From Chthonomonadales bacterium (GTDB lineage: Bacteria > Armatimonadota > Chthonomonadetes > Chthonomonadales > CAJBBX01): DNA of 64,000 nucleotides. Below, in pieces: positions 1 through 64,000 of this stretch. The stretch covers positions 8,308 through 72,307 of the forward strand of contig JABWBA010000006.1 in assembly GCA_013360745.1 (NCBI GenBank). The letters run 5' to 3'. A program made the translations under genes and the position numbers. The notes below the pieces were generated by a model that was given only the letters and a program-made list of their open reading frames with translations, made no database searches and was not told the origin of the DNA. Position 1 is the stretch's first letter, and every line of letters starts with the position of its first letter.

Positions 1-690
1 CGCCACGATAAGGCGCTCCGGCGAGTCGCCGAGCTCGATCCGTTCGGCGGTCTGTCGGGCGTAGCGTTGCCAGTCTGCCGAGAACGTCGCGCCGAGGAAC
101 TCCAGCAGGGGCGGGATCCATTCCGGGCGATAGGGCTCCAGCACGATGCCCGCCGCCTCCAGCGCCTGCACCCTGTCGCCGAGCCAGTGGGGCTCCGTCA
201 GCCCGGTCAAGTCGCATTCCATGGAGATCGCCTGCCCCGCGCGCCCGTATCCGCGCCGCTTTAGAAACTCCATGCCTCCTGCGTAGGCCCGAATGTCGAC
301 GCCGGGGGTCAGATAGCCGCCCGGATACGGGGAGATCTGACAGTGCGAGCATCCGCAGTCCCGGAGATACGCTTCGCACGCGGCCAGCAGCGCCGAGCCT
401 GCGCCCTGAAACCGCGCATCGGGAGCGACGCCCAACATGGTGATGTACCCGGGGACCCGATCGCCGGACGGCTGCGCCCCTCCCGGGGGCACGGCGAGCG
501 CGACGCCCACCGGCGTACCGTTCCGCAGGGCTACGGGCAGGCCGTTCGGATGGACGTTCGGATCCAGCAGCGCTTTGCGGATGAAGGCGCTGCGGGACAT
601 CGGATCCGCGGTCAGGGACGAGGTCAGGATCGTCAGGACTTGGTCAAGCCATCGCCCGCGGTAGGGCTCGATGCGGATCTCCGTACTCAT
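1..690 (-). CDS. GNAT-family N-acetyltransferase (C-terminus runs off the window)
   Basis: The minus-strand frame is open from ATG (complement of cat 688-690) to position 1. It is absent from the ORF track because it has no stop in the window. My translation is MSTEIRIEPYRGRWLDQVLTIL...ITMLGVAPDARFQGAGSALLAACEAYLRDCG. It contains the Q/RxxGxG/A acetyl-CoA-binding motif of GNAT enzymes. Confidence 0.65.
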   Translation of the reverse strand, partial: MSTEIRIEPYRGRWLDQVLTILTSSLTADPMSRSAFIRKALLDPNVHPNGLPVALRNGTPVGVALAVPPGGAQPSGDRVPGYITMLGVAPDARFQGAGSALLAACEAYLRDCGCSHCQISPYPGGYLTPGVDIRAYAGGMEFLKRRGYGRAGQAISMECDLTGLTEPHWLGDRVQALEAAGIVLEPYRPEWIPPLLEFLGATFSADWQRYARQTAERIELGDSPERLIVA

Positions 691-758
691 CGCGCACAGA
701 ACGTTCGCCGATCTCCTCCCGCATTCCTCCCCCGGCCCTCACGGGTCGGGCACGAACC

Positions 759-787
759 TTGACACGGGCGTACCGATGCTGTATTCT
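759..787 (+). promoter_or_regulatory. sigma70-type promoter candidate (TTGACA-17 nt-TATTCT)
   Basis: TTGACA at 759-764, a 17-nt spacer, then TATTCT at 782-787. It faces the EEP gene and would give a leader of about 210 nt. Confidence 0.45.
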
Positions 788-1001
788 GCTGCCGCACGGA
801 GGACGGTATTCGGCGGTTACGGACGGATGCTTGATGGTCCAGCACACGAACCGAATGCCCTCCGCCGCAATAGATCGGCAGGGACTCGGCGGTTCCTGCA
901 AGGGGCGTACGGAAGCGTGACTCGACACACGTGAGGACACTCGCAAGCGGACCTCGGTCGGCCAACCCTTCGTTCGGGCCGCGCCAATCGAGAGGGACGG
1001 C

Positions 1002-1829
1002 TTGACGATGGATGGGTCGCTTTCCGTTATCACCTTCAATATCCGCAACGGCCGGGCCTGCGATGGCGGCAACTCGTGGCCATTCCGACGACGGTGGGTG
1101 CCAGCCTACATCCGGGACCTCGACGCGGACGTTGTCGGATTACAGGAAGCCTTTTACAACCAGGTCGTCGCGGTGGAGAAGGCGCTCCATGGCTACGAGC
1201 GGGTCGGCGTGGGTCGGGACAACGGCAGGCGCAAGGGAGAGTACTGCCCGATCTTCATCCGGTCCGAGCGTCTGACGATCCTGGATCACGGCGCCTTCTG
1301 GTTCTCGGACACGCCCGATGCGCCCGGCTCCCGCACGTGGGGCAATACGCTGCCCAGGATCTGCACCTGGGCGCTCCTATCCGACGCGCGCCCTGACGGG
1401 AGCGGCGGTCTCATCCGGATGTGCAATCTCCATCTCGATCACGCCGACGCCGACGCACGGCTTCGAAGCGCGGAACTGCTGCTCGTCCGACTGAAGGAGT
1501 GGCGGGCTGTTTCCCCCGTCGTCATCATGGGCGATTTCAACGCAGGTGAACGGAGTCCGGTCCTCGCCCGGCTTCTCGGCGGTGAGGCCGGCCTCCTCGA
1601 TACGTTCCGGGTGCGCCGGCCGCGGGCTCGCCTCGTCGGCACCTTCCATGCCTGGGAGGGAACCGCCGGGGGAGCGAAGATCGACCATATCCTCGCGACG
1701 CCAGACATCGAGGTCCTCGATGCCGCTATCCTCCGCGACACCGTACAGGGCCGCCTCCCTTCGGACCACTGGCCGGTTATGGCGCGGCTTCGGGCGACGA
1801 ACCCGACTGCCGACGGCTCGACGTTGTAG
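1002..1829 (+). CDS. endonuclease/exonuclease/phosphatase (EEP) family protein
   Basis: 275-aa ORF. Motifs: LSVITFNIRNG, DVVGLQE, VIMGDFN and C-terminal LPSDHWPV, as in the EEP fold. Start is TTG 1002 or ATG 1008. Confidence 0.8.
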   Translation: MTMDGSLSVITFNIRNGRACDGGNSWPFRRRWVPAYIRDLDADVVGLQEAFYNQVVAVEKALHGYERVGVGRDNGRRKGEYCPIFIRSERLTILDHGAFWFSDTPDAPGSRTWGNTLPRICTWALLSDARPDGSGGLIRMCNLHLDHADADARLRSAELLLVRLKEWRAVSPVVIMGDFNAGERSPVLARLLGGEAGLLDTFRVRRPRARLVGTFHAWEGTAGGAKIDHILATPDIEVLDAAILRDTVQGRLPSDHWPVMARLRATNPTADGSTL

Positions 1830-1893
1830 GGTATCCGCGCCCGCCGTCGAATACTCTGCAGACGTTTCGCGCTCTTACCTAATCGAGGAGACT

Positions 1894-3192
1894 ATGATGG
1901 ATACCGAACCGACGATGACCCGCCGCCAGCTTGTCCAGAGGGGTGTGGCTCTCGCCGCCGCCTCCGCCGTTGCCGCGCCAGCCGTTGGCCGCAGCTCTGC
2001 CCAGGCAGGACCGAATGCTGCTCTGGGGGTGGGGTTCATCGGCTGCGGCGGTCGCGCCGGCTCCCATATGCAGACGCTCCACTGGCTCGCAACGGATGGC
2101 GGAGAGAAGCTGCGCCTCGCGGCATTCTGCGATGTCTACGCCCCGAGACTCCGGCGGGCGGCCGAGGCGTACGGGAGCACGCGCACCTACGCCGATTACC
2201 GTCAGCTGATCGAAGATCCCGAGGTCGATATCGTCTGCATTGCCACTCCTGATCACCTTCATGCGCCTCAGGCCATCGCCGCGCTGAAGGCCAACAAGCA
2301 TGTCTATGTGGAAAAGCCGATCACGCACTGGCGCCAGATTGGCCTGCTGAAGGAGCTTGCCCGAGCGGCGGCCGTGTCCGGAGGCGTTCTCCAATGCGGT
2401 ACGCAGGGGATGAGCTGCTCGGCGTGGGAGCAGGCCCGACAGCTCATCGCCGACGGCGCCATCGGCCAGCCGATCCACGCGGAAGCGGGGTATTTCCGGG
2501 TTGGCGACTGGGGCGAACGGGGCATGCCCGTGGATGATCCGAACGTTCAGCCCGGCCCCGAGCTCGATTGGAAGGCGTTTCTCGGCGATTCGCCATCCAG
2601 GCCCTTCAGCGTCGATCGTTTCTTCCGGTGGCGGCTGTTCATGGACTACGCCGGCGGACCGGTGACCGATCTCTATCCCCACGCGTTCACGCCGGTCGTC
2701 CATATGCTGGGTGTGACGTTTCCGTCGTCTGTCGTCGCCAGCGGCGGCATCTATCGTTATCCCTATGAGCTTCGCGAGGTTCCCGACACCTTCAACCTGC
2801 TCATCGACTACCCGGAAAAGATCACCGTCGCGCTGATGGGCACTCAGGGGAACAACCACTTCGGCACAGGCGACGCCCCCGTGGGCTCGGTGGGCCGGTC
2901 GCCGGTCCTTCGAGGGTGGGATGGCACGCTGACCTTCGTCGGACGCAACATCGTCATCACGCCCACGGAGGGATCGACCAGGAAGCCGGTAACCGTCCCT
3001 GTCCGGACCGGCGAGGACCTGGTCGAGTTCTGGAAGTCCCTTCTGAACGTTGTCCGCACAGGCCAGGGGGCGCCCGCCAGCCCCATGCCGCTCGCGTACG
3101 CAACCCAGACGGCACTGCTGATGGGCATGGCCGCCTGGAGATCCGGCAGGACGGCTCGGTTCGATCGTCGCACCGAGCGGATCGTGGTCTGA
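1894..3192 (+). CDS. Gfo/Idh/MocA-family oxidoreductase with twin-arginine (Tat) signal
   Basis: Same frame as ORF 1546..3192. I moved the start to ATG 1894, which follows GAGGAG at 1885-1890. N-terminus is MMDTEPTMTRRQLVQRGVALAAASAVAAPAV (RR signal), followed by the Rossmann motif LGVGFIGCGGRAG. Confidence 0.8.
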   Translation: MMDTEPTMTRRQLVQRGVALAAASAVAAPAVGRSSAQAGPNAALGVGFIGCGGRAGSHMQTLHWLATDGGEKLRLAAFCDVYAPRLRRAAEAYGSTRTYADYRQLIEDPEVDIVCIATPDHLHAPQAIAALKANKHVYVEKPITHWRQIGLLKELARAAAVSGGVLQCGTQGMSCSAWEQARQLIADGAIGQPIHAEAGYFRVGDWGERGMPVDDPNVQPGPELDWKAFLGDSPSRPFSVDRFFRWRLFMDYAGGPVTDLYPHAFTPVVHMLGVTFPSSVVASGGIYRYPYELREVPDTFNLLIDYPEKITVALMGTQGNNHFGTGDAPVGSVGRSPVLRGWDGTLTFVGRNIVITPTEGSTRKPVTVPVRTGEDLVEFWKSLLNVVRTGQGAPASPMPLAYATQTALLMGMAAWRSGRTARFDRRTERIVV

Positions 3193-3376
3193 GAACGCTG
3201 GGGATGGCTTGCGCGGAGGATCGAGCGCGCGCCGAACCGATGCGCCCCTCGTATCGATCTCAGAGGAAGGTAACAGACCGCCGGAGGGCGAACGATAACG
3301 ACGAGCGCGTTCGGGGAACGGGCAGCGGTTCGGATGGCCCCGGAACGAGCTCTGGACGCTACAGGAAGGTAGTCGC

Positions 3377-4135
3377 GTGACAACCTGTGTCCTTACCCCT
3401 GCCGCGGGCAAACGGCTGATCGCGAAGGCGATGGCGATCCATCCCGTGATCCAGCGGGCGCTGACGGAAGGCACGCTCGTGATCGTCGCCGGAACGACGA
3501 ACGGGTATGTCGCCGAGGAAATCCTCGGATCCCTCGGCATCGCAGAGGGCTTCGATAAACGACGATTCCGGAGAGGGGTGACGCTGCCACCCGGCTACAC
3601 GCCTCCGGCCGAGATCGCTCAGGAACCGTTCCCGGGCGATATCGTGCTGGTGCGGGGCGAATGGCAGCGAGGGCGGTCGATCTTCGATATGGTCGAGGAG
3701 CTCGGTGAGGGTGATGTCGTGCTCAAGGGCGCGAGCGCGTTGCACCTCGCGAGTCGCTCGGCCGGGGTGTTCATCGGCGATACCAGGGGCGGTACGACCG
3801 CCGCTATGATGCAATCGGTAATCGGCAGGCGCGTTCGGCTCATCGTACCGGTCGGCCTGGAGAAACGGGTCTCGGACGATGTGTTCGAGATTGCCCGCAC
3901 CCTGATACGGCCTGGAGTTCGCGGCCCCCGCCTCTTCCCGCTCCTCGGCGATGTGGTGAGCGAGATCGAGGCGGTGTCCATGCTGACCGGCGCGAGCGCC
4001 CGACTGCTCGGCGCGGGCGGCGTCTGCGGCGCCGAAGGGAGCGTCTGGCTAGGGATCTCCGGTTCGCCGGAAGAGCGGGCCGCGGCGGAGGCTCTGCTGA
4101 AAGCGGTGGCCGAGGAGCCGCCCTATCGGGACTGA
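3377..4135 (+). CDS. hypothetical protein (family not recognised)
   Basis: 252-aa ORF with a GTG start preceded by AGGAAGG (3363-3369). It is co-directional with its neighbours. The segments KGASALHLASRSAGVFIGDTRGG and RLIVPVGLEKRV weakly resemble LUD/LutC-type folds, but this is unverified. Confidence 0.55.
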   Translation: MTTCVLTPAAGKRLIAKAMAIHPVIQRALTEGTLVIVAGTTNGYVAEEILGSLGIAEGFDKRRFRRGVTLPPGYTPPAEIAQEPFPGDIVLVRGEWQRGRSIFDMVEELGEGDVVLKGASALHLASRSAGVFIGDTRGGTTAAMMQSVIGRRVRLIVPVGLEKRVSDDVFEIARTLIRPGVRGPRLFPLLGDVVSEIEAVSMLTGASARLLGAGGVCGAEGSVWLGISGSPEERAAAEALLKAVAEEPPYRD

Positions 4136-4187
4136 GGCCGCGAAAGGCGGATCCTGCGGAGCGCGGCGATGATGGGAGGGGAGGACT

Positions 4188-7040
4188 GTGATGGGTCGGA
4201 GCATACTCTGTGTCGGAGCCGTACTCGCTGCGTCAACGGCGGCGATGCTCGAGGCCCGATCGGGCCCGTCGCCCTGCACGCTCCGCGTGGCGCCGTCGGG
4301 CAGCCTCAGCATTCGGTTCGGTCGGAACATCGTCGGGACGATGGAGCCGGGCCTGCATGACGCCTCATGGCGTCTTTCCACGATCCTGCCTGTTCGGACC
4401 CCGTCCGATCCGAAGACCGGGGCGTTGACCAGCCAGATCCGAATGCAGGACGGGACCGCCTGCGAAACGGAGACGACGATCCGGCAGGACGGCTCATCGG
4501 CCACAGCCGTCTATCGAATCACACCCCGCGAGCCGGTAAAGCTCCACAGCCTGCATGTGGCGCTGGAGATCCCGACGAGCGTTCTGGCCGGCGGCGTCTA
4601 TGTCGCGGACGGCGTGGAAGGGGCGTTCCCCGAGCAGTACGGAGAGATGATCGTCCGAATCGCGCCAACCAGAGACCTGACCCTTCGGACGAAGCTCGGT
4701 GAGGAGCTTCGGTTACAGTTCGCCGAACCGATCATGACTCTGCTACAGGATAACCGCCAGTGGGGGCCGAGCTTCACCGTCCGTATCGGCCCGCAGATGG
4801 ACGCCATCGAGCCGTGGCCCGCGGGCAAGCCGCTGGAGATGCACATCACGCTGACCTCGCCAGGAGGTGTCAAAGTGGAACAGGATGGCCCGGTGACCCT
4901 TGAGGCAGGCGCCGACTGGATTCCTCTCGATGATACGCTCGAGATCGAGCCTGGATCGGCGCTGGACCTCAGCAGCGTCCTACCGTGGCACGCTCCCGCG
5001 GGCAGTCTGGGCCGGGTGATCCCGATCGCCGGCGGCCGATACGCCTTCGCCAAACGGCCCGGTGAGGCTGTGCGCTTCTACGGCATCAATCTGTGCTTCA
5101 GCGCCCAATACCTCAGCCACGAGGAATCGGATCGCCTTGCCCGGCGATTGCGGATGCTCGGCTACAACGCCGTGCGATTCCATCACTACGAATCGGAGCT
5201 CGTGGATCGTTCGAACGGCGATGGCCTCACCCTTCGTCCGGACCGACTGGACCAGCTTGATTACCTGTTCGCCGCCTTGAAGAAGCAGGGCATCTATATG
5301 ACCACCGACCTCTTCGTCTCCCGGCCGATCCGCGCGGCCTCGATCTGGCCCGGGGAGACGGGCGATGCAGGGATGGACGAGTTCAAGATGGCCGTGCCGG
5401 TCAATGAGCGGGCCTTCGCCAACTTCCGCGCGTTCGCCGAGAAGCTTCTCGGGCACGTGAACCCGTATACGGGCGCGACGTGGGGCAGGGATCCGGCCCT
5501 GGCCTGGCTCAGCCTGATCAACGAAGGGAATCCCGGCAACTTCATCGGGAATCTAACGCCCCGGCTCCGGGCGGATTGGATCCGCGCATGGCGCGAATGG
5601 CTGACGCGTGCCTACCCGGATGAAGCCCGACGCCGCGAGGCGCTGGGCGGCGTCGCTGATTCCTTCCCGCCTTCGGGTGAGAAGGCCGAACTCGTGTTCG
5701 CCAAGTTCCTCGCGGAGAACCAGCGGAGCTTGCTCAGCCGGAGCCGGGCGTTTCTGAAGGGGCTTCCATGTTCGGCGTACTTGACGAACATGAACTCATG
5801 GACCAACCCGATCCAGATGATGGCGGTTCGGAACGATATGGACTATGTGGACGATCACTTCTATGTCGACCACCCCGAGTTCGTCGAGCGTCCGTGGCAG
5901 CTGCCCTCTCGATGCCCGAACACGAGCCCTGTGGCGGCCGGAGCGCGGGGCGGCCTCGGCTGCGCCTCACTGCGCGTGTTCGGCAAGCCCTTTACCGTGA
6001 GCGAGTACAACTACTCGGGGCCCGGGCGTTTCCGTGGTGTGGGGGGCATCCTGACCGGCGCCCTTGGCTCGATTCAAGATTGGTCGGTCCTCTGGCGGTT
6101 TGCCTATTCCCATTCGCGCGAGAACCTCTTCCGCCCCGGGGCTATGAACTACTTCGACATGGTCTCGGACCCGCTCAATCAGGCGGCCGAACGTGCTTCG
6201 GTGTTTATGTTCCGGCGGGGCGATCTGGCGCCGGCGCGCAACGCGATTGAGATTGTCGCGACCGAGGCGGATCTTCTCGGTCGCCCTGCGTCCTCCCGCA
6301 GCGCAACGCCGAGCTGGAACGGGCTCGCATGGGTGGCGCGCATCGGCTACGCGTCGGCGCCGGCGAAATCCGACGATCCGCGCCGGATCGCGCTGCCGCT
6401 GGGATGGGCCGATCCGGCGACGGCGGCCGGACGGGTTGCGGATCCATTCGCAACCGATGCCGCCGACACCATTCTTGCGGAGATGCGTCGGAGGAGCTGG
6501 CTGCCGGCTGCGAATCGAACCTCGTTGGACGGACCCGTGTACCAGACCGAGAAGGGAGAGCTGACGATCGACGCGCCCCGCGATACGCTGACGATCGACA
6601 CGGCCCGTACCGCGGGCGGGTATGCACCGGAAGGGGAGCGGATCGCCGCGAAGAGCGTCGAGATCTCCATAGTGAAAACAGACGCAACGGTCTGGGTATC
6701 GAGCCTCGACGACAAACCGATCGGGACGAGCCGCCGGCTGCTGATCACCCACCTGACCGATGTGCAGAACAGCGGCGTGCGCTATGGCGATCGAGATCGG
6801 CGGCTGCTCCTCGACTGGGGCGGTATGCCCCATCTGGCATTGGACGGCGCGGCGAGCGTCACGATCCGATTGCGGGATGCTTCGAAGGCCCGAGTCTGGT
6901 CGCTCGCGCTCAACGGCAAGCGTCTCGCGCCCGTCTCGTGCAAGGTCGCTGGCGGCAGCCTTATCGTCCCGCTGCAGGTGAACCATGAGGGCAGGGCACG
7001 CATGCTGTACGAAGTGCAGATACCGCCTCCAGCGCGGTGA
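4188..7040 (+). CDS. secreted putative clan GH-A (TIM-barrel) glycoside hydrolase, 950 aa
   Basis: N-terminal signal-like MMGRSILCVGAVLAASTAAM. The segment FYGINLCF...LGYNAVRFHHYE...QGIYMTTDLF resembles a GH5-like barrel. LSLINEGNPG is a candidate acid/base NE motif and FTVSEYNYSG a candidate nucleophile Glu. A GGGAGGGGAGGA SD lies upstream. Confidence 0.55.
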   Translation: MMGRSILCVGAVLAASTAAMLEARSGPSPCTLRVAPSGSLSIRFGRNIVGTMEPGLHDASWRLSTILPVRTPSDPKTGALTSQIRMQDGTACETETTIRQDGSSATAVYRITPREPVKLHSLHVALEIPTSVLAGGVYVADGVEGAFPEQYGEMIVRIAPTRDLTLRTKLGEELRLQFAEPIMTLLQDNRQWGPSFTVRIGPQMDAIEPWPAGKPLEMHITLTSPGGVKVEQDGPVTLEAGADWIPLDDTLEIEPGSALDLSSVLPWHAPAGSLGRVIPIAGGRYAFAKRPGEAVRFYGINLCFSAQYLSHEESDRLARRLRMLGYNAVRFHHYESELVDRSNGDGLTLRPDRLDQLDYLFAALKKQGIYMTTDLFVSRPIRAASIWPGETGDAGMDEFKMAVPVNERAFANFRAFAEKLLGHVNPYTGATWGRDPALAWLSLINEGNPGNFIGNLTPRLRADWIRAWREWLTRAYPDEARRREALGGVADSFPPSGEKAELVFAKFLAENQRSLLSRSRAFLKGLPCSAYLTNMNSWTNPIQMMAVRNDMDYVDDHFYVDHPEFVERPWQLPSRCPNTSPVAAGARGGLGCASLRVFGKPFTVSEYNYSGPGRFRGVGGILTGALGSIQDWSVLWRFAYSHSRENLFRPGAMNYFDMVSDPLNQAAERASVFMFRRGDLAPARNAIEIVATEADLLGRPASSRSATPSWNGLAWVARIGYASAPAKSDDPRRIALPLGWADPATAAGRVADPFATDAADTILAEMRRRSWLPAANRTSLDGPVYQTEKGELTIDAPRDTLTIDTARTAGGYAPEGERIAAKSVEISIVKTDATVWVSSLDDKPIGTSRRLLITHLTDVQNSGVRYGDRDRRLLLDWGGMPHLALDGAASVTIRLRDASKARVWSLALNGKRLAPVSCKVAGGSLIVPLQVNHEGRARMLYEVQIPPPAR

Positions 7041-7062
7041 TCCCGCCGGTATCGGCGATGTC

Positions 7063-8022
7063 TCAGAGGCCCGAGAGGAACTCGAATATCCGATCCGACG
7101 AATCGGGCAAGCCTTCGTGCCCGAAATCCGGATAGATCACCATGTCCTTGGGTGCAGTGATCTTGTTGTAGGCGGCGAACTGGGTCGAAGGCGGGCAGAC
7201 CGTGTCCATCAGACCGGTGACGAACAGCGTCTCGGCCTGGATCCGGTGGGCGAGATGCTGGTTGTCGATATAGCCCAGCCGTGTCCAGATGTCACCCTCC
7301 CGCTCATGTCGAGGGTCGAACCGCCGAAAATACTGCTTCAGTTCGTCATAGGCTGCGACGGCCAGATCGATGTCCCAGACACGTTTGTAGTCACAGAGGA
7401 ACGGAAACACCGGCGCGGCCCGTTTGATGCGGGGCTCCAGCGCAGCGCAGGCGAGCGTCAGGCCGCCGCCCTGGGATCCGCCGGTGACGCCGACGCGGTC
7501 CGGGTCGACTTCGGGCATCCCCATGACGATTCCGGCGAGCTGTGCGCAATCCAGGAAGATCTGGCGGAAGAGCAGATCGTCGGGCGCGCCATCCAGACCC
7601 CGAATGATGTGCCCGTTGAGCGTGTTGCCGCGGACCCCGCCCGTGTCCTCCGACTGTCCGCCCTGACCTCGGCAGTCGAGGGCCGCGACGGAGAACCCCT
7701 GGGCTACCCAGCCGAGCTTGTCGAACCAGTCTCCGCTGCTGCCCGAATAGCCATGGAAGAGGAGCGCCGCCGGATGGGGCTTCGGCGCCGATCGCGGTCG
7801 GAGATATTTCGCATGAACCCGTGCGCCCCGGACGCCGGTAAAGAAGAGATCGAAACATTCCGCGAAGGTGGCCGGGTGGGCCGCGGGGCGAAGCTCAACG
7901 GCCGGGTCGACGGAGCGCATCTCCGCCAGGGCATGCTCCCAGTACTGGTCCATATCGGCCGGTCTGGGATTCGAGCCAGCGTACTCCCTGAGCTGGGCCA
8001 GGGGCATATCGAAGAGCGGCAT
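7063..8022 (-). CDS. acetyl xylan esterase / cephalosporin-C deacetylase family (CE7)
   Basis: 319 aa. GVTGGSQGGGL is the CE7 GxSQG nucleophile motif. GLMDTVCPP supplies the Asp and YPDFGHE the His. The N-terminal PADMDQYWE-type region is typical of Axe1/CAH. Confidence 0.85.
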   Translation of the reverse strand: MPLFDMPLAQLREYAGSNPRPADMDQYWEHALAEMRSVDPAVELRPAAHPATFAECFDLFFTGVRGARVHAKYLRPRSAPKPHPAALLFHGYSGSSGDWFDKLGWVAQGFSVAALDCRGQGGQSEDTGGVRGNTLNGHIIRGLDGAPDDLLFRQIFLDCAQLAGIVMGMPEVDPDRVGVTGGSQGGGLTLACAALEPRIKRAAPVFPFLCDYKRVWDIDLAVAAYDELKQYFRRFDPRHEREGDIWTRLGYIDNQHLAHRIQAETLFVTGLMDTVCPPSTQFAAYNKITAPKDMVIYPDFGHEGLPDSSDRIFEFLSGL

Positions 8023-8054
8023 GGGGCGTTCACCTTTCGTGCAGTGGGCTTACT

Positions 8055-8081
8055 GGGCGCCGATAAGGGTCGTCGGCGCCC
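8055..8081 (-). terminator. GC-rich hairpin between the PPC-domain gene and the CE7 gene
   Basis: GGGCGCCGA (8055-8063) pairs with TCGGCGCCC (8073-8081): a 9-bp stem with a 9-nt loop. It lies 47 nt downstream of the stop at 8128. No clear U-tract. Confidence 0.35.
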
Positions 8082-8127
8082 TCTATCTTCACCGCAGCGG
8101 CTCGGAACTCCTCCCATCGGCCGGATC

Positions 8128-10437
8128 TTATCGCTTCGATGCCGTCTCCTTTCGGGCGCTAGAGTCCGCCGTCGCTGCCGGGCGAAGGATCTCATAGGGG
8201 ATGGCCGGCAGACAACCAAGCGGTGCGAGGCGGGACGCCTGCTGTCGACGCGCCGGTCCGCCGGCTTCCCTGCGGATGAAGAGGTTCGCGATCAGGTTGC
8301 CGCGATCTCCGACTCTGGCCTTCTTCGGATCCGCTCGCAGAACCAGCGTGCCGCCGCTGCCCGTGATCTCCGATTTCTCGATGGTGATGCCGGGCGGCGG
8401 CTCGTCGAGTTCAACCACGATGGACTGGACTAGCGGGCCCGCGATTCGCCCGATCTCGACCGTCGCGGTTCCGCCAACCGGTATGCGGATCGGGCTCTCC
8501 GCATCGAACGCAGTGGGTGGACGGGTGAACGCGCGGCCTGTCACATCGACGAGACAGTCGTTATAGGCGACGAGGTGGGTATAGGCGAAGGCTTGCATCC
8601 TCTCGTCGGCGGGGATCGCGGTTCGGCGTATCGTCTTACCCGCGATCGTGGCTCTCCCTTCGAGAGTCAAACGTGTCAGCTCGGTGATCTCGCTGGACGG
8701 CGCCGCAGTCAGGGTCATACGAACGCTGTCCTGCGCCTCCGGCACCCGGGCTCCGCTGAGCGAAAAGCCCTCCGGCGCCCCCGTCAGAGCCAGATCCACC
8801 GCACCCTTGAACCCGTCTCGGCGGATGACGTGGACGGTCACGGGCACGCTCTGACCGGCCCTCAGGGCGATGCTCGCCGGGGTAAACCGAAGGTCGAAGT
8901 CGGGTTCCGGAGGGCTCACCCGGAGGCGGTAGGCGTGGGTGGCGCCCCCTTGCCCCTGGCTATCGGCAACGCGGAGATAGTACGCGCCCGTCTTCGGCAG
9001 CGTTGCGACAAACCACGGATCGGCCTGATGGGTGATCAAGCCCGCGGTCGGGTCCGTGCAGTCATCTGCGAAGGCGAGCCGTCGGCCTGCGGCGTCGGTG
9101 AGCGTCAGCGTGGCGTCGAGCGGGGAGCCCAGGCGCCGGGCGACGATCTCCGCGGCGATCCTCTGACCCTTTGAGCCATGGATTACGTAGACGTCCGTGT
9201 CACCCGGTCTAACGATCCTGCCGTTGGCGATGATGGGCAATGTCGCCCGCTGCGCCGCTCGGGTTGTGTCGTTCGGCTCCTTCTCCATCGCTTCCGGAAG
9301 GTTGTCTACCCGGTAGGAGGTCTGGCTGCATCTGGGTCCGCCCGGCATCACCGAGACCGTACGCACCCCGGGCGCGCTGGCGTCCAGCGACAGGGTCTTG
9401 GTTGGAAGGTTCCAGCCGACCAGCTCGGCTCGGGCCGTGGCCCCGCGGCGCACGCCCAGCGGGAAGATCCCTTCGAGGAACGGCAGTTCGCCGAGAGCGA
9501 TGCGATAGACGAAGTCTTCTCGCCCACGGTAGATCGAATCCCGTATCTCCAGGATGTACTCGCCGTCGGCGGGAATGCGCACCCGGAGAACCGGGTCGGG
9601 CCGAAACTCCCAATCGTCGTCATAGGCGACCTCCCGACCGGCCTTGTCGGTAATCCGGGCGACCGCCTGGAACCAGCCGGGAACGGCGTCGGCGAGGTAG
9701 GGGACGATCTCCCGCGCGCTGACGGCCGCTACGAGCTGCATCCCTCTGGCGGCCTTGAAGACAAAGCGATCAAGGTCCCCGGGGGTGATCTGTCCGTTGA
9801 TGACGACGGGCAGGCGGTCGCCGATCGCCGTATCGGGCAGCACTTGATTGGGCTCGATTTCGGCGACCTCCGGCAGTGTGCCGACAAAGAACCGAATGGG
9901 ATTAGTCAGGCCCAATCGGGTATGGAGCCGCAGCTCGCGCATGCCCGGTTGTGCGTTGGACGAGACCCGGATTTTGACGCTGACCTGTTCCTGTATCTGC
10001 GGGTTGAGCTGCCGTTTCGGGTCCGTGCGGTTTCTGCGGGCTTCTTCGAGCTTCCGGAGCTGGTCATCGGTGATGCCGGCCTCGCGGGCGAGCTCCTGAA
10101 TGCGCATCTGCTCCCCACGACGCAGTCCGAGACCGCGGGCGTTGGGGTAGAGCTTCTTCTGGGCCTCTTCGAGCCGTTGGCGGAGCCTCGTCGCTTCGCC
10201 GGCCGTCAGTGGCCGATCGTAGCCCACTACCTCCGCTTCGATTCCCTCGCCGGAGATCAGCGCCGATACTGCGCCCGCGAGCGTCTGTCCGCCGACGACG
10301 ACGTTGACGACGCTGCCCTGCTGTGCGCCAGCCGGGTAGACATAGCCGATCTCGGGTTTTCGGGCGGGCTGCTGAGCCGACGCAAGGCCCTCCCAGAGCG
10401 CCATAAGGACAAGAACCGCGAGGCTGTTCCGTCTCAT
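8128..10437 (-). CDS. secreted protein with two pre-peptidase C-terminal (PPC)-like domains
   Basis: Same frame as ORF 8128..10464. The ATG at 10437 gives the signal peptide MRRNSLAVLVLMALWEGLASAQQ. There are two copies of the PPC signature: EIEPNQVL...INGQITPGDLDRFVF and EKEPNDTTRAAQ...ANGRIVRPGDTDVYVI. Only 1 nt separates it from the DUF1501 stop. Confidence 0.7.
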   Translation of the reverse strand: MRRNSLAVLVLMALWEGLASAQQPARKPEIGYVYPAGAQQGSVVNVVVGGQTLAGAVSALISGEGIEAEVVGYDRPLTAGEATRLRQRLEEAQKKLYPNARGLGLRRGEQMRIQELAREAGITDDQLRKLEEARRNRTDPKRQLNPQIQEQVSVKIRVSSNAQPGMRELRLHTRLGLTNPIRFFVGTLPEVAEIEPNQVLPDTAIGDRLPVVINGQITPGDLDRFVFKAARGMQLVAAVSAREIVPYLADAVPGWFQAVARITDKAGREVAYDDDWEFRPDPVLRVRIPADGEYILEIRDSIYRGREDFVYRIALGELPFLEGIFPLGVRRGATARAELVGWNLPTKTLSLDASAPGVRTVSVMPGGPRCSQTSYRVDNLPEAMEKEPNDTTRAAQRATLPIIANGRIVRPGDTDVYVIHGSKGQRIAAEIVARRLGSPLDATLTLTDAAGRRLAFADDCTDPTAGLITHQADPWFVATLPKTGAYYLRVADSQGQGGATHAYRLRVSPPEPDFDLRFTPASIALRAGQSVPVTVHVIRRDGFKGAVDLALTGAPEGFSLSGARVPEAQDSVRMTLTAAPSSEITELTRLTLEGRATIAGKTIRRTAIPADERMQAFAYTHLVAYNDCLVDVTGRAFTRPPTAFDAESPIRIPVGGTATVEIGRIAGPLVQSIVVELDEPPPGITIEKSEITGSGGTLVLRADPKKARVGDRGNLIANLFIRREAGGPARRQQASRLAPLGCLPAIPYEILRPAATADSSARKETASKR

Positions 10438-10438
10438 C

Positions 10439-11782
10439 TTACATGATCTCAGCGAGGTGGCCATAGGTCTTGATCCCCTCCGATGTCGCGGGCGCGACCC
10501 GGACGTCGAGCCCCTGGGGATGGGGCAGCGGGCCGTCGGGATCGATACCCATGAGCATGTACATGCTCCGGAGCACGTCGGCAGGGTGCACAGGCCGGTT
10601 CGCGACCTCCGATCCGGTCGCGTCCGACGCGCCTACCACCTGACCGCCCCGGAATCCGCCGCCGGCGACGAGCGCGGAAAAGACGCTGCCCCAGTGGCCC
10701 CGACCGCCGTTCCAGGGCGCTTCCCACTGCACTCTCGGCGTTCTTCCGAACTCGCCGCACCACCACACAATCGTGCTGTCCAGCAGCCCGCGATCGGACA
10801 GGTCCTGGATGAGGGTCGCCACGCCCCGGTCCATCTCGGGGAGTTTGCGGCGCATCGTCTCAAAATGGCTCTTGTGCGTGTCCCAGCCCTGATAATTGAT
10901 CGTGACGAAGGGGACGCCTTGCTCCACCAGGCGCCGCGCCATTAGGCACGACTGCCCGAACGTGCTCCGTCCGTACCGCGCTCTCAGATCGTCCTTCTCC
11001 TGGCTCAGATCGAAGATCTTGCGCCCCTCGCCGAGGATCAGATCGTAGGCCGCCGCTTCGCATTCGCCCAGCGCAACGATCCTCGGGTCGTCCTTCAAGG
11101 TGACCGCCAGAGTGTCCAGCTTCCGTCGGAGCTCCCGACGTTCTGCTTGCTGCGGGTCGGTGATCCCCTGGGCCACCACGCCCTCGACGACGAAGCGGGG
11201 TTGGTTCGGGTCGCCGCCGGTCGCGAAGGGTTTGGCGCGCGTGCCGAGGAATCCCGACTCGGAGAACCGTCCCTGAAGCTGGGTCAGAACCATGTACGGC
11301 GGTATCAGGCCCTTGTATCCTGCCTCATAGCCTTTGAACAGGGAGACGACGGCGCCGATGCCCGGGTAGACGATCCGACCGCCTGGCATTCGTCCGGTCT
11401 GTGTGATATAGGAGGCGGTCTCGTGGCCGTTGTTCTCGTGGGTCAGGCTGCGAATCAGCGAGTACTTATCGGCGATCTTACCGAGCTCGGGCAAGAGTTC
11501 GCCGATCCGGATACCGGAGACGCTGGTCTCGATCGGTGCGGTGAGAGGGCCGGTGTACTCGGCGCCGGCGCCCGGTTTTGGGTCGAACGTGTCGATATGG
11601 CACGGCCCTCCCCAGACCCAGATCTGGATCACCGAACGGGCCTTGCCGGGCAGGCCGGCTGCCGCCCGAGGTTCGACGGCGTACGCGAGGCCAGACGGCC
11701 AGACGGCGGCGGCCGCAGCCGAGGCGATCCCGGCTTTCAATGCGTCACGACGGGTTAATGTCGCTGGTTGATCATTGCCCAT
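10439..11782 (-). CDS. DUF1501 domain protein (sulfatase-like fold, Tat signal)
   Basis: 447 aa. Tat signal LTRRDALKAGIASAAAAAV. The VWGGPCHIDTFDPKP and WDTH motifs are typical of DUF1501. AGGAGGG SD lies 6-7 nt upstream of the ATG. Confidence 0.85.
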   Translation of the reverse strand: MGNDQPATLTRRDALKAGIASAAAAAVWPSGLAYAVEPRAAAGLPGKARSVIQIWVWGGPCHIDTFDPKPGAGAEYTGPLTAPIETSVSGIRIGELLPELGKIADKYSLIRSLTHENNGHETASYITQTGRMPGGRIVYPGIGAVVSLFKGYEAGYKGLIPPYMVLTQLQGRFSESGFLGTRAKPFATGGDPNQPRFVVEGVVAQGITDPQQAERRELRRKLDTLAVTLKDDPRIVALGECEAAAYDLILGEGRKIFDLSQEKDDLRARYGRSTFGQSCLMARRLVEQGVPFVTINYQGWDTHKSHFETMRRKLPEMDRGVATLIQDLSDRGLLDSTIVWWCGEFGRTPRVQWEAPWNGGRGHWGSVFSALVAGGGFRGGQVVGASDATGSEVANRPVHPADVLRSMYMLMGIDPDGPLPHPQGLDVRVAPATSEGIKTYGHLAEIM

Positions 11783-11828
11783 GGCAGATCCCTCCTGGGG
11801 CGTTGGCGGTGCACGGTGCGAGATGGTC

Positions 11829-13379
11829 TCAATGGCGATACTGGAACTCCGCCGTATTGATCAGGGCCCAGGCGAGCGTCAGACCTCCGTCCTGAGCCGA
11901 TCGCTGGCTGCGGAGCAGCGGGACCACGATCTCCCGCTCTGCGTCGGTTGGATAGCGGGAGAGAATCGTCAGATAGAGCGTATCCGCCAGCGCGGGAGGC
12001 TGTCGATTCGATGCCAACAGGGATCGGATCTGCATTGAGCGAGCGATCTTCTGCTGGATATGGCTGGAGTTGAGCATGTGGAGCTGCTGGGCTGCAGTCG
12101 GGCTGGAGTTGCGCTCTGCCAGAAGGCCTGTGTCGCGCGCCGGGCGGCCGAAAAGATCGAGGAACGAGCTGCCGATGCTCCCATCGGCGAGCGATACGGT
12201 CCGCTGGTTCTCCGGCACGAACGTGTAGGGCTCTGGGATCGCACTGGAGTAGGTCTCCGTTGAGCCGGTGATGAGGTTGACCGCGTCGATGAGGACCTCC
12301 GCTTCCAGCCTGCGGATCGGATAGTAGGCGAACACGGCCTCGGCCTTCGGATGTCCTGTTCGTGGGATCGAGGCGAGCTGGTACGTCGCTGAGTTCAGGA
12401 TCAGGCTCAGCATCGCTCTGGTATCCCATTTCAGGACAGCGTATTGTCGTTCGAGCCACGAAAGGAGCGCCGGGTTGGACGGCGGGTTGTCCGGTCGGAT
12501 GTCGTCCGCCTCATGGATGATCCCTCGCCCGAACAACCAGCTCCAGAGCCGATTCACCGCACAGCGCGCCATCCACGGATTGCCCGGGGCCAGCAGCCAA
12601 TCGACGAACGCAATCCGAGGATCCGCGCCCGATGCCGCCGTCGCGCTCCGTCCATCGGGGAACGTCGGCTTGATCCCTTTGAGCCCGGCGGATCGGACGG
12701 TGGGGTCGAAGTGAACGATCTCCTCTTTCCACTCACCGGTCCCCTTATAGGCGACGTGCTGGAAGAAGCAGGCCATGCCCTGGAGCCTTTTCCGGGGCCA
12801 CTTCTCGGCGCGGGCGCCCATGAACGTCAGAGCGACGGCTCGGGCAAGGCTCTCGGGATCACGGTTCTGGACCGCGCGGTAGAAGTTGACCTGAGGTGTC
12901 CTGAAATTGCTGCCCGAGGAGGTCAGCAGCTCCCGAACGAACCGATCATAGGGCACGTTCCGCTGCAGCGCATCATATACCCAGCGATGGTAGGCCTGGA
13001 CCGCGTTGGGCCAGAGGTTGATGGGGAACTCCGACTTGATCCGGAGCACATCGCCCCAGTGCAGCGCCCAGTAATCCGCGTACTCGGGACGGCCCAGAAC
13101 CGCCTCGATCAGCTTCGAACGCTTGTCGGGCGAACGATCGTCAAGGAACGCCCGGGCCTCCCGAGCGGACGGCAAGATGCCGAGGATATCGAGGAAGACT
13201 CTCCGGACGAACACCCCGTCGGAGCAGGGGCGCGCAGGGGTAATCCCGAGCTCCTTCCATCGGGCGAACGCCAGCTCATCGAGTTTGCCCTTCGCTCGCG
13301 GTTCGTCGTTGGATTCGTACGGACCGGGCGGTCGCGCCGGCGCCGCGCCGTTATCGGCGAGCGCGTTGACGTTTACCAT
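11829..13379 (-). CDS. DUF1549/DUF1553 domain protein (PSD1-type)
   Basis: Same frame as ORF 11829..13403. I chose ATG 13379, which follows GGAGGG 5 nt upstream. The segment VFVRRVFLDILGILPSAREARAFLDDRSPDKRSKLIEAVLGRPEYADYWALHWGDVLR is the DUF1549 signature, and a DUF1553-like C-terminal half follows. I did not see an N-terminal cytochrome/lectin module or signal peptide. Confidence 0.8.
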   Translation of the reverse strand: MVNVNALADNGAAPARPPGPYESNDEPRAKGKLDELAFARWKELGITPARPCSDGVFVRRVFLDILGILPSAREARAFLDDRSPDKRSKLIEAVLGRPEYADYWALHWGDVLRIKSEFPINLWPNAVQAYHRWVYDALQRNVPYDRFVRELLTSSGSNFRTPQVNFYRAVQNRDPESLARAVALTFMGARAEKWPRKRLQGMACFFQHVAYKGTGEWKEEIVHFDPTVRSAGLKGIKPTFPDGRSATAASGADPRIAFVDWLLAPGNPWMARCAVNRLWSWLFGRGIIHEADDIRPDNPPSNPALLSWLERQYAVLKWDTRAMLSLILNSATYQLASIPRTGHPKAEAVFAYYPIRRLEAEVLIDAVNLITGSTETYSSAIPEPYTFVPENQRTVSLADGSIGSSFLDLFGRPARDTGLLAERNSSPTAAQQLHMLNSSHIQQKIARSMQIRSLLASNRQPPALADTLYLTILSRYPTDAEREIVVPLLRSQRSAQDGGLTLAWALINTAEFQYRH

Positions 13380-13521
13380 GCGAGTCCCTCCGCGGCGGCG
13401 CACACTCCACAGCGGTTCTACGTCCGCCGCCGTTCCATGTTATTTTAGACGGCGTTGGCAGGCTGAAGTTCAGCCCGTGCTACCATATTCCACCGTTTCC
13501 TGCCATCAGGAGGACAGAGCA

Positions 13522-14394
13522 TTGGGATTTCGCCCGACCCATCCACGCGTCGCCTATCGCCTGGCGGGGCTCATCTGGCTTCTCGTCACGACCTCCGTCT
13601 ACGGCCAGACGGAGAGTCCGCGCGAGTGGTTTCCCGTATGCGTGGGCATGGATTACGCCCGAGTCACGGCGGAGGCGCCTCGGCCGCTCCGTTTCCACTT
13701 CCTCCGGATCGATCTGAAAGCCCCGGGAATCTCTTTCCTGTCCACCCCGAAGGCGCCCGATAGCCGAGCCCATACCGTAGGGATGTTGACGAGCACGTTT
13801 CTCCGCACCTATGACCTTCAGGCGGCCATCAACGCGGCTCCGTTCGGCCCGATTTACAAGGACGAAGGCAAACCGGTATCGATCGTTGGTCTGACGATCT
13901 CCGAAGGAACGCAGGTCTCCCCGCCGACGAATCTGCCCGTGCTGGCTCTCACGCGGCAGAACGAGGCGAGCATCCTGGAACCGCCGTTCAAACTCGACGG
14001 GATCTATACCGCCGTAGCGGGTTTCAGCGTCGTACTGCGGGATGGCGTCGTCGTTGGGAAGAAGGACGCCCTCCATCCCAGGACCGCGGCTGGTGTGTCC
14101 CGAGACGGCAAGACCCTGTGGTTGATGGTGGTGGATGGCCGTCAACCGGGCTATAGCGAAGGCCTGACGTCGGCGGAGATCGGCGCATGGCTCCTCGCCG
14201 CTGGAGCGTGGAACGGGATCAACCTCGATGGAGGCGGCACCAGCGATATGGTCATCGAAGACGCCCAGAGGACTCCCCGGATCATGAACCTGCCGATCAA
14301 CGGCGGACTGCCCGGGCATGAGCGGGTCGCCGGCAGCCATCTGGGCGTCCGCGCTCAGCGGCTTCCCGATGGCCCCCGCCTGCCCATTCCCTGA
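13522..14394 (+). CDS. phosphodiester glycosidase family protein (DUF2233 / NAGPA-like)
   Basis: Same frame as ORF 13123..14394. I moved the start to TTG 13522, which follows AGGAGGA (13508-13514). Signal/anchor RLAGLIWLLVTTSVYGQ. The segments HPRTAAGVSRDGKTLWLMVVDGRQPGYSEGLT and INLDGGGTS are typical of the family. Confidence 0.7.
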   Translation: MGFRPTHPRVAYRLAGLIWLLVTTSVYGQTESPREWFPVCVGMDYARVTAEAPRPLRFHFLRIDLKAPGISFLSTPKAPDSRAHTVGMLTSTFLRTYDLQAAINAAPFGPIYKDEGKPVSIVGLTISEGTQVSPPTNLPVLALTRQNEASILEPPFKLDGIYTAVAGFSVVLRDGVVVGKKDALHPRTAAGVSRDGKTLWLMVVDGRQPGYSEGLTSAEIGAWLLAAGAWNGINLDGGGTSDMVIEDAQRTPRIMNLPINGGLPGHERVAGSHLGVRAQRLPDGPRLPIP

Positions 14395-15530
14395 CGGTCC
14401 GCACCACAGATCGCTGTAATGATCGCCGCGGCGGCGTCGGGGCGTCCAGCCGCGCGCGCGGCGGCAGCCATCGTCATCAGCCGGGTCTCATCGCCAAGAA
14501 TGGCCTGTATGAGATCGCGCAGTTCCTGCCGGTTGCCGGCGGCGGCGCCGGCCCCGATCTCGTCCAGATAGGCTCCGTTGTCGTCCTCCTGACCCGGGAT
14601 CGAGAGCGGCCTGTAGACGACGAGCGGTACGCCCAGCGCCAGAGCCTCCGACAGCGTGATGCCGCCCGGTTTGCCGACAATCAGATCCGCCGCGGCGAGA
14701 TGGCGGAGAAAGCGCTCGTGCGGGACGTATCCATGGACGGTGATCCGGGGCGAGGCGGACCGAGCTCGATCCATCGCCGTTCGGCACGCGCGCAGGGCAT
14801 GGGGATTGCGTCCGCAGACGACGTCCAGATCGGTCGGATCGGGGAGATCGGCGAGCGCACGGAGGACGTCGGGGAGCGGGCCTGCGCCGATCCCGCCCGC
14901 CATGACCAGGATCCTTCGGCCCGATTCGGCGAGGCCGAGCTGCCGACGGACGGCCGCTCTTGGCGGCAGCGCTCCGCACTCAGGATCGATCGGTATGCCG
15001 GTGACCTGTGTACGCTCTCCAGAGCCCGGCAACCGCTTGTCCAGTAGTTCCAGGGTCCGGGCGGCAGGCACGAAGAACCGATCGGGCTCGCCCCGGAGCC
15101 ACATGCGGTGGGGATGCAGATCGGTGATCACCACGGCCATCCCGGGCCGGCGCAGGCGTCGCCGGATTCGTGCCAGTCGCGGCTGCGCGACGGAATGGAC
15201 GCATAGCGCCCAGTCCGGGTCGATCTGTCGGATCAACCGTTCCATCCGTCCGAGGCAGAGCAGATCCAATCCCGTTTGGATCGCGTAGAACAGGCCGGGA
15301 CGATCCGAACGCCGATACAGACTCCCCCAGAGGCTCGGGGCGTGGCGCACCAGGCCCTCGTAGCCACCCTGGAACCAGAGCCGGAACCACCGCGGGGCGA
15401 GGTCCAGCGCATCGACGAGGACGGAGGGTACGCCCAGCGCCGCACAGGCTTTCTCGAGCGATCGCGCCGCGCTCCGATGCCCGTCCCCCGCGGCGGCGGT
15501 CAGGATCAGGATGGGAGCCGTGCGACTCAT
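14355..15530 (-). CDS. MGDG-synthase-like (GT28-type) diacylglycerol glycosyltransferase
   Basis: Same frame as ORF 14355..15578. ATG 15530 overlaps the upstream stop (ATGA at 15527-15530). N-terminus MSRTAPILILTAAAGDGHRSAARSLEKA, plus the C-terminal GT-B motifs GKPGGITLSEALALGVPLVVY. Confidence 0.75.
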   Translation of the reverse strand: MSRTAPILILTAAAGDGHRSAARSLEKACAALGVPSVLVDALDLAPRWFRLWFQGGYEGLVRHAPSLWGSLYRRSDRPGLFYAIQTGLDLLCLGRMERLIRQIDPDWALCVHSVAQPRLARIRRRLRRPGMAVVITDLHPHRMWLRGEPDRFFVPAARTLELLDKRLPGSGERTQVTGIPIDPECGALPPRAAVRRQLGLAESGRRILVMAGGIGAGPLPDVLRALADLPDPTDLDVVCGRNPHALRACRTAMDRARSASPRITVHGYVPHERFLRHLAAADLIVGKPGGITLSEALALGVPLVVYRPLSIPGQEDDNGAYLDEIGAGAAAGNRQELRDLIQAILGDETRLMTMAAAARAAGRPDAAAAIITAICGADRQGMGRRGPSGSR

Positions 15531-16486
15531 CGCCTGGCCTCGATCCGCGCGCGATGCCACCGCTGCAGCAGCACGCACTGGAGGTTCACCCAGAGCATGA
15601 AGAGCACATAGAGGATGCCCGGAATCGAGCGGATTCGAACGAAGACCGCGAGAAGGGGCAGGTGCAGGAGAAGCCCGACGACGTGCGTTACCTCCGATAC
15701 CCGGGTCTGGGCCTCGAAAGCCGCGAGGTCCCCCCGGCCTCGTACGAAGCCGCGACCGGTTTCCGATGCGCCTCCCGTCGCCGACGCACCGAACAGAGCC
15801 CGGACAAAGGCGCGGAACGGTCGTACGCCGAGGCGACGATAGAGTCGATCACTCTCGAGTGGCCACGGCCCGAACCATCGGCCGGCTCCGCGCGTTCGCA
15901 GAATCGGCGGCAGGCTGATCAGTTGCGGCCGCCACGTATCCGTGAGGCTCAGCGAACGGCTCGTGATCCCCCGAGCGCTCAACAGGGCGTCCGCTCGGGC
16001 CCGTTTGTACCGTTCCAGAGGGATGCATAGCGCATGGGGCGTAAGGAGGACGGTGACGTACAGCGCAGGGATGTGAAGGCCAAGGGCGATGAGCCAGATG
16101 GGCAGCGGCGCGTATACGGCCAGGGCGATGAGGTTGACGATCTCATGGTATCGGGATCGGGCATAGATTCGGAGAAGGTCTTCTGCCGCATGGTCGGGCG
16201 CGTGGGTCGGCCTCTGGATCTGCGCGCTCCCGGTCGGCTGTGCGGTGCCGATCGCATCCGCAGCCTCCGCCCCCGCGTCGCCGATCCGGAGCGGAAGGCG
16301 CTCTCCGAACAGGGCAGCCACCAGAGCGAAGAGAGGGCGGAGGCCCATACGCTCATAGAATGCGCCGTCGCGCTCCCACGCCCGCAGAGTGGTCCAGCCA
16401 TCGACGAATCGGCCGAAACCCGCCCTGTTTTGATCCGACACGCCCCTCTGTTGGTCTGTCCTCGCCTTCGGTTCGTCCTGCATCAC
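15527..16486 (-). CDS. polytopic membrane protein made of two tandem CrtO-like (glycosyl-4,4'-diaponeurosporenoate acyltransferase-like) modules
   Basis: 319 aa. Half 1: RAWERDGAFYERMGLRPLF...RYHEIVNLIAL...LERYKRARAD. Half 2: WPLESDRLYRRLGVRPFRAF...VSEVTHVVGLL...LQRWHRARIE. The pattern matches, from memory, the W..E..G..Y / E..H / QRYNRPR layout of CrtO-type acyltransferases. Confidence 0.55.
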   Translation of the reverse strand: MMQDEPKARTDQQRGVSDQNRAGFGRFVDGWTTLRAWERDGAFYERMGLRPLFALVAALFGERLPLRIGDAGAEAADAIGTAQPTGSAQIQRPTHAPDHAAEDLLRIYARSRYHEIVNLIALAVYAPLPIWLIALGLHIPALYVTVLLTPHALCIPLERYKRARADALLSARGITSRSLSLTDTWRPQLISLPPILRTRGAGRWFGPWPLESDRLYRRLGVRPFRAFVRALFGASATGGASETGRGFVRGRGDLAAFEAQTRVSEVTHVVGLLLHLPLLAVFVRIRSIPGILYVLFMLWVNLQCVLLQRWHRARIEARR

Positions 16487-16532
16487 AGCCGCATCGGAGC
16501 GGCAGCCGGATCGGCTCCCGCCCGTCCTCGCA

Positions 16533-16859
16533 TCATCGATCGAGCAGACCCGCCGGGATTACGATGGTATCGCCGGTATGAGCCGCTTCAGCGTCCCTCG
16601 CGACGGCGCTGCCCGCTGGAACGGTCATCTCGATGACCCGGTCGCGGCGTCGGGCCTTGATGCGCACCTTCTCCCCTGTACGCCGGACCTCAACAAGCCG
16701 AACCTCGGCGGACCTATCCGTTCGTTGTGCCGCAGCCTCCGATCTTCTGGATGGCGCCGACATCCACCACCATATCATGACGGCAACGACCATAACGATG
16801 CTGCTGTATAGCAGGATGCCGACCCAGGGCGCCATACCGCCGCTGCCCGGAACCCCCAT
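16533..16859 (-). CDS. small single-pass membrane protein (hypothetical)
   Basis: This is the downstream part of ORF 16533..17120. ATG 16859 gives MGVPGSGGMAPWVGILLYSSIVMVVAVMIWWW (one TM) plus a basic soluble tail. The upstream 87 codons are Arg/Ser-rich and look non-coding. Confidence 0.35.
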   Translation of the reverse strand: MGVPGSGGMAPWVGILLYSSIVMVVAVMIWWWMSAPSRRSEAAAQRTDRSAEVRLVEVRRTGEKVRIKARRRDRVIEMTVPAGSAVARDAEAAHTGDTIVIPAGLLDR

Positions 16860-17034
16860 ATAGACCTGAGCGAGCCGAGCGCCTCGGTGTACTTGATGGC
16901 TGCCGCTCCGGTGTGAGCGCCGCCTCGGGCTGCGGTTCGATGAGCGTCGATGCCCATGGTTGGTCGAGGTGTTCTCGGAACCGGTCGAAGGTTCCTCAGA
17001 TGGGCGAGAAGATGAACGCCGCGACGAACGCCGT

Positions 17035-19038
17035 TTATCGTCCATCCTCACCCTCGTATGGCCCGCCCGGGAGCCGTTCCAGGGTGATCGTGACCAGATC
17101 CAGGCCGATCGTCCCCGCACTCCCCGCGCGCAGCTTGAGCATGAGAGGGTTGGGACCTTGCTCGAACGTACCGACGCCTAGGACGAGTGTCCGAACGCTC
17201 GTTTTCGGGTCGTTCAGATCGCAGGCCGAACCGACCGGCATCTCGTCTCGGGTCCATTGCACCGAACCGGCTTCCGGACTAGCGATCGCTTCGATCGACA
17301 CCCTGTAGTGCCCGGATGCCGGCGTGTCGCACACGGGCTCAAGGAAATGATCCCCGAAGACATCGACGCCGCTGGCGCGGAACGAGAGCAATCGGAGATC
17401 TCGATCGCCGACCCTGGCGACCCGCTTGCTCAGGGTCGCACGCTCCAGTGAGAAGGAACGGATCGGGATATTCCAGCCCGTCGCGAAGCTGATCCGATCG
17501 GGATCCCGTACGGTGCGCCCCGGCACATCGGGCAGCACGCCCGCACCGGCAGGCGGACGGTCGGCGTAGAGATAGGTGACGCCCACATAGTCGGTCACCA
17601 TGTTGTTCTTCTCCGGCGCGTGCTCGATGGCGAAATGAATGCTCTTATGGAATGCGACGGGATCTGGCAGCAGGAAGCGCCACCCGCCGGTGCGTCCGAG
17701 GTGTTTGCGGTAGTCAAGGCATCCGCTGAAGACCAGCGAGCGGCGGGCATCCCATCGGCCCGGCACGTCGTACCAGCCGCCGTTGAAGAAATCCTCGGAA
17801 CCCGTGCCGTGGATGGCCAGTTCCCCGTCGATCGTGATCTGATCGTCCCCTTCGAAGAACAGAGTGCCGCCCGGATCGGCGCCCTGCGATTGGAGCGTGG
17901 CGCCGACCACGCGCCCTCGTCCTTCGGTTCTGAGCCAGGTGAACGGCTCACCGATCGTCGTCGGGTTTTCGCGGGTCCAGACAGCGTAGAATCGGCCCTC
18001 GTCCGCTCTGCGCGGTGTCGCTGCCCAAACGACCTCGGCCTCGATAGGGATAGGCGGCCCAGAGGTCCGCTGGTCGACGAGCGCGATCTGGGCGGATCGA
18101 TCGTAGGGCATCGGAAGGTAGCAGTAGCCAGTGTTATCCCGGGAGCCTGCAAGGAGCCCTGCCATCGCGGGCTCGCCGAAGAACGCCCCAAAGAAGTCGC
18201 CGGCGGGGCAGAGAACTGCTGGCTGCCGAGCGCCGTCGAAACTGATCTTCAGCACGATCGCTCGGTCCTTCCCGGCGATCGCTGAGGCAGGGGAGATCCG
18301 GAGCCCGACGATCCTTCCGCCCCGCTTCACATCGAACACTCGGATAGCGCTGCCCGGCGCGAGCTTCTTAGAGATCCGTACGGTCTTAGCCTCGGAGCCG
18401 GGCGGGAGCATCAGGGCGGGGAGATCGGCCCCTTGCTTGAACAGGGGCGAGGTCTCGGCATCGATTCGTTTCGCATACTCCGGAGTCCAGCTCTCGATCG
18501 GCGCGCCTTCGGGATAGGTGGCATAGTTGATTTGATAGAAGTTCATCAGGGGGCCGCGGAAGGCGATCTTCAGCGACCGAGCGAAGGGAATCGGAGCGTA
18601 GGAATAGAAGCCGCCGACGCCATGGCCGACGAGATGCGCCGGGAAGCCCATCTCTTCGCCAAGAAACAGCCGGTCGAAGGGGACACGGAGGCGAGGTTCC
18701 GTTTCACCGTCAAAATAGAACTCTAGTGGCTCCTTTTTCGGCGTCGGCGTGCTGATCCGTTGAAGGATCCCGGGCCCCTTCAGGTCGGCGATGATGAGCG
18801 CATCGCCCTCCTTGCGGATAAAGGAGTACTTGCCGGAGAAGCCGTCGTCATTGCCGCCGGTCCGGTCGTAGCTCGACACCCCGCCGACCTTTTCCTGTCC
18901 GAGGACCGGCAGCAGGTAGGGCCGCGCCAGCAGGGTCATCGCGTCCGGAGCCCGGGCCGGCCCTGCGTGGGTGGCCGCAGGGATGGCGAGGCAAAGAACC
19001 GCAAACATGGTCACGACCTCCGGGGGAAGGGTTGGCAT
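17035..19038 (-). CDS. DUF2961 domain protein (GH172-type) with C-terminal extension
   Basis: Same frame as ORF 17035..19077. ATG 19038 follows GAAGGA and gives the signal MPTLPPEVVTMFAVLCLAIPAATHA. VSSYDRTGGNDDGF and HGTGSEDFFNGGWY are DUF2961 hallmarks. Confidence 0.75.
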   Translation of the reverse strand: MPTLPPEVVTMFAVLCLAIPAATHAGPARAPDAMTLLARPYLLPVLGQEKVGGVSSYDRTGGNDDGFSGKYSFIRKEGDALIIADLKGPGILQRISTPTPKKEPLEFYFDGETEPRLRVPFDRLFLGEEMGFPAHLVGHGVGGFYSYAPIPFARSLKIAFRGPLMNFYQINYATYPEGAPIESWTPEYAKRIDAETSPLFKQGADLPALMLPPGSEAKTVRISKKLAPGSAIRVFDVKRGGRIVGLRISPASAIAGKDRAIVLKISFDGARQPAVLCPAGDFFGAFFGEPAMAGLLAGSRDNTGYCYLPMPYDRSAQIALVDQRTSGPPIPIEAEVVWAATPRRADEGRFYAVWTRENPTTIGEPFTWLRTEGRGRVVGATLQSQGADPGGTLFFEGDDQITIDGELAIHGTGSEDFFNGGWYDVPGRWDARRSLVFSGCLDYRKHLGRTGGWRFLLPDPVAFHKSIHFAIEHAPEKNNMVTDYVGVTYLYADRPPAGAGVLPDVPGRTVRDPDRISFATGWNIPIRSFSLERATLSKRVARVGDRDLRLLSFRASGVDVFGDHFLEPVCDTPASGHYRVSIEAIASPEAGSVQWTRDEMPVGSACDLNDPKTSVRTLVLGVGTFEQGPNPLMLKLRAGSAGTIGLDLVTITLERLPGGPYEGEDGR

Positions 19039-19086
19039 CGAGCCATCCTTCGCCCTCCGGTCGACCGACTCCTGCACAAGCCCCGT

Positions 19087-19133
19087 CGGGGATCACCCTC
19101 CCGACGATGGACGCGGTCGGGGCGTGATCCCCG
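19087..19133 (-). terminator. long imperfect hairpin downstream of uvrA
   Basis: CGGGGATCAC (19087-19096) pairs with GTGATCCCCG (19124-19133). There is an inner CCCGAC/GTCGGG stem. It starts 32 nt after the uvrA stop. No U-tract. Confidence 0.4.
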
Positions 19134-19164
19134 GCGCCGTTCGGCGAGACGGCTCGACACAATG

Positions 19165-22104
19165 TCATTCCATACTGGCATCGATGGCTTTACGAAGGTA
19201 GCGGCCGGTGTGGCTGATCGGGGATGCCGCGACTTCCTCGGGCGTGCCGACGGCTACAACCTCACCGCCGCGATGCCCCCCCTCCGGTCCGAGATCGATG
19301 ATGTAATCGGCCGTCTTGATGACGTCCAGGTTATGCTCGATGACAAGAACGCTGTTGCCGGCGTCGACGAGCCGGTTGAGAACGCCGAGAAGCTTCTCAA
19401 TATCGGCGAAATGGAGCCCGGTGGTGGGCTCATCGAGGACATAGAGTGTGTTGCCCGTATCACGACGGGAAAGCTCCGAGGCGAGCTTGATCCGCTGAGC
19501 TTCGCCGCCCGAGAGTGTGGTTGCCGGTTGACCCAATCGAATGTAGTCCAGCCCCACGTCCCGGAGGGTCGCGAGCTTCCTCCGGATGCGCGGCACGGCA
19601 TCGAAGAGCGTGAGGGCTTCGCTGACGGTGAGGTTCAGAACATCGGCGATGCTCTTCCCTTTATACAGGACTTCCAGCGTCTCCCGGTTGTAGCGCCGCC
19701 CTTTGCAGACCTCGCACGGGACATAGACATCGGGGAGGAAGTGCATCTCGATCTTGATGATGCCATCTCCCTTGCAGTGCTCGCAGCGCCCTCCGTGGAC
19801 GTTGAAGGAGAAGCGGCCCGGCTTGTAGCCCCGCACGCGGGCGTCGGGCGTCGAGGCGAATAGCTCCCGAATCGGATCGAAGACACCGGTGTACGTTGCT
19901 GGATTGGAGCGAGGCGTGCGGCCGATTGGCGATTGGTCGATATCGATCACCTTATCGACGTTCTCGATGCCGAGGATCTCCTCGTGGTCGGCCCAGGCGG
20001 CTCTGGAGCCGTGGAGCGCCCGCAGCAATCTCGGGAGGAGGGTCTCCCGCACGAGGGTTGATTTGCCCGAACCGGAGACCCCCGTGACGCAGACGAAGAT
20101 CCCGAGCGGAATCCGTACGTTGATCCCCTTCAGGTTGTGTGCCTTCGCCCCCCGAATCTCCAGCCAGCCCTTTCCAGCTCCCGGATCCTCAGCATCTGCC
20201 GTGACATCGGGCAGGGGTCGACGGGTCTCCGGTACGGCGATGCGCCGAGCTCCGCTGAGATATTGCCCCGTGAGCGACTCAGGACAGGCAACGATGTCGG
20301 CAAGGGAGCCCTGGGCGATCACCCTGCCGCCATGCTCGCCTGCGCCCGGGCCGATGTCGACGATATGGTCCGCGGCCTCCATCGTCTCCTCGTCGTGCTC
20401 GACGACGATGATGGTATTGCCGAGATCCCGCAGGCGCTGCAGGGTCCCGATCAGCCGAACGTTGTCTCGCTGATGGAGGCCGATGCTCGGCTCATCCAGG
20501 ATATAGAGGACACCCATAAGTCCCGATCCGATCTGCGTGGCGAGCCGGATCCGCTGGGCCTCCCCGCCCGCCAGCGTCGCCGCCGTCCGGTCCAGCGTTA
20601 GATAGTCGAGCCCTACGTCGACGAGGAACGTGAGGCGAGCCCGTATCTCCTTGACGATCTGACGCGCGATCGTCTCCTCCCTTGCGCTTAAGTTCAGGCT
20701 GCCGAACCGCTCGTGCGCCTCCGCGATCGACCAACGGGCCATATCGGCGATGCTCATCTCGTCGATCGTAACGGCTAGGGCCTCGGGCTTGAGACGGGCG
20801 CCGTGACAGGAAGGACAGGGTCGGGTGGTTCGGTAGTGGTCCAGTTCGTCCTTGATGTAGTCGCTCGTAGTCTGGTTGTACCGTTGCTCCAGCATCGGAA
20901 TCACACCGCCGAACTTGCTGTTGAACGTGCGAACCCGCCCCCATCGGTTCCGAAACTGGACCGCCACATTGCCGGGCAGGCCGTACAACAGCGCGTTGAG
21001 AGGGTTCTCCGCCATCTCAGCGATCGGAGTGTCGAGAGTGAAGCCAACGTTCTCACCGACTCCGGCGAGCAGGCTCAGGAGGTACTCCGAGTAGTTGGCG
21101 CCCGGCGTTTTCGGCATGATCGCGGCCAGGGCCCCGCCGCGAATGCTCAGGCGTCGGTCGGGGATGATCCGATCGGGGTCGAACTCCGTCTTCGTGCCGA
21201 GGCCGTGGCAGTCGGGGCAGGCGCCGTACGGGCTGTTGAACGAGAACGTGCGGGGCGCGACCTCTTCCATGCCGATGCCGCAGGCGGAACAGGCGAAACG
21301 CTCGGAGAAGAGCATCTCCTCAAGGGGCGTCGATTCGCTTCCCCCGTCGCCGGCAGCCACGGGCAGGACGGCCACCGCGCCGTCACCCTTCTTCAGGGCG
21401 GTCTCCAGCGAGTCCGCGAGGCGACGGTCGATATCGGGCCGCACGATGAGCCGGTCCACGACGATATCGATCCAGTGCTGTTTGTACCGATCCAGGTCCG
21501 GTGCGTCCTCGGCGCTGAGATCAACGATGCGACCGTCGATGCGTACCCGGGTGAAGCCCTCGCGGCGGATATCCTCGATCTCCTTCCGGTACTCCCCTTT
21601 TCGGCCCTTGACGATGGGGGCAAGGAGCTGGATCCGCGTCCCCTCCGGCAGTTCGCGGATCCGATCGACGATCTGTTCGACGGACTGCTGGGCGATCTCC
21701 CTGCCGCACCGGGGGCAGTGGGGGTGGCCGACTCGGGCGAACAGAAGGCGGAGGTAATCGTAGATCTCAGTTACCGTGCCGACGGTGGACCGGGGGTTGC
21801 GGCTGGTCGACTTCTGATCGATCGAAACGGCGGGGGATAGCCCCTCGATGTAGTCGACATCCGGTTTGTCCATCTGGCCAAGGAACTGGCGGGCGTAGGC
21901 GGACAGGCTTTCGACATAGCGCCGCTGACCCTCGGCATAGAGGGTATCGAACGCGAGAGAGGACTTGCCCGATCCCGATATGCCCGTGATGACGATGAGC
22001 CGATCGCGCGGGAGCTCGATATCGACGTCCTTTAGGTTGTGTTGGCGAGCGCCTCGGATGACGATCCGGTCGTGGGGCATGCCAGGCTCCTGAACGACGG
22101 TCAC
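19165..22104 (-). CDS. uvrA: excinuclease ABC subunit A
   Basis: 979 aa. Contains [23 protein letters not shown], zinc-finger cysteines ([25 protein letters not shown]) and a second ABC module, [12 protein letters not shown]. An alternative start is ATG 22080. Confidence 0.97.
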
Positions 22105-22224
22105 GTCGGAGCCATCCGGCCCGACGGAGCGAATACCGTTATTCTAGACCGAACGGGCCTCCCGATCACGCCTCTACCGACCGCGGGCAGGTACTCTGAT
22201 ACGGACCACAGGATCGGGTCCAGC

Positions 22225-23073
22225 ATGGAGGCATACGGCATGTATCTGGCATTGAGTCCCGGGGCGCTCGGGATGCACACAGGATCGCTGGCGGAGGCTA
22301 TCGCGCTCGCGAAGGAGACCGGCTACGGCGGCGTCGAGTTCAGCATTCAGGAAGCCGCGTCGCTCATCGAGTCCGACGGCGCCGATTCGGTCCGCGCCCT
22401 CTTCGCCGCTGCCGGCATCCGCCCCGCCGGCTTCGGTCTGCCGGTGGCGTGGAACGGCTCGGAGGAGGATTGGAAGGAAGGGCTCGATCGACTCGTCGTC
22501 TACGCCCGGGCCGCGGAGGCTCTCGGCTGCCATCGCACGTTCACCTGGATCCTGTCCGGCAGCAATGACCGAACCGAGGCCGAGAACCGCGCCTTCCATA
22601 TCGAACGGTTCCGACCGATCGCGGAGATCCTCAACGCCCACGGCTGCCGTCTCGGACTCGAGTTCCTCGGGCCGAAGACGATCCGAAAGGACCTGAAATA
22701 CCCCTTTGTCCATGATACGCCGGGCATGATGGGCCTTGCCCGGGAAATCGGGTCCAACGTCGGCTTGCTGCTCGATTCCTGGCACTGGCATACTTCCGCC
22801 GGTCGCCCTGGCGACATCCTCCGCCTGACCGCCCGGGACGTCGTCTATGTCCATGTCAACGACGCTCCTCCGGATGTCCTCCTCGATGACCATATCGACA
22901 GCAAGCGCGCGCTCCCGGGCGCCACCGGTGTCATCGATATGAACGGCTTCCTGAACGCGCTTGAGAGTATCGGATATGACGGCCCCATCGTTGCAGAGCC
23001 GTTTGGCAATCCGGCGAGCTGGGCTGCGGATCTGATGCGCGCCGCGCTCAAACGCGCCCGAAGCGCAGCCTGA
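22225..23073 (+). CDS. sugar phosphate isomerase/epimerase (xylose isomerase-like TIM barrel)
   Basis: Same frame as ORF 22039..23073. I moved the start to ATG 22225, because the longer form would overlap uvrA. Motifs: ETGYGGVEF, LGLEFL, DSWHW, VHVND. Confidence 0.75.
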   Translation: MEAYGMYLALSPGALGMHTGSLAEAIALAKETGYGGVEFSIQEAASLIESDGADSVRALFAAAGIRPAGFGLPVAWNGSEEDWKEGLDRLVVYARAAEALGCHRTFTWILSGSNDRTEAENRAFHIERFRPIAEILNAHGCRLGLEFLGPKTIRKDLKYPFVHDTPGMMGLAREIGSNVGLLLDSWHWHTSAGRPGDILRLTARDVVYVHVNDAPPDVLLDDHIDSKRALPGATGVIDMNGFLNALESIGYDGPIVAEPFGNPASWAADLMRAALKRARSAA

Positions 23074-23202
23074 TCGCATACGGGTCGGGCCGTCCTCGGC
23101 CGCAGCGCCGCCCGACGGCCCGCACTCTCTCGTAACCGGGATGCTGTGCGGTTGATGCCGGAAGGACGACGGGCGTCCTGCCCGGCGGCGACCGGTGTTC
23201 GA

Positions 23203-24024
23203 TCAGAACGCGCGAAACGCGGCGGCGCTCAGGGATGCGCACCAGACCGCGTACAGCGATTCGCCGATGCCGACCCTGATGAAATCGGGCATCCGCGGGC
23301 CGAGGCGGCGCCAACCGAGAAGCGCGCGCGCCACAAGGGGCGCGACACCGATCATCAGACAGAGCGCAAACGGAATCGGGGCAAGGCGCAGGGCTGCGAT
23401 CATCGCGATCCCCATCCCGCCATGATAGAGCAGGTTGCCGCGTCCGCAGCGGCGTCGAAGCTCCTCGTTCGCAACGCCGCGCATCCGACCCGCACAAAGG
23501 AGCATCCGGACGTGGAAGACTCCGGAGGCGCCGATCGCGCACTGCACGATCCATAGCGACAGCGCGCGCGACCCATCCGCTCCCGTTCCGACGAAGTAGG
23601 CGAACGGAGCCGCGATCCCGGCGACCCATGTCGCCAGCGCTTCGCCGAAGAGGGTTCGATCCAGTCGTTTGCGCGCCCGGATCCGGGGCAGCAAGGCGAG
23701 CGTCGCCGCGCCGACGAGCGCAGGCGGGATCGTCCAGAGGAATCGAGGGCCCGCGATCCAAACGAGGGCAGCGGCCGCACTCCCCGATACCGTCAGCCAT
23801 AGGGCCGCCCAGAGCCGGACGCCAGGGTATGGTCGACGGCTCAGCGCGTTATTCAGAGAGGCGCGAAGGAAATGGGCCGATACGATCAACGCCAGACAGA
23901 GTCCGCCCGAGGCTGCCGCTGGCGATGGGCTCGCGGCTGTGCCGAGGATGAAGCCGGCAAGCAGGAGAGCCCAGGATCCGTGCTCGCGGGGTACGGGCGG
24001 GCCGGTGACCGCGCCCCGCTTCAC
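23203..24024 (-). CDS. polytopic membrane protein, YwiC-like
   Basis: 273 aa, about 8 hydrophobic segments. The N-terminal PVPREHGSWALLLAGFILG resembles the P.EHGAW start of the YwiC-like family (from memory). The GTG start overlaps the upstream stop (GTGA at 24021-24024). Confidence 0.5.
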   Translation of the reverse strand: MKRGAVTGPPVPREHGSWALLLAGFILGTAASPSPAAASGGLCLALIVSAHFLRASLNNALSRRPYPGVRLWAALWLTVSGSAAAALVWIAGPRFLWTIPPALVGAATLALLPRIRARKRLDRTLFGEALATWVAGIAAPFAYFVGTGADGSRALSLWIVQCAIGASGVFHVRMLLCAGRMRGVANEELRRRCGRGNLLYHGGMGIAMIAALRLAPIPFALCLMIGVAPLVARALLGWRRLGPRMPDFIRVGIGESLYAVWCASLSAAAFRAF

Positions 24025-25292
24025 GATGTCGGGTTCGTGGCGATGGTCGGTCGTGAGCCCATCTCCGGCTGAGGAAGCCCGAGCTGCGTCGTCAACTCCT
24101 TGAGAAAGAACTCACAGTCGGTGACCAGCCCGTACGCCTGATGGGTCCCCCGGTCCAGAAGTTTGATCACCGTGTCGGCGTCGCTATCGACGCAGATCGT
24201 GGTTATCGAAGCTCGGAGGAGGTTGCCGGTGGCGACCGAGTGGAGTGTGGTCGCGACCATGACGGCGATGCCAACACCACGGATCGCGGCGCGCATCGCC
24301 TTCTGCGCCTCCAGTGTGTCGGTGATGACCTCGGGCATGGGACCGTCGTCGCGGATGCTGCCCGCGAGCACAACCTCCACGCCGGCCTGGACGCATGCGT
24401 GCATCACACCCCGTGTCAGGGTCCCATTTCGAACCGCGGCCTGTATGCCGCCCGCGGCTCGGATCGCGTTGATCGCACGGAGATGGTGCTCATGGCCGTG
24501 CGCATCGGATATGCCCGTCGAGAGGTTGACGCCGAGAGAGGTGCCGTACAGGGCGGATTCGATATCGTGCGTCGCGAGCGCATTGCCCGCGAACAGCACG
24601 TCGATCCAGCCCGCTCGGATCAGCTGCTCCAGGCAGCGCCCGGCTCCGGTATGGACGATCGCGGGTCCGCCGACGAACAATATCCGTTCCTGTCTTGCCC
24701 GGCTTTCCTGCATGGCGCGGGCGACGGCTGCGACGACGATCTCCTTGGGCCGCTCCGACGAGACGCCGCTGCCCATAAAATGGAAGGCGCTGTCCGGCTC
24801 CACTCGGGGGAGAGGGGTGACCCGAACGCCAGTATCGCCCACGACGATCCGATCGCCAACCCGAACATCGCCGATCGGGATGCACCGGGCGCGATCCGAC
24901 CCTCCATCCGAGGTGCACACGATGCCGCAGTCCATCTCGATATCTTCCACAGCGATCCAACGACCTCGGAGATAGACCGCCGTATCCAGATTCGTCGTGG
25001 AGTAGAAGCCGTCCGGGAAAACCCCGTTTGCGGGGGCCGCGACACGGCGCGCGTCCTGCGGTGAGACGCGCACCGCCCCATGCCGCCCGATCTCGTGCAG
25101 GATGCGCTCGAGTGTGTCGGCATCGCCGGCGGTAACCACGATCTCCGCCGAACTCGGCTCTTCTTTGGTCCGGCCCATCTGGAAGCGGGCGACCTCATAG
25201 GAGCCGTCGTGCATCAAGACGGTATCCAGGACCTTCGACAACGTCAGCGAATCGATGATATGGCCCACAAGGTGAACGGACTCGGAAGGCAT
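24021..25292 (-). CDS. TIGR00300 / LOR-SDH-domain protein (archaeal-type ornithine cyclodeaminase-like)
   Basis: Same frame as ORF 24021..25343. ATG 25292 follows GGAGGAG (complement of 25301-25310). Segments seen: HLVGHIIDSLTLSKVLD, ILFVGGPAIVHTGAG, DVLFAGNALATHDIE, HEHHLRAINAIR. Confidence 0.7.
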   Translation of the reverse strand: MPSESVHLVGHIIDSLTLSKVLDTVLMHDGSYEVARFQMGRTKEEPSSAEIVVTAGDADTLERILHEIGRHGAVRVSPQDARRVAAPANGVFPDGFYSTTNLDTAVYLRGRWIAVEDIEMDCGIVCTSDGGSDRARCIPIGDVRVGDRIVVGDTGVRVTPLPRVEPDSAFHFMGSGVSSERPKEIVVAAVARAMQESRARQERILFVGGPAIVHTGAGRCLEQLIRAGWIDVLFAGNALATHDIESALYGTSLGVNLSTGISDAHGHEHHLRAINAIRAAGGIQAAVRNGTLTRGVMHACVQAGVEVVLAGSIRDDGPMPEVITDTLEAQKAMRAAIRGVGIAVMVATTLHSVATGNLLRASITTICVDSDADTVIKLLDRGTHQAYGLVTDCEFFLKELTTQLGLPQPEMGSRPTIATNPTS

Positions 25293-25457
25293 GGTGTGCC
25301 GATCTCCTCCAATCGTAGCGGACCCTGAGGATACCACCGGCACAGACGAAAGAAGGCTGTTCCGTACAGGAGAACGGGGGGTACCGGGCGAAATACCCTG
25401 TCGTTTGCCGCATCGGACCGCGGCTGCCCAAGTCCCTGAGATAGGAGAACGTCCACG

Positions 25458-26198
25458 ATGAGTCTCACCTGGTCCCGCTCACGCTGGCTTATGGCCCTAT
25501 GCTGCTTCAGCTTTCTGCCGCTCCTGATATCGATGCCTGCCACCGCACGCCTTCAGGAGGAGGCTAAACCAGTTGCCGTGCGGGTAGCGCCGGAAGCGCC
25601 CGAGGGCGCGGTCGTGCTGTTCGCAGGCAAGGGCGATGAGATCGGAGCCAACTGGTTCAAACGGGGCTCCACCGATCCGGCTCCGTGGGTTCTCACGCCC
25701 GAGGGCGCCATGACGCCCCGCTCCGGCGATATCACCTCGAAGGCGGAGTTCGGCGACTGCATGATCCATGTCGAGTTTCGCCCAACCGTGGACGCGGAGG
25801 GCAAGACGAAAGGGCACGGCAATGCTGGAGTGGGGATCGCGGGCCGGTACGAAATCCAGATCATGGATTCCTACCGTGCGGAGCCGTCGGTCGGCGGCTG
25901 CGGCGCGATGTACAGCCAGAAACCGCCCCGCGTCAACGTGAGCAAGAAGGCGGGCGAATGGCAGAGCTTCGAGATCATCTTCCGGGCGCCCCGGTTTGAT
26001 GACCAGGGCAAGGTCGTTGAGAAGGCGCGGGCGACCGTTCTCCAGAACGGTGTGGTCATCCATAACAACGCCGAGTTTGCGGGGCCGACCGGCATCCAGT
26101 ACGGTGAGTTTGCCGGTGAAGCGCCGAAGGGGCCGATTGTCCTGCAGGGCGATCATGATCCGGTGGAGTTCCGCAACATCTGGGTGATCCCGCTCTAG
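25458..26198 (+). CDS. DUF1080 (3-keto-disaccharide hydrolase-like) secreted protein
   Basis: 246 aa with a signal peptide. Contains FGDCMIHVEFR, GNAGVGIAGRYEIQIMDSY and the C-terminal GPIVLQGDHDPVEFRNIWVIPL typical of DUF1080. Confidence 0.8.
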   Translation: MSLTWSRSRWLMALCCFSFLPLLISMPATARLQEEAKPVAVRVAPEAPEGAVVLFAGKGDEIGANWFKRGSTDPAPWVLTPEGAMTPRSGDITSKAEFGDCMIHVEFRPTVDAEGKTKGHGNAGVGIAGRYEIQIMDSYRAEPSVGGCGAMYSQKPPRVNVSKKAGEWQSFEIIFRAPRFDDQGKVVEKARATVLQNGVVIHNNAEFAGPTGIQYGEFAGEAPKGPIVLQGDHDPVEFRNIWVIPL

Positions 26199-26273
26199 CG
26201 TCCAGACGTGTGCAACCCCTACTGAGCCGCTCAGGCGAACATCGCAGAGGACCGTGACTCGGGACCACCATCG

Positions 26274-27548
26274 GTGACCAACGGGACCTCCCATCTGAGC
26301 GCCGGCCGTCTTGCCGGGATGAGCCTCTACTGGCTGGCTGTGAACGTCCAGTGGGGGGCGCTGCTCATCGCGCTGATCCCCGCCGAGGCGGTGCAGCTCC
26401 GACGGCTCGACCATGCGCGCCTCCTCAGCCTGATCCTCGGGATCGGCGCCGTCGTCGCGCTGATTCTGCCTCCGTTCGTCGGTGCGCTGTCAGACCGGTG
26501 CCGCCATCCTTGGGGGCGACGTCGCCCGTACATGGCCGCCGGCACGGCATTGAACCTTGTGGGCCTGCTGCTCCTCGCCACAGCGGCCCGCGCCGGGTCG
26601 GTCGCGCTGTACATCCTCGCGTATCTGGTCGTCCAGTTCGGCAGCAACGTGGCAACCGCGGCCTATAGCGGGATCATCCCCGATGCTGTGGAACCCTCGC
26701 AACGGGGCGCAGCCAGTGGCTGGATGGCGGTGATGACCCATTGCGGCACCATCCTCGGCGCGCTCGGCGGCGGGATACTGGTGCAGAGGGGTTTATCCGG
26801 CTGGCTCTACGGGGTGATCGCGCTTCTCCTCCCCCTGACTCTGGCGGTTACGGCCGCGGCGGTACCGGAACGACCGGGGTCACCGTCCGGCGAGCCGCTC
26901 CGCCCGGGCCAGATCCTGCGGAGCCTGTGGCTCAACCCGCGGCGGTATCCCGACTTCGGATGGGTATGGGCCACCCGGTTTCTGTTCACGGCCGGCATGT
27001 GGATGGTTCAGCCCTTCATCCAGTACTATCTGCGGGACGTAATCGGATCCGCTCAGGCGGCTGAGGACGCGGGCCGAGTGATCGGCATCGCCCTGGCCGG
27101 GGCGACCGTCACCGGTCTGCTCGGTGGGGCGCTTTCGGATCGGTTCGGCCGCAAACGGGTCGTCTATGTGGCGAACGGCCTGATGGCGGCGGTATCGCTC
27201 GGTTTCATGGTCGTGGGCGGGATGCCGGGCGTATACGTGACCGCGACTCTGTACGGGCTCGCCTTCGGGGCGTACTATAGTGTTGATTGGGCGCTCGGTT
27301 GCGATGTGCTGCCGAACAAGCAGGATGCGGCGAAGGATATGGGCGTGTGGCACATCGCGATGGTCCTGCCCCAAAGCATCGCACCGGCGCTCAGCGGGCT
27401 GATCCTGACCATGGGCGGCGTCCGCGTCGGTGCGGGCGCCGCTGAACCCCATTACCGGCCCGGAGCCTACCTGGTCCTGTTCGCGTCCGCGTCGTTGCTG
27501 TTGGCGCTGAGCGCGTGGCTTCTCCGCAACGTCCGGGGCGTCCGTTAG
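26274..27548 (+). CDS. MFS transporter
   Basis: 424 aa, about 12 hydrophobic segments. MFS motif-A-like loops occur in both halves: GALSDRCRHPWGRRRP and GALSDRFGRKRV. Confidence 0.8.
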   Translation: MTNGTSHLSAGRLAGMSLYWLAVNVQWGALLIALIPAEAVQLRRLDHARLLSLILGIGAVVALILPPFVGALSDRCRHPWGRRRPYMAAGTALNLVGLLLLATAARAGSVALYILAYLVVQFGSNVATAAYSGIIPDAVEPSQRGAASGWMAVMTHCGTILGALGGGILVQRGLSGWLYGVIALLLPLTLAVTAAAVPERPGSPSGEPLRPGQILRSLWLNPRRYPDFGWVWATRFLFTAGMWMVQPFIQYYLRDVIGSAQAAEDAGRVIGIALAGATVTGLLGGALSDRFGRKRVVYVANGLMAAVSLGFMVVGGMPGVYVTATLYGLAFGAYYSVDWALGCDVLPNKQDAAKDMGVWHIAMVLPQSIAPALSGLILTMGGVRVGAGAAEPHYRPGAYLVLFASASLLLALSAWLLRNVRGVR

Positions 27549-28501
27549 CCGGGTGCGCCTCGGAGCGCGTCCTCGATGATGCGATCGAGCAGCTTCGGGA
27601 ACGGGATGCCCGCCGAGCGCGCGGCATCGGGCAGCAGGCTGGTCGGCGTCATCCCGGGGATCGTATTGATCTCGAGGAACCAGGGCTGGTCCCCCTCGAC
27701 GATCATGTCGACGCGGGACATGCCGCGGCAGCCCAGCAGCGCATGGGCCTGTTCGGCATACTTCGCCGCGAGGGCGCTCGCATTACGGGAGATGCGCGCG
27801 GGGATAATGTGTTCGCTGCCTCCCGGGGCGTACTTCGAATCGTAATCGTAGAATCTGCCCCTCGGCACGATCTCAATGATGGGCAGGATCTGTGGCGTCT
27901 CGGTCCCGAGGATGCCCACGGTGATCTCGGTCCCCCGCAGATAGGTCTCGATCAGCGCGTGGGTGTCGAGCGCAAAGACCGCGTCGATCGCGGCCGATAG
28001 TTCGCCCTCGTTGCGGACAATGGCGCAGCCGATTGCGCTCCCTTCATGGACCGGCTTGACGATGCAGGGGAAACCCGCCTGCTCGTCCACCATGATCGCC
28101 CGATTGCGGGCATCCTCCGGCGCGTCTCGCGACAGGACGATACCGCTCGGAACCGGGACGCCCTCCCCCACAAGCAACCGTTTGGTCTTATCTTTGTCCA
28201 TCGCCAGGGCGCTCGCGAGAACGCCCGAGCCAGTATAGCGGATGCCCATTTGTTCGAGCATTCCCTGCAGCGTTCCGTCCTCGCCGCCCCGGCCGTGGAG
28301 CGCGATAAAAGCGACATCGGGGCGCGTCTCGATCAGACGCTCAATCCAGCGGATGTCCTGCGGGTCGGCGCCCGTGTCGATGCCCTCGATAGTATACTGA
28401 TCGCGGGTGAGCGCGGCCATGATCTGCCGGCCCGTCGATAGCGAGACGTCCCGTTCGTTGGAGTGTCCACCCATAAGCACCGCGACGCGCACCTTCGACA
28501 T
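27545..28501 (-). CDS. ddl: D-alanine--D-alanine ligase
   Basis: 318 aa. MSKVRVAVLMGGHSNERDVSLSTG, HGRGGEDGTLQG, and the ATP-grasp C-terminal motif EINTIPGMT. Confidence 0.93.
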   Translation of the reverse strand: MSKVRVAVLMGGHSNERDVSLSTGRQIMAALTRDQYTIEGIDTGADPQDIRWIERLIETRPDVAFIALHGRGGEDGTLQGMLEQMGIRYTGSGVLASALAMDKDKTKRLLVGEGVPVPSGIVLSRDAPEDARNRAIMVDEQAGFPCIVKPVHEGSAIGCAIVRNEGELSAAIDAVFALDTHALIETYLRGTEITVGILGTETPQILPIIEIVPRGRFYDYDSKYAPGGSEHIIPARISRNASALAAKYAEQAHALLGCRGMSRVDMIVEGDQPWFLEINTIPGMTPTSLLPDAARSAGIPFPKLLDRIIEDALRGAPG

Positions 28502-28558
28502 TCAGAGGGCTCCTTTCGACATGCTGGCTAATCCTATGGTAGCACGGAGGTCCGGGCC

Positions 28559-29932
28559 ATGGACCGGATGACGCTCGGCTGGGTTGCTCAGGCGCTGGGC
28601 CTTGAGGCGCCCGATCGGGGCCATGTGCCGATCACCGGCGTCAGCATCGATACGCGTTCCGGCTGCGACGGCGCGCTTTTCATCGCGCTTCGCGGAGAAC
28701 GGACCGACGGCCACGCGTTCCTCGGTCAGGCTGCGGCTGCCAATGCCGCGGCAGCCATCGTCGCCCGTCCTGATCCTGTCGTGAACCTTCCGCAGCTAGT
28801 GGTCGATGATCCGCTTCTCGCCCTCGGCAAGCTCGCCCGAGCCTATGCGGATCGTTATAAGCTCGTCCGGATCGGGGTGACGGGCAGCGTCGGCAAGACA
28901 TCCGTTCGGGCGATGATCGGGACGATTCTGGCCACGCGGTTTGCAGTTTGCGCATCGCTTGGCAACCATAATAACGAGATCGGGGTACCCCTGACGCTCC
29001 TGTCTCTTGAGGGGCGGCACACGGCTCTCGTTACGGAACTCGCCATGCGCGGCTCCGGCCAGATCGCCTACCTTGCGGAGATGGTCCAACCCTCCATCGG
29101 CGTCATCACCAGTATCGGGGTCTCGCACATCGAGCTTCTCGGCACCCGGGAACGCATCGCGCAGGCCAAAGCCGAGCTCCTCGATGCCCTGCCCCGTGAC
29201 GGAACGGCGGTTCTGCCTGCGGACGACCCGTACCTATCGTTTCTCAAGGAGCGGGCTCCGGCGGACATCCGGACCTTCGGGTTTGCGTCGGCCGCCGACT
29301 TCGTCTGTAGGGCCTCCGCGCCGGGCCCGAACGGCGAGGCCCGGTTCACGGTCAACGGCGTCGGATTTGAGATCGGAGCGCCGGGCGTCCATCATGCGCG
29401 AAACGGGGCTGCAGCCTGCGCCGCAGCCGCCGCTCTCGGCCTTTCGGTCGAGGATTGTGCGGAGGCTCTTCAGGGCTTTCGCACGCCCGAAATGCGGATG
29501 GAAGCCCTCCGTGCGCCCGGGGATATTCTGGTGCTCAACGATGCCTATAACGCCGCGCCCGATTCCGTCCGCGCGGCGCTGGATACCCTGGCGGAAACCG
29601 CGCGCGCCACAGGAAGGCGTCCGATCGCCGTACTCGGAGACATGAAGGAGCTCGGCGCATACGTGGAGGACGCCCACCGTCAGGCTATCGAAGCCGCAGA
29701 CCGATCGGGCGTCCATCTCCTCGTCGCTGTGGGATCGTCGATGGCCGATGCGCATGCGCGGGCAGGATCATCTGCCGTCGCCGCCGTACTATATCCCGAT
29801 AGCACGTCGGCCGCGGATCGTATCCGACGGCTGGTCCAGGCCGGCGATGTCGTGCTCGTCAAGGGTTCTCGAGCGATGGAGCTCGATCGGGTCGTCCAGC
29901 GGTTGATGCAAGGCGGAGAGGCGGAACCGTGA
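28559..29932 (+). CDS. murF: UDP-N-acetylmuramoyl-tripeptide--D-alanyl-D-alanine ligase
   Basis: 457 aa. P-loop GVTGSVGKTS, NNEIGVPLT, and Mur-ligase C-terminal features (LNDAYNAAPDS, LGDMKELG). Confidence 0.92.
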   Translation: MDRMTLGWVAQALGLEAPDRGHVPITGVSIDTRSGCDGALFIALRGERTDGHAFLGQAAAANAAAAIVARPDPVVNLPQLVVDDPLLALGKLARAYADRYKLVRIGVTGSVGKTSVRAMIGTILATRFAVCASLGNHNNEIGVPLTLLSLEGRHTALVTELAMRGSGQIAYLAEMVQPSIGVITSIGVSHIELLGTRERIAQAKAELLDALPRDGTAVLPADDPYLSFLKERAPADIRTFGFASAADFVCRASAPGPNGEARFTVNGVGFEIGAPGVHHARNGAAACAAAAALGLSVEDCAEALQGFRTPEMRMEALRAPGDILVLNDAYNAAPDSVRAALDTLAETARATGRRPIAVLGDMKELGAYVEDAHRQAIEAADRSGVHLLVAVGSSMADAHARAGSSAVAAVLYPDSTSAADRIRRLVQAGDVVLVKGSRAMELDRVVQRLMQGGEAEP

Positions 29933-29957
29933 TCCCGGTTCCGCCGTGGAAGGATCA

Positions 29958-30029
29958 AGCCGACGCGCGGATTCGAACCGCGGACCTGCTCATTACGAGT
30001 GAGCTGCTCTACCACTGAGCCACGTCGGC
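29958..30029 (-). tRNA. tRNA-Thr (anticodon CGU)
   Basis: The reverse complement folds by hand as GCCGACG TG GCTC AGTGGTA GAGC A GCTCA CTCGTAA TGAGC AGGTC CGCGG TTCGAAT CCGCG CGTCGGC T. All four stems pair and the anticodon loop is CU-CGU-AA. No CCA is encoded. Confidence 0.92.
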
Positions 30030-30037
30030 AATGGCCA

Positions 30038-30110
30038 TGCCGCGGACCGGATTTGAACCAGTGACACGTGGATTTTCAGTCCACTGCTCTACCAACTGAG
30101 CTACCGCGGC
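30038..30110 (-). tRNA. tRNA-Phe (anticodon GAA)
   Basis: The reverse complement is GCCGCGG TA GCTC AGTTGGTA GAGC A GTGGA CTGAAAA TCCAC GTGTC ACTGG TTCAAAT CCGGT CCGCGGC A. It forms a cloverleaf with one G-U pair in the T stem. No CCA is encoded. Confidence 0.92.
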
Positions 30111-30124
30111 GTGCGGCACCGGAG

Positions 30125-30154
30125 AGTATACACATGGCGAATACCCGAAGTCAA
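30125..30154 (-). promoter_or_regulatory. promoter candidate for the tRNA-Phe/tRNA-Thr pair (TTGACT-18 nt-TATACT)
   Basis: On the minus strand, TTGACT is the complement of 30149-30154 and TATACT the complement of 30125-30130, with an 18-nt spacer. The -10 element ends 14 nt before the tRNA-Phe 5' end. Confidence 0.5.
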
Positions 30155-31147
30155 GAAGCGATCCCAACAGCCCTTACCGGAATCATCGCGCCGATGTACA
30201 CGCCGGTGCACCGGGACGGCGCCATCGACGACGTCGGCGTGCGGGCGATGGTGGAGTGGCTGGCCGATCGGCGATGTGTCCGTTCCGTCTTCGCACGGAG
30301 CGGGATGGGCAAGATGTTCACGTTCACCGTCGACGAGACCATGCGGTTCGCCTCGATGGTACAGGAAGCGAATGCCGGGCGTATGGGCCTCCTACTGGGA
30401 TCGGGCGGCGAATGGCTGGGGCAGCGTGAAGGCGGCAGGGCGGAGTTCGACACCTATGTCGGCCAGGCCATCCATTTGACCCGTTTCGCCGGGAGCATCG
30501 GCGCCGACGCGGCCGTGCATGTGCTCCCTGCCGCGATCGACCCCGCGGCGGGCGAGAGCCATGCAGACCTGGTCTATCGGTACTACCGGGCGATCGACGA
30601 AGAGACCGAAACACCGGTAGTCCTGTACCAGCCGGGCGGCATGCCTGAGCCGTATCGCCTGACACCCGCCCTGATGGGCCGCCTCCTGGAGCTGCCCGGG
30701 ATCGTCGGCCTGAAGCTCTCGACCGATGATGATTCCGTCTTCGACCCGATCGCTGACGTGGTGCGGGATCATCCGTTCGCCTTCATCTGCGGCCACGAAG
30801 GGTATTATGCTCGGGGACTTCGGAAAGGCGCCGTCGGTGTCATCGGCCAGGGATGCAACGGATATCCGGAGATCCTCGCGGCGGCTGAGGCGCGGGAACG
30901 TGCGGGAGATCCATCCGGGGCCGACCGTGCGATGGACGATGTATGGCGTGGATTGGACGCCACGAACGGACTGGATAGCTCGGTGGCGCTGAAGCAGTAC
31001 ATCGCGAGTCAGGGATATGCGGTGCAGCCCTATGACCGGAGCGGCAGCGAGCCCTGTGATGATGCGACGGTTCAACGGTTGCGTACGGCGTTGAACCGCC
31101 TGCGCGGTCCCTACTGCGAGGAGCTGGGGCTTCCATGTCCTGTCTGA
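30134..31147 (+). CDS. dihydrodipicolinate synthase / N-acetylneuraminate lyase family (class I aldolase) protein
   Basis: Same frame as ORF 30068..31147. I moved the start to ATG 30134 (GGAGAG at 30121), because the longer form overlaps tRNA-Phe. Contains GIIAPMYTP, VLYQPGG (Tyr motif) and GLKLST (Schiff-base Lys position). Confidence 0.7.
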   Translation: MANTRSQEAIPTALTGIIAPMYTPVHRDGAIDDVGVRAMVEWLADRRCVRSVFARSGMGKMFTFTVDETMRFASMVQEANAGRMGLLLGSGGEWLGQREGGRAEFDTYVGQAIHLTRFAGSIGADAAVHVLPAAIDPAAGESHADLVYRYYRAIDEETETPVVLYQPGGMPEPYRLTPALMGRLLELPGIVGLKLSTDDDSVFDPIADVVRDHPFAFICGHEGYYARGLRKGAVGVIGQGCNGYPEILAAAEARERAGDPSGADRAMDDVWRGLDATNGLDSSVALKQYIASQGYAVQPYDRSGSEPCDDATVQRLRTALNRLRGPYCEELGLPCPV

Positions 31148-31217
31148 AACGGCGCCGTGCTGTGGTACGAAACGGAGCCGCTCGAAGCTTATCTACCCCG
31201 GGTGCAAGGAGCAGAGA

Positions 31218-32000
31218 ATGGGATTGATGGACGGTCGGCGTGCGCTGGTCGCCGGAGCGCGCAACAAATGGAGTATCGGCTGGCACTGCGCCGCGTCGCT
31301 TCTGCGCGAGGGCGCTGAGGTCGGTTTCTCCGTGTTCAGCGAGCGAGAGGCGCGGGATATCGCGGATCTTGCCGCGGAGGCTGGCCATCCAGATGCCCCG
31401 ATCTTCACCTGCAACGCCACCAGCGCCGAGGATGTGGAGCGGCTGTTCGCGTCGGTGGCGGAGCGGTTCGATGGCCGCCTGGACGGCCTGATCCACAGCA
31501 TCGCGTTCGCGCCGCGAGAGGCTCTCAGCGGCGACTACATCGATACAAGCGGTACGGCCTTCTCCGTTGCGATGGACAGCAGCGTCTATACGCTCATTGC
31601 CCTGGCAAGGGGTGCGAGGCCGTTGATGGCCGCCGCCGGCGGAGGTGGGATCGTCACCCTCTCCTACCTTGGCGGCGATCGGGTCATCCCCCGCTACAAC
31701 GTAATGGGCGTATGCAAAGCCGCGCTCGAATCGACGGTACGGTATCTGGCGTGCGATCTCGGGCCGGAGAACATCCGGGTCAATGCGGTCTCCGCGGGCC
31801 CGATCAAGACCCTGGCTGCGCAGGGGGTGCAGGGGTTCAACGCCATGCTGGAGCAGGTCGCCGATCGCTGCCCGATGAAGCGCAAGGTCACCGCGGACGA
31901 GGTGGGAGACGCCGCGCTGTTTCTGCTCAGCCCGCTGGCCCGGGGTATCACCGGCGAGACGTTGTTCGTCGATGCCGGCTACAACATCATGGGGATGTAG
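31218..32000 (+). CDS. fabI: enoyl-[acyl-carrier-protein] reductase (NADH)
   Basis: 260 aa. LVAGARNKWSIGWHCAASLLREGAEV, catalytic YNVMGVCKAALES (Y-x6-K), and GPIKTLAA. Confidence 0.92.
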   Translation: MGLMDGRRALVAGARNKWSIGWHCAASLLREGAEVGFSVFSEREARDIADLAAEAGHPDAPIFTCNATSAEDVERLFASVAERFDGRLDGLIHSIAFAPREALSGDYIDTSGTAFSVAMDSSVYTLIALARGARPLMAAAGGGGIVTLSYLGGDRVIPRYNVMGVCKAALESTVRYLACDLGPENIRVNAVSAGPIKTLAAQGVQGFNAMLEQVADRCPMKRKVTADEVGDAALFLLSPLARGITGETLFVDAGYNIMGM

Positions 32001-32019
32001 TCGGGGCGGGAGCGGCCTG

Positions 32020-32577
32020 TTGACACCCGATCGTTCCGCCGCATGGGCTCTCCTGACGGAGTACACGAAGAGCCCGAGCCTGATCGGCCATGCGCTGGCC
32101 GTTGAGGCCGCCATGCGACACTACGCCCCAGTCTTCGATGGCGACCCCGACCTCTGGGGCGTCGTCGGTCTGATCCACGATTTCGACTATGAACGGTGGC
32201 CGACCGCTCCCGACCACCCCGAGCAGGGTATGGCGATCCTCCGCGAGCGCGGGTGGCCGGAGGATCTGATCGCCGTGATCGGCAGCCATGCGGACTATAC
32301 GGGCATACCCCGAACGACGCCGATGGCGCGGGCGCTCTTCGCGGTCGACGAACTATGCGGTTTCATCACGGCTGTCGCCTACGTCCGGCCGTCGCGCAAG
32401 GTTGCGGATGTCGAGGTGGCCTCCGTGAAAAAGAAGATGAAGGATAAGGCGTTTGCGCGATCGGTTTCCCGTGAGGATATCGTCACGGGCGCGGCCGAAC
32501 TGGGGATAGGCCTCGATGACCATATCGGCAACTGCATCGCGGCGATGGCCGCCGTCGCCGATACGCTGGGGCTATAG
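32020..32577 (+). CDS. HD-domain (HDIG-like) phosphohydrolase
   Basis: Same frame as ORF 31972..32577. The longer form overlaps the fabI 3' end, so I propose TTG 32020 (uncertain). Contains GHALAVEAAM and GLIHDFDYE (H...HD metal ligands). Confidence 0.7.
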   Translation: MTPDRSAAWALLTEYTKSPSLIGHALAVEAAMRHYAPVFDGDPDLWGVVGLIHDFDYERWPTAPDHPEQGMAILRERGWPEDLIAVIGSHADYTGIPRTTPMARALFAVDELCGFITAVAYVRPSRKVADVEVASVKKKMKDKAFARSVSREDIVTGAAELGIGLDDHIGNCIAAMAAVADTLGL

Positions 32578-32586
32578 CCAGCTGCC

Positions 32587-32835
32587 ATGAACGCGCTCTA
32601 TGCCGAATGGCTTCGCTGGGCGTTCCTCATCGTCGGCGGGGCTGTGACGCTCGTGTGCGGGTGGATCGCCGTCCGCTCCGTGCGCCGTCTGAACAAACGG
32701 ATCGCGGAGTTCGAAGCCGAGCTCGGCGAGCGGGACGGGGCGCCGATGAATCCGTATGCCGCGCTGGCGGATCTATACAGCGAGGCCGATCGGGAGAAGA
32801 CGTCGGCGGCGAAGCGAGGTCGGGCGGGCAGTTAG
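32587..32835 (+). CDS. small membrane-anchored protein (hypothetical)
   Basis: 82 aa with one TM segment (WAFLIVGGAVTLVCGWIAV), followed by a charged helix. It lies 9 nt after the HD gene. Confidence 0.4.
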   Translation: MNALYAEWLRWAFLIVGGAVTLVCGWIAVRSVRRLNKRIAEFEAELGERDGAPMNPYAALADLYSEADREKTSAAKRGRAGS

Positions 32836-32841
32836 CCCCGT

Positions 32842-33153
32842 CTACTCGTCTTCGGGCAGGACATCGTCCTCGCTGTCATCCGGATCGATCAACTCATCCT
32901 CGTCGTCATCCTGAGCGTTATGATCGGTTGGACTGGCTGAGCCCTTCACTGCCCACGGCGATTCGGTGCGGCCGGCCCTTGTCGCTTCCGTGTCCAGGAG
33001 GCGATCCGGCATGCCGGGCAACCGTTGCTTCTGCCGGCACTCCTCGCATTCAAACTGGACTTTCGCGTTGATCAGCCATCGTGGAATCGTGGGGATCGGG
33101 TTGCCGCATTCGCAGCAAAGCACCTCGAGGGGCTTGGTTTTCGACCGGGTCAT
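32842..33153 (-). CDS. zinc-ribbon protein with polyacidic C-terminal tail (hypothetical)
   Basis: 103 aa. CCECG...CEEC gives four Cys in two CxxC pairs. The tail is DDDEDELIDPDDSEDDVLPEDE. Its ATG overlaps the upstream stop (ATGA at 33150-33153). Confidence 0.55.
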   Translation of the reverse strand: MTRSKTKPLEVLCCECGNPIPTIPRWLINAKVQFECEECRQKQRLPGMPDRLLDTEATRAGRTESPWAVKGSASPTDHNAQDDDEDELIDPDDSEDDVLPEDE

Positions 33154-33449
33154 TGGGAGGCGCTCCGTTCCGGGTTGGCCGGTTCCTTGTCGGGTGGATG
33201 ATGTTGCATCGCTTTCCTACGTTCGGCATCCTGGCGGTGCGAGAGCTTGATCGACAGCCAGCCGTTGACCAGCATCACGACCGCGGCGACCAAATATAAG
33301 GCCCAGCCGTGATGATTGGTCGGCATACCGGGCTCCGAGAGCCATCGATTACCGCGGATCATCCCGCCGATCGCGATGATCACCAGCGCAATCGCCGTCA
33401 GGATAAAGCCATTCAAGTCGCGCAGACGCACCCATCCATCCTGTTGCAC
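33150..33449 (-). CDS. two-TM membrane protein (hypothetical)
   Basis: 99 aa with a GTG start. Hydrophobic segments FILTAIALVIIAIGGMI and WALYLVAAVVMLVNGWL. No convincing SD. An AT-rich patch lies upstream at 33450-33475. Confidence 0.45.
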   Translation of the reverse strand: MQQDGWVRLRDLNGFILTAIALVIIAIGGMIRGNRWLSEPGMPTNHHGWALYLVAAVVMLVNGWLSIKLSHRQDAERRKAMQHHPPDKEPANPERSASQ

Positions 33450-33579
33450 ATTGTGTGTATTGTCTATGATATCCTCCAGAGCCCCGAGCTGTCAACGGAG
33501 CGCGTGCCGGGTCGCTGGGCGCCCGGCGCAGCACAGCAGCCTCTCTGGGCCCGGTGGTCGGTTTCGCGGCCAGGGGCGT

Positions 33580-35937
33580 CTACGCCAATCCCCATCGGCG
33601 TCGGAGGATCCATTCGACGCTGAGCAGGCCCAGACAGAGCCCGAGCAGGGCCGGAGCGTTCCAGAGATCCCGCTCCTCGACGCTCCGGAATCTCAGCAGA
33701 ATCCGTTTCTGCCGCCACACCCAACCTGCGACATCCTCCGGCTCCATGAACGTCCCTCCTGAGACGCGGGCTATCTGCTTGAGGAGGTCGTCGTGCCGCT
33801 CCGGCTGCTGCAGTTCCACGGCTGCATCGCGGACGATGTACCGGGCGTACACTTCGGGGCCGCTGATCTGCTCACTCATCAGCGTTGCCCGGTGGCTACC
33901 GATCTCGCCTGCCTCCGCGGTACCGGTATACACTCCGGGTGATCCGGGCAGCGGCTTAAGCCGAACGGTCCGTGGTGACCGACCCCGGCCGTCTCCCTCG
34001 CGGCTCAAGCGGACGGCCACGTTGGCCCGATCCATCGGCCGATAGAACTCGTCGAGCACGCGCGCTGTCAACCCGACTCGGTCGCCCGGACGATACTCGC
34101 TCTCGTCGACGCTCAGCTGGGCGCGTTTGTTGCCGCCCGGATTATCCCTCGGCGTCATCGTACGGAGGATCTGCCCCCAGAACCGATAGAAGTATCGGTC
34201 GCCGACGCGCCAACGCCATCGCCAGGTGCTGTCGGTCATCGTCATCAGACAACGTCCTGCGCCGAACGGCTGGACCGCCAGCGCGGGCATGCCGGTGGCG
34301 GAGTTGACTGCGAGCGCCGTGGCTCCGGGCCGAAGGCCGCGACTGCTGCACATCCACAGCATCCCGGGGAGCTCCTGCCAGATGCGACGGTTCTCCTCCG
34401 GGTTCGGTGCGAGCGAGAGGATGGGATCCTGCGCCCCATAATCGGTTGGGGCGAGCCGGAACGGCTGGTCGGCGGTTACCGCCGATGGGACACCCGAAAA
34501 ACGGAAGGGTAGGACCGGCTCGAGCAGAGCGCCGGCGTACTCGTGGGGCATATGTCGTTCGCCGGCGATGACGATCAGGCTGCCGCCCCGATCCTCCACG
34601 AACCGTCGGAGATTGCGGAGCTCACTGTCGCCGAACATGACCCTTGGCACGTCGCCGAGGACCACGACATCGTAGGAGAAGAGGTCGTCGAGCTTCTCCG
34701 GGAACGACCGGACCGGCAGATTGCCCCGTGCGGTCGGCGCCCCTTCGTCATCAACGGTAAAGCAGGCGAAACCGATCTGATCGTCGCGGAGGATCGCGTT
34801 CTTCAGATAACGGTATTCCCAGCGCGGCTCTCCTTCGATGTACAGGACCCGAAGCTTCTTGTCCACCACCTGCTGGAGGAACGCCTTGCGGTTGTTGGTG
34901 TGCAGGGCTTCGCCGCCCAGCATGCTCACCCTCACTCTCAGCGCGCCATCCCCGGTCGTCTTGGGGGTATAGGTCAGCGGCACGTTCGCTCGGGCCTCTC
35001 CGGACCGCAACGCGACTTGCCTTGAGGCGAGGACGGTCCCGCTGCGATCGAGGCTAACCGTGACCGTCCGACCGCCGTAGCCCCGTTGCGTGAGTCCGGC
35101 CGTGATCCGGACCTCGGCTCCCTTGCGGACCACCCGATCCGCGAGGACGTCGACGATCGCCAGATCCTTCGTCGGCGTCGGGTCGCCGATGCCGACCGTG
35201 TGGATGGGAACGCCCAGGCTGCCCGCCTTTTTGGCCCACGAGACCGGATCGTCACCGCCGTTCGAGCCGCCATCGGTCAGAAGGAGGATGCCCGCAAGCG
35301 CCGAGCCCGAGGTATGATCGAGGATGTCCCGGATGGCGTCGCCGATCCGCGTTGCACCTGTTCGGGGGTTGCCCGCTGTGATCGTCGATCGGCGCTCCGT
35401 TCTGAACGCGCTCCGCTCGACCGGCGAGACCGTTTCGCCGAAGGTGAAGAGCTTGAGTGCGAACGTGCGGCCGAGGCGATCCACTGACGAGGCTGGTGGG
35501 TCTCCGTTTGACTTGCCCGTCTTCGCGAGCGTCAGCGTACGGATCGCGCGGCGCAGGCGGGGCGTCGTGCGGGGATCGGCGCCGAGCGTTCGTTCCGATC
35601 GTGCCGCGGCCTCCGCCCGGGTTCGCGGGTCCGTCAGCGCCATGCTGCCGGAGACATCGATGCCGACCGCCAGGCTTTTCGGCTGGCGCTGCACACGAGT
35701 GATCGTCGACACAGGGCGCAGCAGGGCCAACAGCACGCAGGCCACGGCAGCTAGTCGGAGCAGCGAGAGAAGGACAAGGCGACCTCGCCCGACTGCTGGT
35801 CCGTTCAGCCGGGCGATCCACAGCCAGAGCGCGGCGATCGCCAGGACCGCAGCGGCCAGGGAGGGCCTCCAGCCCGTCAGGATCACGCTCGAATCGCGCG
35901 AAGCGAGCGCCGCCAACCCGTGCAGGAGGTCGTTCAC
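33580..35937 (-). CDS. membrane-anchored vWA-domain protein with class-I glutamine-amidotransferase-like domain
   Basis: 785 aa. N-terminal TM pair, MIDAS motif GIDVSGSM, LLLTDGGSNGG. The later LRVLYIEGEPRWEYRYLKNAI...DVVVLGDVP...GGSLIVIAG segment is a GATase1-like fold. C-terminal TM is ALLGLCLGLLSV. The GTG start overlaps the upstream stop (GTGA at 35934-35937). Confidence 0.75.
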   Translation of the reverse strand: MNDLLHGLAALASRDSSVILTGWRPSLAAAVLAIAALWLWIARLNGPAVGRGRLVLLSLLRLAAVACVLLALLRPVSTITRVQRQPKSLAVGIDVSGSMALTDPRTRAEAAARSERTLGADPRTTPRLRRAIRTLTLAKTGKSNGDPPASSVDRLGRTFALKLFTFGETVSPVERSAFRTERRSTITAGNPRTGATRIGDAIRDILDHTSGSALAGILLLTDGGSNGGDDPVSWAKKAGSLGVPIHTVGIGDPTPTKDLAIVDVLADRVVRKGAEVRITAGLTQRGYGGRTVTVSLDRSGTVLASRQVALRSGEARANVPLTYTPKTTGDGALRVRVSMLGGEALHTNNRKAFLQQVVDKKLRVLYIEGEPRWEYRYLKNAILRDDQIGFACFTVDDEGAPTARGNLPVRSFPEKLDDLFSYDVVVLGDVPRVMFGDSELRNLRRFVEDRGGSLIVIAGERHMPHEYAGALLEPVLPFRFSGVPSAVTADQPFRLAPTDYGAQDPILSLAPNPEENRRIWQELPGMLWMCSSRGLRPGATALAVNSATGMPALAVQPFGAGRCLMTMTDSTWRWRWRVGDRYFYRFWGQILRTMTPRDNPGGNKRAQLSVDESEYRPGDRVGLTARVLDEFYRPMDRANVAVRLSREGDGRGRSPRTVRLKPLPGSPGVYTGTAEAGEIGSHRATLMSEQISGPEVYARYIVRDAAVELQQPERHDDLLKQIARVSGGTFMEPEDVAGWVWRQKRILLRFRSVEERDLWNAPALLGLCLGLLSVEWILRRRWGLA

Positions 35938-38069
35938 GTCCGTTTGGTCCAGCGGCCCGCGATGCCGATCTCCAGGGCCATGAGGATCAGGGCGAGGGTG
36001 AGCAGCGTCGCGGAGATCTCGCGACCCTCGCGCGCTTCGCGGACCGTCGCCGTCAGCTGTGCGTCGCCATGTACGTATAGGATCCTATCGGAACCGGCGA
36101 GGTTCCGGATCTCCGCAGGGGGCGCCTTTCTAAGGTCCGATTCGCGGGCCTTCGGATTGGCCGCATAGGCGTCACGGTGACCTTGAAACGGCCCTGTGCC
36201 CGCGATCCTGTAGATACCGGTGTCCTGAGCGATCGGGCAGGGGAGCAGCAGCGCCGCGTCGCGGAGGGTCGGCCGTACCGTCGCAGCGTCACCGGACGGT
36301 GCGGTGATCCGAAACGGACTCTGTGCGGCTCCAATGGGGAGGGAAACGACCGTGGCCGCGCCCGTGTCGATCATCCGCTGATCCGCGTGGAGGGACGCAA
36401 GGTAGGCGATGCACTGGTGGATCAGCGGGACGAATGCGGGTTTCAGCGGCAGATCCGAGCCCGGCGGCGCGGCAGTGAAGGCGAACACGATCAATCGGCC
36501 CCTGCCGCATACGGCTTCGAGGATCGCCGGAGCGCCGTCGCTGAATCGGGCGATGACCCTTGGCGCGCCTGCGGTATCGCGGACGGCCATACGAGCCCGG
36601 ATCGTGAATCGAGCGTCGCTGAGGCCCGCTCCGCCCGCGCCCATCGCGCGGAGGGCCGGATGATCGAACGAAGCGGGGTCGAGGCTGAAGGCGTTTCGGA
36701 GCGGCGCCGTCGATACGCCGGTGCATTCGAGGCCGGGAATCCGCAGGGCGCGGATGACCTGCGCAAGGCCGTTGCCCGATGTCGCCGGCATAACCATGAC
36801 GCCGCCGCCAGCGCGGACATAGGACGTGAGGGAGTTAAGATCGCGGTCGCTGTAGCGGGGCACGGCGGCGAGAACCAGCGCGTCGGGCTGGCCCGGCGCC
36901 AGCGGTTGAGATCCGATCTCGGGAAGGACTCGCACGATGATCCCGCCTCCGCCTTCGGCAACGCTGACCGGCGCAAGGGCGGTGGCCACATAGAGCACCG
37001 CGCCCGCGCCGCCGGCGCTCTCGGTGGAGCCGATCACGAGCGCCCGGATGGTCGCCTGCACGCGCACGGCGAACCACGCCGTATTGTCCGCCATCAGCCC
37101 ATCGGGCCGATCAAGGACGACCGCGCCCGTCCTCGTGCCCTGCGTATCGAACAGATGCGTGAAGGCAGCTTCGGCCGGCCGCTCCACCGGCGCCGCGATG
37201 TCCGCCGCGCCAACCGGCGCGCCGTCGACCTCGAGGCGAACTCGCGTTGCAGGCTGCGCCGCTCCGGTATAGTTTCCGATTCGGGAGATCAGCCGCACCG
37301 GTGCGGCGCCGGTGATCAGATCCCTGCTGAAGGTCGGCGGGGCGATAGCGACGTTGGGGCGGGTCGCGTCGCCGATATCGATCCAGACGATTCTGGCCGT
37401 CTTCGCGAGCGCCTGCCACACTCCCGATCGATCGGTCTTGCGGGTTTGCCTCAATCCGGAGGCCTGGGTGTCGGTAAGGAGGAACACCTCCTTGCGCCCG
37501 GCGGGGCTGGGCGCCGCGAGCGTCCGGCACAGCTCGGCCGCGGCCTCATAATCGGTGGCGTTGTACCCTGCCGTTACGCTCCGAATGCGGGCCCTCGCCG
37601 CCTGAAGATCGTGGGAGGGTTGTCGGATCAGCGCCCGAGGATGGTCGGAGAGAAGCGCCGCCGACACGGTATCGCCGGGCCGGAGCAGTCTGGTGATGAT
37701 CCGATCTGCGGCTGCCTGAGCTCGCTGAAAGTCGGTCGTACCGTCGGCCATCCATCGCATGCTCATCGAATCGTCGAGCGCGATGACCGCATGGATCGGC
37801 TCCCGGCTCGCGCCGGCCATGGCGTTGGGCGATCGGATCACGGGTCGGGCGAACGCAAGCGCGATGGCGCAGACGATCAGGGCGCGGAGCGCGGCGAGGA
37901 GGATCTGTTCGATGCGAAGGCGACGGCGAAGACGTTGCTGGGATTGGGCAAGGAATCGCCATGCCGCCCATCGGATCACGCGACGCCGACGTTGGCGGAT
38001 GAGGTGGAGCAGCAAGGGCACCGCCGCCGCGCCCAGGGCATAGAGCAGGCCCGGATTGAGGAACGTCAC
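35934..38069 (-). CDS. BatA-like protein: N-terminal double-TM aerotolerance-regulator domain + vWA domain
   Basis: Same frame as ORF 35934..38165. GTG 38069 overlaps the DUF58 stop (GTGA). N-terminus VTFLNPGLLYALGAAAVPLLLHLIRQRRRR matches the BatA_N/TIGR02226 pattern. MIDAS motif ALDDSMSM. Confidence 0.75.
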   Translation of the reverse strand: MTFLNPGLLYALGAAAVPLLLHLIRQRRRRVIRWAAWRFLAQSQQRLRRRLRIEQILLAALRALIVCAIALAFARPVIRSPNAMAGASREPIHAVIALDDSMSMRWMADGTTDFQRAQAAADRIITRLLRPGDTVSAALLSDHPRALIRQPSHDLQAARARIRSVTAGYNATDYEAAAELCRTLAAPSPAGRKEVFLLTDTQASGLRQTRKTDRSGVWQALAKTARIVWIDIGDATRPNVAIAPPTFSRDLITGAAPVRLISRIGNYTGAAQPATRVRLEVDGAPVGAADIAAPVERPAEAAFTHLFDTQGTRTGAVVLDRPDGLMADNTAWFAVRVQATIRALVIGSTESAGGAGAVLYVATALAPVSVAEGGGGIIVRVLPEIGSQPLAPGQPDALVLAAVPRYSDRDLNSLTSYVRAGGGVMVMPATSGNGLAQVIRALRIPGLECTGVSTAPLRNAFSLDPASFDHPALRAMGAGGAGLSDARFTIRARMAVRDTAGAPRVIARFSDGAPAILEAVCGRGRLIVFAFTAAPPGSDLPLKPAFVPLIHQCIAYLASLHADQRMIDTGAATVVSLPIGAAQSPFRITAPSGDAATVRPTLRDAALLLPCPIAQDTGIYRIAGTGPFQGHRDAYAANPKARESDLRKAPPAEIRNLAGSDRILYVHGDAQLTATVREAREGREISATLLTLALILMALEIGIAGRWTKRT

Positions 38070-38950
38070 GACTGTCGCATCCGTTCTGAGAGAAACTGCA
38101 CGAGAGCCTCGTCCACGGGGCGATCGGTGGTCATGAGGGCATAATCGGTTCGGATATCCCGGCAACCCCGTCGGATCGCCGTCAGATGCGCCTGAACCGT
38201 CCTCTGATACTCGATTCGGAGCGCCCTGGGGTCGGTTTCGAGCGTGCCTTCGTTCTCCATCCCCTCAAAGACGGACTCGCTCTCGAAGGGGAGAGTGAGC
38301 TCGGCCGGGTCCAGCACGTGGAGGACGATGACTTCGTGCTTCCGATGGCGGAAGTGCTGCAGGCCTTTGAGGATGGCTGCCGGTTCGTCCAGGAGGTCGC
38401 TCAGAATGATGACCAGCCCTTTGCGGCGGATTCGCTCGGCGAGGTCGCCGAAGGCGGCGCCGATGTCCGTCCGCTCGCCGGGCTCGGCCTCTTCCATCCG
38501 TCGGAGCAGTTCGCGCGCGTGGGCCGGCGTTCCGGCCGGGGGCAGATACCCGACGACGCCCGGCCCAAATGTCGCAAGCCCGACCGTGTCGCGCTGCCGG
38601 AGCAGCAGATATGTCAGGGCGGCGGCGATCGTCGCCGCGTACTGCGCCTTGGTCGTCGGGCCCGACCCATAGCCCATCGAACCGCTGACATCCAGCGCGA
38701 TGTGGGCTTTGAGGTTCGTCTCCTCCTCGTACTGCTTGACGTGGTAGCGGTCCGATCGGCCATAGACACGCCAGTCGATGTGCCGGATTTCATCCCCGGG
38801 GGTGTAGTTGCGATGCTGGGCGAACTCGACGCTGTAGCCGTGATGGGGGCTTCGATGCAGGCCTGATATCACGCCTTCGACCACGGCGCGAGCACGAAGT
38901 TCCAGCGAAGCTACGCGAGCGAGTGTCTTGGGGTCCGCGAGGGGAGCCAT
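38066..38950 (-). CDS. DUF58 domain protein
   Basis: 294 aa. Contains HRSPHHGYSVEFAQHRNYTPGDEIRHIDWRVYGRSDRYHVKQYEEETN, the DUF58 signature, then a degenerate vWA-like region (LDVSGSM). Confidence 0.85.
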   Translation of the reverse strand: MAPLADPKTLARVASLELRARAVVEGVISGLHRSPHHGYSVEFAQHRNYTPGDEIRHIDWRVYGRSDRYHVKQYEEETNLKAHIALDVSGSMGYGSGPTTKAQYAATIAAALTYLLLRQRDTVGLATFGPGVVGYLPPAGTPAHARELLRRMEEAEPGERTDIGAAFGDLAERIRRKGLVIILSDLLDEPAAILKGLQHFRHRKHEVIVLHVLDPAELTLPFESESVFEGMENEGTLETDPRALRIEYQRTVQAHLTAIRRGCRDIRTDYALMTTDRPVDEALVQFLSERMRQS

Positions 38951-38993
38951 CAGCGGGTGAGCCTGCAGGTCGCCGCCAACACCATCCGGGCGC

Positions 38994-40022
38994 TCAGCTG
39001 GCGGGGAGTCTCGGCGTGCGTTCGAGGAGCCGATCGACGATCGTATCGGGCGAGATCCCCTCGGCCTCGGCGTTGAAGTTGACGATCACCCGATGGCGGA
39101 GGACCGGATGGGCGATGGCAGCGACGTCGTCGGTCGTGGCGCAGGCGGCGCCATGCAGAGCAGCCCGCGCTTTGGCCCCGAGCACCAGATGCTGGGACGC
39201 CCTCGGGCCTGCGCCCCAGCTCACATACTCCCGCACGAAATCCGGAGCCTCGGGCTGGTCGGGCCGGGTGGCACGACTCAGATTGAGCGCGTACTGGATC
39301 ACATGGTCGCCCGCCGGCACCTTCCTTACGAGATCCTGAGCCCGGATGAGGTCTGACCCCGACATCTGGGAGGTGACCCTGGCGAAGCCCGCGCCGGTCG
39401 TGGCGGCGACGATCGCCTTCTCCTCCTCAGCCGATGGATAGCCGACACGGATCATGAACATGAACCGATCCAGCTGGGCCTCCGGCAGCGGATAGGTGCC
39501 CTCCTGTTCGATCGGATTCTGGGTCGCCAGCACGAAGAACGGATCGGGCAGCGGGTAGGGCGCCCCGCCCGAGGTGACCCGGCGTTCTTGCATGGCCTCG
39601 AGGAGGGCCGCCTGGGTTTTCGGCGGGGTTCGGTTGATCTCGTCGGCCAGGATGATGTGCGCGAACAGAGGGCCTTTCATGAAGACGAACACTCGTTCCC
39701 GCGTGACCTGATCTTCCTGAATGATCTCGGTGCCGGTGATGTCGGCGGGCATGAGATCCGGCGTGAACTGAATCCGTTTGAACGATACGTCGAGACAGTC
39801 GGCCAGCGAGCTGACCAGCAGGGTCTTGGCGAGGCCCGGGACCCCGACGAGGATGCCGTGCCCACGGGACAGGACGACCGTCAGGAGCTGCTCGACGACG
39901 GTTTCCTGCCCGATGATCACCCTGCCGAGCTCGCTCCGTATCCGACTGTATGCAGCGCTCAGCGCCGCGAGCGCTTCGGTGTCCGACCCCGTGGTCAATC
40001 GTGCGGCGTCATCTCTGGCCAT
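38994..40022 (-). CDS. MoxR-family AAA+ ATPase
   Basis: 342 aa. Walker A GVPGLAKT, Walker B ILADEINRTPPKTQAALLEAMQE, and sensor region ATQNPIEQEGTYPLPEAQLDRF. Confidence 0.92.
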   Translation of the reverse strand: MARDDAARLTTGSDTEALAALSAAYSRIRSELGRVIIGQETVVEQLLTVVLSRGHGILVGVPGLAKTLLVSSLADCLDVSFKRIQFTPDLMPADITGTEIIQEDQVTRERVFVFMKGPLFAHIILADEINRTPPKTQAALLEAMQERRVTSGGAPYPLPDPFFVLATQNPIEQEGTYPLPEAQLDRFMFMIRVGYPSAEEEKAIVAATTGAGFARVTSQMSGSDLIRAQDLVRKVPAGDHVIQYALNLSRATRPDQPEAPDFVREYVSWGAGPRASQHLVLGAKARAALHGAACATTDDVAAIAHPVLRHRVIVNFNAEAEGISPDTIVDRLLERTPRLPAS

Positions 40023-40055
40023 GCCTGAACGGTCCTTTCCTGAGGGGTATGGCGG

Positions 40056-41117
40056 TCATTTCTGATAGATCGGCAGGAGTCCCGCCGGCACCTGAAGGCA
40101 CAGGACCCCCATGGCGGTAGCGTACTCGTCACCCGGGTTATCGGTCCAGTGGCCGTCCTTTGCCTGACTGTCGACCAGCCGGGCCCGGAGGGCGGTAAAC
40201 CATGTTTTCCAATCTTTGCCGCCGACCTGATAGAAGGCCTGGGAGCAATAGTAGAGCGCGTAAAAGTAGTGCTCCCGGTAGGCCCATTCATACTTGTCCA
40301 GCGGGTGTTGAACGAGGTAGGTGATCCCGTTCCGACATTCCTTCGACCGGGACTCGCCGCACAGATACAGGCACAACACGGCCGCGCCCGTTCTGGCAGG
40401 ACCCGAGCTATGAGTCGTCGTCTGATAGCTGAAGCCGAGATCGGAGTTGTTCTGGCATTTCTTGATGTATCGGACCGCCTTCCGAATGGTCTCGGGCGGA
40501 ACCTTGAACCCGGCGTTGGCGGCCGCTCGCAGCGCAACGACCTGGACGACGGTCACCGAGATATCCGCATCGGTGGCCTGCGGCTGGTATCGCCAGCCCC
40601 CTTCCGGATTTTGCGTCTGTACGGTCAGGCGTATCGCCCGCTCGATTCGAGGGCGGAGGTCGTTGCGCTGGGTCATGCCATATAGCTCTGCCAGAGCCAG
40701 GACGGCGAAGCCATGCCCGTACATAGGCGGGCCGGAGCTGCCCCCTCGAAACGCCAGTCCGTTGCGCTGCACGGTCTCGGCCAGCCAGTCGACCGCGCGG
40801 GCCAGAATCCTGCCGTATTTGCCTCTTCCGGGCTGATGGCCCGCCGAAAGGAACGCGAGGGCAGCGAGGCCGGTTACCGCCGCATCGGCGTTGTACTGAG
40901 CGCTGTTCCAGTGGCCATCGGTCTGAGCCCGGGAAGCGAGGAATGTGAGCGCCTTCTCCACGGCGGCTTCAGAAGCGGGTGTGCCCAGGTATTCACGGGC
41001 TTCCACGTCGAACGGGTCTTTGCGCTGAGCGGCGCCTGACACGGCCATGGCGCCGGCCGCTGCGGAGCTGATGGCCCGGATCGCTTCACGGCGCGTCCAG
41101 CCGGTCCGTCGGCTCAT
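40056..41117 (-). CDS. Tat-signal prenyltransferase/squalene-cyclase-repeat (alpha/alpha-toroid) protein
   Basis: 353 aa. Tat signal SRRTGWTRREAIRAISSAAAGAMAV. QW-like repeats appear as TDGHWNS, NPEGGWRYQ and KDGHWTD. Its ATG overlaps the DUF4175 stop (ATGA at 41114-41117). Confidence 0.7.
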   Translation of the reverse strand: MSRRTGWTRREAIRAISSAAAGAMAVSGAAQRKDPFDVEAREYLGTPASEAAVEKALTFLASRAQTDGHWNSAQYNADAAVTGLAALAFLSAGHQPGRGKYGRILARAVDWLAETVQRNGLAFRGGSSGPPMYGHGFAVLALAELYGMTQRNDLRPRIERAIRLTVQTQNPEGGWRYQPQATDADISVTVVQVVALRAAANAGFKVPPETIRKAVRYIKKCQNNSDLGFSYQTTTHSSGPARTGAAVLCLYLCGESRSKECRNGITYLVQHPLDKYEWAYREHYFYALYYCSQAFYQVGGKDWKTWFTALRARLVDSQAKDGHWTDNPGDEYATAMGVLCLQVPAGLLPIYQK

Positions 41118-44100
41118 TTCCGCTCCGACAGAGCGCGATAGTAACGGCTCACGAGGTCCCGGTACTCGATCGGCACCTGGTCGAGCTTGCCCTGACCCAT
41201 CAGCTGTTGCTCACGCAGGCTGAGCGGGCCGAAGCGATACGCTCCGGCGGCGAGGTTGCGCACGGGCCCCGGCCGGGCCGTGACGATGGGAGCCGTTCCG
41301 CGAGTCGGTTCGCCATTGCGGCTGATCTGCCGGCGCGAGCCGTTGGGCGATGGTGTGGAACGGCGTGCCGCCGCGGCCAGCTGCTCCCGGTTCTTTGAGA
41401 GGATCGTATCGAGCCCCTGGACGATGGCGGATTGCTGCCGCTGGATCGGCGAGGCGGTGTTGCTGGCCCGGATCCCCTTTTCGATCGGGGTGATGTCCTC
41501 TGCGATCGCGTTCAGGCGGGCGCTCTCCGAGACGGCCTCGCGGGCGTCATTGGCGAGATTTCGGAGGCCGTTCTGGATCTCCCGTTCGCCATCCGCGATC
41601 CGATGGAGCTCTTGTCGTTCCGTATCGTTGAGCCCTCGGTCGGCCCGGCCCGAGCGCAACGTCTCCAACGTCGACGTTTCGGCATGGAACTGCGCCTGCA
41701 TCTCCCGTAGCGCCCGGAGCTCGCCGGCGCGATTGGCCAGCTGATGCTCGGGACTATCCCGTTCGCCTGCCTGTCGCTGCAGAGCGGCGGTTCGCTCGGC
41801 CTGACCCAGCGCTTCGGCGAGCCGCTCCAGTGTTCGAGCGCTGTTGGCCTGGGCCCGCTGGGTCGCCGCGCCGGTGTCCTGGCGCCACAGGGCGTGCGCC
41901 GCGTCGCTCATTCGCTGGAGGGCCTGATAACCCATCCACTTCATCACATTGGATGACAACTCTTCCGTCGCTCCGCGCAGGCGTTCGTTCAGCTTATCCT
42001 GCGCTGCGGCAAGCTGGTGGGCGCCCTTCTGAGCCTCGGCTTTGTCTTTACCCGCCGAGGCTTTGTGCTCGACGCCGGTTCTGCCCGCCAGCGCGCGCTG
42101 ATCCCTCGCCACTGCCTCGACGGCTGTGCGGGCTTCAAGGGCGGCGGCCTGCGTCTGCAGAAGCCGGGCGGCTTCGCGGGCCTCCATCGCGGCCTGCAGG
42201 AGATCGCGCGTGGCCTGACGAGCGGGGCCCCTGGCGTCGCTCGCGGACCCTTTGCCGAGCGATTCGGCGGCGCTGCGCATCGACCGGGACGCTCGCCGGG
42301 CGGAATCCTGAGCCCCGGGCGCCTGGGCGAGTTCAGGGATGATCCGGGCAAGATCGCCCTCGACGCGCCTCTGCTCGGCTGCCGCTTTGTCCGCTGTCGG
42401 TTTGTCCGTTGCCCCCTCGACCGTCCGCTGAACGGCGCGCTGCCGATTCGACAGCTCCTGCAAGGCGTCGGCCGCCCGTTCCACTGCGTCCGCCGCACGG
42501 TCCAATCCCTCGGGTGAGGACGCGGCGTTCGACGGATCCATCAGATCGGAGGCGAGGCGCTCCAGAGCGCTGGCGCTGCGACTCTGGAGGGTTCGAGCGT
42601 CGGTGAGGTTGCCCTCCGCGAGTTTCCTGCGCGCTTCTGCCTGCGCGGTGGGCGTGTTGGATCCGGCAAACGCGCGGGCGGCGTTCTTCACTGACGGATC
42701 GGCGGCGGCATCGGCCGCCGCGCTCAGGCGGTCGGCCAGAGCGAGCGTTCGCTCGTTCAGATCGGCCTGAGCTCGGGCGAGATCCTGTGCGGCGCCCCGC
42801 GGCGCGGCCTGCGACCGGTCGGCGAGCCGCCGCTGTTCCGCCGCCAGGGTATCGGCTTCGCGGGCGAGCTCGTTGGGAGAGGCTGGCGCGGAGCTGCGAT
42901 TCGCGATACGCTCCAGGCTCCGACGAACGTCGGTGGCAATCTCGGACGCCCGGCCGGTTGCACCGTTTCTCGCCGCAGCGGCGGCCTCGGGCATCTTGCG
43001 GTTTGCGATATTCCGCAGTTCATCGGCAAGCGCGTCGCTGGCGGCGCGATCCTGAGGAGAGGCGAGCTGATTGACCCGCAGCATGTCGGCGGTTCGGGTT
43101 ACGCTCTGACGTACCGCCTCCGCCTCACGCGCCAGCTCCATCTGGCGATCGGCTTGCGCAGCCGCGGTTTGGCGATCTGCCGACCGTAGCGCCATCTCGA
43201 TCTTCCGCTCATCGCCTGCGAGGTTACGCAGGCGCTCGACCTGCTCCCTCCGGGCCTGCGCCGCCCTTTCGAGGACTTCGCTGACGCTGATGATGCGCAC
43301 CCGTCGTTCCGTAGACCGCCCGGTATGCGGGCCGCTAATCGTGTCTTCGTCTTCGGCCTCGGCGTAATAGGTCACTGTGTCTCCCGGTACGACCTTCAGA
43401 GCCGAGAGGTTCAATGTGGCGCGGGCTGCCGCCTGGCCCGGTTGCTGGCCGCGGATGAGAGACAGCGGGGTGCGGCCGGATGATCCCGCCCGGCTATGGG
43501 CCAGCCGCATCGCGCCGATACCGTAATCATCGGTCGCATGCGCCTCAATATCGATGACCCCCGTGGGTGCGCGCTCGAGATCACCGGCAGGCTCTACGAT
43601 GTGGACGGTCGGGGTTCGATCACGGATCACGCGGACGGAGTAGATCGGCTCCGGCTCGGCGGCGAAGCCGTACCGATCTTCAAGGCTGAGGCGGAGGGCG
43701 CCGTCATCGACCAGCGACACCGTGCCCTCGGCGCGCTCCTCCGTGACCGCGAGCGGTGTCGGCGGATGGCCGACGCGCTGCAGTATGGCGCGGCGCAGCG
43801 CTTTACTGGCGGTGAACTCGATGTGCGCCCGGGAGCCGGCTGGGGCGGCCACGTTCGCGCTGCTCGCGTCGACGGTCGTGGGCGCCTTGCGCATGTAGTC
43901 GGGATAGGTCAGAGTGATCCGTACAGCGCGGACCACCGGGCGATCTTCAACGCGAATCCGGTATTGATTGGAGCGGCCGTCCCCGCCGGCAGCGTAATAG
44001 AGGGTGTCTTCGAAGACCCGGGTCAGGCGGGTTGTGTACGCAGGGCGACCGTTGCTCTGTGTCGTCCGTTTCAGCCGGAGATCCCTCCACGCTCCCGTTC

Positions 44101-44782
44101 CTGAACGCGTATGGAGTCGTGCGCTTGTCGGCACAACCCCTGACGGGAGCGCCGTGACGAGGACATCCGCGCCTCGAGGTATCACACGGTCGCCAGGAGC
44201 AACCCTCCAGCGGGTCGCCGCCCAGATCGGGATATCGGCGTAGGGATGGATGATACGGCTCATCCATGTCACGAGGCCCAGGGGCGTCAGAGCGGCCTCA
44301 AGGAGCAGCGGGGCGCATCCGAGCATACAGTAGAGCCCAGCGCGGCGCCGCCGGCCGCCGGGTACCGCGCTTGCGAGGTCGAGGCCCTCCGTTCTGGCCC
44401 GGGCCTCGCGCAGCACCGCGTCGACGAGGTCGGAATCGTCCTCAGCGCGGGCCTTGCCGATCTCGACTGCCGTCAACAGCCGTTCGTTCAGCGCGGGAAA
44501 CCGGGCTTCAGCCCATCCCGCCAGGACCGTGTCCGTTCGGTGACGCAGCCGGGGGAGGAGCGCAATCACGCCAACGCCTCCCAGCGCCGCTGCGGCCAGG
44601 AGCAGCTGGGAGGCAAGGCGAAGCGCAGACGTGCCGACGATGGCCCTGTCCAGGCGATACAACGCCCAGATCAACAGCGCGAGTGACCCGAGCGTATAGA
44701 GGGTCGCGGCAGTCAGGACCACGCTGCGATCTCGTCGCCGTGCCCGGTCCAGTCCTGGATATAGAAGATCAGAGCCCGTCAT
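41114..44782 (-). CDS. DUF4175-type large membrane protein with very long Ala/Arg/Gln/Glu-rich helical region
   Basis: 1222 aa. N-terminal TM segments (VVLTAATLYTLGSLALLIWAL, LLLAAAALGGVGVIALL). An Ig-like middle region is followed by several hundred residues of low-complexity helix. C-terminal LDQVPIEYRDLVSRYYRALSERK is a DUF4175-like ending (from memory). Confidence 0.65.
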   Translation of the reverse strand: MTGSDLLYPGLDRARRRDRSVVLTAATLYTLGSLALLIWALYRLDRAIVGTSALRLASQLLLAAAALGGVGVIALLPRLRHRTDTVLAGWAEARFPALNERLLTAVEIGKARAEDDSDLVDAVLREARARTEGLDLASAVPGGRRRRAGLYCMLGCAPLLLEAALTPLGLVTWMSRIIHPYADIPIWAATRWRVAPGDRVIPRGADVLVTALPSGVVPTSARLHTRSGTGAWRDLRLKRTTQSNGRPAYTTRLTRVFEDTLYYAAGGDGRSNQYRIRVEDRPVVRAVRITLTYPDYMRKAPTTVDASSANVAAPAGSRAHIEFTASKALRRAILQRVGHPPTPLAVTEERAEGTVSLVDDGALRLSLEDRYGFAAEPEPIYSVRVIRDRTPTVHIVEPAGDLERAPTGVIDIEAHATDDYGIGAMRLAHSRAGSSGRTPLSLIRGQQPGQAAARATLNLSALKVVPGDTVTYYAEAEDEDTISGPHTGRSTERRVRIISVSEVLERAAQARREQVERLRNLAGDERKIEMALRSADRQTAAAQADRQMELAREAEAVRQSVTRTADMLRVNQLASPQDRAASDALADELRNIANRKMPEAAAAARNGATGRASEIATDVRRSLERIANRSSAPASPNELAREADTLAAEQRRLADRSQAAPRGAAQDLARAQADLNERTLALADRLSAAADAAADPSVKNAARAFAGSNTPTAQAEARRKLAEGNLTDARTLQSRSASALERLASDLMDPSNAASSPEGLDRAADAVERAADALQELSNRQRAVQRTVEGATDKPTADKAAAEQRRVEGDLARIIPELAQAPGAQDSARRASRSMRSAAESLGKGSASDARGPARQATRDLLQAAMEAREAARLLQTQAAALEARTAVEAVARDQRALAGRTGVEHKASAGKDKAEAQKGAHQLAAAQDKLNERLRGATEELSSNVMKWMGYQALQRMSDAAHALWRQDTGAATQRAQANSARTLERLAEALGQAERTAALQRQAGERDSPEHQLANRAGELRALREMQAQFHAETSTLETLRSGRADRGLNDTERQELHRIADGEREIQNGLRNLANDAREAVSESARLNAIAEDITPIEKGIRASNTASPIQRQQSAIVQGLDTILSKNREQLAAAARRSTPSPNGSRRQISRNGEPTRGTAPIVTARPGPVRNLAAGAYRFGPLSLREQQLMGQGKLDQVPIEYRDLVSRYYRALSERK

Positions 44783-44976
44783 ATCGATCGATGTCGGTAG
44801 GTACGGTGTAGGCGTCTATACTCCCGTTGAGACGCTTGTTCCTGCTGAAAGTGACAGAGTCGTTCGGAGTGGAAGGCGAAACGCACGATCATAGATGCCC
44901 GTAGACCGTATGTGCCCGGCGGGAAGCACAGGGGGTCGATGGACGGTCGAATGCCGACTGATCTGGAAAGGATGTC

Positions 44977-46662
44977 ATGAAGCGCAAGATCCTGTTCGGT
45001 TGTATCATGCCGATCCTCTTGCTGATAGGCCTGGGCTATTGGGGCTATCGGCGCCTGGTCTCGAAGCCCGTATTGGAGCCGCGGCTGTCGACGGTTGATC
45101 GGGGAAACGTCGAGATCAAGGTGGTCGAGACGGGGACCATCGAGCCGTTGAAGAAGGTCGAGATCAAGTCGAAGGTGGCGGGCCGCCTTGCACGACTCTA
45201 CGTCGATGAAGGTGATCGTGTTACCGCCGGGCAGGTCCTGGCGGAAATCGACCCGACGGAGATCAACAGCCAGGTCGATCAGATTCGAGCGCAGGTGGAC
45301 GGAGCCCGGGCGCGCCTGGCCCAGACCGTCCGGGCCGTAGCCTATCAGAAGGAGCAGACCGACGCTGACGTCCGGCAGGCCGAGGAAGGAGTGCGGTCCG
45401 CCGAAGCGCGCCTGAGATCGGCTGAGCGGGACTACGCGACCCAGCCCGAGATCACGAGGACGGAGATCGCCCAGGCAGAGGCCTCTCTGGCATCGGCTCA
45501 GAAGAGTCTGGTCCTGCTTCAGGAATCGACACACCCACAGGCCCGGGTGCAGGCCCAGACCGGCCTGGACGAGGCTGTGGCCCTCGCCGCCCAGGCAGCG
45601 CGCAATCTGGCGCGCCAACGGAGCCTGCTGCAAAAGGGCTTCGTGTCAGAACAAACAGTCGATGCGGCTGCTTCGGAGGAAACGGCCGCCAGAGCCCGGT
45701 TGTCGCAGGCTAAAAAGCGGATGGAGCTGCTGGATGAACAGCAGCGAACCGAGGCCGCCGAAGCGAAAGCGCGTGTTGCTCAGGCGGAGGCCGCCCTGGC
45801 CCGTGCCCAGACGGGGCGGAGTCTCGTCGCCGCGCGTCAGGATGACGTCAAGAGCGCGCGAGCGGCGCTTCTTCAGGCGCGTGCGCGGCTGGATGCTGCT
45901 CGGTCCGGGCGAAGACAGGACAAGATGCGGGAGGACGAGGTCGCCCAGGCTCGATCTGCTGTGGAGCAGGTCCAGAATCAGCTCGACGAGATTCTGGTTC
46001 GACAACGGGATACGCGGCTGGTCGCAACGATGTCCGGGGTGGTCAGCAAGCGGTACGTCGAACAGGGCGAGTTGATCACCAGCGGCGTCAGCACCTTCTC
46101 CTCGGGGACACCGGTGCTCCAGGTGGCGGATCTATCCCGAATGCTGATCAAAGCCAGCGTCAACGAGGTCGACGTGCAGAAGGTTCGGCAGGGTCTGCCC
46201 GTGGAAATCCGGGTCGACGGCGTTCGTGGCGTCCGATACCGGGGCATAGTCAACAAGGTGTCGCCTTCGGCAATCGGCGCCGGTGATCCGAGTGGGCAGG
46301 GACAACGGGGCGAAGGTGCGGTGATCCGCTTTGCGGTGGAAATCGGCATGACGAATCCCGATCATCGGCTTCGCCCGGGGATGAGCGCGAGGAACTCCAT
46401 CATCGTGAGCCGCCGGAGGAATGTGCTGCGCCTGCCTGCCGATGCGGTGGAGGGTGACGGCGCCAACGGCGTGGTGCAGCTGGCTCACGTGACGAAGAAG
46501 GACGACAAGACAAGCGTCCAGTATACGCGAACCCGGATCACCGCGGGGCTGCGGGGTGACAGCTTCATCGAGATTGTGCGCGGACTCGAGGTCGGCGATA
46601 AGACGAAGCCCGGCGTATTCAAGGGTCCCAAACGAAAGGCGATCGAGCTGCGGTTCGAATAG
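44977..46662 (+). CDS. HlyD/MacA-type periplasmic adaptor of a tripartite efflux system
   Basis: 561 aa. N-terminal anchor ILFGCIMPILLLIGLGYWGY, barrel-sandwich motif GTIEPLKKVEIKSKVAGRL...EGDRVTAGQVLAEID, an unusually long Ala/Gln/Arg coiled-coil hairpin, then beta-barrel and MP domains. Confidence 0.85.
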   Translation: MKRKILFGCIMPILLLIGLGYWGYRRLVSKPVLEPRLSTVDRGNVEIKVVETGTIEPLKKVEIKSKVAGRLARLYVDEGDRVTAGQVLAEIDPTEINSQVDQIRAQVDGARARLAQTVRAVAYQKEQTDADVRQAEEGVRSAEARLRSAERDYATQPEITRTEIAQAEASLASAQKSLVLLQESTHPQARVQAQTGLDEAVALAAQAARNLARQRSLLQKGFVSEQTVDAAASEETAARARLSQAKKRMELLDEQQRTEAAEAKARVAQAEAALARAQTGRSLVAARQDDVKSARAALLQARARLDAARSGRRQDKMREDEVAQARSAVEQVQNQLDEILVRQRDTRLVATMSGVVSKRYVEQGELITSGVSTFSSGTPVLQVADLSRMLIKASVNEVDVQKVRQGLPVEIRVDGVRGVRYRGIVNKVSPSAIGAGDPSGQGQRGEGAVIRFAVEIGMTNPDHRLRPGMSARNSIIVSRRRNVLRLPADAVEGDGANGVVQLAHVTKKDDKTSVQYTRTRITAGLRGDSFIEIVRGLEVGDKTKPGVFKGPKRKAIELRFE

Positions 46663-46709
46663 GCAGGGTTCGGGCGGCGCTATGGCCGCCGTCCCAGGAG
46701 GTTCAGGGG

Positions 46710-47339
46710 ATGAACAACGAGATCCATCGTGTGCTGTCTCTGCTGGAGGAAGGCAAGATCAGCGCTCAAGAGGCAACCGAGCTAATCGCTGCTCTCGGAT
46801 CGGCGAAACAGACCATGGGGAGCGCGGGGAGCGACGAAGGCCCGGGTGCTGGGCGTAGCGGGTCCGCAGAGGGCAGTAGAGAAGGCGGCCCGGACATCAT
46901 TCAGATCATCGGGAGGGCCTTGCGCCGTATGGCCCGTCGTCAGACGCGTGCCACCTGGTGGCGGTACTACGCGTTCACCGATCAGCATTCGAGATCTCGC
47001 CTCGAGCGCGCGGCGACCATGACTCCCGCCGACCGGGTGCGGCGCGTCGCGACGGCGGTTGGCCTTGCCGATGCCGCCGAATGGACCTCGGAGGCCCTTC
47101 TGAGCGGGTTTGAGCTCGATGAGATGGCCCGGGGGCTGCTCCGGTACGCCATGGCGGACGAGTTTGGATGCCCGCTTACGGATGCCGAGGCGGGACGATG
47201 GATCACCGTGGGCGACATCGAGGCCTGGGCCGCTGATCACTCAACCCCGGCTTCCGAGTCCGAACAGCCTCCGGATCCTGCCGCAACCGGGGAGTCCGCA
47301 GCTGAAGCCGATGCCGTCGACGACGACAGCGGAGCCTGA
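46710..47339 (+). CDS. hypothetical protein: SHOCT-like N-terminal motif, basic middle, carrier-protein-like segment, acidic tail
   Basis: 209 aa. AGGAGG SD lies 8 nt upstream. Contains VLSLLEEGKISAQEATELIAAL. Later, RVRRVATAVGLADAAEWTSEALLSGFELDEMARGLL...EFGCPLTDAEAGRWITVGDIEAW aligns by eye with ACP helices, but GFELD replaces DSLD. Confidence 0.6.
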   Translation: MNNEIHRVLSLLEEGKISAQEATELIAALGSAKQTMGSAGSDEGPGAGRSGSAEGSREGGPDIIQIIGRALRRMARRQTRATWWRYYAFTDQHSRSRLERAATMTPADRVRRVATAVGLADAAEWTSEALLSGFELDEMARGLLRYAMADEFGCPLTDAEAGRWITVGDIEAWAADHSTPASESEQPPDPAATGESAAEADAVDDDSGA

Positions 47340-47348
47340 ACCGGCTGC

Positions 47349-48587
47349 ATGACCATTCTCCATTGTCTCGCAACCGCTCTCGGCAACCTCCGCGCGAACA
47401 AGATGCGGAGCGCGCTGACGATGCTCGGCGTGATCATCGGTGTCAGCGCCGTGATCATCATGGTGAGCATCGTCGAGGGAGCGCGCGCGAAGATCGTGGA
47501 GGAGTTTGAGCGGCTCGGATCGAGTCTGATCATCATCGCCTACGATCCGCACAAGGCGGAGGAGGCTCGTTCGACGCGGCGCTTGCCTGGTCTCACGATG
47601 GACGATGTCCAGCGGATTCAGGTGGAGTGCGATCTCGTCTCGGGGCTCTCAGCGGAGCTGCCCGTCCCGGATTCGATGACCATCCGATATCTCGATGCGG
47701 AGACGCCGGCGTCGCTTGTGGGCGTACAGCCCGATTATGCTCTTCTCAGGAATGTTGACGTTGCGGAGGGGCGCTTCCTATCGGAGGAGGATGTCACGAG
47801 CTGGGCCAAGGTATGTGTGATCGGATCCGAAATCAAGGGAAAGCTGTTTGGCCGGCGCCCTGCGATCGGAAACGAGATCGATATTCAGGGCGTCACCGCG
47901 ACGGTGGTGGGAGTCCTGGCTCGGAAGGGGCGGAGCGGCGAAGGCAACACCGACAAGACCGTGCTCGCGCCGATCACGACGATCCAGAAGCGTTTCATCG
48001 GCAGGGAGATCGTCGGCATGATCTGGGCCAAGCCGGTCTCCAGTGAGCGGGTTGGTCAGGCTATGGATCAGATATGGGAGTGTTTGATGCGCGCCCACGA
48101 TAACATACCGGGCTTCGAGGTGGACAGTCTGGAGAACATCCAGAACGCCATCGGCCGGATCCTGAGCATCTTTGGCCTGGTCCTTGGCGGAATCGCCGGG
48201 CTCGCGCTTCTCGTGGGCGGCATCGGCATTATGAACATCATGCTCGTCTCGGTGACCGAACGGACGAAGGAGATCGGCCTTCGGAAAGCCGTGGGAGCGC
48301 GCCGACGGGATATCCTGGCCCAGTTCCTCATCGAATCCGCGACGGTGTCGGGTACGGGCGGGCTCATCGGCATCGGGCTCGGCGCCGGCGTCGCCCATGC
48401 CGCCTCCTTTATCTCAAAACAGGTGATGAAGGGTGGGATCGGAGGGCGCGGGATCCCGGCTTACCTCCCGATGTGGTCGATCCTCGGTGCGTTCCTGTTC
48501 TCCGCGAGCGTCGGGGTGTTCTTCGGCCTCTACCCGGCCATTCGCGCCGCCCGGCTCGACCCGATCGAGGCGCTTCGGCACGAGTAG
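47349..48587 (+). CDS. MacB/LolC-type ABC transporter permease (FtsX domain + periplasmic MacB_PCD), no fused ATPase
   Basis: 412 aa. Contains LRANKMRSALTMLGVIIGVSAVIIMVS, a large periplasmic loop, and the C-terminal FtsX motif VSVTERTKEIGLRKAVGARRRDIL. No Walker motifs. Confidence 0.88.
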   Translation: MTILHCLATALGNLRANKMRSALTMLGVIIGVSAVIIMVSIVEGARAKIVEEFERLGSSLIIIAYDPHKAEEARSTRRLPGLTMDDVQRIQVECDLVSGLSAELPVPDSMTIRYLDAETPASLVGVQPDYALLRNVDVAEGRFLSEEDVTSWAKVCVIGSEIKGKLFGRRPAIGNEIDIQGVTATVVGVLARKGRSGEGNTDKTVLAPITTIQKRFIGREIVGMIWAKPVSSERVGQAMDQIWECLMRAHDNIPGFEVDSLENIQNAIGRILSIFGLVLGGIAGLALLVGGIGIMNIMLVSVTERTKEIGLRKAVGARRRDILAQFLIESATVSGTGGLIGIGLGAGVAHAASFISKQVMKGGIGGRGIPAYLPMWSILGAFLFSASVGVFFGLYPAIRAARLDPIEALRHE

Positions 48588-48593
48588 TATAAT
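48588..48593 (+). promoter_or_regulatory. perfect TATAAT -10 box positioned for a leaderless smpB transcript
   Basis: TATAAT at 48588-48593 sits directly after the permease stop (TAG 48585-48587). The smpB ATG begins at 48600, 7 nt after the -10 box. No SD lies between them and the -35 element is weak. Confidence 0.4.
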
Positions 48594-48599
48594 GGGCTC

Positions 48600-49085
48600 A
48601 TGAAGAAGCAGCAGGCCCAACCGGCGGACGGACGTCGGATCGTGATCCAGAACCGCAAGGCGCGTCACGACTACCATATCGTTGAGACGTGCGAGGCGGG
48701 GCTCGTCCTTGTCGGCGCCGAGGTTAAGTCGCTCCGAGCAGGCGGGGCGAATCTGCAGGACGCCTTTGCGAAGATCGACGAAGGCGAGGCATGGCTTCAT
48801 AACATGTACATCGCTCCGTTCGAACAGGGCTCGCGATGGAACCCCGAACCCCGACGGCCCCGGAAGCTCCTGCTGCATCGGGCCGAGATCGCACGCCTGA
48901 TAAGCCGTGTCGAACGGAAAGGCTATACCCTCATCCCCCTGTCGATCTACTTCAAGAACGGCTTTGCCAAGGTGGATCTTGGCGTAGGGATGGGCAAGCG
49001 CCAGTACGACAAGCGGGAGGCCATCGCACGGCGGGATACCGACCGGGATGCGGAACGAGAGCTCGGGGCGCGTCGGGCGCGCTGA
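48600..49085 (+). CDS. smpB: SsrA-binding protein
   Basis: 161 aa. Contains IQNRKARHDYHIVETCEAGLVLVGAEVKSLR, and NMYIAPFEQGSRWNPEPRRPRKLLLHRAEI. Confidence 0.95.
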   Translation: MKKQQAQPADGRRIVIQNRKARHDYHIVETCEAGLVLVGAEVKSLRAGGANLQDAFAKIDEGEAWLHNMYIAPFEQGSRWNPEPRRPRKLLLHRAEIARLISRVERKGYTLIPLSIYFKNGFAKVDLGVGMGKRQYDKREAIARRDTDRDAERELGARRAR

Positions 49086-49120
49086 CCCGACGGATCGATC
49101 CGGGCTATCGATCGCTCGGG
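49086..49120 (+). terminator. hairpin immediately after the smpB stop
   Basis: CCCGACGGATCGAT (49086-49099) pairs with ATCGATCGCTCGGG (49107-49120): 7 bp + 5 bp with a 2-nt internal mismatch and a 7-nt loop. No U-tract. Confidence 0.35.
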
Positions 49121-49131
49121 TGAGATAAACG

Positions 49132-49920
49132 ATGGGAAGCGCTTTTTTTGGTGTGCCGTTGGCGGCTCTGGCGCTGATTGTCGCCGCGCTGCCACTCGTC
49201 AAACTGATCCACCTTGCGATCGACGGGCAGATCGACGCCGGCCTGGTCGCCATAGGCGGCTTAATGTATCTCGCGCTGATCGCAGGAGTGATCGTGGGGC
49301 CGGCGCCGGTGAAGGTGTGCGGCGTCGGCCTGATCGTTCTCTCCGCGGTGTTCTTTTTTCTGTATAGTCAGGGGTCGGCGCAAGCCGGAAATCGGGTCAT
49401 CGACGATAGTCGCTTCGATGCATACGCCCGAGCCGTGGAGCGGAATCCGGAGGATCCGGTCGCCCGAATCGCGCTCGCAGAGGAGCTCGAGAAGCGGGGC
49501 GATGTGGAACAGGCCATTCAGCATCTGGAGTGGGTCCTGAGTCAGCATCCCAGGCTGGGGGCAAGGCATCAGGTGACGCTCGACATGTGGCGACGTCAGC
49601 TCGCGCGTCAGGGCCAACCGTCCTCGTTCTTCTGTCATCGCTGCCGCGCGGAGCAACCCCCTGGGGCCGATCGGTGCAGCGAGTGCGGGGTTGCGTTCGG
49701 CACCGCGGTCGCGATGCGGGAACGGATTGCACAGGACGGCGGCCCGATCGTCATCCTGAGAGCATGGATCATCGGCGTGCCTGCGGCTCTGCTGGCAGTG
49801 TTTGCGCTCATGGAGCTTCCGAGCATCGTGGCGGGGCCGATCATCCTCGGGACAGCGGTCGTAGCGGGGTGGCTGTTTCTCCGGTGGGTCGGCGGCGACA
49901 TGGGCCACGACACCGACTGA
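49132..49920 (+). CDS. membrane protein with cytoplasmic TPR-like helix pair and zinc ribbon (hypothetical)
   Basis: 262 aa. TM segments at both ends. The middle region ARAVERNPEDPVARIALAEELEKRGDVEQAIQHLEWVL is TPR-like, and CHRC...CSEC is a zinc ribbon. Confidence 0.55.
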   Translation: MGSAFFGVPLAALALIVAALPLVKLIHLAIDGQIDAGLVAIGGLMYLALIAGVIVGPAPVKVCGVGLIVLSAVFFFLYSQGSAQAGNRVIDDSRFDAYARAVERNPEDPVARIALAEELEKRGDVEQAIQHLEWVLSQHPRLGARHQVTLDMWRRQLARQGQPSSFFCHRCRAEQPPGADRCSECGVAFGTAVAMRERIAQDGGPIVILRAWIIGVPAALLAVFALMELPSIVAGPIILGTAVVAGWLFLRWVGGDMGHDTD

Positions 49921-49978
49921 GCTCATACGATCGCTTTGGATCGTGAAGGCCGGGGTGAGCCGGCGGATGAACTTCAGG

Positions 49979-50302
49979 CTACGGTGAGTCGTCGTTGTGC
50001 GGGATGCGCCGAAGAGTGGACAAGGCCTTGCGCATGCTGCGGATCTCGGCCTCGGTAATCGGACCTAAGCCCGCAAACCGCTGCTCTTCCTCCGCTGTCA
50101 TCTCCGGCTCCGTCCAGTTGAGCGAACGGGGGTTCCACTCCTCGATCGGTATGTACCGCTCGCCCAGTTTCCTGCAATGATGGCAGCGATAGCGCAGATA
50201 GACGTAGGCGTCTCCGCGTGTCCGCATAAAGGAGCTTCGATGCACGATATCTCGGCTGACAATCCTGCATCCGCAACGGCACGTGATCGGCGGCTTCTTC
50301 AC
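49979..50302 (-). CDS. small Cys-rich (zinc-ribbon-like) protein (hypothetical)
   Basis: 107 aa. CRCGC...CHHC cysteine pairs. Co-directional with and 95 nt downstream of pdhC. Confidence 0.45.
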   Translation of the reverse strand: MKKPPITCRCGCRIVSRDIVHRSSFMRTRGDAYVYLRYRCHHCRKLGERYIPIEEWNPRSLNWTEPEMTAEEEQRFAGLGPITEAEIRSMRKALSTLRRIPHNDDSP

Positions 50303-50397
50303 GTCCTACCCTCCAGAATATGACCGCGGACAAGGCGGCCAACGATACATTGTACCCATTGCGCCTCGTCACTCATACGCGACTAATCGAAGCGCGA

Positions 50398-51618
50398 CTA
50401 CGTCGTAAGCAACGCCACCGGATGTTCGAGAAGGCCTTTCAGTGTCTGCAGGAACCTCGCGCCGAGCAGCCCATCGACGGCTCGATGGTCGCACGACAGG
50501 GTCAGCCGCATCCGTTTCCGTACGACCAGGCTGCCGTGCTCGCCTGGCTGCACTTCCGGCGTGATCGCCCCCACGGCAAGGATCGCGGCTTCCGGCGGGC
50601 TGATGATCGCGGCGAACTCCTCGATGCCGAACATGCCGAGATTGCTCACCGTGAAGGTGGCGCCCGACATCTCCTGCGGTGTCAGCTCGCCTCTGCGCGT
50701 TCGTCCGACCAGCGTTCGAGCCGCATCGGAGAGGTCGCGCAGGCTGCGATCAGCGCAATCCGTGATGACCGGGATCCGCAGCCCTTCGTCGGTTCCGACG
50801 GCAATGCCGATGTTGATCGCCGCGTGCTGTCGCAGGGTCTCTCCCTCCGTATAGGACACGTTTACGTCCGGGTGGATCGCGAGCGCGGCGGCACAGGCTT
50901 TGACGACGAGATCGTTGACCGTGATCTTTCGATCGGGCGCCTGAGCGTTGAGCTGGTCGAGCGTATCGACCGCACGATCCATATCCACCGGGATCACGAG
51001 ATAAAAATGGGGCGCGGTCTGTTTGCTCAACACCGTCCGGCGCGCGATCGCCTTGCGCATCCGACTGAGAGGGATATCGACAGCCGTCTGCTCCGCTCGG
51101 ACCGAGGGTTTCGCAGTTCCCTCCGTTGGCTGGGCAGCCGCGAACGCGGCAACATCCTTCCCGACGATCCGTCCGACGCCCCCACCCGTACCCCGTATCT
51201 TGCCGAGGTCGACCCCGAGTCGCCGAGCCATGCTCCGCGCCAGGGGTGTGGCCCGGATACGCCCGCCATCGGCGGCTGAAACGGTCGTTGGCGCGGCCTC
51301 CGCCTCCGGCGCGGCAGAACCCGTCTCCGTCGGCGTCGCGGGCGCGCGTTCAGGTTGCGGAGCGGACGGAGGCGCTTCGTCGGGCACGGCCCCGATATAG
51401 GCGATGACCGAGCCGATCGCCAGCGTCTCGCCTTCGGCGGCGACGATCCGGGTGAGGGGTCCGGCCTCTTCGGCGGGGATCTCGACGTTGGCCTTGTCGG
51501 TTTCGATCTCAGCGATCGATTCGTCGACGGCCACCATATCGCCCTCGCGCTTGAGCCATCGGAGGATCGTGCCTTCCTCCATGCCGTCGCCCATTTTGGG
51601 CATGCGTACCTCTGCCAT
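50398..51618 (-). CDS. pdhC: dihydrolipoamide acetyltransferase (E2) of a pyruvate/acetoin dehydrogenase complex
   Basis: 406 aa. Lipoyl domain IAEIETDKANVEIPA, Ala/Pro linkers, E1/E3-binding domain ATPLARSMARRLGVDL, catalytic SCDHRAVDG. AGGAGA SD. Confidence 0.92.
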   Translation of the reverse strand: MAEVRMPKMGDGMEEGTILRWLKREGDMVAVDESIAEIETDKANVEIPAEEAGPLTRIVAAEGETLAIGSVIAYIGAVPDEAPPSAPQPERAPATPTETGSAAPEAEAAPTTVSAADGGRIRATPLARSMARRLGVDLGKIRGTGGGVGRIVGKDVAAFAAAQPTEGTAKPSVRAEQTAVDIPLSRMRKAIARRTVLSKQTAPHFYLVIPVDMDRAVDTLDQLNAQAPDRKITVNDLVVKACAAALAIHPDVNVSYTEGETLRQHAAINIGIAVGTDEGLRIPVITDCADRSLRDLSDAARTLVGRTRRGELTPQEMSGATFTVSNLGMFGIEEFAAIISPPEAAILAVGAITPEVQPGEHGSLVVRKRMRLTLSCDHRAVDGLLGARFLQTLKGLLEHPVALLTT

Positions 51619-51669
51619 GGTGGTCTCCTGGTGTTCGTCCGGTTGGTCCGTGATTGCTGGCGGCGGGCT

Positions 51670-52647
51670 CTACCGCGTTACCTGTCGGACGGCCTCGATG
51701 ATGTGGTCCTCGTTGGGAATCGCGGCTCGCTCGAGCTCCCGAGCGTAGGGCATCGGGACGTCGGCGCCCCCGACCCGCAGGATCGGTGCGTCGAGCTCGT
51801 CGAAGGCTTCGTCCGCAAGACGGGCGGCGATCTCGGCCGCGATGCCGACGTTGCGCCACTCCTCCTGTGTGACGACGACCCGGTGGGTCCGCGCGACCGA
51901 GGAGAGGATCGTCTCCATGTCGAGCGGCGTCAGAGTCCGGAGGTCGATCACCTCGCAGGAGATCCCCTCCGACTCAAGCGCTTCGGCCGCCGTCAGGCAT
52001 TTTCGCACCATGAGCGAATACCCGATGATGGTCACATCGGTACCGGGCTTGCGGATGACGGCCTCGCCGAAGGGGACGGTGAAGTCCGGATCCTCGGGCA
52101 CCTCGCCCCGGTTGGCGTAGAGGCCCGCGTGCTCCATGAAGATGACCGGGCTGTCGTCCCGGATGGCCGTCTTGAGCAATCCCTTGGCGTCTGCCGGGGT
52201 ATAGGGGAGGACCACCTTCAAGCCCGGTGTATGGGCGTACCACGACTCCAGGCTCTGGGAATGCTGCGCCGAGAGCTGATTGCCCGTCCCCGCAGGGCCT
52301 CGAAAGACCGCGGGGCAGGTGATCCGACCGCTGGACATGTACGTGATCTTGGCTGCATGGTTGATGATCTGGTCCATCGCCGATAGAGCGAACGACCAGG
52401 TCATGAACTCCGCGATCGGTCGAAGGCCCGCCATGGCGGCCCCCGTTGCCAGACCGGCGATGCCGATCTCGGAAATGGGGGTATCGACTACCCGCATCGG
52501 CCCGAACCTCTCCATCAGCCCTTCGGTAACCCGGAAGGTCCCCTGATACTGGCCCACCTCTTCACCGCAAATGAACACATCGGGGTCCCGTTCCATCTCC
52601 TCGGCCATGGCCATGCGGAGCGCTTCGCTGTATCGCATCAATGCCAC
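51670..52647 (-). CDS. pdhB: 2-oxoacid dehydrogenase E1 component beta subunit
   Basis: 325 aa with a GTG start. Contains FICGEEVGQYQGTFRVTEGL and RVVDTPISEIGIAGLATGAAMAGLRP. Confidence 0.92.
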   Translation of the reverse strand: MALMRYSEALRMAMAEEMERDPDVFICGEEVGQYQGTFRVTEGLMERFGPMRVVDTPISEIGIAGLATGAAMAGLRPIAEFMTWSFALSAMDQIINHAAKITYMSSGRITCPAVFRGPAGTGNQLSAQHSQSLESWYAHTPGLKVVLPYTPADAKGLLKTAIRDDSPVIFMEHAGLYANRGEVPEDPDFTVPFGEAVIRKPGTDVTIIGYSLMVRKCLTAAEALESEGISCEVIDLRTLTPLDMETILSSVARTHRVVVTQEEWRNVGIAAEIAARLADEAFDELDAPILRVGGADVPMPYARELERAAIPNEDHIIEAVRQVTR

Positions 52648-52654
52648 AGTCGGA

Positions 52655-53674
52655 TCATCCTTTCGCGAACACGTGCTCGTACAGCGTATCGGGCAGCGGT
52701 GCAGGGCTCGATTCGGCGAACTCGATCGCTGCGGTAATCTGATCGGCGATCGTTCGTTCCATGGCCTCGATGCGCTCGGTATCCAGGTCGCCGGAGCCGA
52801 GAAGGTGGTTCTTCAGCGCCTCAACGGGATCTCGGGACTTCCATTCCTCGATCTCCTCTGTGGAACGATAAAACTGCTGCTGCTGGGCGTTGTCGGCCAC
52901 CCCATGCCCGACGAAACGGTAGCAGGTCATCTCCATGAAGATCGGGGCGCCTGTTCTCCGGATCTCCTCCAGCGCCGTTTCGGCCTGCTCCAACACGGCT
53001 ATGGGGTCCATTCCGTCGACACGACGCGCATCCACGCCATGCGCCCGGGCCTTGAGGAGCATGTCCGGCTGGGCGGTCGATCGATGGACGGCGGTGCCCA
53101 TCGCGTATCCGTTGTTCTCGAGGATGAAGAGAATCGGAAGGCTGTACAGGCCGGCCATGTTGAGGGCCTCGTGGACGCCGCCCTGGTTCATCGCGCCATC
53201 GCCGAAGTAGCAGACGCAGATGCGCTGTTCGGCTCGGTACTTCAGCGCGAAGCCCACCCCGACCGACACGGGCACCGGGCCTCCGACGATGCCATCGCCG
53301 CCGAGGAAGCCTCGGGACGGATCGATCAGGTGCATCGACCCCCCCTTGCCTCCCGCGCATCCTGTCGCGCGACCCATCAGCTCGGCCATGATCTCGCCCG
53401 GCGGAGTTCCGACGGCGAGCGCATGCGCGTGATCTCTGTAGGTGCTCAGAACCAGGTCGCCCGGCTCCAGGAGCGGCACGACACCGGCTACCAGGGCCTC
53501 CTGGCCGTCATACCGATGGAGATAGCCTCCGATCTTGCCTTCACGGTACTTCCGGTACAGGCTCTCCTCGAACCGGCGGATCAAGAGCATGAGCTCATAC
53601 ATGCGGGGAAGATCAAAGGCGCGGCTGCGTACCTCCGGTTCGTTCGGCGGAACCGCCACCGCTTGCTGCGTCAA
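52655..53674 (-). CDS. pdhA: 2-oxoacid dehydrogenase E1 component alpha subunit (TPP-dependent)
   Basis: Same frame as ORF 52655..53977. I moved the start to TTG 53674, which follows GAGGAGG 9 nt upstream and overlaps the mfd stop (TTGA). Contains MLLIRRFEE, GGYLHRYDGQEA, GKGGSMH, and GDGAMNQG (TPP motif). Confidence 0.88.
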   Translation of the reverse strand: MTQQAVAVPPNEPEVRSRAFDLPRMYELMLLIRRFEESLYRKYREGKIGGYLHRYDGQEALVAGVVPLLEPGDLVLSTYRDHAHALAVGTPPGEIMAELMGRATGCAGGKGGSMHLIDPSRGFLGGDGIVGGPVPVSVGVGFALKYRAEQRICVCYFGDGAMNQGGVHEALNMAGLYSLPILFILENNGYAMGTAVHRSTAQPDMLLKARAHGVDARRVDGMDPIAVLEQAETALEEIRRTGAPIFMEMTCYRFVGHGVADNAQQQQFYRSTEEIEEWKSRDPVEALKNHLLGSGDLDTERIEAMERTIADQITAAIEFAESSPAPLPDTLYEHVFAKG

Positions 53675-56600
53675 CGTGGTGAACCTCCTCGTCGTGTCGC
53701 CGCGGTTCGTTCGGACGGTCGCTCTACCGCGGCTGCAATCACCTTGAGCATACCATGCAGTTCCTCTAGCATGCGCGGAGTCCTCAACGGTACGGTCATG
53801 GCATCCGCGGTGAAGCGGGCCTGGGGCAGGCTCTGTGTCAGCAGTTTGATCCCTCGGGGCGTCAATCGCATATTGGCGCCGAACTGCAAGACGAGGGTCT
53901 TGTTGCCGTAGGTGACCCCAGCCACACCGAGATCGCGGGCTTTCAGGCGGAGTTCGACCACCTCGAGCGCGTTCCATACGGCCTGGGGCGGCGCGCCATA
54001 TCGGTCTGTCAGTTCCTCCTGCAGGGCTTGCAGGGCCGACTGGGAGCGAAGGCCGGATAGTCGTTTATAAAAGTACATCCTCTCGGCCTCGTTCGGGATA
54101 TAGGCCGGCGGGATGTTGGCGGTCACGGGCATATCGATCGCGGGCAGCGTGTCGTCGACCGTCTCCTCGCCGCGAGCGCTGGCGACTTCCTGCGCCAGAA
54201 GGCGGCAGTACATATCGAAGCCTACGGCGCTCATCGCCCCCGATTGCTGGGCGCCGAGAAGGTTGCCCGCGCCCCGTATTTCGAGATCGCGCAGTGCGAT
54301 CTGATAGCCCGATCCAAGGGCTGTGAACTCCCGGACGGCCAGCAGCCTTCTCTCGGCTTCCTCAGTCAGGGCGCGGCCCTTACGAACGAGCAGGTACGCA
54401 TGCGCTTGCCTTCGGCTTCGTCCGACGCGGCCCCGAAGCTGGTATAGCTGCGCCAGGCCGAAGTGGTCCGCGTTATTGACGATGATCGTATTGACGTTGG
54501 GGATATCGAGGCCGTTCTCGATGATCGTCGTGGAGACCAGGATATCATACTCGCGGTGGTAGAACCCATGCATCACCCGCTCGAGTTCGTCCTCGGACAT
54601 CTGCCCGTGACCGACGCGGATCCGGGCTTCCGGCACCAGACGCTGGACCTTCATCGCGACGCTATCGATCGTCTCTACCCGGTTGTGTACGAAGTAGACC
54701 TGACCGTCTCTCTCTAGTTCCCGAAGAATCACGTCGCGGATCAGTTCCGCGTCGGATTCCATGACGTAGGTGGCGATGGGCAGACGGCCTTCCGGGGGAT
54801 CTTCGATGACGCTCATATCCCTCAGGCCCGACATCGCCATCGAGAGGGTCCTCGGGATCGGGGTTGCCGTCAGCGTCAGAACGTCGACCGTCTTACGGAG
54901 CTGCTTGAGCCGCTCCTTCTGGGCCACGCCAAATCGCTGCTCCTCGTCGATGATCAACAGACCCAGCCGGGCGAACTCCACATCGGCCGAGAGGAGGCGG
55001 TGCGTGCCGACCACGATATCGGCGGCGCCCGCCTTGAGATTGGCGATGGTCTGCTGCTGCTCCTGGCGCGTGCGAAAACGGCTCAGGAGTTCCACGCTGA
55101 CCGGATAGGCCGCGAAGCGTTCGGAGAAGGTGAGGTGGTGCTGGGCTGCGAGGATCGTCGTCGGGCAGAGGACCGCGACTTGCTTGCCCGCTTCGATGAC
55201 TTTGAACGCAGCCCGAACCGCGACTTCTGTCTTACCGTAGCCGACATCGCCGCAGATCAGCCGATCTGCAGGTTTCTGCGAAGCCAGATCCCCTTTGATA
55301 TCGGCGATGGCCTGCGCCTGGCCTGGCGTTAGTTCATGAGGAAACGCATCCTCCATTTCAGCCTGCCACGGCGAGTCCTCTCCGAGTGGGGGTCGTTCGG
55401 CGGACTCGCGAGCGGCGTAGAGCGCCAGGAGCTCGCGGGCCATTTCCCGGGTTTGTTCGCGCACCCGGCGCGTGGTACGCTGCCAGTCTGCGCCTCCGAA
55501 ACGGCTCAGTGAAGGATGGACACCCTCACCGCCGATATAACGCTGTACCCGGTCGATCTGATCGGCAGGGACGAAGAGCCGGTCCGTACCGGCGTACTGA
55601 ATCGCCAGATAGTCCTTTTCAGCCCCGTCGGCGCTCCGGCGAACGAGTCCCCGGTATTGCCCGATACCGTGGACAACATGGACGACATAATCCCCTTCAC
55701 GCAGTTCGAGGAGACTGGAAACGGGGACACCGCCCCGGGCGCGGGTGGTCGGGGCGAGCTGGCCGGTCCGTCCGTACAGCTCGGCATCGGTGAGGACGTA
55801 CAGCATCGCGTCGTCTAGCTTGAAACCCTGGCGCAGGCGCCCTTCGATGACGTGCATCCCGGATCCTGCGTCGTCGGTCGCCAGCGGTACGCCCAGCTGG
55901 GTGAGCACTTCCCGAGTACGCTGAGGCTGGTCGGTTACCGCCGCCGCGCAACCCCCAATCTCGATCCACCGTTCGACCTCGGCGGCCAGGAACTCGGTGC
56001 GGTTCCGAAAGGTCTCCATCGGCGCTGATCGAAGTTCGACCGAGGCCACGGGCTCTACTCCGGCCAGGCCGGCGGCATCGTCCGTTGTGGTGGACGCCGC
56101 ATCCCGCTCGATTGTATGGAGTGCGATACTGGCAAAGGAACGATGGGCCTCAGTGATATCCCGGTCCGCGAAGCCGCTCCACTCGGCGCCTTCGAGCAGA
56201 TCTCCGCGCTCCAGTCGGCGCTCGCGCGCTTCGGCTCGTTCCCCAAGCGCTCGGCGCCATTGTCGCGTGATCTGATAGGGGTCATCGAGGATGACGACCG
56301 GGACCGGAATCGAACCATCGGGACGGGTGGATTGCCGACTCGCCTCGAGATAATCGAGGGCGCAGTACTCCTCCTGTACGATGTAGGGCAGATAGTCCTC
56401 AAGGGCATCGAAATAGGATGCATCCCGCAGCGCTCCGAGGTCACCCTCGACGCGCTCTTCAAGCGCGTCGGCATCGGCGTGTCGACCTGCATCCCTCAGA
56501 ACAGCGGTACGCGCCTCAAGCCGCTCCCGTATCTTCGGCACGGCCTTGCGAGCCCTGTCCGCAGATAATACGATGCTTCGGGCCGGGAGGAGGACGGCGC

Positions 56601-57267
56601 GTTCGATCGGTGCGATGGAGCGTTGCGTGCCAGGATCGAAGGTGCGGAGGGTTTCCACTTCATCGCCGTACAACTCCATGCGTATGGGCGTATCGGCGCC
56701 CGCCGCGAAGACATCGACGATGCCGCCCCTGCCCGCGAACTGGCCCGGTCGCGTCACGGTGAGAACGCGTTCATAACCGATCCTGGCGATTCGGTGATAG
56801 AGCATATCGAGCGCGATGCTATCGCCTCGCTGCAGTTCGATCCGGGCCTCGAGCATCTCGTCGGGCGGACCGGTCCTCTGCAGAATGGCTTCCGCTGTGG
56901 CGACTACCACGGATCTGGCCGCTTCTGTGAGAGCCGCGAGAGCCTGAATACGTTCGGATAAGGCGGTATGATCGACGGCGCTGCGGAGGATGATGTCCCG
57001 CTGAATGGCGGGCAGGTTCAGGACGGGTATGGCTTCGGGCACGAGGGCGCGGAGGTCGGCGCACAGGCGCTCCGCCTGTTCCTGATGGTGTGTGGCGACA
57101 AGGATCGGCCCTGGATTTCGGAGGGCGGATCCGGCGATGAGCAGGCTTCGGGCCATTCCGGACGCACCTGACAGGACACGAAGGCCGGGTCCGCTCGAAA
57201 GACCGTCGATGAGATCATGGACGACGTCGATGTCGTCGAGGCGATGAACGAGGTCGGTCAGGCGCAT
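53671..57267 (-). CDS. mfd: transcription-repair coupling factor
   Basis: 1198 aa. Has a UvrB-homology N-terminal region and a CarD/RNAP-interaction region (DYVVHVVHGIGQY). Helicase motifs GDVGYGKTEVA, IIDEEQRFG, SATPIPRT-like TATPIPRT. TRCF C-terminal domain. Confidence 0.96.
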   Translation of the reverse strand: MRLTDLVHRLDDIDVVHDLIDGLSSGPGLRVLSGASGMARSLLIAGSALRNPGPILVATHHQEQAERLCADLRALVPEAIPVLNLPAIQRDIILRSAVDHTALSERIQALAALTEAARSVVVATAEAILQRTGPPDEMLEARIELQRGDSIALDMLYHRIARIGYERVLTVTRPGQFAGRGGIVDVFAAGADTPIRMELYGDEVETLRTFDPGTQRSIAPIERAVLLPARSIVLSADRARKAVPKIRERLEARTAVLRDAGRHADADALEERVEGDLGALRDASYFDALEDYLPYIVQEEYCALDYLEASRQSTRPDGSIPVPVVILDDPYQITRQWRRALGERAEARERRLERGDLLEGAEWSGFADRDITEAHRSFASIALHTIERDAASTTTDDAAGLAGVEPVASVELRSAPMETFRNRTEFLAAEVERWIEIGGCAAAVTDQPQRTREVLTQLGVPLATDDAGSGMHVIEGRLRQGFKLDDAMLYVLTDAELYGRTGQLAPTTRARGGVPVSSLLELREGDYVVHVVHGIGQYRGLVRRSADGAEKDYLAIQYAGTDRLFVPADQIDRVQRYIGGEGVHPSLSRFGGADWQRTTRRVREQTREMARELLALYAARESAERPPLGEDSPWQAEMEDAFPHELTPGQAQAIADIKGDLASQKPADRLICGDVGYGKTEVAVRAAFKVIEAGKQVAVLCPTTILAAQHHLTFSERFAAYPVSVELLSRFRTRQEQQQTIANLKAGAADIVVGTHRLLSADVEFARLGLLIIDEEQRFGVAQKERLKQLRKTVDVLTLTATPIPRTLSMAMSGLRDMSVIEDPPEGRLPIATYVMESDAELIRDVILRELERDGQVYFVHNRVETIDSVAMKVQRLVPEARIRVGHGQMSEDELERVMHGFYHREYDILVSTTIIENGLDIPNVNTIIVNNADHFGLAQLYQLRGRVGRSRRQAHAYLLVRKGRALTEEAERRLLAVREFTALGSGYQIALRDLEIRGAGNLLGAQQSGAMSAVGFDMYCRLLAQEVASARGEETVDDTLPAIDMPVTANIPPAYIPNEAERMYFYKRLSGLRSQSALQALQEELTDRYGAPPQAVWNALEVVELRLKARDLGVAGVTYGNKTLVLQFGANMRLTPRGIKLLTQSLPQARFTADAMTVPLRTPRMLEELHGMLKVIAAAVERPSERTAATRRGGSPR

Positions 57268-57338
57268 ACGCGTTAGCCCGGCGCGCAGAACGGGCCGGCG
57301 CGTGATTATACCCGAAGCGGCTGCGGATCCCGGCGCGC

Positions 57339-57662
57339 TTACCGGTCCGGAGGTTGGCCTATGCCGGGACCGCGGAGCAGGACTTCGCCTTTCTTAACGT
57401 AGCCCTTTTCGCGAAGGACGTGCTCCCTGCCCATGCGGGTCTTGATTGCTTCCGCCATCCTGGTGGATACGTCGAGGCGGTTCTCGAGAGCGCGCGCTCG
57501 GGCCTCGCGCTTGTGGTTTTCCTCTTCGATACGGCGTGCTTGACCGAAGGGCTCCAAGGCCCATGGGAATGCAACGACCCAGTAGATTGCGATGGCCAGA
57601 AAGGCGGCGGCTGTCACGCCAAGACGGCGGAGCCGCATCAACCTTGAACGCTGGACGGCCAT
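57339..57662 (-). CDS. septum formation initiator (FtsB/DivIC-like) protein
   Basis: This is the downstream part of ORF 57339..57923. ATG 57662 follows AAGGAG 9 nt upstream. It has one TM segment (LGVTAAAFLAIAIYWVVAF) and a coiled coil. It sits directly downstream of eno, a common arrangement. Confidence 0.65.
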   Translation of the reverse strand: MAVQRSRLMRLRRLGVTAAAFLAIAIYWVVAFPWALEPFGQARRIEEENHKREARARALENRLDVSTRMAEAIKTRMGREHVLREKGYVKKGEVLLRGPGIGQPPDR

Positions 57663-57678
57663 GGAGACACGCTCCTTT

Positions 57679-59963
<2,285 letters not shown>

Positions 59964-59967
<4 letters not shown>

Positions 59968-62900
59968 AACCGCAGTCCGAGATCGGCATCGAGAGAGCGG
60001 ACGTGATAACTGTAATCGCCCGAGGTCGCGGAGCCCCTGGCGGTGTAGCGCTGATCCCGCAATCCGATCTGAAACACCGTGTTGTTGCCGAGATCGAAGG
60101 CAAGTCCGAGGCTCATCGTACTCTGGGTTGAGGCAAGGTAACCGGTGCTGTCGGCTGTATCCCACTGGTAATAGAGGTTGCTGGCGATCCATACCGGGTA
60201 CTCCAGGCGGAGGCCGTAGCTGGTCAGGTTGGCGCTGCCGCTTCCGAAATAGCCCCCGTAGCCTCCGCCGTAGTAGCCCCCTCCAGGCAGACCCGTAGTC
60301 GGCGGCGTCTGGGAGCTGGCGGTTCTCGTGTTGGAGCGCATGAAGTTGGCGTTGAAGCTGGTGATGAGTTTGCCCAGGGGGCGGGCCTGCGCGTTGAGAT
60401 AAAAGGTCGCGGTGTTCGTTCCTCCCGTACTGCCCACATAGGATACATCCTGCAACATCGCGCCGCCGACCAGGGATAGGCGCTCGCCCGGATTGTAGTT
60501 GGCGCTGAAGGCGAGACCCGACCGCTTGCTGTTGAAGAGGTAGTCTCCGATGCTGGCGCCGGACATATAGGTCAGATCCAGACTCAACGTTGGCCATGGT
60601 TGATAGTTGATGGCGACGTTCAAACCCCGGGAGTTGCCTCCAAAACTCGCCGAGCCCATGCCGTAGAGGCCTCCGCCGAGCCCGCCGCTGTAGTTGCCGT
60701 AGCCGCCGAGCCCGCCGTTGACGCCGCCGCCATAGTAGCCGCCGATCCCGCCAATCGGCTGGCCCGTACCGCCATAGTAGCCTCCGGTTCCTCCAGTCTG
60801 GCGCGTTGCCAGTGTGCCCGTCTGGCCGGAGGCGCCGGAATAGTCGGTGTAGCCATTGAATATGGAGTAACCGCCCGAGGTCTGGTAGGAATATCCCAGG
60901 TTGAGGGTCATGTTCTTCATCGGCAGCGAACGGATGTTGAACGTAACGTCCTGGGCCGTGTTACTCTTGCCGCCGACGCTCTTGATAATGCTGTTCGTAA
61001 CCATCGCATCGAACGAAAGGCGTTCGCCGAGCCTCCATTTAGCAGCAAGACGGGCATTCACGGAGTTGCTGCCGTAGGTGGACGGTTGGGTAGTGCTGCC
61101 GCTGCCCAGATTGAACACGGCCGATGTCATCGCGGATTGCCGCGCGAGTGAGGCGTCGATGGAGAACTGCCCGAGGCTCTGTTGATACGCCAGCGTTTCG
61201 GTTGTGTGGGTCGAGCGGCCGCCGCTGCCCAGTCGCGTTCGCATATCGTTATGGTTCAGACTGAGGGTGCCCGTCTTGCCAATCTGCCACAGCGCCCGGA
61301 GGGAGAACTGATTGTAGTCGTCCATGCCGACACTGTCGGCGAGGCCCCCGGACGATCCGGATAGATAGCTGTAGGCTGGCCGGCGCATCTTCTCCATCGT
61401 CGCCGTGAGCTTCACGCCAGCGGCCGGCTGATAGTCGGCGTTCAGAGACAGGCCTCGATCGTTGCGCCGAAAGCCCGGACTCTGGACAGCAGTGAAGTTG
61501 GAGCCGATGTTCTTCAGGGTCCAGTTCAGCTTCAGCCGATCTCTGGCGAACTTCATGTCGCTTCGGATCTGCCAGGCGCTGGCCGATGCGCCGTTGCCGG
61601 AGAGGCTCAGCGAACTCCGCGCCATCTCCGCTGTGATGGTGCCGATCTTGCCCAGGCTGCCCGTCGCGTCCAGCGCGATGATGGATCGATCGCCGGACGA
61701 TTGATCGCTTCGCGCCGGGGTGTAGACGATCTTGATGATCTGCGTGCTGGGAATGGCCATCTTGAAATAGACCCGATTGGGCAGGAGCGGGTCGAGTACA
61801 TAATCGGTGCCGTAGAGTTGAGGGAGACCGCTGACGGTCACGGTCATGGGCGTGACCGGCGTACAGCCCGTGATCTTCCCCTCCGCGTCCCTGATCAGGG
61901 TTACCTCGACCGGAAGATCCAGCACATACGGCGTCGTCGCGCTGTTGTATCCGTAGAACTGTTCTGTCTTGGTCCTCGTGTTGGCCGAACCGCCGTTCGC
62001 CATCTGATTCAGATAGGTGACGCCGAAGCGAACGGGCTTCCACTGGGTCAGATCGGCACGCCAGCCGGTCAACATCCCCGGTGACTGGTTGTATCCGTAG
62101 GTCTCAAACGTGATCGCGATGGTATCGAGTTCACCGACGATCATACCGTTGAGGAAGTTGAGTTCGCCGGTGAACGGGTCGAGAGTGTAGTCCTGGCCGA
62201 GAAGCAGCTCGCGGTTATTAATGCGGACCCGGGCGCTGCCGTCCACGACCTGACCGGCGAAGACGTAGTAGGGGCCCGATCGGTTGGCGCCGTTGATCAC
62301 GATGGTCCGCGTTTGCGCTCGCTCCTCGCTGTACAGGGCGCTGACTTTGACCCCCGGGGCGACGTTCGTCGTCAGTGAGATCCCCTGAAGCGAGCGGCTG
62401 AAATCGACGAGCGAGTTGCCCATGATGCCGCCCTGAATGTGGCCGGCCTCGACGGCGAAGGTTTTATTGGCATAGCTCAACTTCAGGCGATTGTCATAGG
62501 GCATGCCGTACATGCTATTGCTGTAGCGTGTCTCAAACGTGAGCAGACCGAGCACCTTACCGGTAATCGTCAGGTCCGTGTCCGTATAGCCGCCCATGCC
62601 GCGCCGTCCGTAGTAACTGGCGTTGTCATAGGACGCTCGACTGCCGCCGATGCTCTCCATGTGGTACCGGATGTTGTGCTGCCCGTTGATCTTGATGTCG
62701 GACCGGGTCCTCTTGCCGAGGTTCTGCATCCAACCCTGCAGGGTGTCGAGAATCTTGAAGGGGAGGCGAAAGCCCTTTCGGCGTACGCCCACCGCGGGGG
62801 CGCCTGGTTGCCCCGAAGGGTCCTCCGGAATCGCCACAATGGGGCCATCCGATCGGGAAGAGGTACGGAGCAAGGCATCCCAGAGCGTCTCGTCGGCCCT

Positions 62901-63095
62901 CGAGGGCTGCACGTCCGCAGGCGTCGTCGGCGCCGTTTGCGGCCTGGTCGATACCGGCTGGCCGCTCTTCAGCAGGGCGTCCCAGAGCGTTTCATCCGAC
63001 CGTGCAGCCGCGTTGGCCGAGACGACCGCGAGCGCCAACACCATCAACCGGCTCAGGGCCGATGCTGTCGCCAGGCGATGCGCGAGTCTCGCCAT
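59964..63095 (-). CDS. very large outer-membrane beta-barrel-type protein (family not recognised)
   Basis: 1043 aa. Signal peptide RLMVLALAVVSANAAA. There are long stretches with alternating polar/hydrophobic residues rich in Y, G, S, T and N. The C-terminal DADLGLRF ends in Phe, the usual BAM-substrate signature. Confidence 0.7.
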
Positions 63096-63109
63096 CCCAT
63101 TGCCGTTGT

Positions 63110-64000
63110 TCAGTGGACGCCACTCCCCGCGGCCGCCGCCGCCATCGCGACGTTTTCTGCGGCCGATTGTCTGAGATACGTTAGTTTGTCGCCGATCCGT
63201 TGCAGTATGGACTCACGATCGGCCAATCCCGTCAGCGCTCGCGAGACCACAACGTCGGCGTCGAGGGCATCGAGGTCGATTCGGTAGTCCTCGAGCCCGA
63301 GGGCGCGCATCGTCGCGGTTACCTTGGGATCGTACGCGATGGCGGTGGGGGCTGTACTGCAGACGGCGCTCAGGATGATCGCGTGCAGGCGCATCCCGAT
63401 GAGACCCTCCACGCCGTGAATAGCCTGCAAGGCCGCCTGCGGATCGCCGGCTGTGTCGACAATGGAATCGGACAGCCCCTGCAGCGTCTCGGCGCAGACC
63501 GGCGCGTCGAGGGGCGGGTGCATGGCGATGCCGATAAGGCCGATCCCGGCTGCCGACAGCTTCTGCGCGATCGGTCGGCACGCCCGGGCGATGTCTCTAT
63601 CGTGCCACGGTCGGAGCGCGAATCCGATCGTGGGTCGCTCCCGCGGCTCGGGCCTCGGTTGCGGCGCATCAAGGGCGTAGGCCGGATCCGCAGTTACCCT
63701 GATCCGGTCCGTGGCTATGCCGAGATCGCGGAGAAGCTCGGCGGAAGCCTCGTCCCGGACCGTGATCGCTGCCGACCGATTGGCTGCGTTGTAGACGATG
63801 CGGCGGGAGATGGACCGGCGCAAGGGTCCTATGCCCTGAGCGCAGAGCATATAAGGCCGCTTGAGGGCACGGGCCTTCCGCATGATCCATGCGTAGTACA
63901 GCAGGGATCTCAGGCTGGTCGTATCCTGCAGCAGGCTGCCGCCGCCCGAGATCAGGAGATCCGATGCAGCGATGGCGCTGCTGACCGCCCTCATGTTCCA
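63110..64000 (-). CDS. csaB: polysaccharide pyruvyl transferase CsaB (N-terminus beyond the window)
   Basis: The frame is open to position 64000, and the track's Met at 63994 is internal. Contains DLLISGGGSLLQDTTSLRSLLYYAWIMRKARALKRPYMLCAQGIGPL and MRLHAIILSAVCSTAPTAIAYDPKV, matching the CsaB family. Confidence 0.85.
   Translation of the reverse strand, partial: WNMRAVSSAIAASDLLISGGGSLLQDTTSLRSLLYYAWIMRKARALKRPYMLCAQGIGPLRRSISRRIVYNAANRSAAITVRDEASAELLRDLGIATDRIRVTADPAYALDAPQPRPEPRERPTIGFALRPWHDRDIARACRPIAQKLSAAGIGLIGIAMHPPLDAPVCAETLQGLSDSIVDTAGDPQAALQAIHGVEGLIGMRLHAIILSAVCSTAPTAIAYDPKVTATMRALGLEDYRIDLDALDADVVVSRALTGLADRESILQRIGDKLTYLRQSAAENVAMAAAAAGSGVH

Follow-up and report, generated by a model that had tools for sequence, protein, structure and literature searches.

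What does a six-gene block that joins a MoxR-type ATPase and membrane-anchored vWA proteins to two proteins of quite different type do for its host, and does it act as one system? The block occupies positions 33580-44782 of the window, the 64,000-nucleotide stretch analysed here (Chthonomonadales bacterium, GCA_013360745.1, contig JABWBA010000006.1). The open reading frame layout upholds the first-pass annotation's claim of six co-directional minus-strand genes: g1 (41114-44782, 1222 aa, ATG start), which leads the operon, g2 (40056-41117, 353 aa), g3 (38994-40022, 342 aa), g4 (38066-38950, 294 aa), g5 (35934-38069, 711 aa from a GTG) and g6 (33580-35937, 785 aa, GTG start). As that annotation also had it, the g1/g2, g4/g5 and g5/g6 junctions are 4-nt stop-start overlaps (ATGA at 41114-41117, GTGA at 38066-38069 and GTGA at 35934-35937) and the other gaps measure 33 and 43 nt. 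Because these close junctions are accompanied by a complete lack of promoter-like or terminator-like sites in a scan of the minus strand inside the block, we read it as one genuine six-gene operon. From the gene layout, the operon's promoter is presumed to lie in the 194 nt (44783-44976) that separate g1 from a divergent HlyD-family gene; as scanning this region returned no sigma-70-like consensus, we only infer a promoter there. The g5 reading frame is open past its GTG as far as a TTG at 38165; the BatA_N and TIGR02226 profiles favour the GTG at 38069 as the start, since they align from residue 1 of the GTG version.

Profile searches confirm that g3-g6 encode the Bat-like core first named from the letters alone, namely a MoxR ATPase, a DUF58 protein, a BatA-like vWA protein and a second vWA protein. 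g3 is a MoxR-type AAA+ ATPase (AAA_3, 2.4e-61; AAA_lid_2, 2.4e-17) with a Walker A motif GVPGLAKT (39822-39845, minus strand, as are all protein features below) and a Walker B motif ILADEINR (39630-39653), both located by motif search, and its closest solved structure is 2R44 (E 6e-76). g4 matches DUF58 (1.8e-55) and VWA_2 (5.9e-10), carries the MIDAS motif DVSGS (38678-38692) and has neither a detectable TM segment nor a signal peptide, for which reason we take it to be a soluble, cytoplasmic vWA-like protein. g5 (BatA_N, 3.4e-16; VWA_2, 6.4e-13; TIGR02226, 2.1e-21) begins with a double-TM hairpin, followed by a vWA domain with the MIDAS motif DDSMS (37761-37775), ~450 aa of uncharacterised sequence and, at the C-terminus, a further TM segment; the loop between its first two TM segments holds 12 Arg/Lys in 34 residues. 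g6 (VWA, 7e-5; weak DUF7408, 3e-4, and GATase1_like, 0.018) similarly comprises a double-TM segment, a vWA domain with the MIDAS motif DVSGS (35644-35658), regions of DUF7408/GATase1-like and Ig-like (MG2) type and, at its C-terminal end, one more TM segment; among 17 orthologues, VWA is matched in 15, DUF7408 in 14, GATase1_like in 5 and MG2 in 4.

An MRP-type MoxR, a DUF58 protein and a BatA_N double-TM vWA protein are likewise encoded together in the Bat operons of Bacteroides and their counterparts in spirochaetes, Riemerella and Francisella. The locus might accordingly be a classical aerotolerance or oxidative-stress system that keeps the periplasm reduced or protects against reactive oxygen species, a role put forward for Bacteroides fragilis and Riemerella anatipestifer; R. 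anatipestifer moxR and batA mutants do show altered survival of oxidative and heat stress (PMC11834572). The window operon, however, lacks genes for BatC (TPR), BatD and BatE (SH3/TPR), with no TPR, BatD or SH3 match in any of the six proteins, and no Pfam redox-enzyme family is matched among them. MoxR is encoded third rather than first, the vWA proteins (711 and 785 aa) are about twice the length of their Bat counterparts and carry extra GATase1-like/Ig-like regions and a C-terminal TM segment, and there are two additional products, the DUF4175-type g1 and the exported alpha/alpha toroid g2. Deletion of all bat genes, moreover, left growth, morphology and oxidative-stress tolerance unaffected in Leptospira biflexa (PMC3557215). 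We regard aerotolerance as unlikely, though less so than the other alternatives.

The label DUF4175-type, given at first to g1, does not hold for its own sequence, which matches nothing in Pfam or NCBIfam even at E<10, and is borne out by its relatives: DUF4175 is found in 16 of 20 orthologues (best E 8e-16) and PF13779 in g1 homologues. These homologues and orthologues support the assignment of g1 as a divergent DUF4175-type, predicted inner-membrane protein. Hydropathy and charge counts place three TM-like segments in its N-terminal region (residues 20-38, 58-76 and ~150-170; 44273-44725), which enclose a conserved, Arg-rich and predicted cytoplasmic loop (residues 77-147) with the motif RFPALNERLLTAVEIG (44456-44503) and with columns A88, E92, P96, R101 and L102 invariant or near-invariant in the orthologue alignment. 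The original description of a TM plus helical protein needs an addition, as three tandem Ig-like beta-sandwich domains (residues ~190-497, 43292-44215; AlphaFold2 mean pLDDT 91) precede the helical region. They include a conserved ATDDYG motif (43520-43537), and Foldseek matches the model only to multi-Ig chains, such as receptor ectodomains, Fabs and C3 MG domains. Residues ~500-1140 (41363-43285) are probably helical, given their Ala/Arg/Leu/Glu/Gln-rich composition, a modest heptad (3.5-residue) hydrophobic periodicity (z ~2.7-2.9 against shuffles) and a long helix that begins at residue 500 in an AlphaFold2 fragment; a coiled coil is a candidate only. The protein closes with a C-terminal module of ~75 aa ending in VPIEYRDLVSRYYRALSERK (41117-41347), fused to g1 here. 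Armatimonadota matches to the profile of this module lie at the end of a long ORF, and in most Planctomycetota they fall in a separate ORF of ~250-390 aa just ahead of the toroid gene; the one in locus L038 has its own signal peptide.

DUF4175 also occurs in a toroid-less five-gene MoxR/DUF58/BatA/vWA-GATase1 cluster of an uncultured bacterium (L085, GCA_964591285.1), which encodes the same five protein types as the window operon. Among them, the DUF4175 protein (P0008) is a homologue of g1 (E 5e-18), and the vWA plus GATase1_like protein is 767 aa long. Unlike in the window, MoxR comes first there, DUF4175 follows BatA and precedes the vWA/GATase1 protein, the flanks carry DUF4159 genes, and a prenyltransferase-repeat protein is absent. 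DUF4175 therefore belongs to a wider core, with the toroid alone as the lineage-specific addition.

The toroid itself, g2, is a single-domain (alpha/alpha)6 protein with prenyltransferase/squalene-cyclase repeats, and is predicted to be exported. Of the initial description as a Tat-signal toroid, the fold stands and the export route needs amending: the signal peptide (residues ~1-30, 41028-41117) bears a weak, non-canonical twin-arginine motif, TRREAI, and Tat export is not conserved. Essentially every toroid orthologue surveyed has a signal peptide, yet a twin-arginine motif is present in only 4 of 32 close homologues, most Armatimonadota orthologues having ordinary Sec-type signals, and the canonical xRRxFL motif occurs in 9 of 36 Planctomycetota orthologues. 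These data also bear on a second explanation, in which MoxR and DUF58 would act as a cytoplasmic chaperone that folds the toroid or inserts a cofactor before Tat export, with the membrane vWA proteins as accessories. The twin-arginine-like signals speak for it, as does the general view of MoxR-vWA pairs as maturation chaperones of specific complexes (PMC3893208; Zhang and Aravind, PMC3495828). Against it stand the prevalence of Sec-type toroids, the toroid-less cluster with its otherwise complete set and the toroid sequence, in which a cofactor-binding motif was not identified. Sec substrates cross the membrane in an unfolded state. We consider a toroid-specific chaperone improbable.

Could the toroid instead be catalytically active in the periplasm, as a terpenoid cyclase or prenyltransferase that modifies envelope lipids (hopanoids or polyprenols, for example) and is positioned or regulated by the products of the other genes? 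g2 shares the (alpha/alpha)6 barrel fold with squalene-hopene cyclase, class II terpene cyclases and protein prenyltransferase beta subunits, and its match to SQHop_cyclase_C is significant (2.9e-14, 53 bits against a Pfam cut-off of 26). Its AlphaFold2 model (pLDDT 87) retrieves AprG, squalene-hopene cyclase, type II terpene cyclases and FTase-beta as top Foldseek hits (TM ~0.6), and the ~80 invariant columns in an alignment of 32 toroid sequences would suit an enzyme. However, identity to these structural neighbours is only ~15%, g2 forms one barrel rather than a two-domain cyclase architecture, its sequence contains neither the DxDD motif nor any DD dipeptide, and it scores 40-46 bits against NCBIfam cyclase models with cut-offs of 323-431. 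The resemblance is thus one of fold, any enzyme identity remains putative, and catalysis as the purpose of the operon seems to us a still poorer prospect than a dedicated chaperone. The conservation of the toroid (median 0.81 bits per residue across phyla) lies near that of MoxR (1.19) and DUF58 (1.01) and far above that of the membrane proteins (0.05-0.35), as expected of a core subunit.

To survey conservation, we used the toroid to find 80 loci and read their 10-kb flanks. Of the 65 with enough flank, 59 have a DUF4175 gene as the immediate upstream neighbour of the toroid gene; BatA, vWA and DUF4175 accompany the toroid in 31 of 35 Planctomycetota loci, and MoxR, DUF58 and BatA in 7 of 11 Armatimonadota loci. 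The toroid and DUF4175 are therefore co-conserved with the MoxR core, and since the set recurs in dozens of genomes, its arrangement is not a matter of chance. Armatimonadota keep the gene order of the window, which is preserved despite inserted genes even in an orthologous locus whose g1 is 31% identical (L001), whereas the Planctomycetota order is MoxR-DUF58-BatA-vWA-DUF4175-toroid; there the C-terminal module of DUF4175 is usually a small secreted protein of its own. The proposal of two extra leading genes is accordingly accurate for the order in the window's lineage and fails in Planctomycetota, where both genes stand behind the core. In some toroid loci, the 10-kb flanks do not contain the complete set. 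Mere adjacency, with the g1-g2 pair functionally independent of the MoxR core, could account for the few of these without MoxR or BatA and for the DUF4175 relatives with no MoxR gene in the flanks read (L003, L084, L086 and L087), but linkage in two gene orders and two phyla and the stop-start overlaps already disfavour this reading, which we judge very improbable.

The conserved orders in two phyla, together with the toroid-less version, argue that the operon is a lineage-specific variant of a widespread Bat/RL3499-type MoxR system. With moderate confidence, we propose that it is the Armatimonadota/Planctomycetota version of the MoxR-DUF58-BatA-vWA system and serves to build or remodel a periplasmic scaffold anchored in the inner membrane. 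Our literature search found no paper on the six-gene set or its variant. MoxR-vWA remodelling pairs include RavA-ViaA, CbbQ-CbbO, NorQ-NorD and CoxD-CoxE. In these, as in g3-g4, an AAA+ MoxR gene lies beside one for a soluble vWA-like partner with a MIDAS motif, an arrangement that points to a specific target being remodelled at the expense of ATP; here the candidate targets would be membrane and periplasmic products of the operon itself rather than a cytoplasmic enzyme. By family analogy, g3 and g4 would thus form a cytoplasmic remodelling pair. The predicted topology makes g1, g5 and g6 inner-membrane proteins with their bulk in the periplasm: g1 with its Ig-like domains, ~640 residues of helical sequence and conserved C-terminal module, g5 and g6 each with a MIDAS-bearing vWA domain and GATase1-like and Ig-like domains between presumed TM tethers at both ends. 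The exported g2, a non-cyclase alpha/alpha-barrel, would most likely bind a ligand or a partner as one subunit of the periplasmic assembly.

This placement rests on the toroid signal peptides, the signal peptide of the split-off L038 module, positive-inside counts and BB0173, a BatA-family protein whose vWA domain is periplasmic by experiment (PMC5700661). The g5 and g6 vWA domains are accordingly predicted to face the periplasm and not to partner MoxR in the cytoplasm. The notion of a trans-envelope assembly is not upheld: all parts are predicted to be cytoplasmic, inner-membrane or periplasmic, and no outer-membrane component was identified. The same topology weighs against our proposal, as the membrane separates the predicted ATPase pair from the predicted periplasmic domains; the pair's reach may be limited to short Arg-rich cytoplasmic loops, including the conserved 70-residue loop of g1.

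For function, the most relevant phenotype of the class is that of Rhizobium leguminosarum RL3499-RL3502, reportedly described by Vanderlinde et al. (2011, J Bacteriol 193:2684). As cited by others, this is a broadly conserved four-gene operon for MoxR, DUF58 and membrane proteins, with no toroid reported in those citations, and we liken it to the window operon by description. According to PMC5700661, which cites the work, mutants of this operon are defective in envelope and morphology; on complex medium, RL3499/RL3500 are growth-impairing (PMC5118466). On these grounds, assembly, maintenance or remodelling of a periplasmic scaffold that supports envelope integrity is the likely role, and a dedicated oxidative-stress function is less likely; the L. 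biflexa deletion indicates that a general envelope role of the MoxR/Bat class is not universal.

The surroundings of the operon complete the picture. The operon matches none of the defence-system models searched. A 284-aa minus-strand ORF (44779-45633) that abuts g1 is probably spurious, since it runs antisense to the HlyD-family gene. The flanking genes are housekeeping genes, and the efflux genes beside the operon are shared with its closest relative only.

The locus singled out in the first-pass annotation is real and was well described there, and the core of its interpretation is sound. As claimed, the ORF listing contains six co-directional minus-strand ORFs, which encode in operon order a DUF4175-type protein (g1, 41114-44782, 1222 aa), an α/α-toroid protein (g2, 40056-41117, 353 aa), a MoxR ATPase (g3, 38994-40022, 342 aa), a DUF58 protein (g4, 38066-38950, 294 aa), a BatA-type vWA protein (g5, 35934-38069, 711 aa) and a second double-TM vWA protein (g6, 33580-35937, 785 aa). 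The tight spacing can be read directly from the junction sequence, with 4-nt overlaps at 41114-41117 (ATGA), 38066-38069 and 35934-35937 (both GTGA), and gaps of 33 and 43 nt at the remaining two junctions. The g5 reading frame is open further, up to a TTG at 38165; the overlapping GTG start at 38069 is nevertheless supported, as alignments to the BatA_N and TIGR02226 profiles begin at residue 1 of this version. In line with an operon-like organization, a consensus scan found no minus-strand promoter-like or terminator-like site inside the six-gene block, and Rfam and tRNA scans returned nothing within the locus. The only promoter-like match in 12 kb, a strong σ70-like site at 33466-33495 on the minus strand (TTGACA, 18-nt spacer, TATCAT; 11/12), lies on the same strand as g6 and ~85 nt downstream of its stop codon. 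At the upstream boundary, we considered a 284-aa TTG-start ORF (44779-45633, minus strand), whose end overlaps the g1 start codon by 4 nt, as a seventh coupled gene. It runs antisense to an HlyD-family gene (44977-46662, plus strand) that is well supported by Pfam and is probably spurious, which leaves 44782 as the operon start, with 194 nt of intergenic sequence between g1 and the divergent HlyD-family gene. Separately, a 655-aa Arg/Gly/Ala-rich ORF (36177-38144, plus strand) passes antisense through g5, a gene with good Pfam support, and is in all likelihood an artefact of the scarcity of stop codons at 68% G+C.

Two of the products are predicted to form a cytoplasmic pair, as neither g3 nor g4 carries an export signal and g4 has no TM segment. 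By its domain content, g3 is a MoxR ATPase of the MRP subfamily type: it matches AAA_3 at 2.4e-61 with the full profile covered (1-131) and AAA_lid_2 at 2.4e-17, features Walker A (GVPGLAKT) and Walker B (ILADEINR) motifs, and has 2R44 as its nearest solved structure (E 6e-76). The g4 protein matches DUF58 at 1.8e-55 and contains an embedded vWA fold with a DVSGS MIDAS motif.

The assignment of g1 to DUF4175 holds through its relatives rather than through g1 itself, which has no Pfam or NCBIfam match and fails to hit PF13779 even at E<10. Homologues P0002-P0017 recovered in database searches carry PF13779, 16/20 g1 orthologues match DUF4175 (best E 8e-16), and g1 has invariant motifs in common with DUF4175 members (alignments A1 and A4), together with a common architecture of N-terminal TM segments, a conserved beta-rich core, a long low-complexity helical region and a C-terminal YRxxVxxYY motif. 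The protein is thus best described as a divergent DUF4175-type protein. At its N-terminus, three TM-like segments surround an Arg-rich loop that is conserved (residues 77-147); next come, at residues ~190-497, three tandem Ig-like β-sandwiches in the AF2 model (pLDDT 91), then ~640 Ala/Arg/Leu/Glu/Gln-rich residues with modest heptad periodicity (z ~2.7-2.9), and finally a conserved C-terminal module of ~75 residues with final residues VPIEYRDLVSRYYRALSERK. Our search turned up a single functional mention of DUF4175, as a partial domain match in AdvA, a division protein of A. baumannii (PMC7481262).

A profile built from the last 90 residues of g1 finds its match at the C-terminal end of the long DUF4175 ORF itself in Armatimonadota and, among Planctomycetota, in a few loci (L062, L080). 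Most Planctomycetota have the match instead in a separate ORF of ~250-390 codons between the DUF4175 and toroid genes, which points to the C-terminal module being an autonomous periplasmic unit; in one such locus, L038, the split ORF encodes a low-complexity region as well as a signal peptide. We did not adopt the idea that this module, always encoded just upstream of the toroid, docks it, as DUF4175 proteins without a toroid nearby have this C-terminal motif in nearly invariant form too (alignment A1; L003, L084), and the adjacency may be due simply to conservation of gene order.

Both vWA proteins are predicted to be anchored in the inner membrane. In g5, BatA_N is matched at 3.4e-16 (the double-TM N-terminus of BatA/TIGR02226) and precedes a VWA_2 domain with a DDSMS MIDAS motif, beyond which ~450 residues show a faint DUF4350 match alone before a C-terminal TM segment. 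In g6, a vWA domain (DVSGS) lies between two N-terminal TM segments and a C-terminal one, with weak matches to DUF7408 and GATase1_like and none to BatA_N; among its 17 orthologues, VWA is matched by 15, DUF7408 by 14, GATase1_like by 5 and MG2 by 4. Positive-inside counts suggest that the Arg-rich TM1-TM2 loop of g5 (12 K/R in 34 residues) is cytoplasmic and its vWA domain consequently periplasmic, and g6 probably follows the same plan. By the same measure, the g1 N-terminus and its 77-147 loop would lie in the cytoplasm and everything past residue ~170 in the periplasm. These predictions agree with experiments on BB0173, a BatA-family protein, which placed its vWA domain on the periplasmic side (PMC5700661), and with the separate signal peptide of the split g1 C-terminal module in L038. 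The locus would therefore encode a cytoplasmic ATPase/vWA-like pair and a large, inner-membrane-tethered set of periplasmic proteins; the proposal of a single trans-envelope assembly is not established, as no outer-membrane component was identified in the locus. We propose that the MoxR-DUF58 pair could, driven by ATP, assemble or remodel a periplasmic scaffold that is anchored in the inner membrane and made of g1, g5, g6 and the exported toroid, that it would act through short conserved cytoplasmic loops, and that the physiological role may be envelope maintenance.

Operons of the MoxR-DUF58-BatA/vWA type are found in many bacterial phyla, and in several species they influence virulence, stress tolerance or the integrity of the envelope; to our knowledge neither a substrate nor a mechanism has been described for them, nor a biochemical function for the Bacteroides aerotolerance (Bat) class. 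The window locus resembles the Bat operon in encoding MoxR, DUF58 and BatA/BatB-type TM vWA proteins together, but differs in that no TPR, BatD or SH3 match (BatC, BatD, BatE) is found in its six proteins, even at E<10 for g1, g5 and g6. A Bat-type function in oxidative stress would draw on this likeness and on reports such as that of stress and virulence changes in R. anatipestifer moxR and batA mutants (PMC11834572); conversely, complete bat deletion in Leptospira biflexa yields no growth, morphology or oxidative phenotype (PMC3557215), so that the literature on a Bat role in aerotolerance or oxidative-stress survival is inconsistent, and we consider this reading less well supported than a role in the envelope. 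Mutants in the Rhizobium leguminosarum operon RL3499-RL3502, of the same MoxR-DUF58 class, are cited in PMC5700661 as having envelope and morphology defects, and RL3499/RL3500 are growth-impairing on complex medium (PMC5118466). Zhang and Aravind interpret MoxR-vWA operons as a division of labour, with substrate recruitment by the vWA protein and substrate remodelling by the AAA+ protein (PMC3495828). Our literature search found no description of the six-gene set, which is a variant within a known system class and not a new category.

The toroid was initially described as a Tat-signal protein, and its N-terminus (MSRRTGWTRREAIRAISSAAAGAMAVSGAA followed by Q) features a non-canonical twin-arginine signal (T-R-R-E-A-I-R). 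A canonical Tat signal would have S/T-R-R-x-F-L-K before a weakly hydrophobic h-region and be conserved among orthologues; any RR motif is present in 4/32 close toroid homologues, the others having typical Sec signals, and xRRxF[LIV] in 9/36 Planctomycetota orthologues. Export of the toroid thus appears conserved among orthologues by signal prediction, while the Tat route does not. The possibility that MoxR serves as a Tat-substrate maturase for the toroid, compatible with the twin-arginine-like signal in the window protein, is weakened by the Sec-type signals of most orthologues and is less well supported than scaffold remodelling.

At the fold level, g2 belongs to the prenyltransferase/squalene-oxidase repeat superfamily. 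It scores 53.2 bits against SQHop_cyclase_C (PF13243; cut-off 26.1) and is modelled as a single (α/α)6 barrel of ~320 aa with at least 12 helices (pLDDT 87). Foldseek returns SHC, AprG, MstE and FTase-beta with probability 1.0, and the nearest solved folds (AprG, squalene-hopene cyclase, type II terpene cyclases and farnesyltransferase beta) align with TM ~0.6 at ~15% identity. An enzymatically active terpenoid cyclase would fit this above-threshold match and fold. However, the g2 sequence contains no DxDD motif, its single barrel departs from the two-domain (βγ) architecture of squalene-hopene and class II terpene cyclases, and its scores against the NCBIfam cyclases are an order of magnitude under the cut-offs (TIGR01507, 40.5 versus 431; TIGR01787, 46 versus 323). 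Together these features place g2 in the fold superfamily only and do not imply cyclase identity; we therefore rejected the terpene cyclase annotation.

To follow the toroid and its neighbours across genomes, we searched GTDB with the toroid alignment, taking one genome per species; the alignment matched at least 600 stretches, and we mapped the ORFs of the best 80 loci with the six window proteins and a DUF4175 profile. The toroid has homologues of up to 81% identity, annotated as Chthonomonadales/Armatimonadota; the closest genome locus is L004, from a Chthonomonadales MAG (77% identity). Among the best 80 loci, a DUF4175 gene lies directly upstream of the toroid on the same strand in 59/65 with enough flank. 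Armatimonadota loci follow the window order DUF4175-toroid-MoxR-DUF58-BatA-vWA, with MoxR, DUF58 and BatA downstream in 7 of the 11 that have at least 9 kb of flank. Planctomycetota loci, Kuenenia among them, are arranged as MoxR-DUF58-BatA-vWA-DUF4175-toroid, with BatA, vWA and DUF4175 upstream in 31/35, and in L080 all six genes fall inside 11 kb. Co-conservation of the toroid and DUF4175 genes with the MoxR core, on which the first-pass annotation had made its interpretation depend, is thus borne out across phyla, and the notion that the six genes are merely adjacent is less well supported, even if DUF4175 relatives in L003, L084, L086 and L087 have no MoxR gene in the 10-kb flanks read. 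The toroid-less locus L085 (4124-15649) reads DUF4159-MoxR-DUF58-BatA-vWA-DUF4175-vWA+GATase1_like. Taken together, these loci point to a wide core of MoxR, DUF58, BatA-vWA and vWA/GATase1-like proteins, often with DUF4175, to which the toroid is an addition confined to Armatimonadota and Planctomycetota among the loci examined. A reading of the locus as an anti-phage defence MoxR-vWA system was set aside, as none of the six proteins matched a PADLOC defence-system model.

Median bit scores per residue in Armatimonadota and Planctomycetota, respectively, are 1.45 and 1.19 for MoxR, 1.31 and 1.01 for DUF58, 1.15 and 0.81 for the toroid, 0.85 and 0.35 for g6, 0.56 and 0.25 for g5, and 0.30 and 0.05 for g1, so that conservation of the toroid comes close to that of MoxR and DUF58 and lies far above that of the three membrane proteins. 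The six-gene set, maintained in two phyla, adds to its class two conserved partners whose structural identity is clear, an exported α/α-barrel and an Ig-like plus long helical protein. Planctomycetota and Armatimonadota have unusual envelopes, and one could imagine, though we think it improbable, a previously unrecognized periplasmic machine common to both, in which the MoxR/DUF58 motor switches periplasmic MIDAS vWA domains 'inside-out', integrin-like, via the cytoplasmic loops, and the vWA domains, the DUF4175 protein and the α/α-barrel as ligand binder tether or remodel an envelope component (lipid, glycan or peptidoglycan). If such a machine existed, the ligand of the toroid could be sought directly, a first for any component of the Bat/MoxR-DUF58 class and hence a route to the function of the class. 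The set is a comparative-genomics lead, short of a demonstrated new mechanism, and its value lies in the experimental handles that the strongly conserved toroid and the DUF4175 anatomy provide on a long-standing functional puzzle, namely the toroid ligand, the subunit interfaces and the DUF4175 C-terminal module, which occurs naturally in both split and fused form.

Several loci depart from the basic arrangement. L001, a soil-metagenome relative with 31% g1 identity, keeps the window order despite three small inserted genes, two of them unannotated ORFs between MoxR and DUF58 (9457-11099) and the third a DUF559 (endonuclease-like) gene that separates BatA from the last vWA gene (14462-14851), indicating that the cluster tolerates insertions. 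In L017 (Chthonomonadaceae), a ~3 kb insert between toroid and MoxR (11375-14417) codes for three proteins: one of 160 aa, one that is HEAT-repeat-like and has TM segments, and a second prenyltransferase-repeat protein distinct from the first, a toroid paralogue with a canonical RRRFL Tat motif; by spacing only, L013, L016 and L018-L020 have a toroid-MoxR gap of similar size. Four Planctomycetota loci (L040, L041, L070 and L072) have, at positions ~9.8-12.2 kb, a second toroid paralogue directly downstream of the first as a tandem duplication. In L038, the toroid gene is directly followed by one for a 406-aa signal-peptide protein (11033-12253, plus strand), whose C-terminus resembles by eye an NPCBM-type carbohydrate-binding module. 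The L085 cluster is followed by a 344-aa protein with a weak Peptidase_C13 match and, downstream on the opposite strand, by a second DUF4159 gene.

The six-gene locus is flanked by HlyD/MacB and housekeeping genes. The divergent efflux-type cluster at 44977-48587 (plus strand) encodes the HlyD-family membrane-fusion protein, a small SHOCT-like protein and a MacB_PCD/FtsX permease; we discarded these genes as conserved partners, as among the fetched loci they lie beside the six-gene locus only in its closest relative, L004. Further along the window, a 1043-aa ORF (59964-63095, minus strand) with no Pfam match at E<0.001 lies near an Mfd/TRCF gene (53671-57267). On the other side, tandem tRNA-Thr(CGT) and tRNA-Phe(GAA) genes occupy 29958-30110 (minus strand), and the listed GTG start (30068) of a DHDPS-family ORF overlaps tRNA-Phe, so that its true start is probably further downstream.

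Follow-up and report, generated by a model that had tools for sequence, protein, structure and literature searches.

Which function does a giant outer-membrane barrel serve when its gene directly follows csaB and its product carries no recognizable SLH domain? The role known for CsaB in diderm Terrabacteria is outer-membrane tethering via SLH domains. [quoted passage not shown] Two Chthonomonas MAGs in the same survey have canonical OmpM, and a replacement tether is therefore not required everywhere. We analyzed a 64,000-nt stretch of Chthonomonadales DNA (the window) in which csaB and such a barrel gene (OMP) are adjacent. The original prediction, made from the sequence alone, was that this barrel attaches the outer membrane to pyruvylated cell-wall polymer through a non-SLH N-terminal module.

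The csaB-OMP locus and its conservation

The coordinates of all features are collected in Table 1. ORF coordinates and sequence agree that csaB ends at 63110 and the OMP starts at 63095 on the same strand, 14 nt apart as first read, and this spacer contains no promoter-like or terminator-like site. The end of the window cuts csaB, leaving only CsaB profile positions 54–292. The fragment matches PF04230 (2.5e-31) and TIGR03609 CsaB (5.5e-60), with truncation holding the latter score to 203.2 bits; on the parent contig, the complete gene (355 aa) reaches 266.5 bits against a curated equivalog cutoff of 213.1. Judged by these profile scores, the gene upstream of the OMP encodes a bona fide CsaB.

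Table 1. Features of the csaB-OMP locus, in window coordinates.
Feature	Position	Strand	Basis
csaB 3' part, 296 codons (polysaccharide pyruvyl transferase)	63110..64000	-	PF04230 and TIGR03609 matches
csaB-OMP spacer, 14 nt, ACAACGGCAATGGG	63096..63109	-	direct reading of sequence
Giant outer-membrane β-barrel protein (OMP), 1043 aa	59964..63095	-	ORF, homologs, AF2 barrel, Foldseek
Predicted Sec signal peptide, aa 1–29	63009..63095	-	sequence inspection and ortholog N-termini
Periplasmic disordered Pro-rich tail, aa 30–113 (84 residues)	62757..63008	-	pLDDT <50 except helix 37–43
Motif copy 1, DETLWDALL, aa 34–42, mature N-terminus	62970..62996	-	W38, D39, L41 ≥90% conserved
Motif copy 2, DETLWDALL, aa 68–76, 34 aa beyond copy 1	62868..62894	-	peptide identical to copy 1
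Amphipathic pre-barrel helix, aa 114–130, KILDTLQGWMQNLGKRT	62706..62756	-	AF2 helix; column block conserved across family
Barrel strands 1–7, aa 133–268	62292..62699	-	DSSP of AF2 model
Extracellular or lumenal β-rich insert, aa 269–468	61692..62291	-	conservation, SprA local match
Barrel strands 8–32, aa 469–1043	59967..61691	-	AF2 and DSSP
Gly/Tyr-rich disordered outer loop, aa 740–819	60639-60878	-	AF2 and DSSP
Second Gly/Tyr-rich disordered outer loop, aa 926–952	60240-60320	-	AF2 and DSSP
C-terminal β-signal, BAM-type	59967-59996	-	F1043 invariant, 36/36 sequences
SH3b + NlpC/P60 peptidoglycan endopeptidase gene	59134..59967	+	PF00877 1.2e-22, SH3_16/SH3_3

The OMP reading frame likewise proved to be 1043 aa long, with a predicted signal peptide (R3, H6 and R7 in the n-region, a hydrophobic core and an A-N-A cleavage motif) and a C-terminal Phe. 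NCBI annotates a start 17 codons downstream, which yields a 1026-aa protein and would widen the gap to csaB to 65 nt; the 1043-aa start retains the charged n-region found in orthologs. Searches recovered 47 full-length homologs with E values down to 0, of which 36 members were aligned, and approximately 1000 cluster representatives match the family. Pfam finds no domain in the OMP or its aligned homologs, NCBIfam matches of the family are all sub-threshold, and we found neither a PDB sequence relative nor a paper on the family. Apart from one partial sequence labeled Verrucomicrobia, every named homolog comes from Armatimonadota. The OMP thus represents, in Chthonomonadales, a family of very large barrels that has not been described before and is so far seen only in that phylum. 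Because there are 47 full-length homologs and gene order is conserved down to ∼30% identity, the protein and its locus are not products of chance.

The csaB gene lies directly upstream of the OMP in 19 of 28 informative Chthonomonadales GTDB species loci, in all five loci obtained from protein look-ups, and in three of five sampled distant family members. On a neighbor-joining tree, linkage is universal in clade A wherever it can be judged and is retained in two outgroups (L045 and L007), with several losses in clade B. Gene order and strand are the same across subfamilies sharing only ∼25–33% identity, often within a rhomboid-DUF5693-csaB-OMP block, and a C. calidirosea MAG (L010) carries the DUF5693-csaB-OMP unit. 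Thus, the expected adjacency is conserved across related loci and is also reconstructed as ancestral; on this evidence, DUF5693-csaB-OMP is an ancestral unit with the OMP as its last gene. DUF5693 itself adjoins csaB in 66 of 79 loci and is fused to CsaB in one protein, which marks it as a near-obligatory but unstudied companion of CsaB.

The gene on the other side of the OMP encodes an NlpC/P60 protein (PF00877, 80.3 bits against a gathering score of 23, plus SH3b domains). It had been described as divergent and as overlapping the OMP stop by 4 nt; the overlap stands, while the two genes are in fact convergent, tail to tail. This gene adjoins the OMP in ∼7 related loci, exclusively in clade A, and is a neighbor in some clade-A relatives only, not a core part of the unit.

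Predicted structure of the OMP and its N-terminal tail

The AlphaFold2 (AF2) model of the OMP is of moderate quality (pLDDT 70, pTM 0.55) and contains ∼32 β-strands, as counted by DSSP and not from coordinates. It predicts a large barrel, as anticipated, and Foldseek matches it to outer-membrane barrels only, the best being SlpA, MtrB and SprA. Strand parity places long loops outside and short turns of 2–5 residues in the periplasm. Because all predicted periplasmic turns are this short, the N-terminal region is the sole periplasmic part of the protein. Conservation of the OMP peaks in the first half of the insert (aa 269–365, mean majority fraction 0.71), and 87 of the 107 residues conserved at ≥90% lie on the extracellular side or within the insert.

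Within the mature OMP, conservation is lowest in the tail (mean majority fraction 0.25), whose length ranges from ∼55 to 210 aa among orthologs. The two DETLWDALL copies differ in their DNA by five synonymous and no non-synonymous changes. The family form of the motif is S/T-L-W-D/E-x-L, an amphipathic helix, present in 1–4 copies in other lineages; the initial D/E-T-L presumably resembles a TonB box. Nearly all Chthonomonadales orthologs carry the motif, and in a six-frame translation of 746 kb it was essentially restricted to OMP N-termini. Outside this order the motif has lost its Trp, reading for example SRLEELL in L045. Ahead of strand 1, AF2 predicts a single 17-residue amphipathic helix with a/d-like spacing. 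Four short csaB-linked homologs (L046, L063, L065 and L122) lack a tail, having ∼12 residues ahead of strand 1 and an equivalent Trp-containing helix straight after the signal peptide. Thus, the tail cannot be a general csaB-related module. As modeled, the N-terminal "module" is a disordered, highly variable tail with a 7–9-residue helical motif rather than a domain.

The reported lack of an SLH domain was borne out, degenerate forms included: Pfam gave no SLH match at E≤1 in the OMP or any of the 36 aligned members, and hhalign comparison of the tail profile with an SLH-protein profile returned a probability of 0.13%. SLH-bearing ORFs are also rare in the surroundings. The 1.59 Mb examined contained only two, one in L044 and the other a 99-aa fragment at an end of L122, which is a csaB-OMP locus; the Chthonomonadales loci examined had none.

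Candidate functions of the OMP

Our tentative preference is for a two-part SLH/pyruvyl-polymer tether in which the OMP would supply the barrel and also act as a channel. In its favor are the close and widespread linkage to a bona fide csaB, the SlpA/OmpM-like order of parts, the N-terminus as the one possible periplasmic contact, a motif specific to this protein, the precedents in other diderm Terrabacteria and the survey result for C. calidirosea T49. The OMP would share its expression with the machinery for pyruvylation of the secondary cell-wall polymer and would form the outer-membrane half of the tether, much as SLH-less barrels partner the SLH-bearing Omp-α in Thermotogae. Its N-terminal Trp-helix, carried on a flexible tail, would dock to a periplasmic partner; the most plausible candidate is an SLH protein that stands alone and is itself attached to pyruvylated polymer, and the OMP is less likely to bind the polymer directly. 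A channel function may reside in the conserved barrel and cap, as in OmpM, which is described as both tether and channel (PMC10628300). The family, linked to csaB across deep divergence, is a concrete candidate for the outer-membrane partner that is missing from C. calidirosea T49, a cultivable strain.

Several observations count against a tether. The tail is disordered, poorly conserved and absent from the short csaB-linked homologs, and conservation of the OMP sits on the extracellular/insert side, the opposite of OmpM/SlpA. Additionally, nine species-level loci have the motif without csaB linkage, 30 of 39 DUF5693-csaB pairs are not followed by the OMP, and SLH ORFs are scarce in the DNA examined.

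Only slightly less probable than the tether is a close rival in which the OMP would instead be the outer-membrane end of an envelope-spanning path that moves pyruvylated glycan, glycolipid or anchored cargo to or through the outer membrane. DUF5693 would be the inner-membrane component, CsaB the cytoplasmic modifier and the OMP an LptD-like or SprA-like translocon, with a separate protein as periplasmic partner and the N-terminal Trp-helix as a docking or plug element. The operon order of inner-membrane multi-TM protein, modifying enzyme and outer-membrane barrel fits this reading, as do the bias of conserved residues toward the extracellular or lumenal face and a Wzy_C/O-antigen-ligase-family gene that the source contig carries 6 kb upstream. 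Local homology points the same way: 27 of 36 members match SprA, which also gives the top query-normalized TM-score (0.40), and five of 36 match EpsL. However, these matches lie far under their cutoffs (28–41 bits against 200 and 275). In two distant lineages (L127 and L043), the OMP is clustered with an LptC/LptD_N β-jellyroll protein, a ∼900-aa unknown protein and CarboxypepD_reg proteins; an Lpt-like jellyroll protein directly follows csaB in L125, and two TPR proteins precede csaB-OMP in L047. Yet neither the Lpt-like gene nor the ∼900-aa one occurs in the window or the Chthonomonadales loci, and TamB, MurJ and Lpt neighbors may reflect a general outer-membrane gene cluster. The OMP also lacks a periplasmic bridging domain, and the many DUF5693-csaB pairs without it weigh against a translocon as well. 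CsaB-type polymers are known as wall-linked periplasmic ligands for SLH domains and are not known to be exported to the outer membrane. Should the translocon reading prove correct, it would place pyruvylated glycans at the outer membrane or on the surface of a diderm cell and would extend SprA-like barrels beyond the FCB group.

A third reading, which we consider unlikely, denies any specific link to csaB: the OMP would serve Armatimonadota as a major outer-membrane protein, either a general porin or a structural component, whose gene happens to sit in a conserved envelope-gene neighborhood. Linkage is indeed lost in nine species-level loci, where the neighbors are unrelated and the OMP, motif included, is unchanged. 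Two of the five distant members are unlinked, csaB elsewhere is flanked by assorted envelope genes, and Foldseek similarity is generic to large barrels (TM 0.15–0.40). The retention of csaB-OMP order and strand at ∼25–33% identity, often as the four-gene block, is nevertheless hard to explain by inertia alone.

The reading closest to the original prediction, in which the N-terminal motif region is a new lectin-like module and putative direct binder of pyruvylated polymer, fares poorly and is highly improbable. No other part of the OMP is periplasmic, the region's conserved Trp and acidic residue in 1–4 copies could give avidity, and both DETLWDALL copies are under purifying selection. However, a 7–9-residue amphipathic helix in a disordered tail resembles a protein-docking motif and not a carbohydrate-binding fold, and an acidic residue would be expected to pair poorly with an anionic pyruvate ketal. 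The short homologs with ∼12 N-terminal residues, the loss of the Trp outside Chthonomonadales, the extracellular conservation and the two Chthonomonas MAGs with canonical OmpM all speak against it too. The three outcomes set in advance as refuting the original prediction, namely a degenerate SLH domain, unconserved csaB-OMP adjacency and the lack of a predicted barrel, did not occur. A separate adaptor to which the OMP docks, or a translocon role, accounts for the data no less well than a polymer-binding N-terminal module. Lastly, a degenerate SLH domain concealed in the N-terminus, which would make the OMP an ordinary OmpM/SlpA protein, has practically no chance of being correct given the Pfam result (36/36 without SLH), the hhalign probability, the predicted disorder with only 3–4 conserved positions, and the lack of a PDB sequence relative.

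More broadly, DUF5693, CsaB and the OMP may constitute an unrecognized envelope system, so far seen only in named Armatimonadota genomes and metagenomic contigs, that couples the outer membrane to pyruvylated glycan without SLH in cis. It would work either as an SLH-independent or two-part tether docking via the Trp-helix, or as a split LptD-like/SprA-like translocon placing pyruvylated glycan on the surface. In either case, the family may show how Armatimonadota connect the outer membrane to the wall or move material from one to the other.

Comparison with known outer-membrane systems

Several known barrel classes were considered and rejected. As a TonB-dependent transporter, the OMP has no Pfam match to Plug (PF07715) or TonB_dep_Rec and Foldseek TM-scores of just 0.15–0.19. 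EpsL, the ∼385-aa outer-membrane protein of XrtB/PEP-CTERM exopolysaccharide loci, is like the OMP a glycan-locus outer-membrane barrel, but the OMP is far longer (1043 aa). TIGR03014 (EpsL) weakly matches barrel hairpins (∼aa 510–710) in five of the 36 members (best 9.6e-11); the window protein has no match, and the best member reaches 41.3 bits against a cutoff of 275. LptD, the LPS translocon, combines a β-jellyroll with a 26-strand barrel. The OMP is also a large barrel (Foldseek E ∼4e-8). Unlike LptD, it carries no jellyroll of its own, and in Chthonomonadales none is encoded nearby; neither LptD_N nor LptD/OstA_C of Pfam matches the window protein or the 36 members.

The T9SS translocon SprA/Sov is a 36-strand barrel with an extracellular cap, and the OMP is likewise a giant single-chain barrel. 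The most conserved insert of the OMP holds the local match: aa 279–364 align with TIGR04189 SprA positions 600–686 (2.7e-7, 28.2 bits over 86 residues, cutoff 200), and the family matches cover positions ∼595–690 (best 2.3e-11). Unlike SprA, however, the OMP is less than half the size. With 28.2 bits against 200, fewer than 2000 aa and no T9SS families in the neighborhoods examined, we rejected membership in SprA/Sov. The T9SS is described as confined to Bacteroidota/FCB, whereas the OMP belongs to Armatimonadota.

OmpM/SlpA proteins (Veillonella OmpM, D. radiodurans and Thermus SlpA) connect the outer membrane to peptidoglycan in diderm Terrabacteria. They form trimers, bind pyruvylated SCWP or modified peptidoglycan, and have an N-terminal SLH domain (PF00395) with a TRAE-type motif and a coiled-coil stalk ahead of the barrel. 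Like them, the OMP has a Sec signal, a periplasmic extension, a helix and a very large C-terminal barrel with a β-signal, is genetically tied to the CsaB pathway, and is encoded by a core, apparently single-copy gene. D. radiodurans SlpA chains are the top Foldseek matches (E 2e-11), with TM-scores of just 0.26–0.30, and sequence homology is not detectable. In contrast to OmpM/SlpA, the OMP lacks an SLH domain, and only 17 helical residues are predicted where those proteins have a long coiled coil. [quoted passage not shown] An ordinary SLH-bearing OmpM/SlpA was rejected, with Pfam and hhalign detecting no SLH and the N-terminus predicted to be disordered.

The two-part tether of Thermotogae, an SLH protein plus SLH-less barrels, and its counterpart in Bipolaricaulota, where csaB is reported beside the Omp-α and Omp-β genes, offer the likeness on which our favored reading draws, with the partner interaction here being hypothetical. 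Unlike those systems, no SLH or Omp-α-like gene adjoins the OMP, which is also far larger than their barrels and has a Trp-helix tail with no described counterpart. Nonetheless, the SLH-less barrels of these phyla (Omp-β and pOMPs) act with a separate SLH protein, the OMP is SLH-less as well, and C. calidirosea T49 is listed with a comparable set-up of stand-alone SLH proteins and no OmpM.

The csaB-OMP gene pair and the predicted barrel

Re-reading the sequence confirmed that, as originally predicted, 14 nt separate the csaB stop codon from the start of the gene for the giant outer-membrane barrel protein (OMP) on the same strand. Neither a promoter-like nor a terminator-like site was found in this interval. 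The complete 355-aa CsaB is encoded on contig JAANMY010000024.1 (Chthonomonadales MAG GCA_013328875.1), which contains the window sequence in reverse orientation, and it scored 266.5 bits against TIGR03609 (cutoff 213.1). The claimed OMP length of 1043 aa with a signal peptide also held, and the N-terminus reads as a typical Sec signal (MARLAHRLATASALSRLMVLALAVVSANA, then AARSDE). NCBI annotates the OMP start 17 codons downstream (63044 vs 63095), which yields 1026 aa and leaves the signal peptide without its positively charged n-region. Because orthologues retain this charged n-region, we prefer the longer form. At the other end of the protein, the terminal Phe is invariant (36/36 homologues).

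Coordinates of the features discussed (window positions unless a locus is named; L001 is the parent contig and other L-numbers are related loci)
Feature	Position	Strand	Remarks
csaB, 3' part	63110-64000	-	PF04230 2.5e-31; CsaB equivalog TIGR03609 5.5e-60; window ends inside gene
OMP ORF	59964-63095	-	1043 codons; start 14 nt past csaB stop
Two DETLWDALL copies	62868-62996		spacing 34 residues
SH3b-NlpC/P60 gene	59134-59967	+	4-nt overlap with OMP stop
Large ORF	4188-7040	+	950 aa
Large ORF	41114-44782	-	1222 aa
Large ORF	1879-3540	-	553 aa
Rhomboid protease gene	L001:6107-6847		directly upstream of DUF5693-csaB-OMP
DUF5693 gene (PF18949)	L001:6896-8860		just outside window; directly upstream of csaB
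Stand-alone SLH protein gene	L044:4398-4958		186 aa; 5-Mb genome; by mreB and murA
Distant-lineage cluster	L127:8914-14490
Distant-lineage cluster	L043:12903-19116
Distant-lineage cluster	L047:10362-12695

The NlpC/P60 gene does overlap the 3' end of OMP as described, but coordinates and strands make the two genes convergent rather than divergent. We rejected it as a component of the system because it adjoins OMP only in some relatives from clade A, one of the two major groups of the Chthonomonadales OMP tree. Three other large ORFs in the window gave no Pfam match at E<=1e-3 and, at ~63% GC, some of these may be shadow ORFs.

No Pfam family matched OMP at E<=1, and a PDB search with the family sequence profile found no relatives. 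An AlphaFold2 model was built with a 36-sequence alignment (pLDDT 70, pTM 0.55). In this model, residues 1-113 are disordered save for a short helix at 37-43. Helix 114-130 is followed by seven strands, a beta-rich insert of 200 residues (aa 269-468) and 25 more strands, interrupted by disordered Gly/Tyr-rich loops at 740-819 and 926-952. The DSSP count of 32 strands is approximate, and both count and topology derive from DSSP order and loop-length parity, not from model coordinates. With both termini periplasmic, all predicted periplasmic turns are 2-5 residues long and the long loops and insert lie outside. This asymmetry is the classical pattern and supports assignment as an outer-membrane protein. 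Foldseek searches of the PDB with the model returned outer-membrane barrels only. The best E-values were for D. radiodurans SlpA chains 8agd, 7zgx and 8ae1 (2e-11 to 1e-10; TM 0.25-0.30), followed by MtrB, the T9SS translocon SprA, and then LptD and TonB-dependent transporters, while the top query-normalised TM-score was that of SprA (0.40). For the predicted model, this result shows a giant barrel and not membership of the SlpA, MtrB, SprA, LptD or TonB-dependent families. Weak, sub-threshold NCBIfam matches were also seen: aa 279-364, the best-conserved stretch of OMP and part of the insert, match SprA positions ~595-690 in 27/36 members (best 2.3e-11), and barrel hairpins match EpsL in 5/36 (best 9.6e-11). 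The OMP gene is real, and the model agrees with the original prediction of a giant barrel, with ~32 predicted strands. Its periplasmic part consists only of the motif-bearing tail and the pre-barrel helix.

Linkage to csaB and DUF5693 among relatives

OMP represents a real, uncharacterised family whose association with csaB is reproducible and evolutionarily deep. A word-indexed search returned 47 homologues, all unannotated; the organism names given were Armatimonadota or Chthonomonadales, except for one partial sequence labelled Verrucomicrobia. A profile search of 1.84 billion representatives detected 1003 proteins at E<=1e-3, including 216 at E<=1e-30; most of the proteins are ~850 aa long and without an N-terminal extension. 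Pro/Ala-rich extensions occur among 15 family sequences that we inspected, and no SLH domain was seen by eye in these 15. Scanning of GTDB species genomes, which relied on one peptide pattern, yielded 34 OMP loci, one per genome, and all named loci are Chthonomonadales, Chthonomonadaceae or Armatimonadota. Literature keyword searches returned nothing on the OMP family or on a link between SprA and Armatimonadota.

The gene order on the source contig is rhomboid, DUF5693, csaB, OMP. The DUF5693-csaB-OMP trio was found in every locus obtained by protein look-up (L004, L006, L007, L008), down to 28% OMP identity, and in a MAG assigned to Chthonomonas calidirosea (L010). Among the GTDB loci, csaB lies directly upstream of OMP in 19/34 and is absent in 9/34, where 5.8 kb or more of upstream sequence was available; the remaining 6/34 did not extend far enough for a call. 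In the nine loci without csaB, OMP adjoins unrelated genes (for phosphoglucomutase, M3 peptidase, FHA/PP2C and BNR proteins) and retains the N-terminal motif. In a neighbour-joining tree, every unlinked locus falls in one of the two major clades, which also has linked members (L006, L031, L037, L039), and the outgroups L045 and L007 are csaB-linked. Thus, the linkage is ancestral with several losses. The adjacency on which the original prediction was built is conserved in relatives, and the association of OMP with DUF5693-csaB is deep, ancestral and losable.

More distant relatives gave a similar range of arrangements. L045, from an unclassified Armatimonadota MAG, carries DUF5693, csaB and a 968-aa OMP with 30% identity over its full length. 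Three of five distant family members sampled are csaB-linked: P0073 and P0110 lie in the whole rhomboid-DUF5693-csaB-OMP block and P0111 in a csaB-OMP pair preceded by TPR proteins, with P0088 and P0189 not linked. The four-gene block was seen in Chthonomonadales clade A and two distant lineages (L004, L009-L011, L014, L015, L022, L023, L046, L127).

A metagenome scan seeded with DUF5693 gave 79 loci, in 66 of which csaB follows DUF5693; one protein, P0243, is a DUF5693-CsaB fusion. An OMP-family gene comes next in 9/39 DUF5693 loci with adequate downstream sequence. DUF5693-csaB is therefore the core pair, joined by the giant barrel in some lineages only. Other genes found next after csaB encode CarboxypepD_reg, TamB, MurJ, LptC/LptD_N-like and T2SS-F proteins, and csaB tends to sit among outer-membrane-biogenesis genes. 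In loci without a giant barrel (L055, L064, L082, L089, L109, L073, L110, L125), csaB is often followed by a 500-620-aa CarboxypepD_reg, TamB, MurJ or Lpt-like jellyroll protein. In L127 and L043, OMP is followed by a conserved ~900-aa protein, CarboxypepD_reg proteins and an LptC/LptD_N jellyroll protein. Across the distant-lineage clusters, the ~900-aa protein has no Pfam match, at least one CarboxypepD_reg protein is present and the jellyroll protein has 450-625 aa; no such extended cluster was found in the window or in Chthonomonadales loci.

We regard DUF5693 as a probable near-obligatory, and so far unstudied, partner of CsaB. Its AlphaFold2 model is confident (pLDDT 90) and combines a TIM-like alpha/beta domain with 9-10 TM helices, besides a TM helix at the N-terminus. 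Foldseek gave no significant PDB match, with weak TIM-barrel-like similarity only, a sequence profile found no relatives in the PDB, and our literature search found no paper mentioning DUF5693.

The N-terminal tail and the search for SLH domains

The absence of an SLH domain from OMP, as claimed, was supported by two approaches. Pfam matched no SLH domain in any of 36 aligned homologues, and hhalign comparison of a profile of 21 mature tails with an SLH-protein profile gave a probability of 0.13%. A degenerate or hidden SLH domain in the OMP N-terminus is effectively excluded.

The tail (aa 30-113) is Pro-rich, varies from ~55 to ~210 residues across orthologues and shows the lowest conservation in the mature protein. 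The exception is a motif directly after the signal peptide, [DE]-[TS]-[LIV]-W-[DE]-x-[LM], in which W38, D39 and L41 are at least 90% conserved. The window OMP has two copies of the same peptide, which differ by 5 synonymous and 0 non-synonymous changes in 27 nt, indicating that both are under selection. Elsewhere, copy number is 1-4 by lineage; copies are also 34 residues apart in L015, an unrelated lineage with four of them. In a six-frame translation of 746 kb, 47/49 motif matches were OMP-family N-termini. Short-form relatives lack the tail and begin, once mature, with a Trp-containing helix abutting strand 1 (ESLWHRVDDRL, RRWLENNLL, EAWLDWLN). Judged from these sequences, the tail motif therefore looks like an ancestral N-terminal helix relocated onto a flexible linker. 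Clade-B orthologues (P0038-P0046) have a second linear motif, LGP[VI]PGF[TS]LP, after the TLWDxL motif and ahead of the pre-barrel helix; it is restricted to this clade, which is often without csaB linkage.

No adaptor gene adjacent to OMP was found in 1.59 Mb of related loci. Searches of the same loci for SLH genes by regular expression, tblastn and iterated HMM found only two, one in L044 and the other a 99-aa fragment where the csaB-OMP locus L122 is cut off, and none in Chthonomonadales loci. With an Armatimonadota-type SLH protein as query, a further search gave 5 matches only and revealed nothing about SLH or OmpM proteins in Chthonomonadales. The L044 protein has a signal peptide or TM segment, a single SLH domain (TRYE motif) and a ~100-aa tail, and only 5 kb separate its gene from a DUF5693-csaB pair without a giant barrel. 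A two-part tether would need an adaptor of this kind.

Candidate functions and known tethering systems

OMP is probably coupled functionally to the pyruvyl-polymer pathway. Our tentative preference is that OMP would be the outer-membrane half of a two-part tether to SLH/pyruvyl-polymer, docking through its N-terminal helix motif, with a barrel that may double as a channel. This tether fits the canonical role of CsaB, the tether missing in T49 (C. calidirosea T49), a layout like that of SlpA and the two-part precedent in Thermotogae.

A translocon is possible, and we rank it a close second; it and the tether each explain about half of the data. Consistent with a translocon are the SprA-like and EpsL-like similarities, the Lpt-like neighbours, an operon logic of inner membrane, enzyme and outer membrane, and a conserved outer face. 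Of 107 positions at least 90% conserved in the family, 58 lie in outer loops or the insert and 29 in the outer half of strands, with 13 in the periplasmic half of strands, 2 in periplasmic turns and 5 in the N-terminal region. Conservation scores are highest in the insert (aa 269-365, 0.71) and lowest in the tail (0.25). It is rather unlikely that OMP is a major porin in an envelope neighbourhood, a neutral reading that ranks below both. Direct glycan binding by an N-terminal module, the mechanism first proposed, is highly improbable, since the "module" amounts to one short linear motif within a disordered tail, and homologues without a tail remain csaB-linked.

The tether, our preferred reading, has counterparts in diderm Terrabacteria, where pyruvylated polymer is bound by the SLH domains of OmpM/SlpA and mutants in csaB have the phenotype of tether mutants. 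Outer-membrane blebbing is seen in ompM or csaB mutants of other bacteria. OmpM is found together with CsaB and SLH, and OmpM homologues have been reported in Armatimonadetes. For T49, which is cultivable, a survey's supplementary table gives two SLH proteins and one CsaB but none of OmpM, OmpA, Pal and Lpp; for two Chthonomonas MAGs it gives an OmpM of ~630-650 aa. Candidate SLH partners of OMP in T49 are CCW35784.1 and CCW36141.1. The OMP family is of moderate-to-high interest for research on the cell envelope and the diderm-monoderm transition. Compared with SlpA, the OMP conservation pattern is reversed, because the SlpA barrel is reported as its most divergent part. In Thermotogae the two-part tether pairs SLH-bearing Omp-alpha with SLH-less barrels, and in Bipolaricaulota csaB adjoins Omp-alpha and Omp-beta. 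OMP is a variant on this established theme, in which outer-membrane barrels are connected with the SLH/CsaB system.
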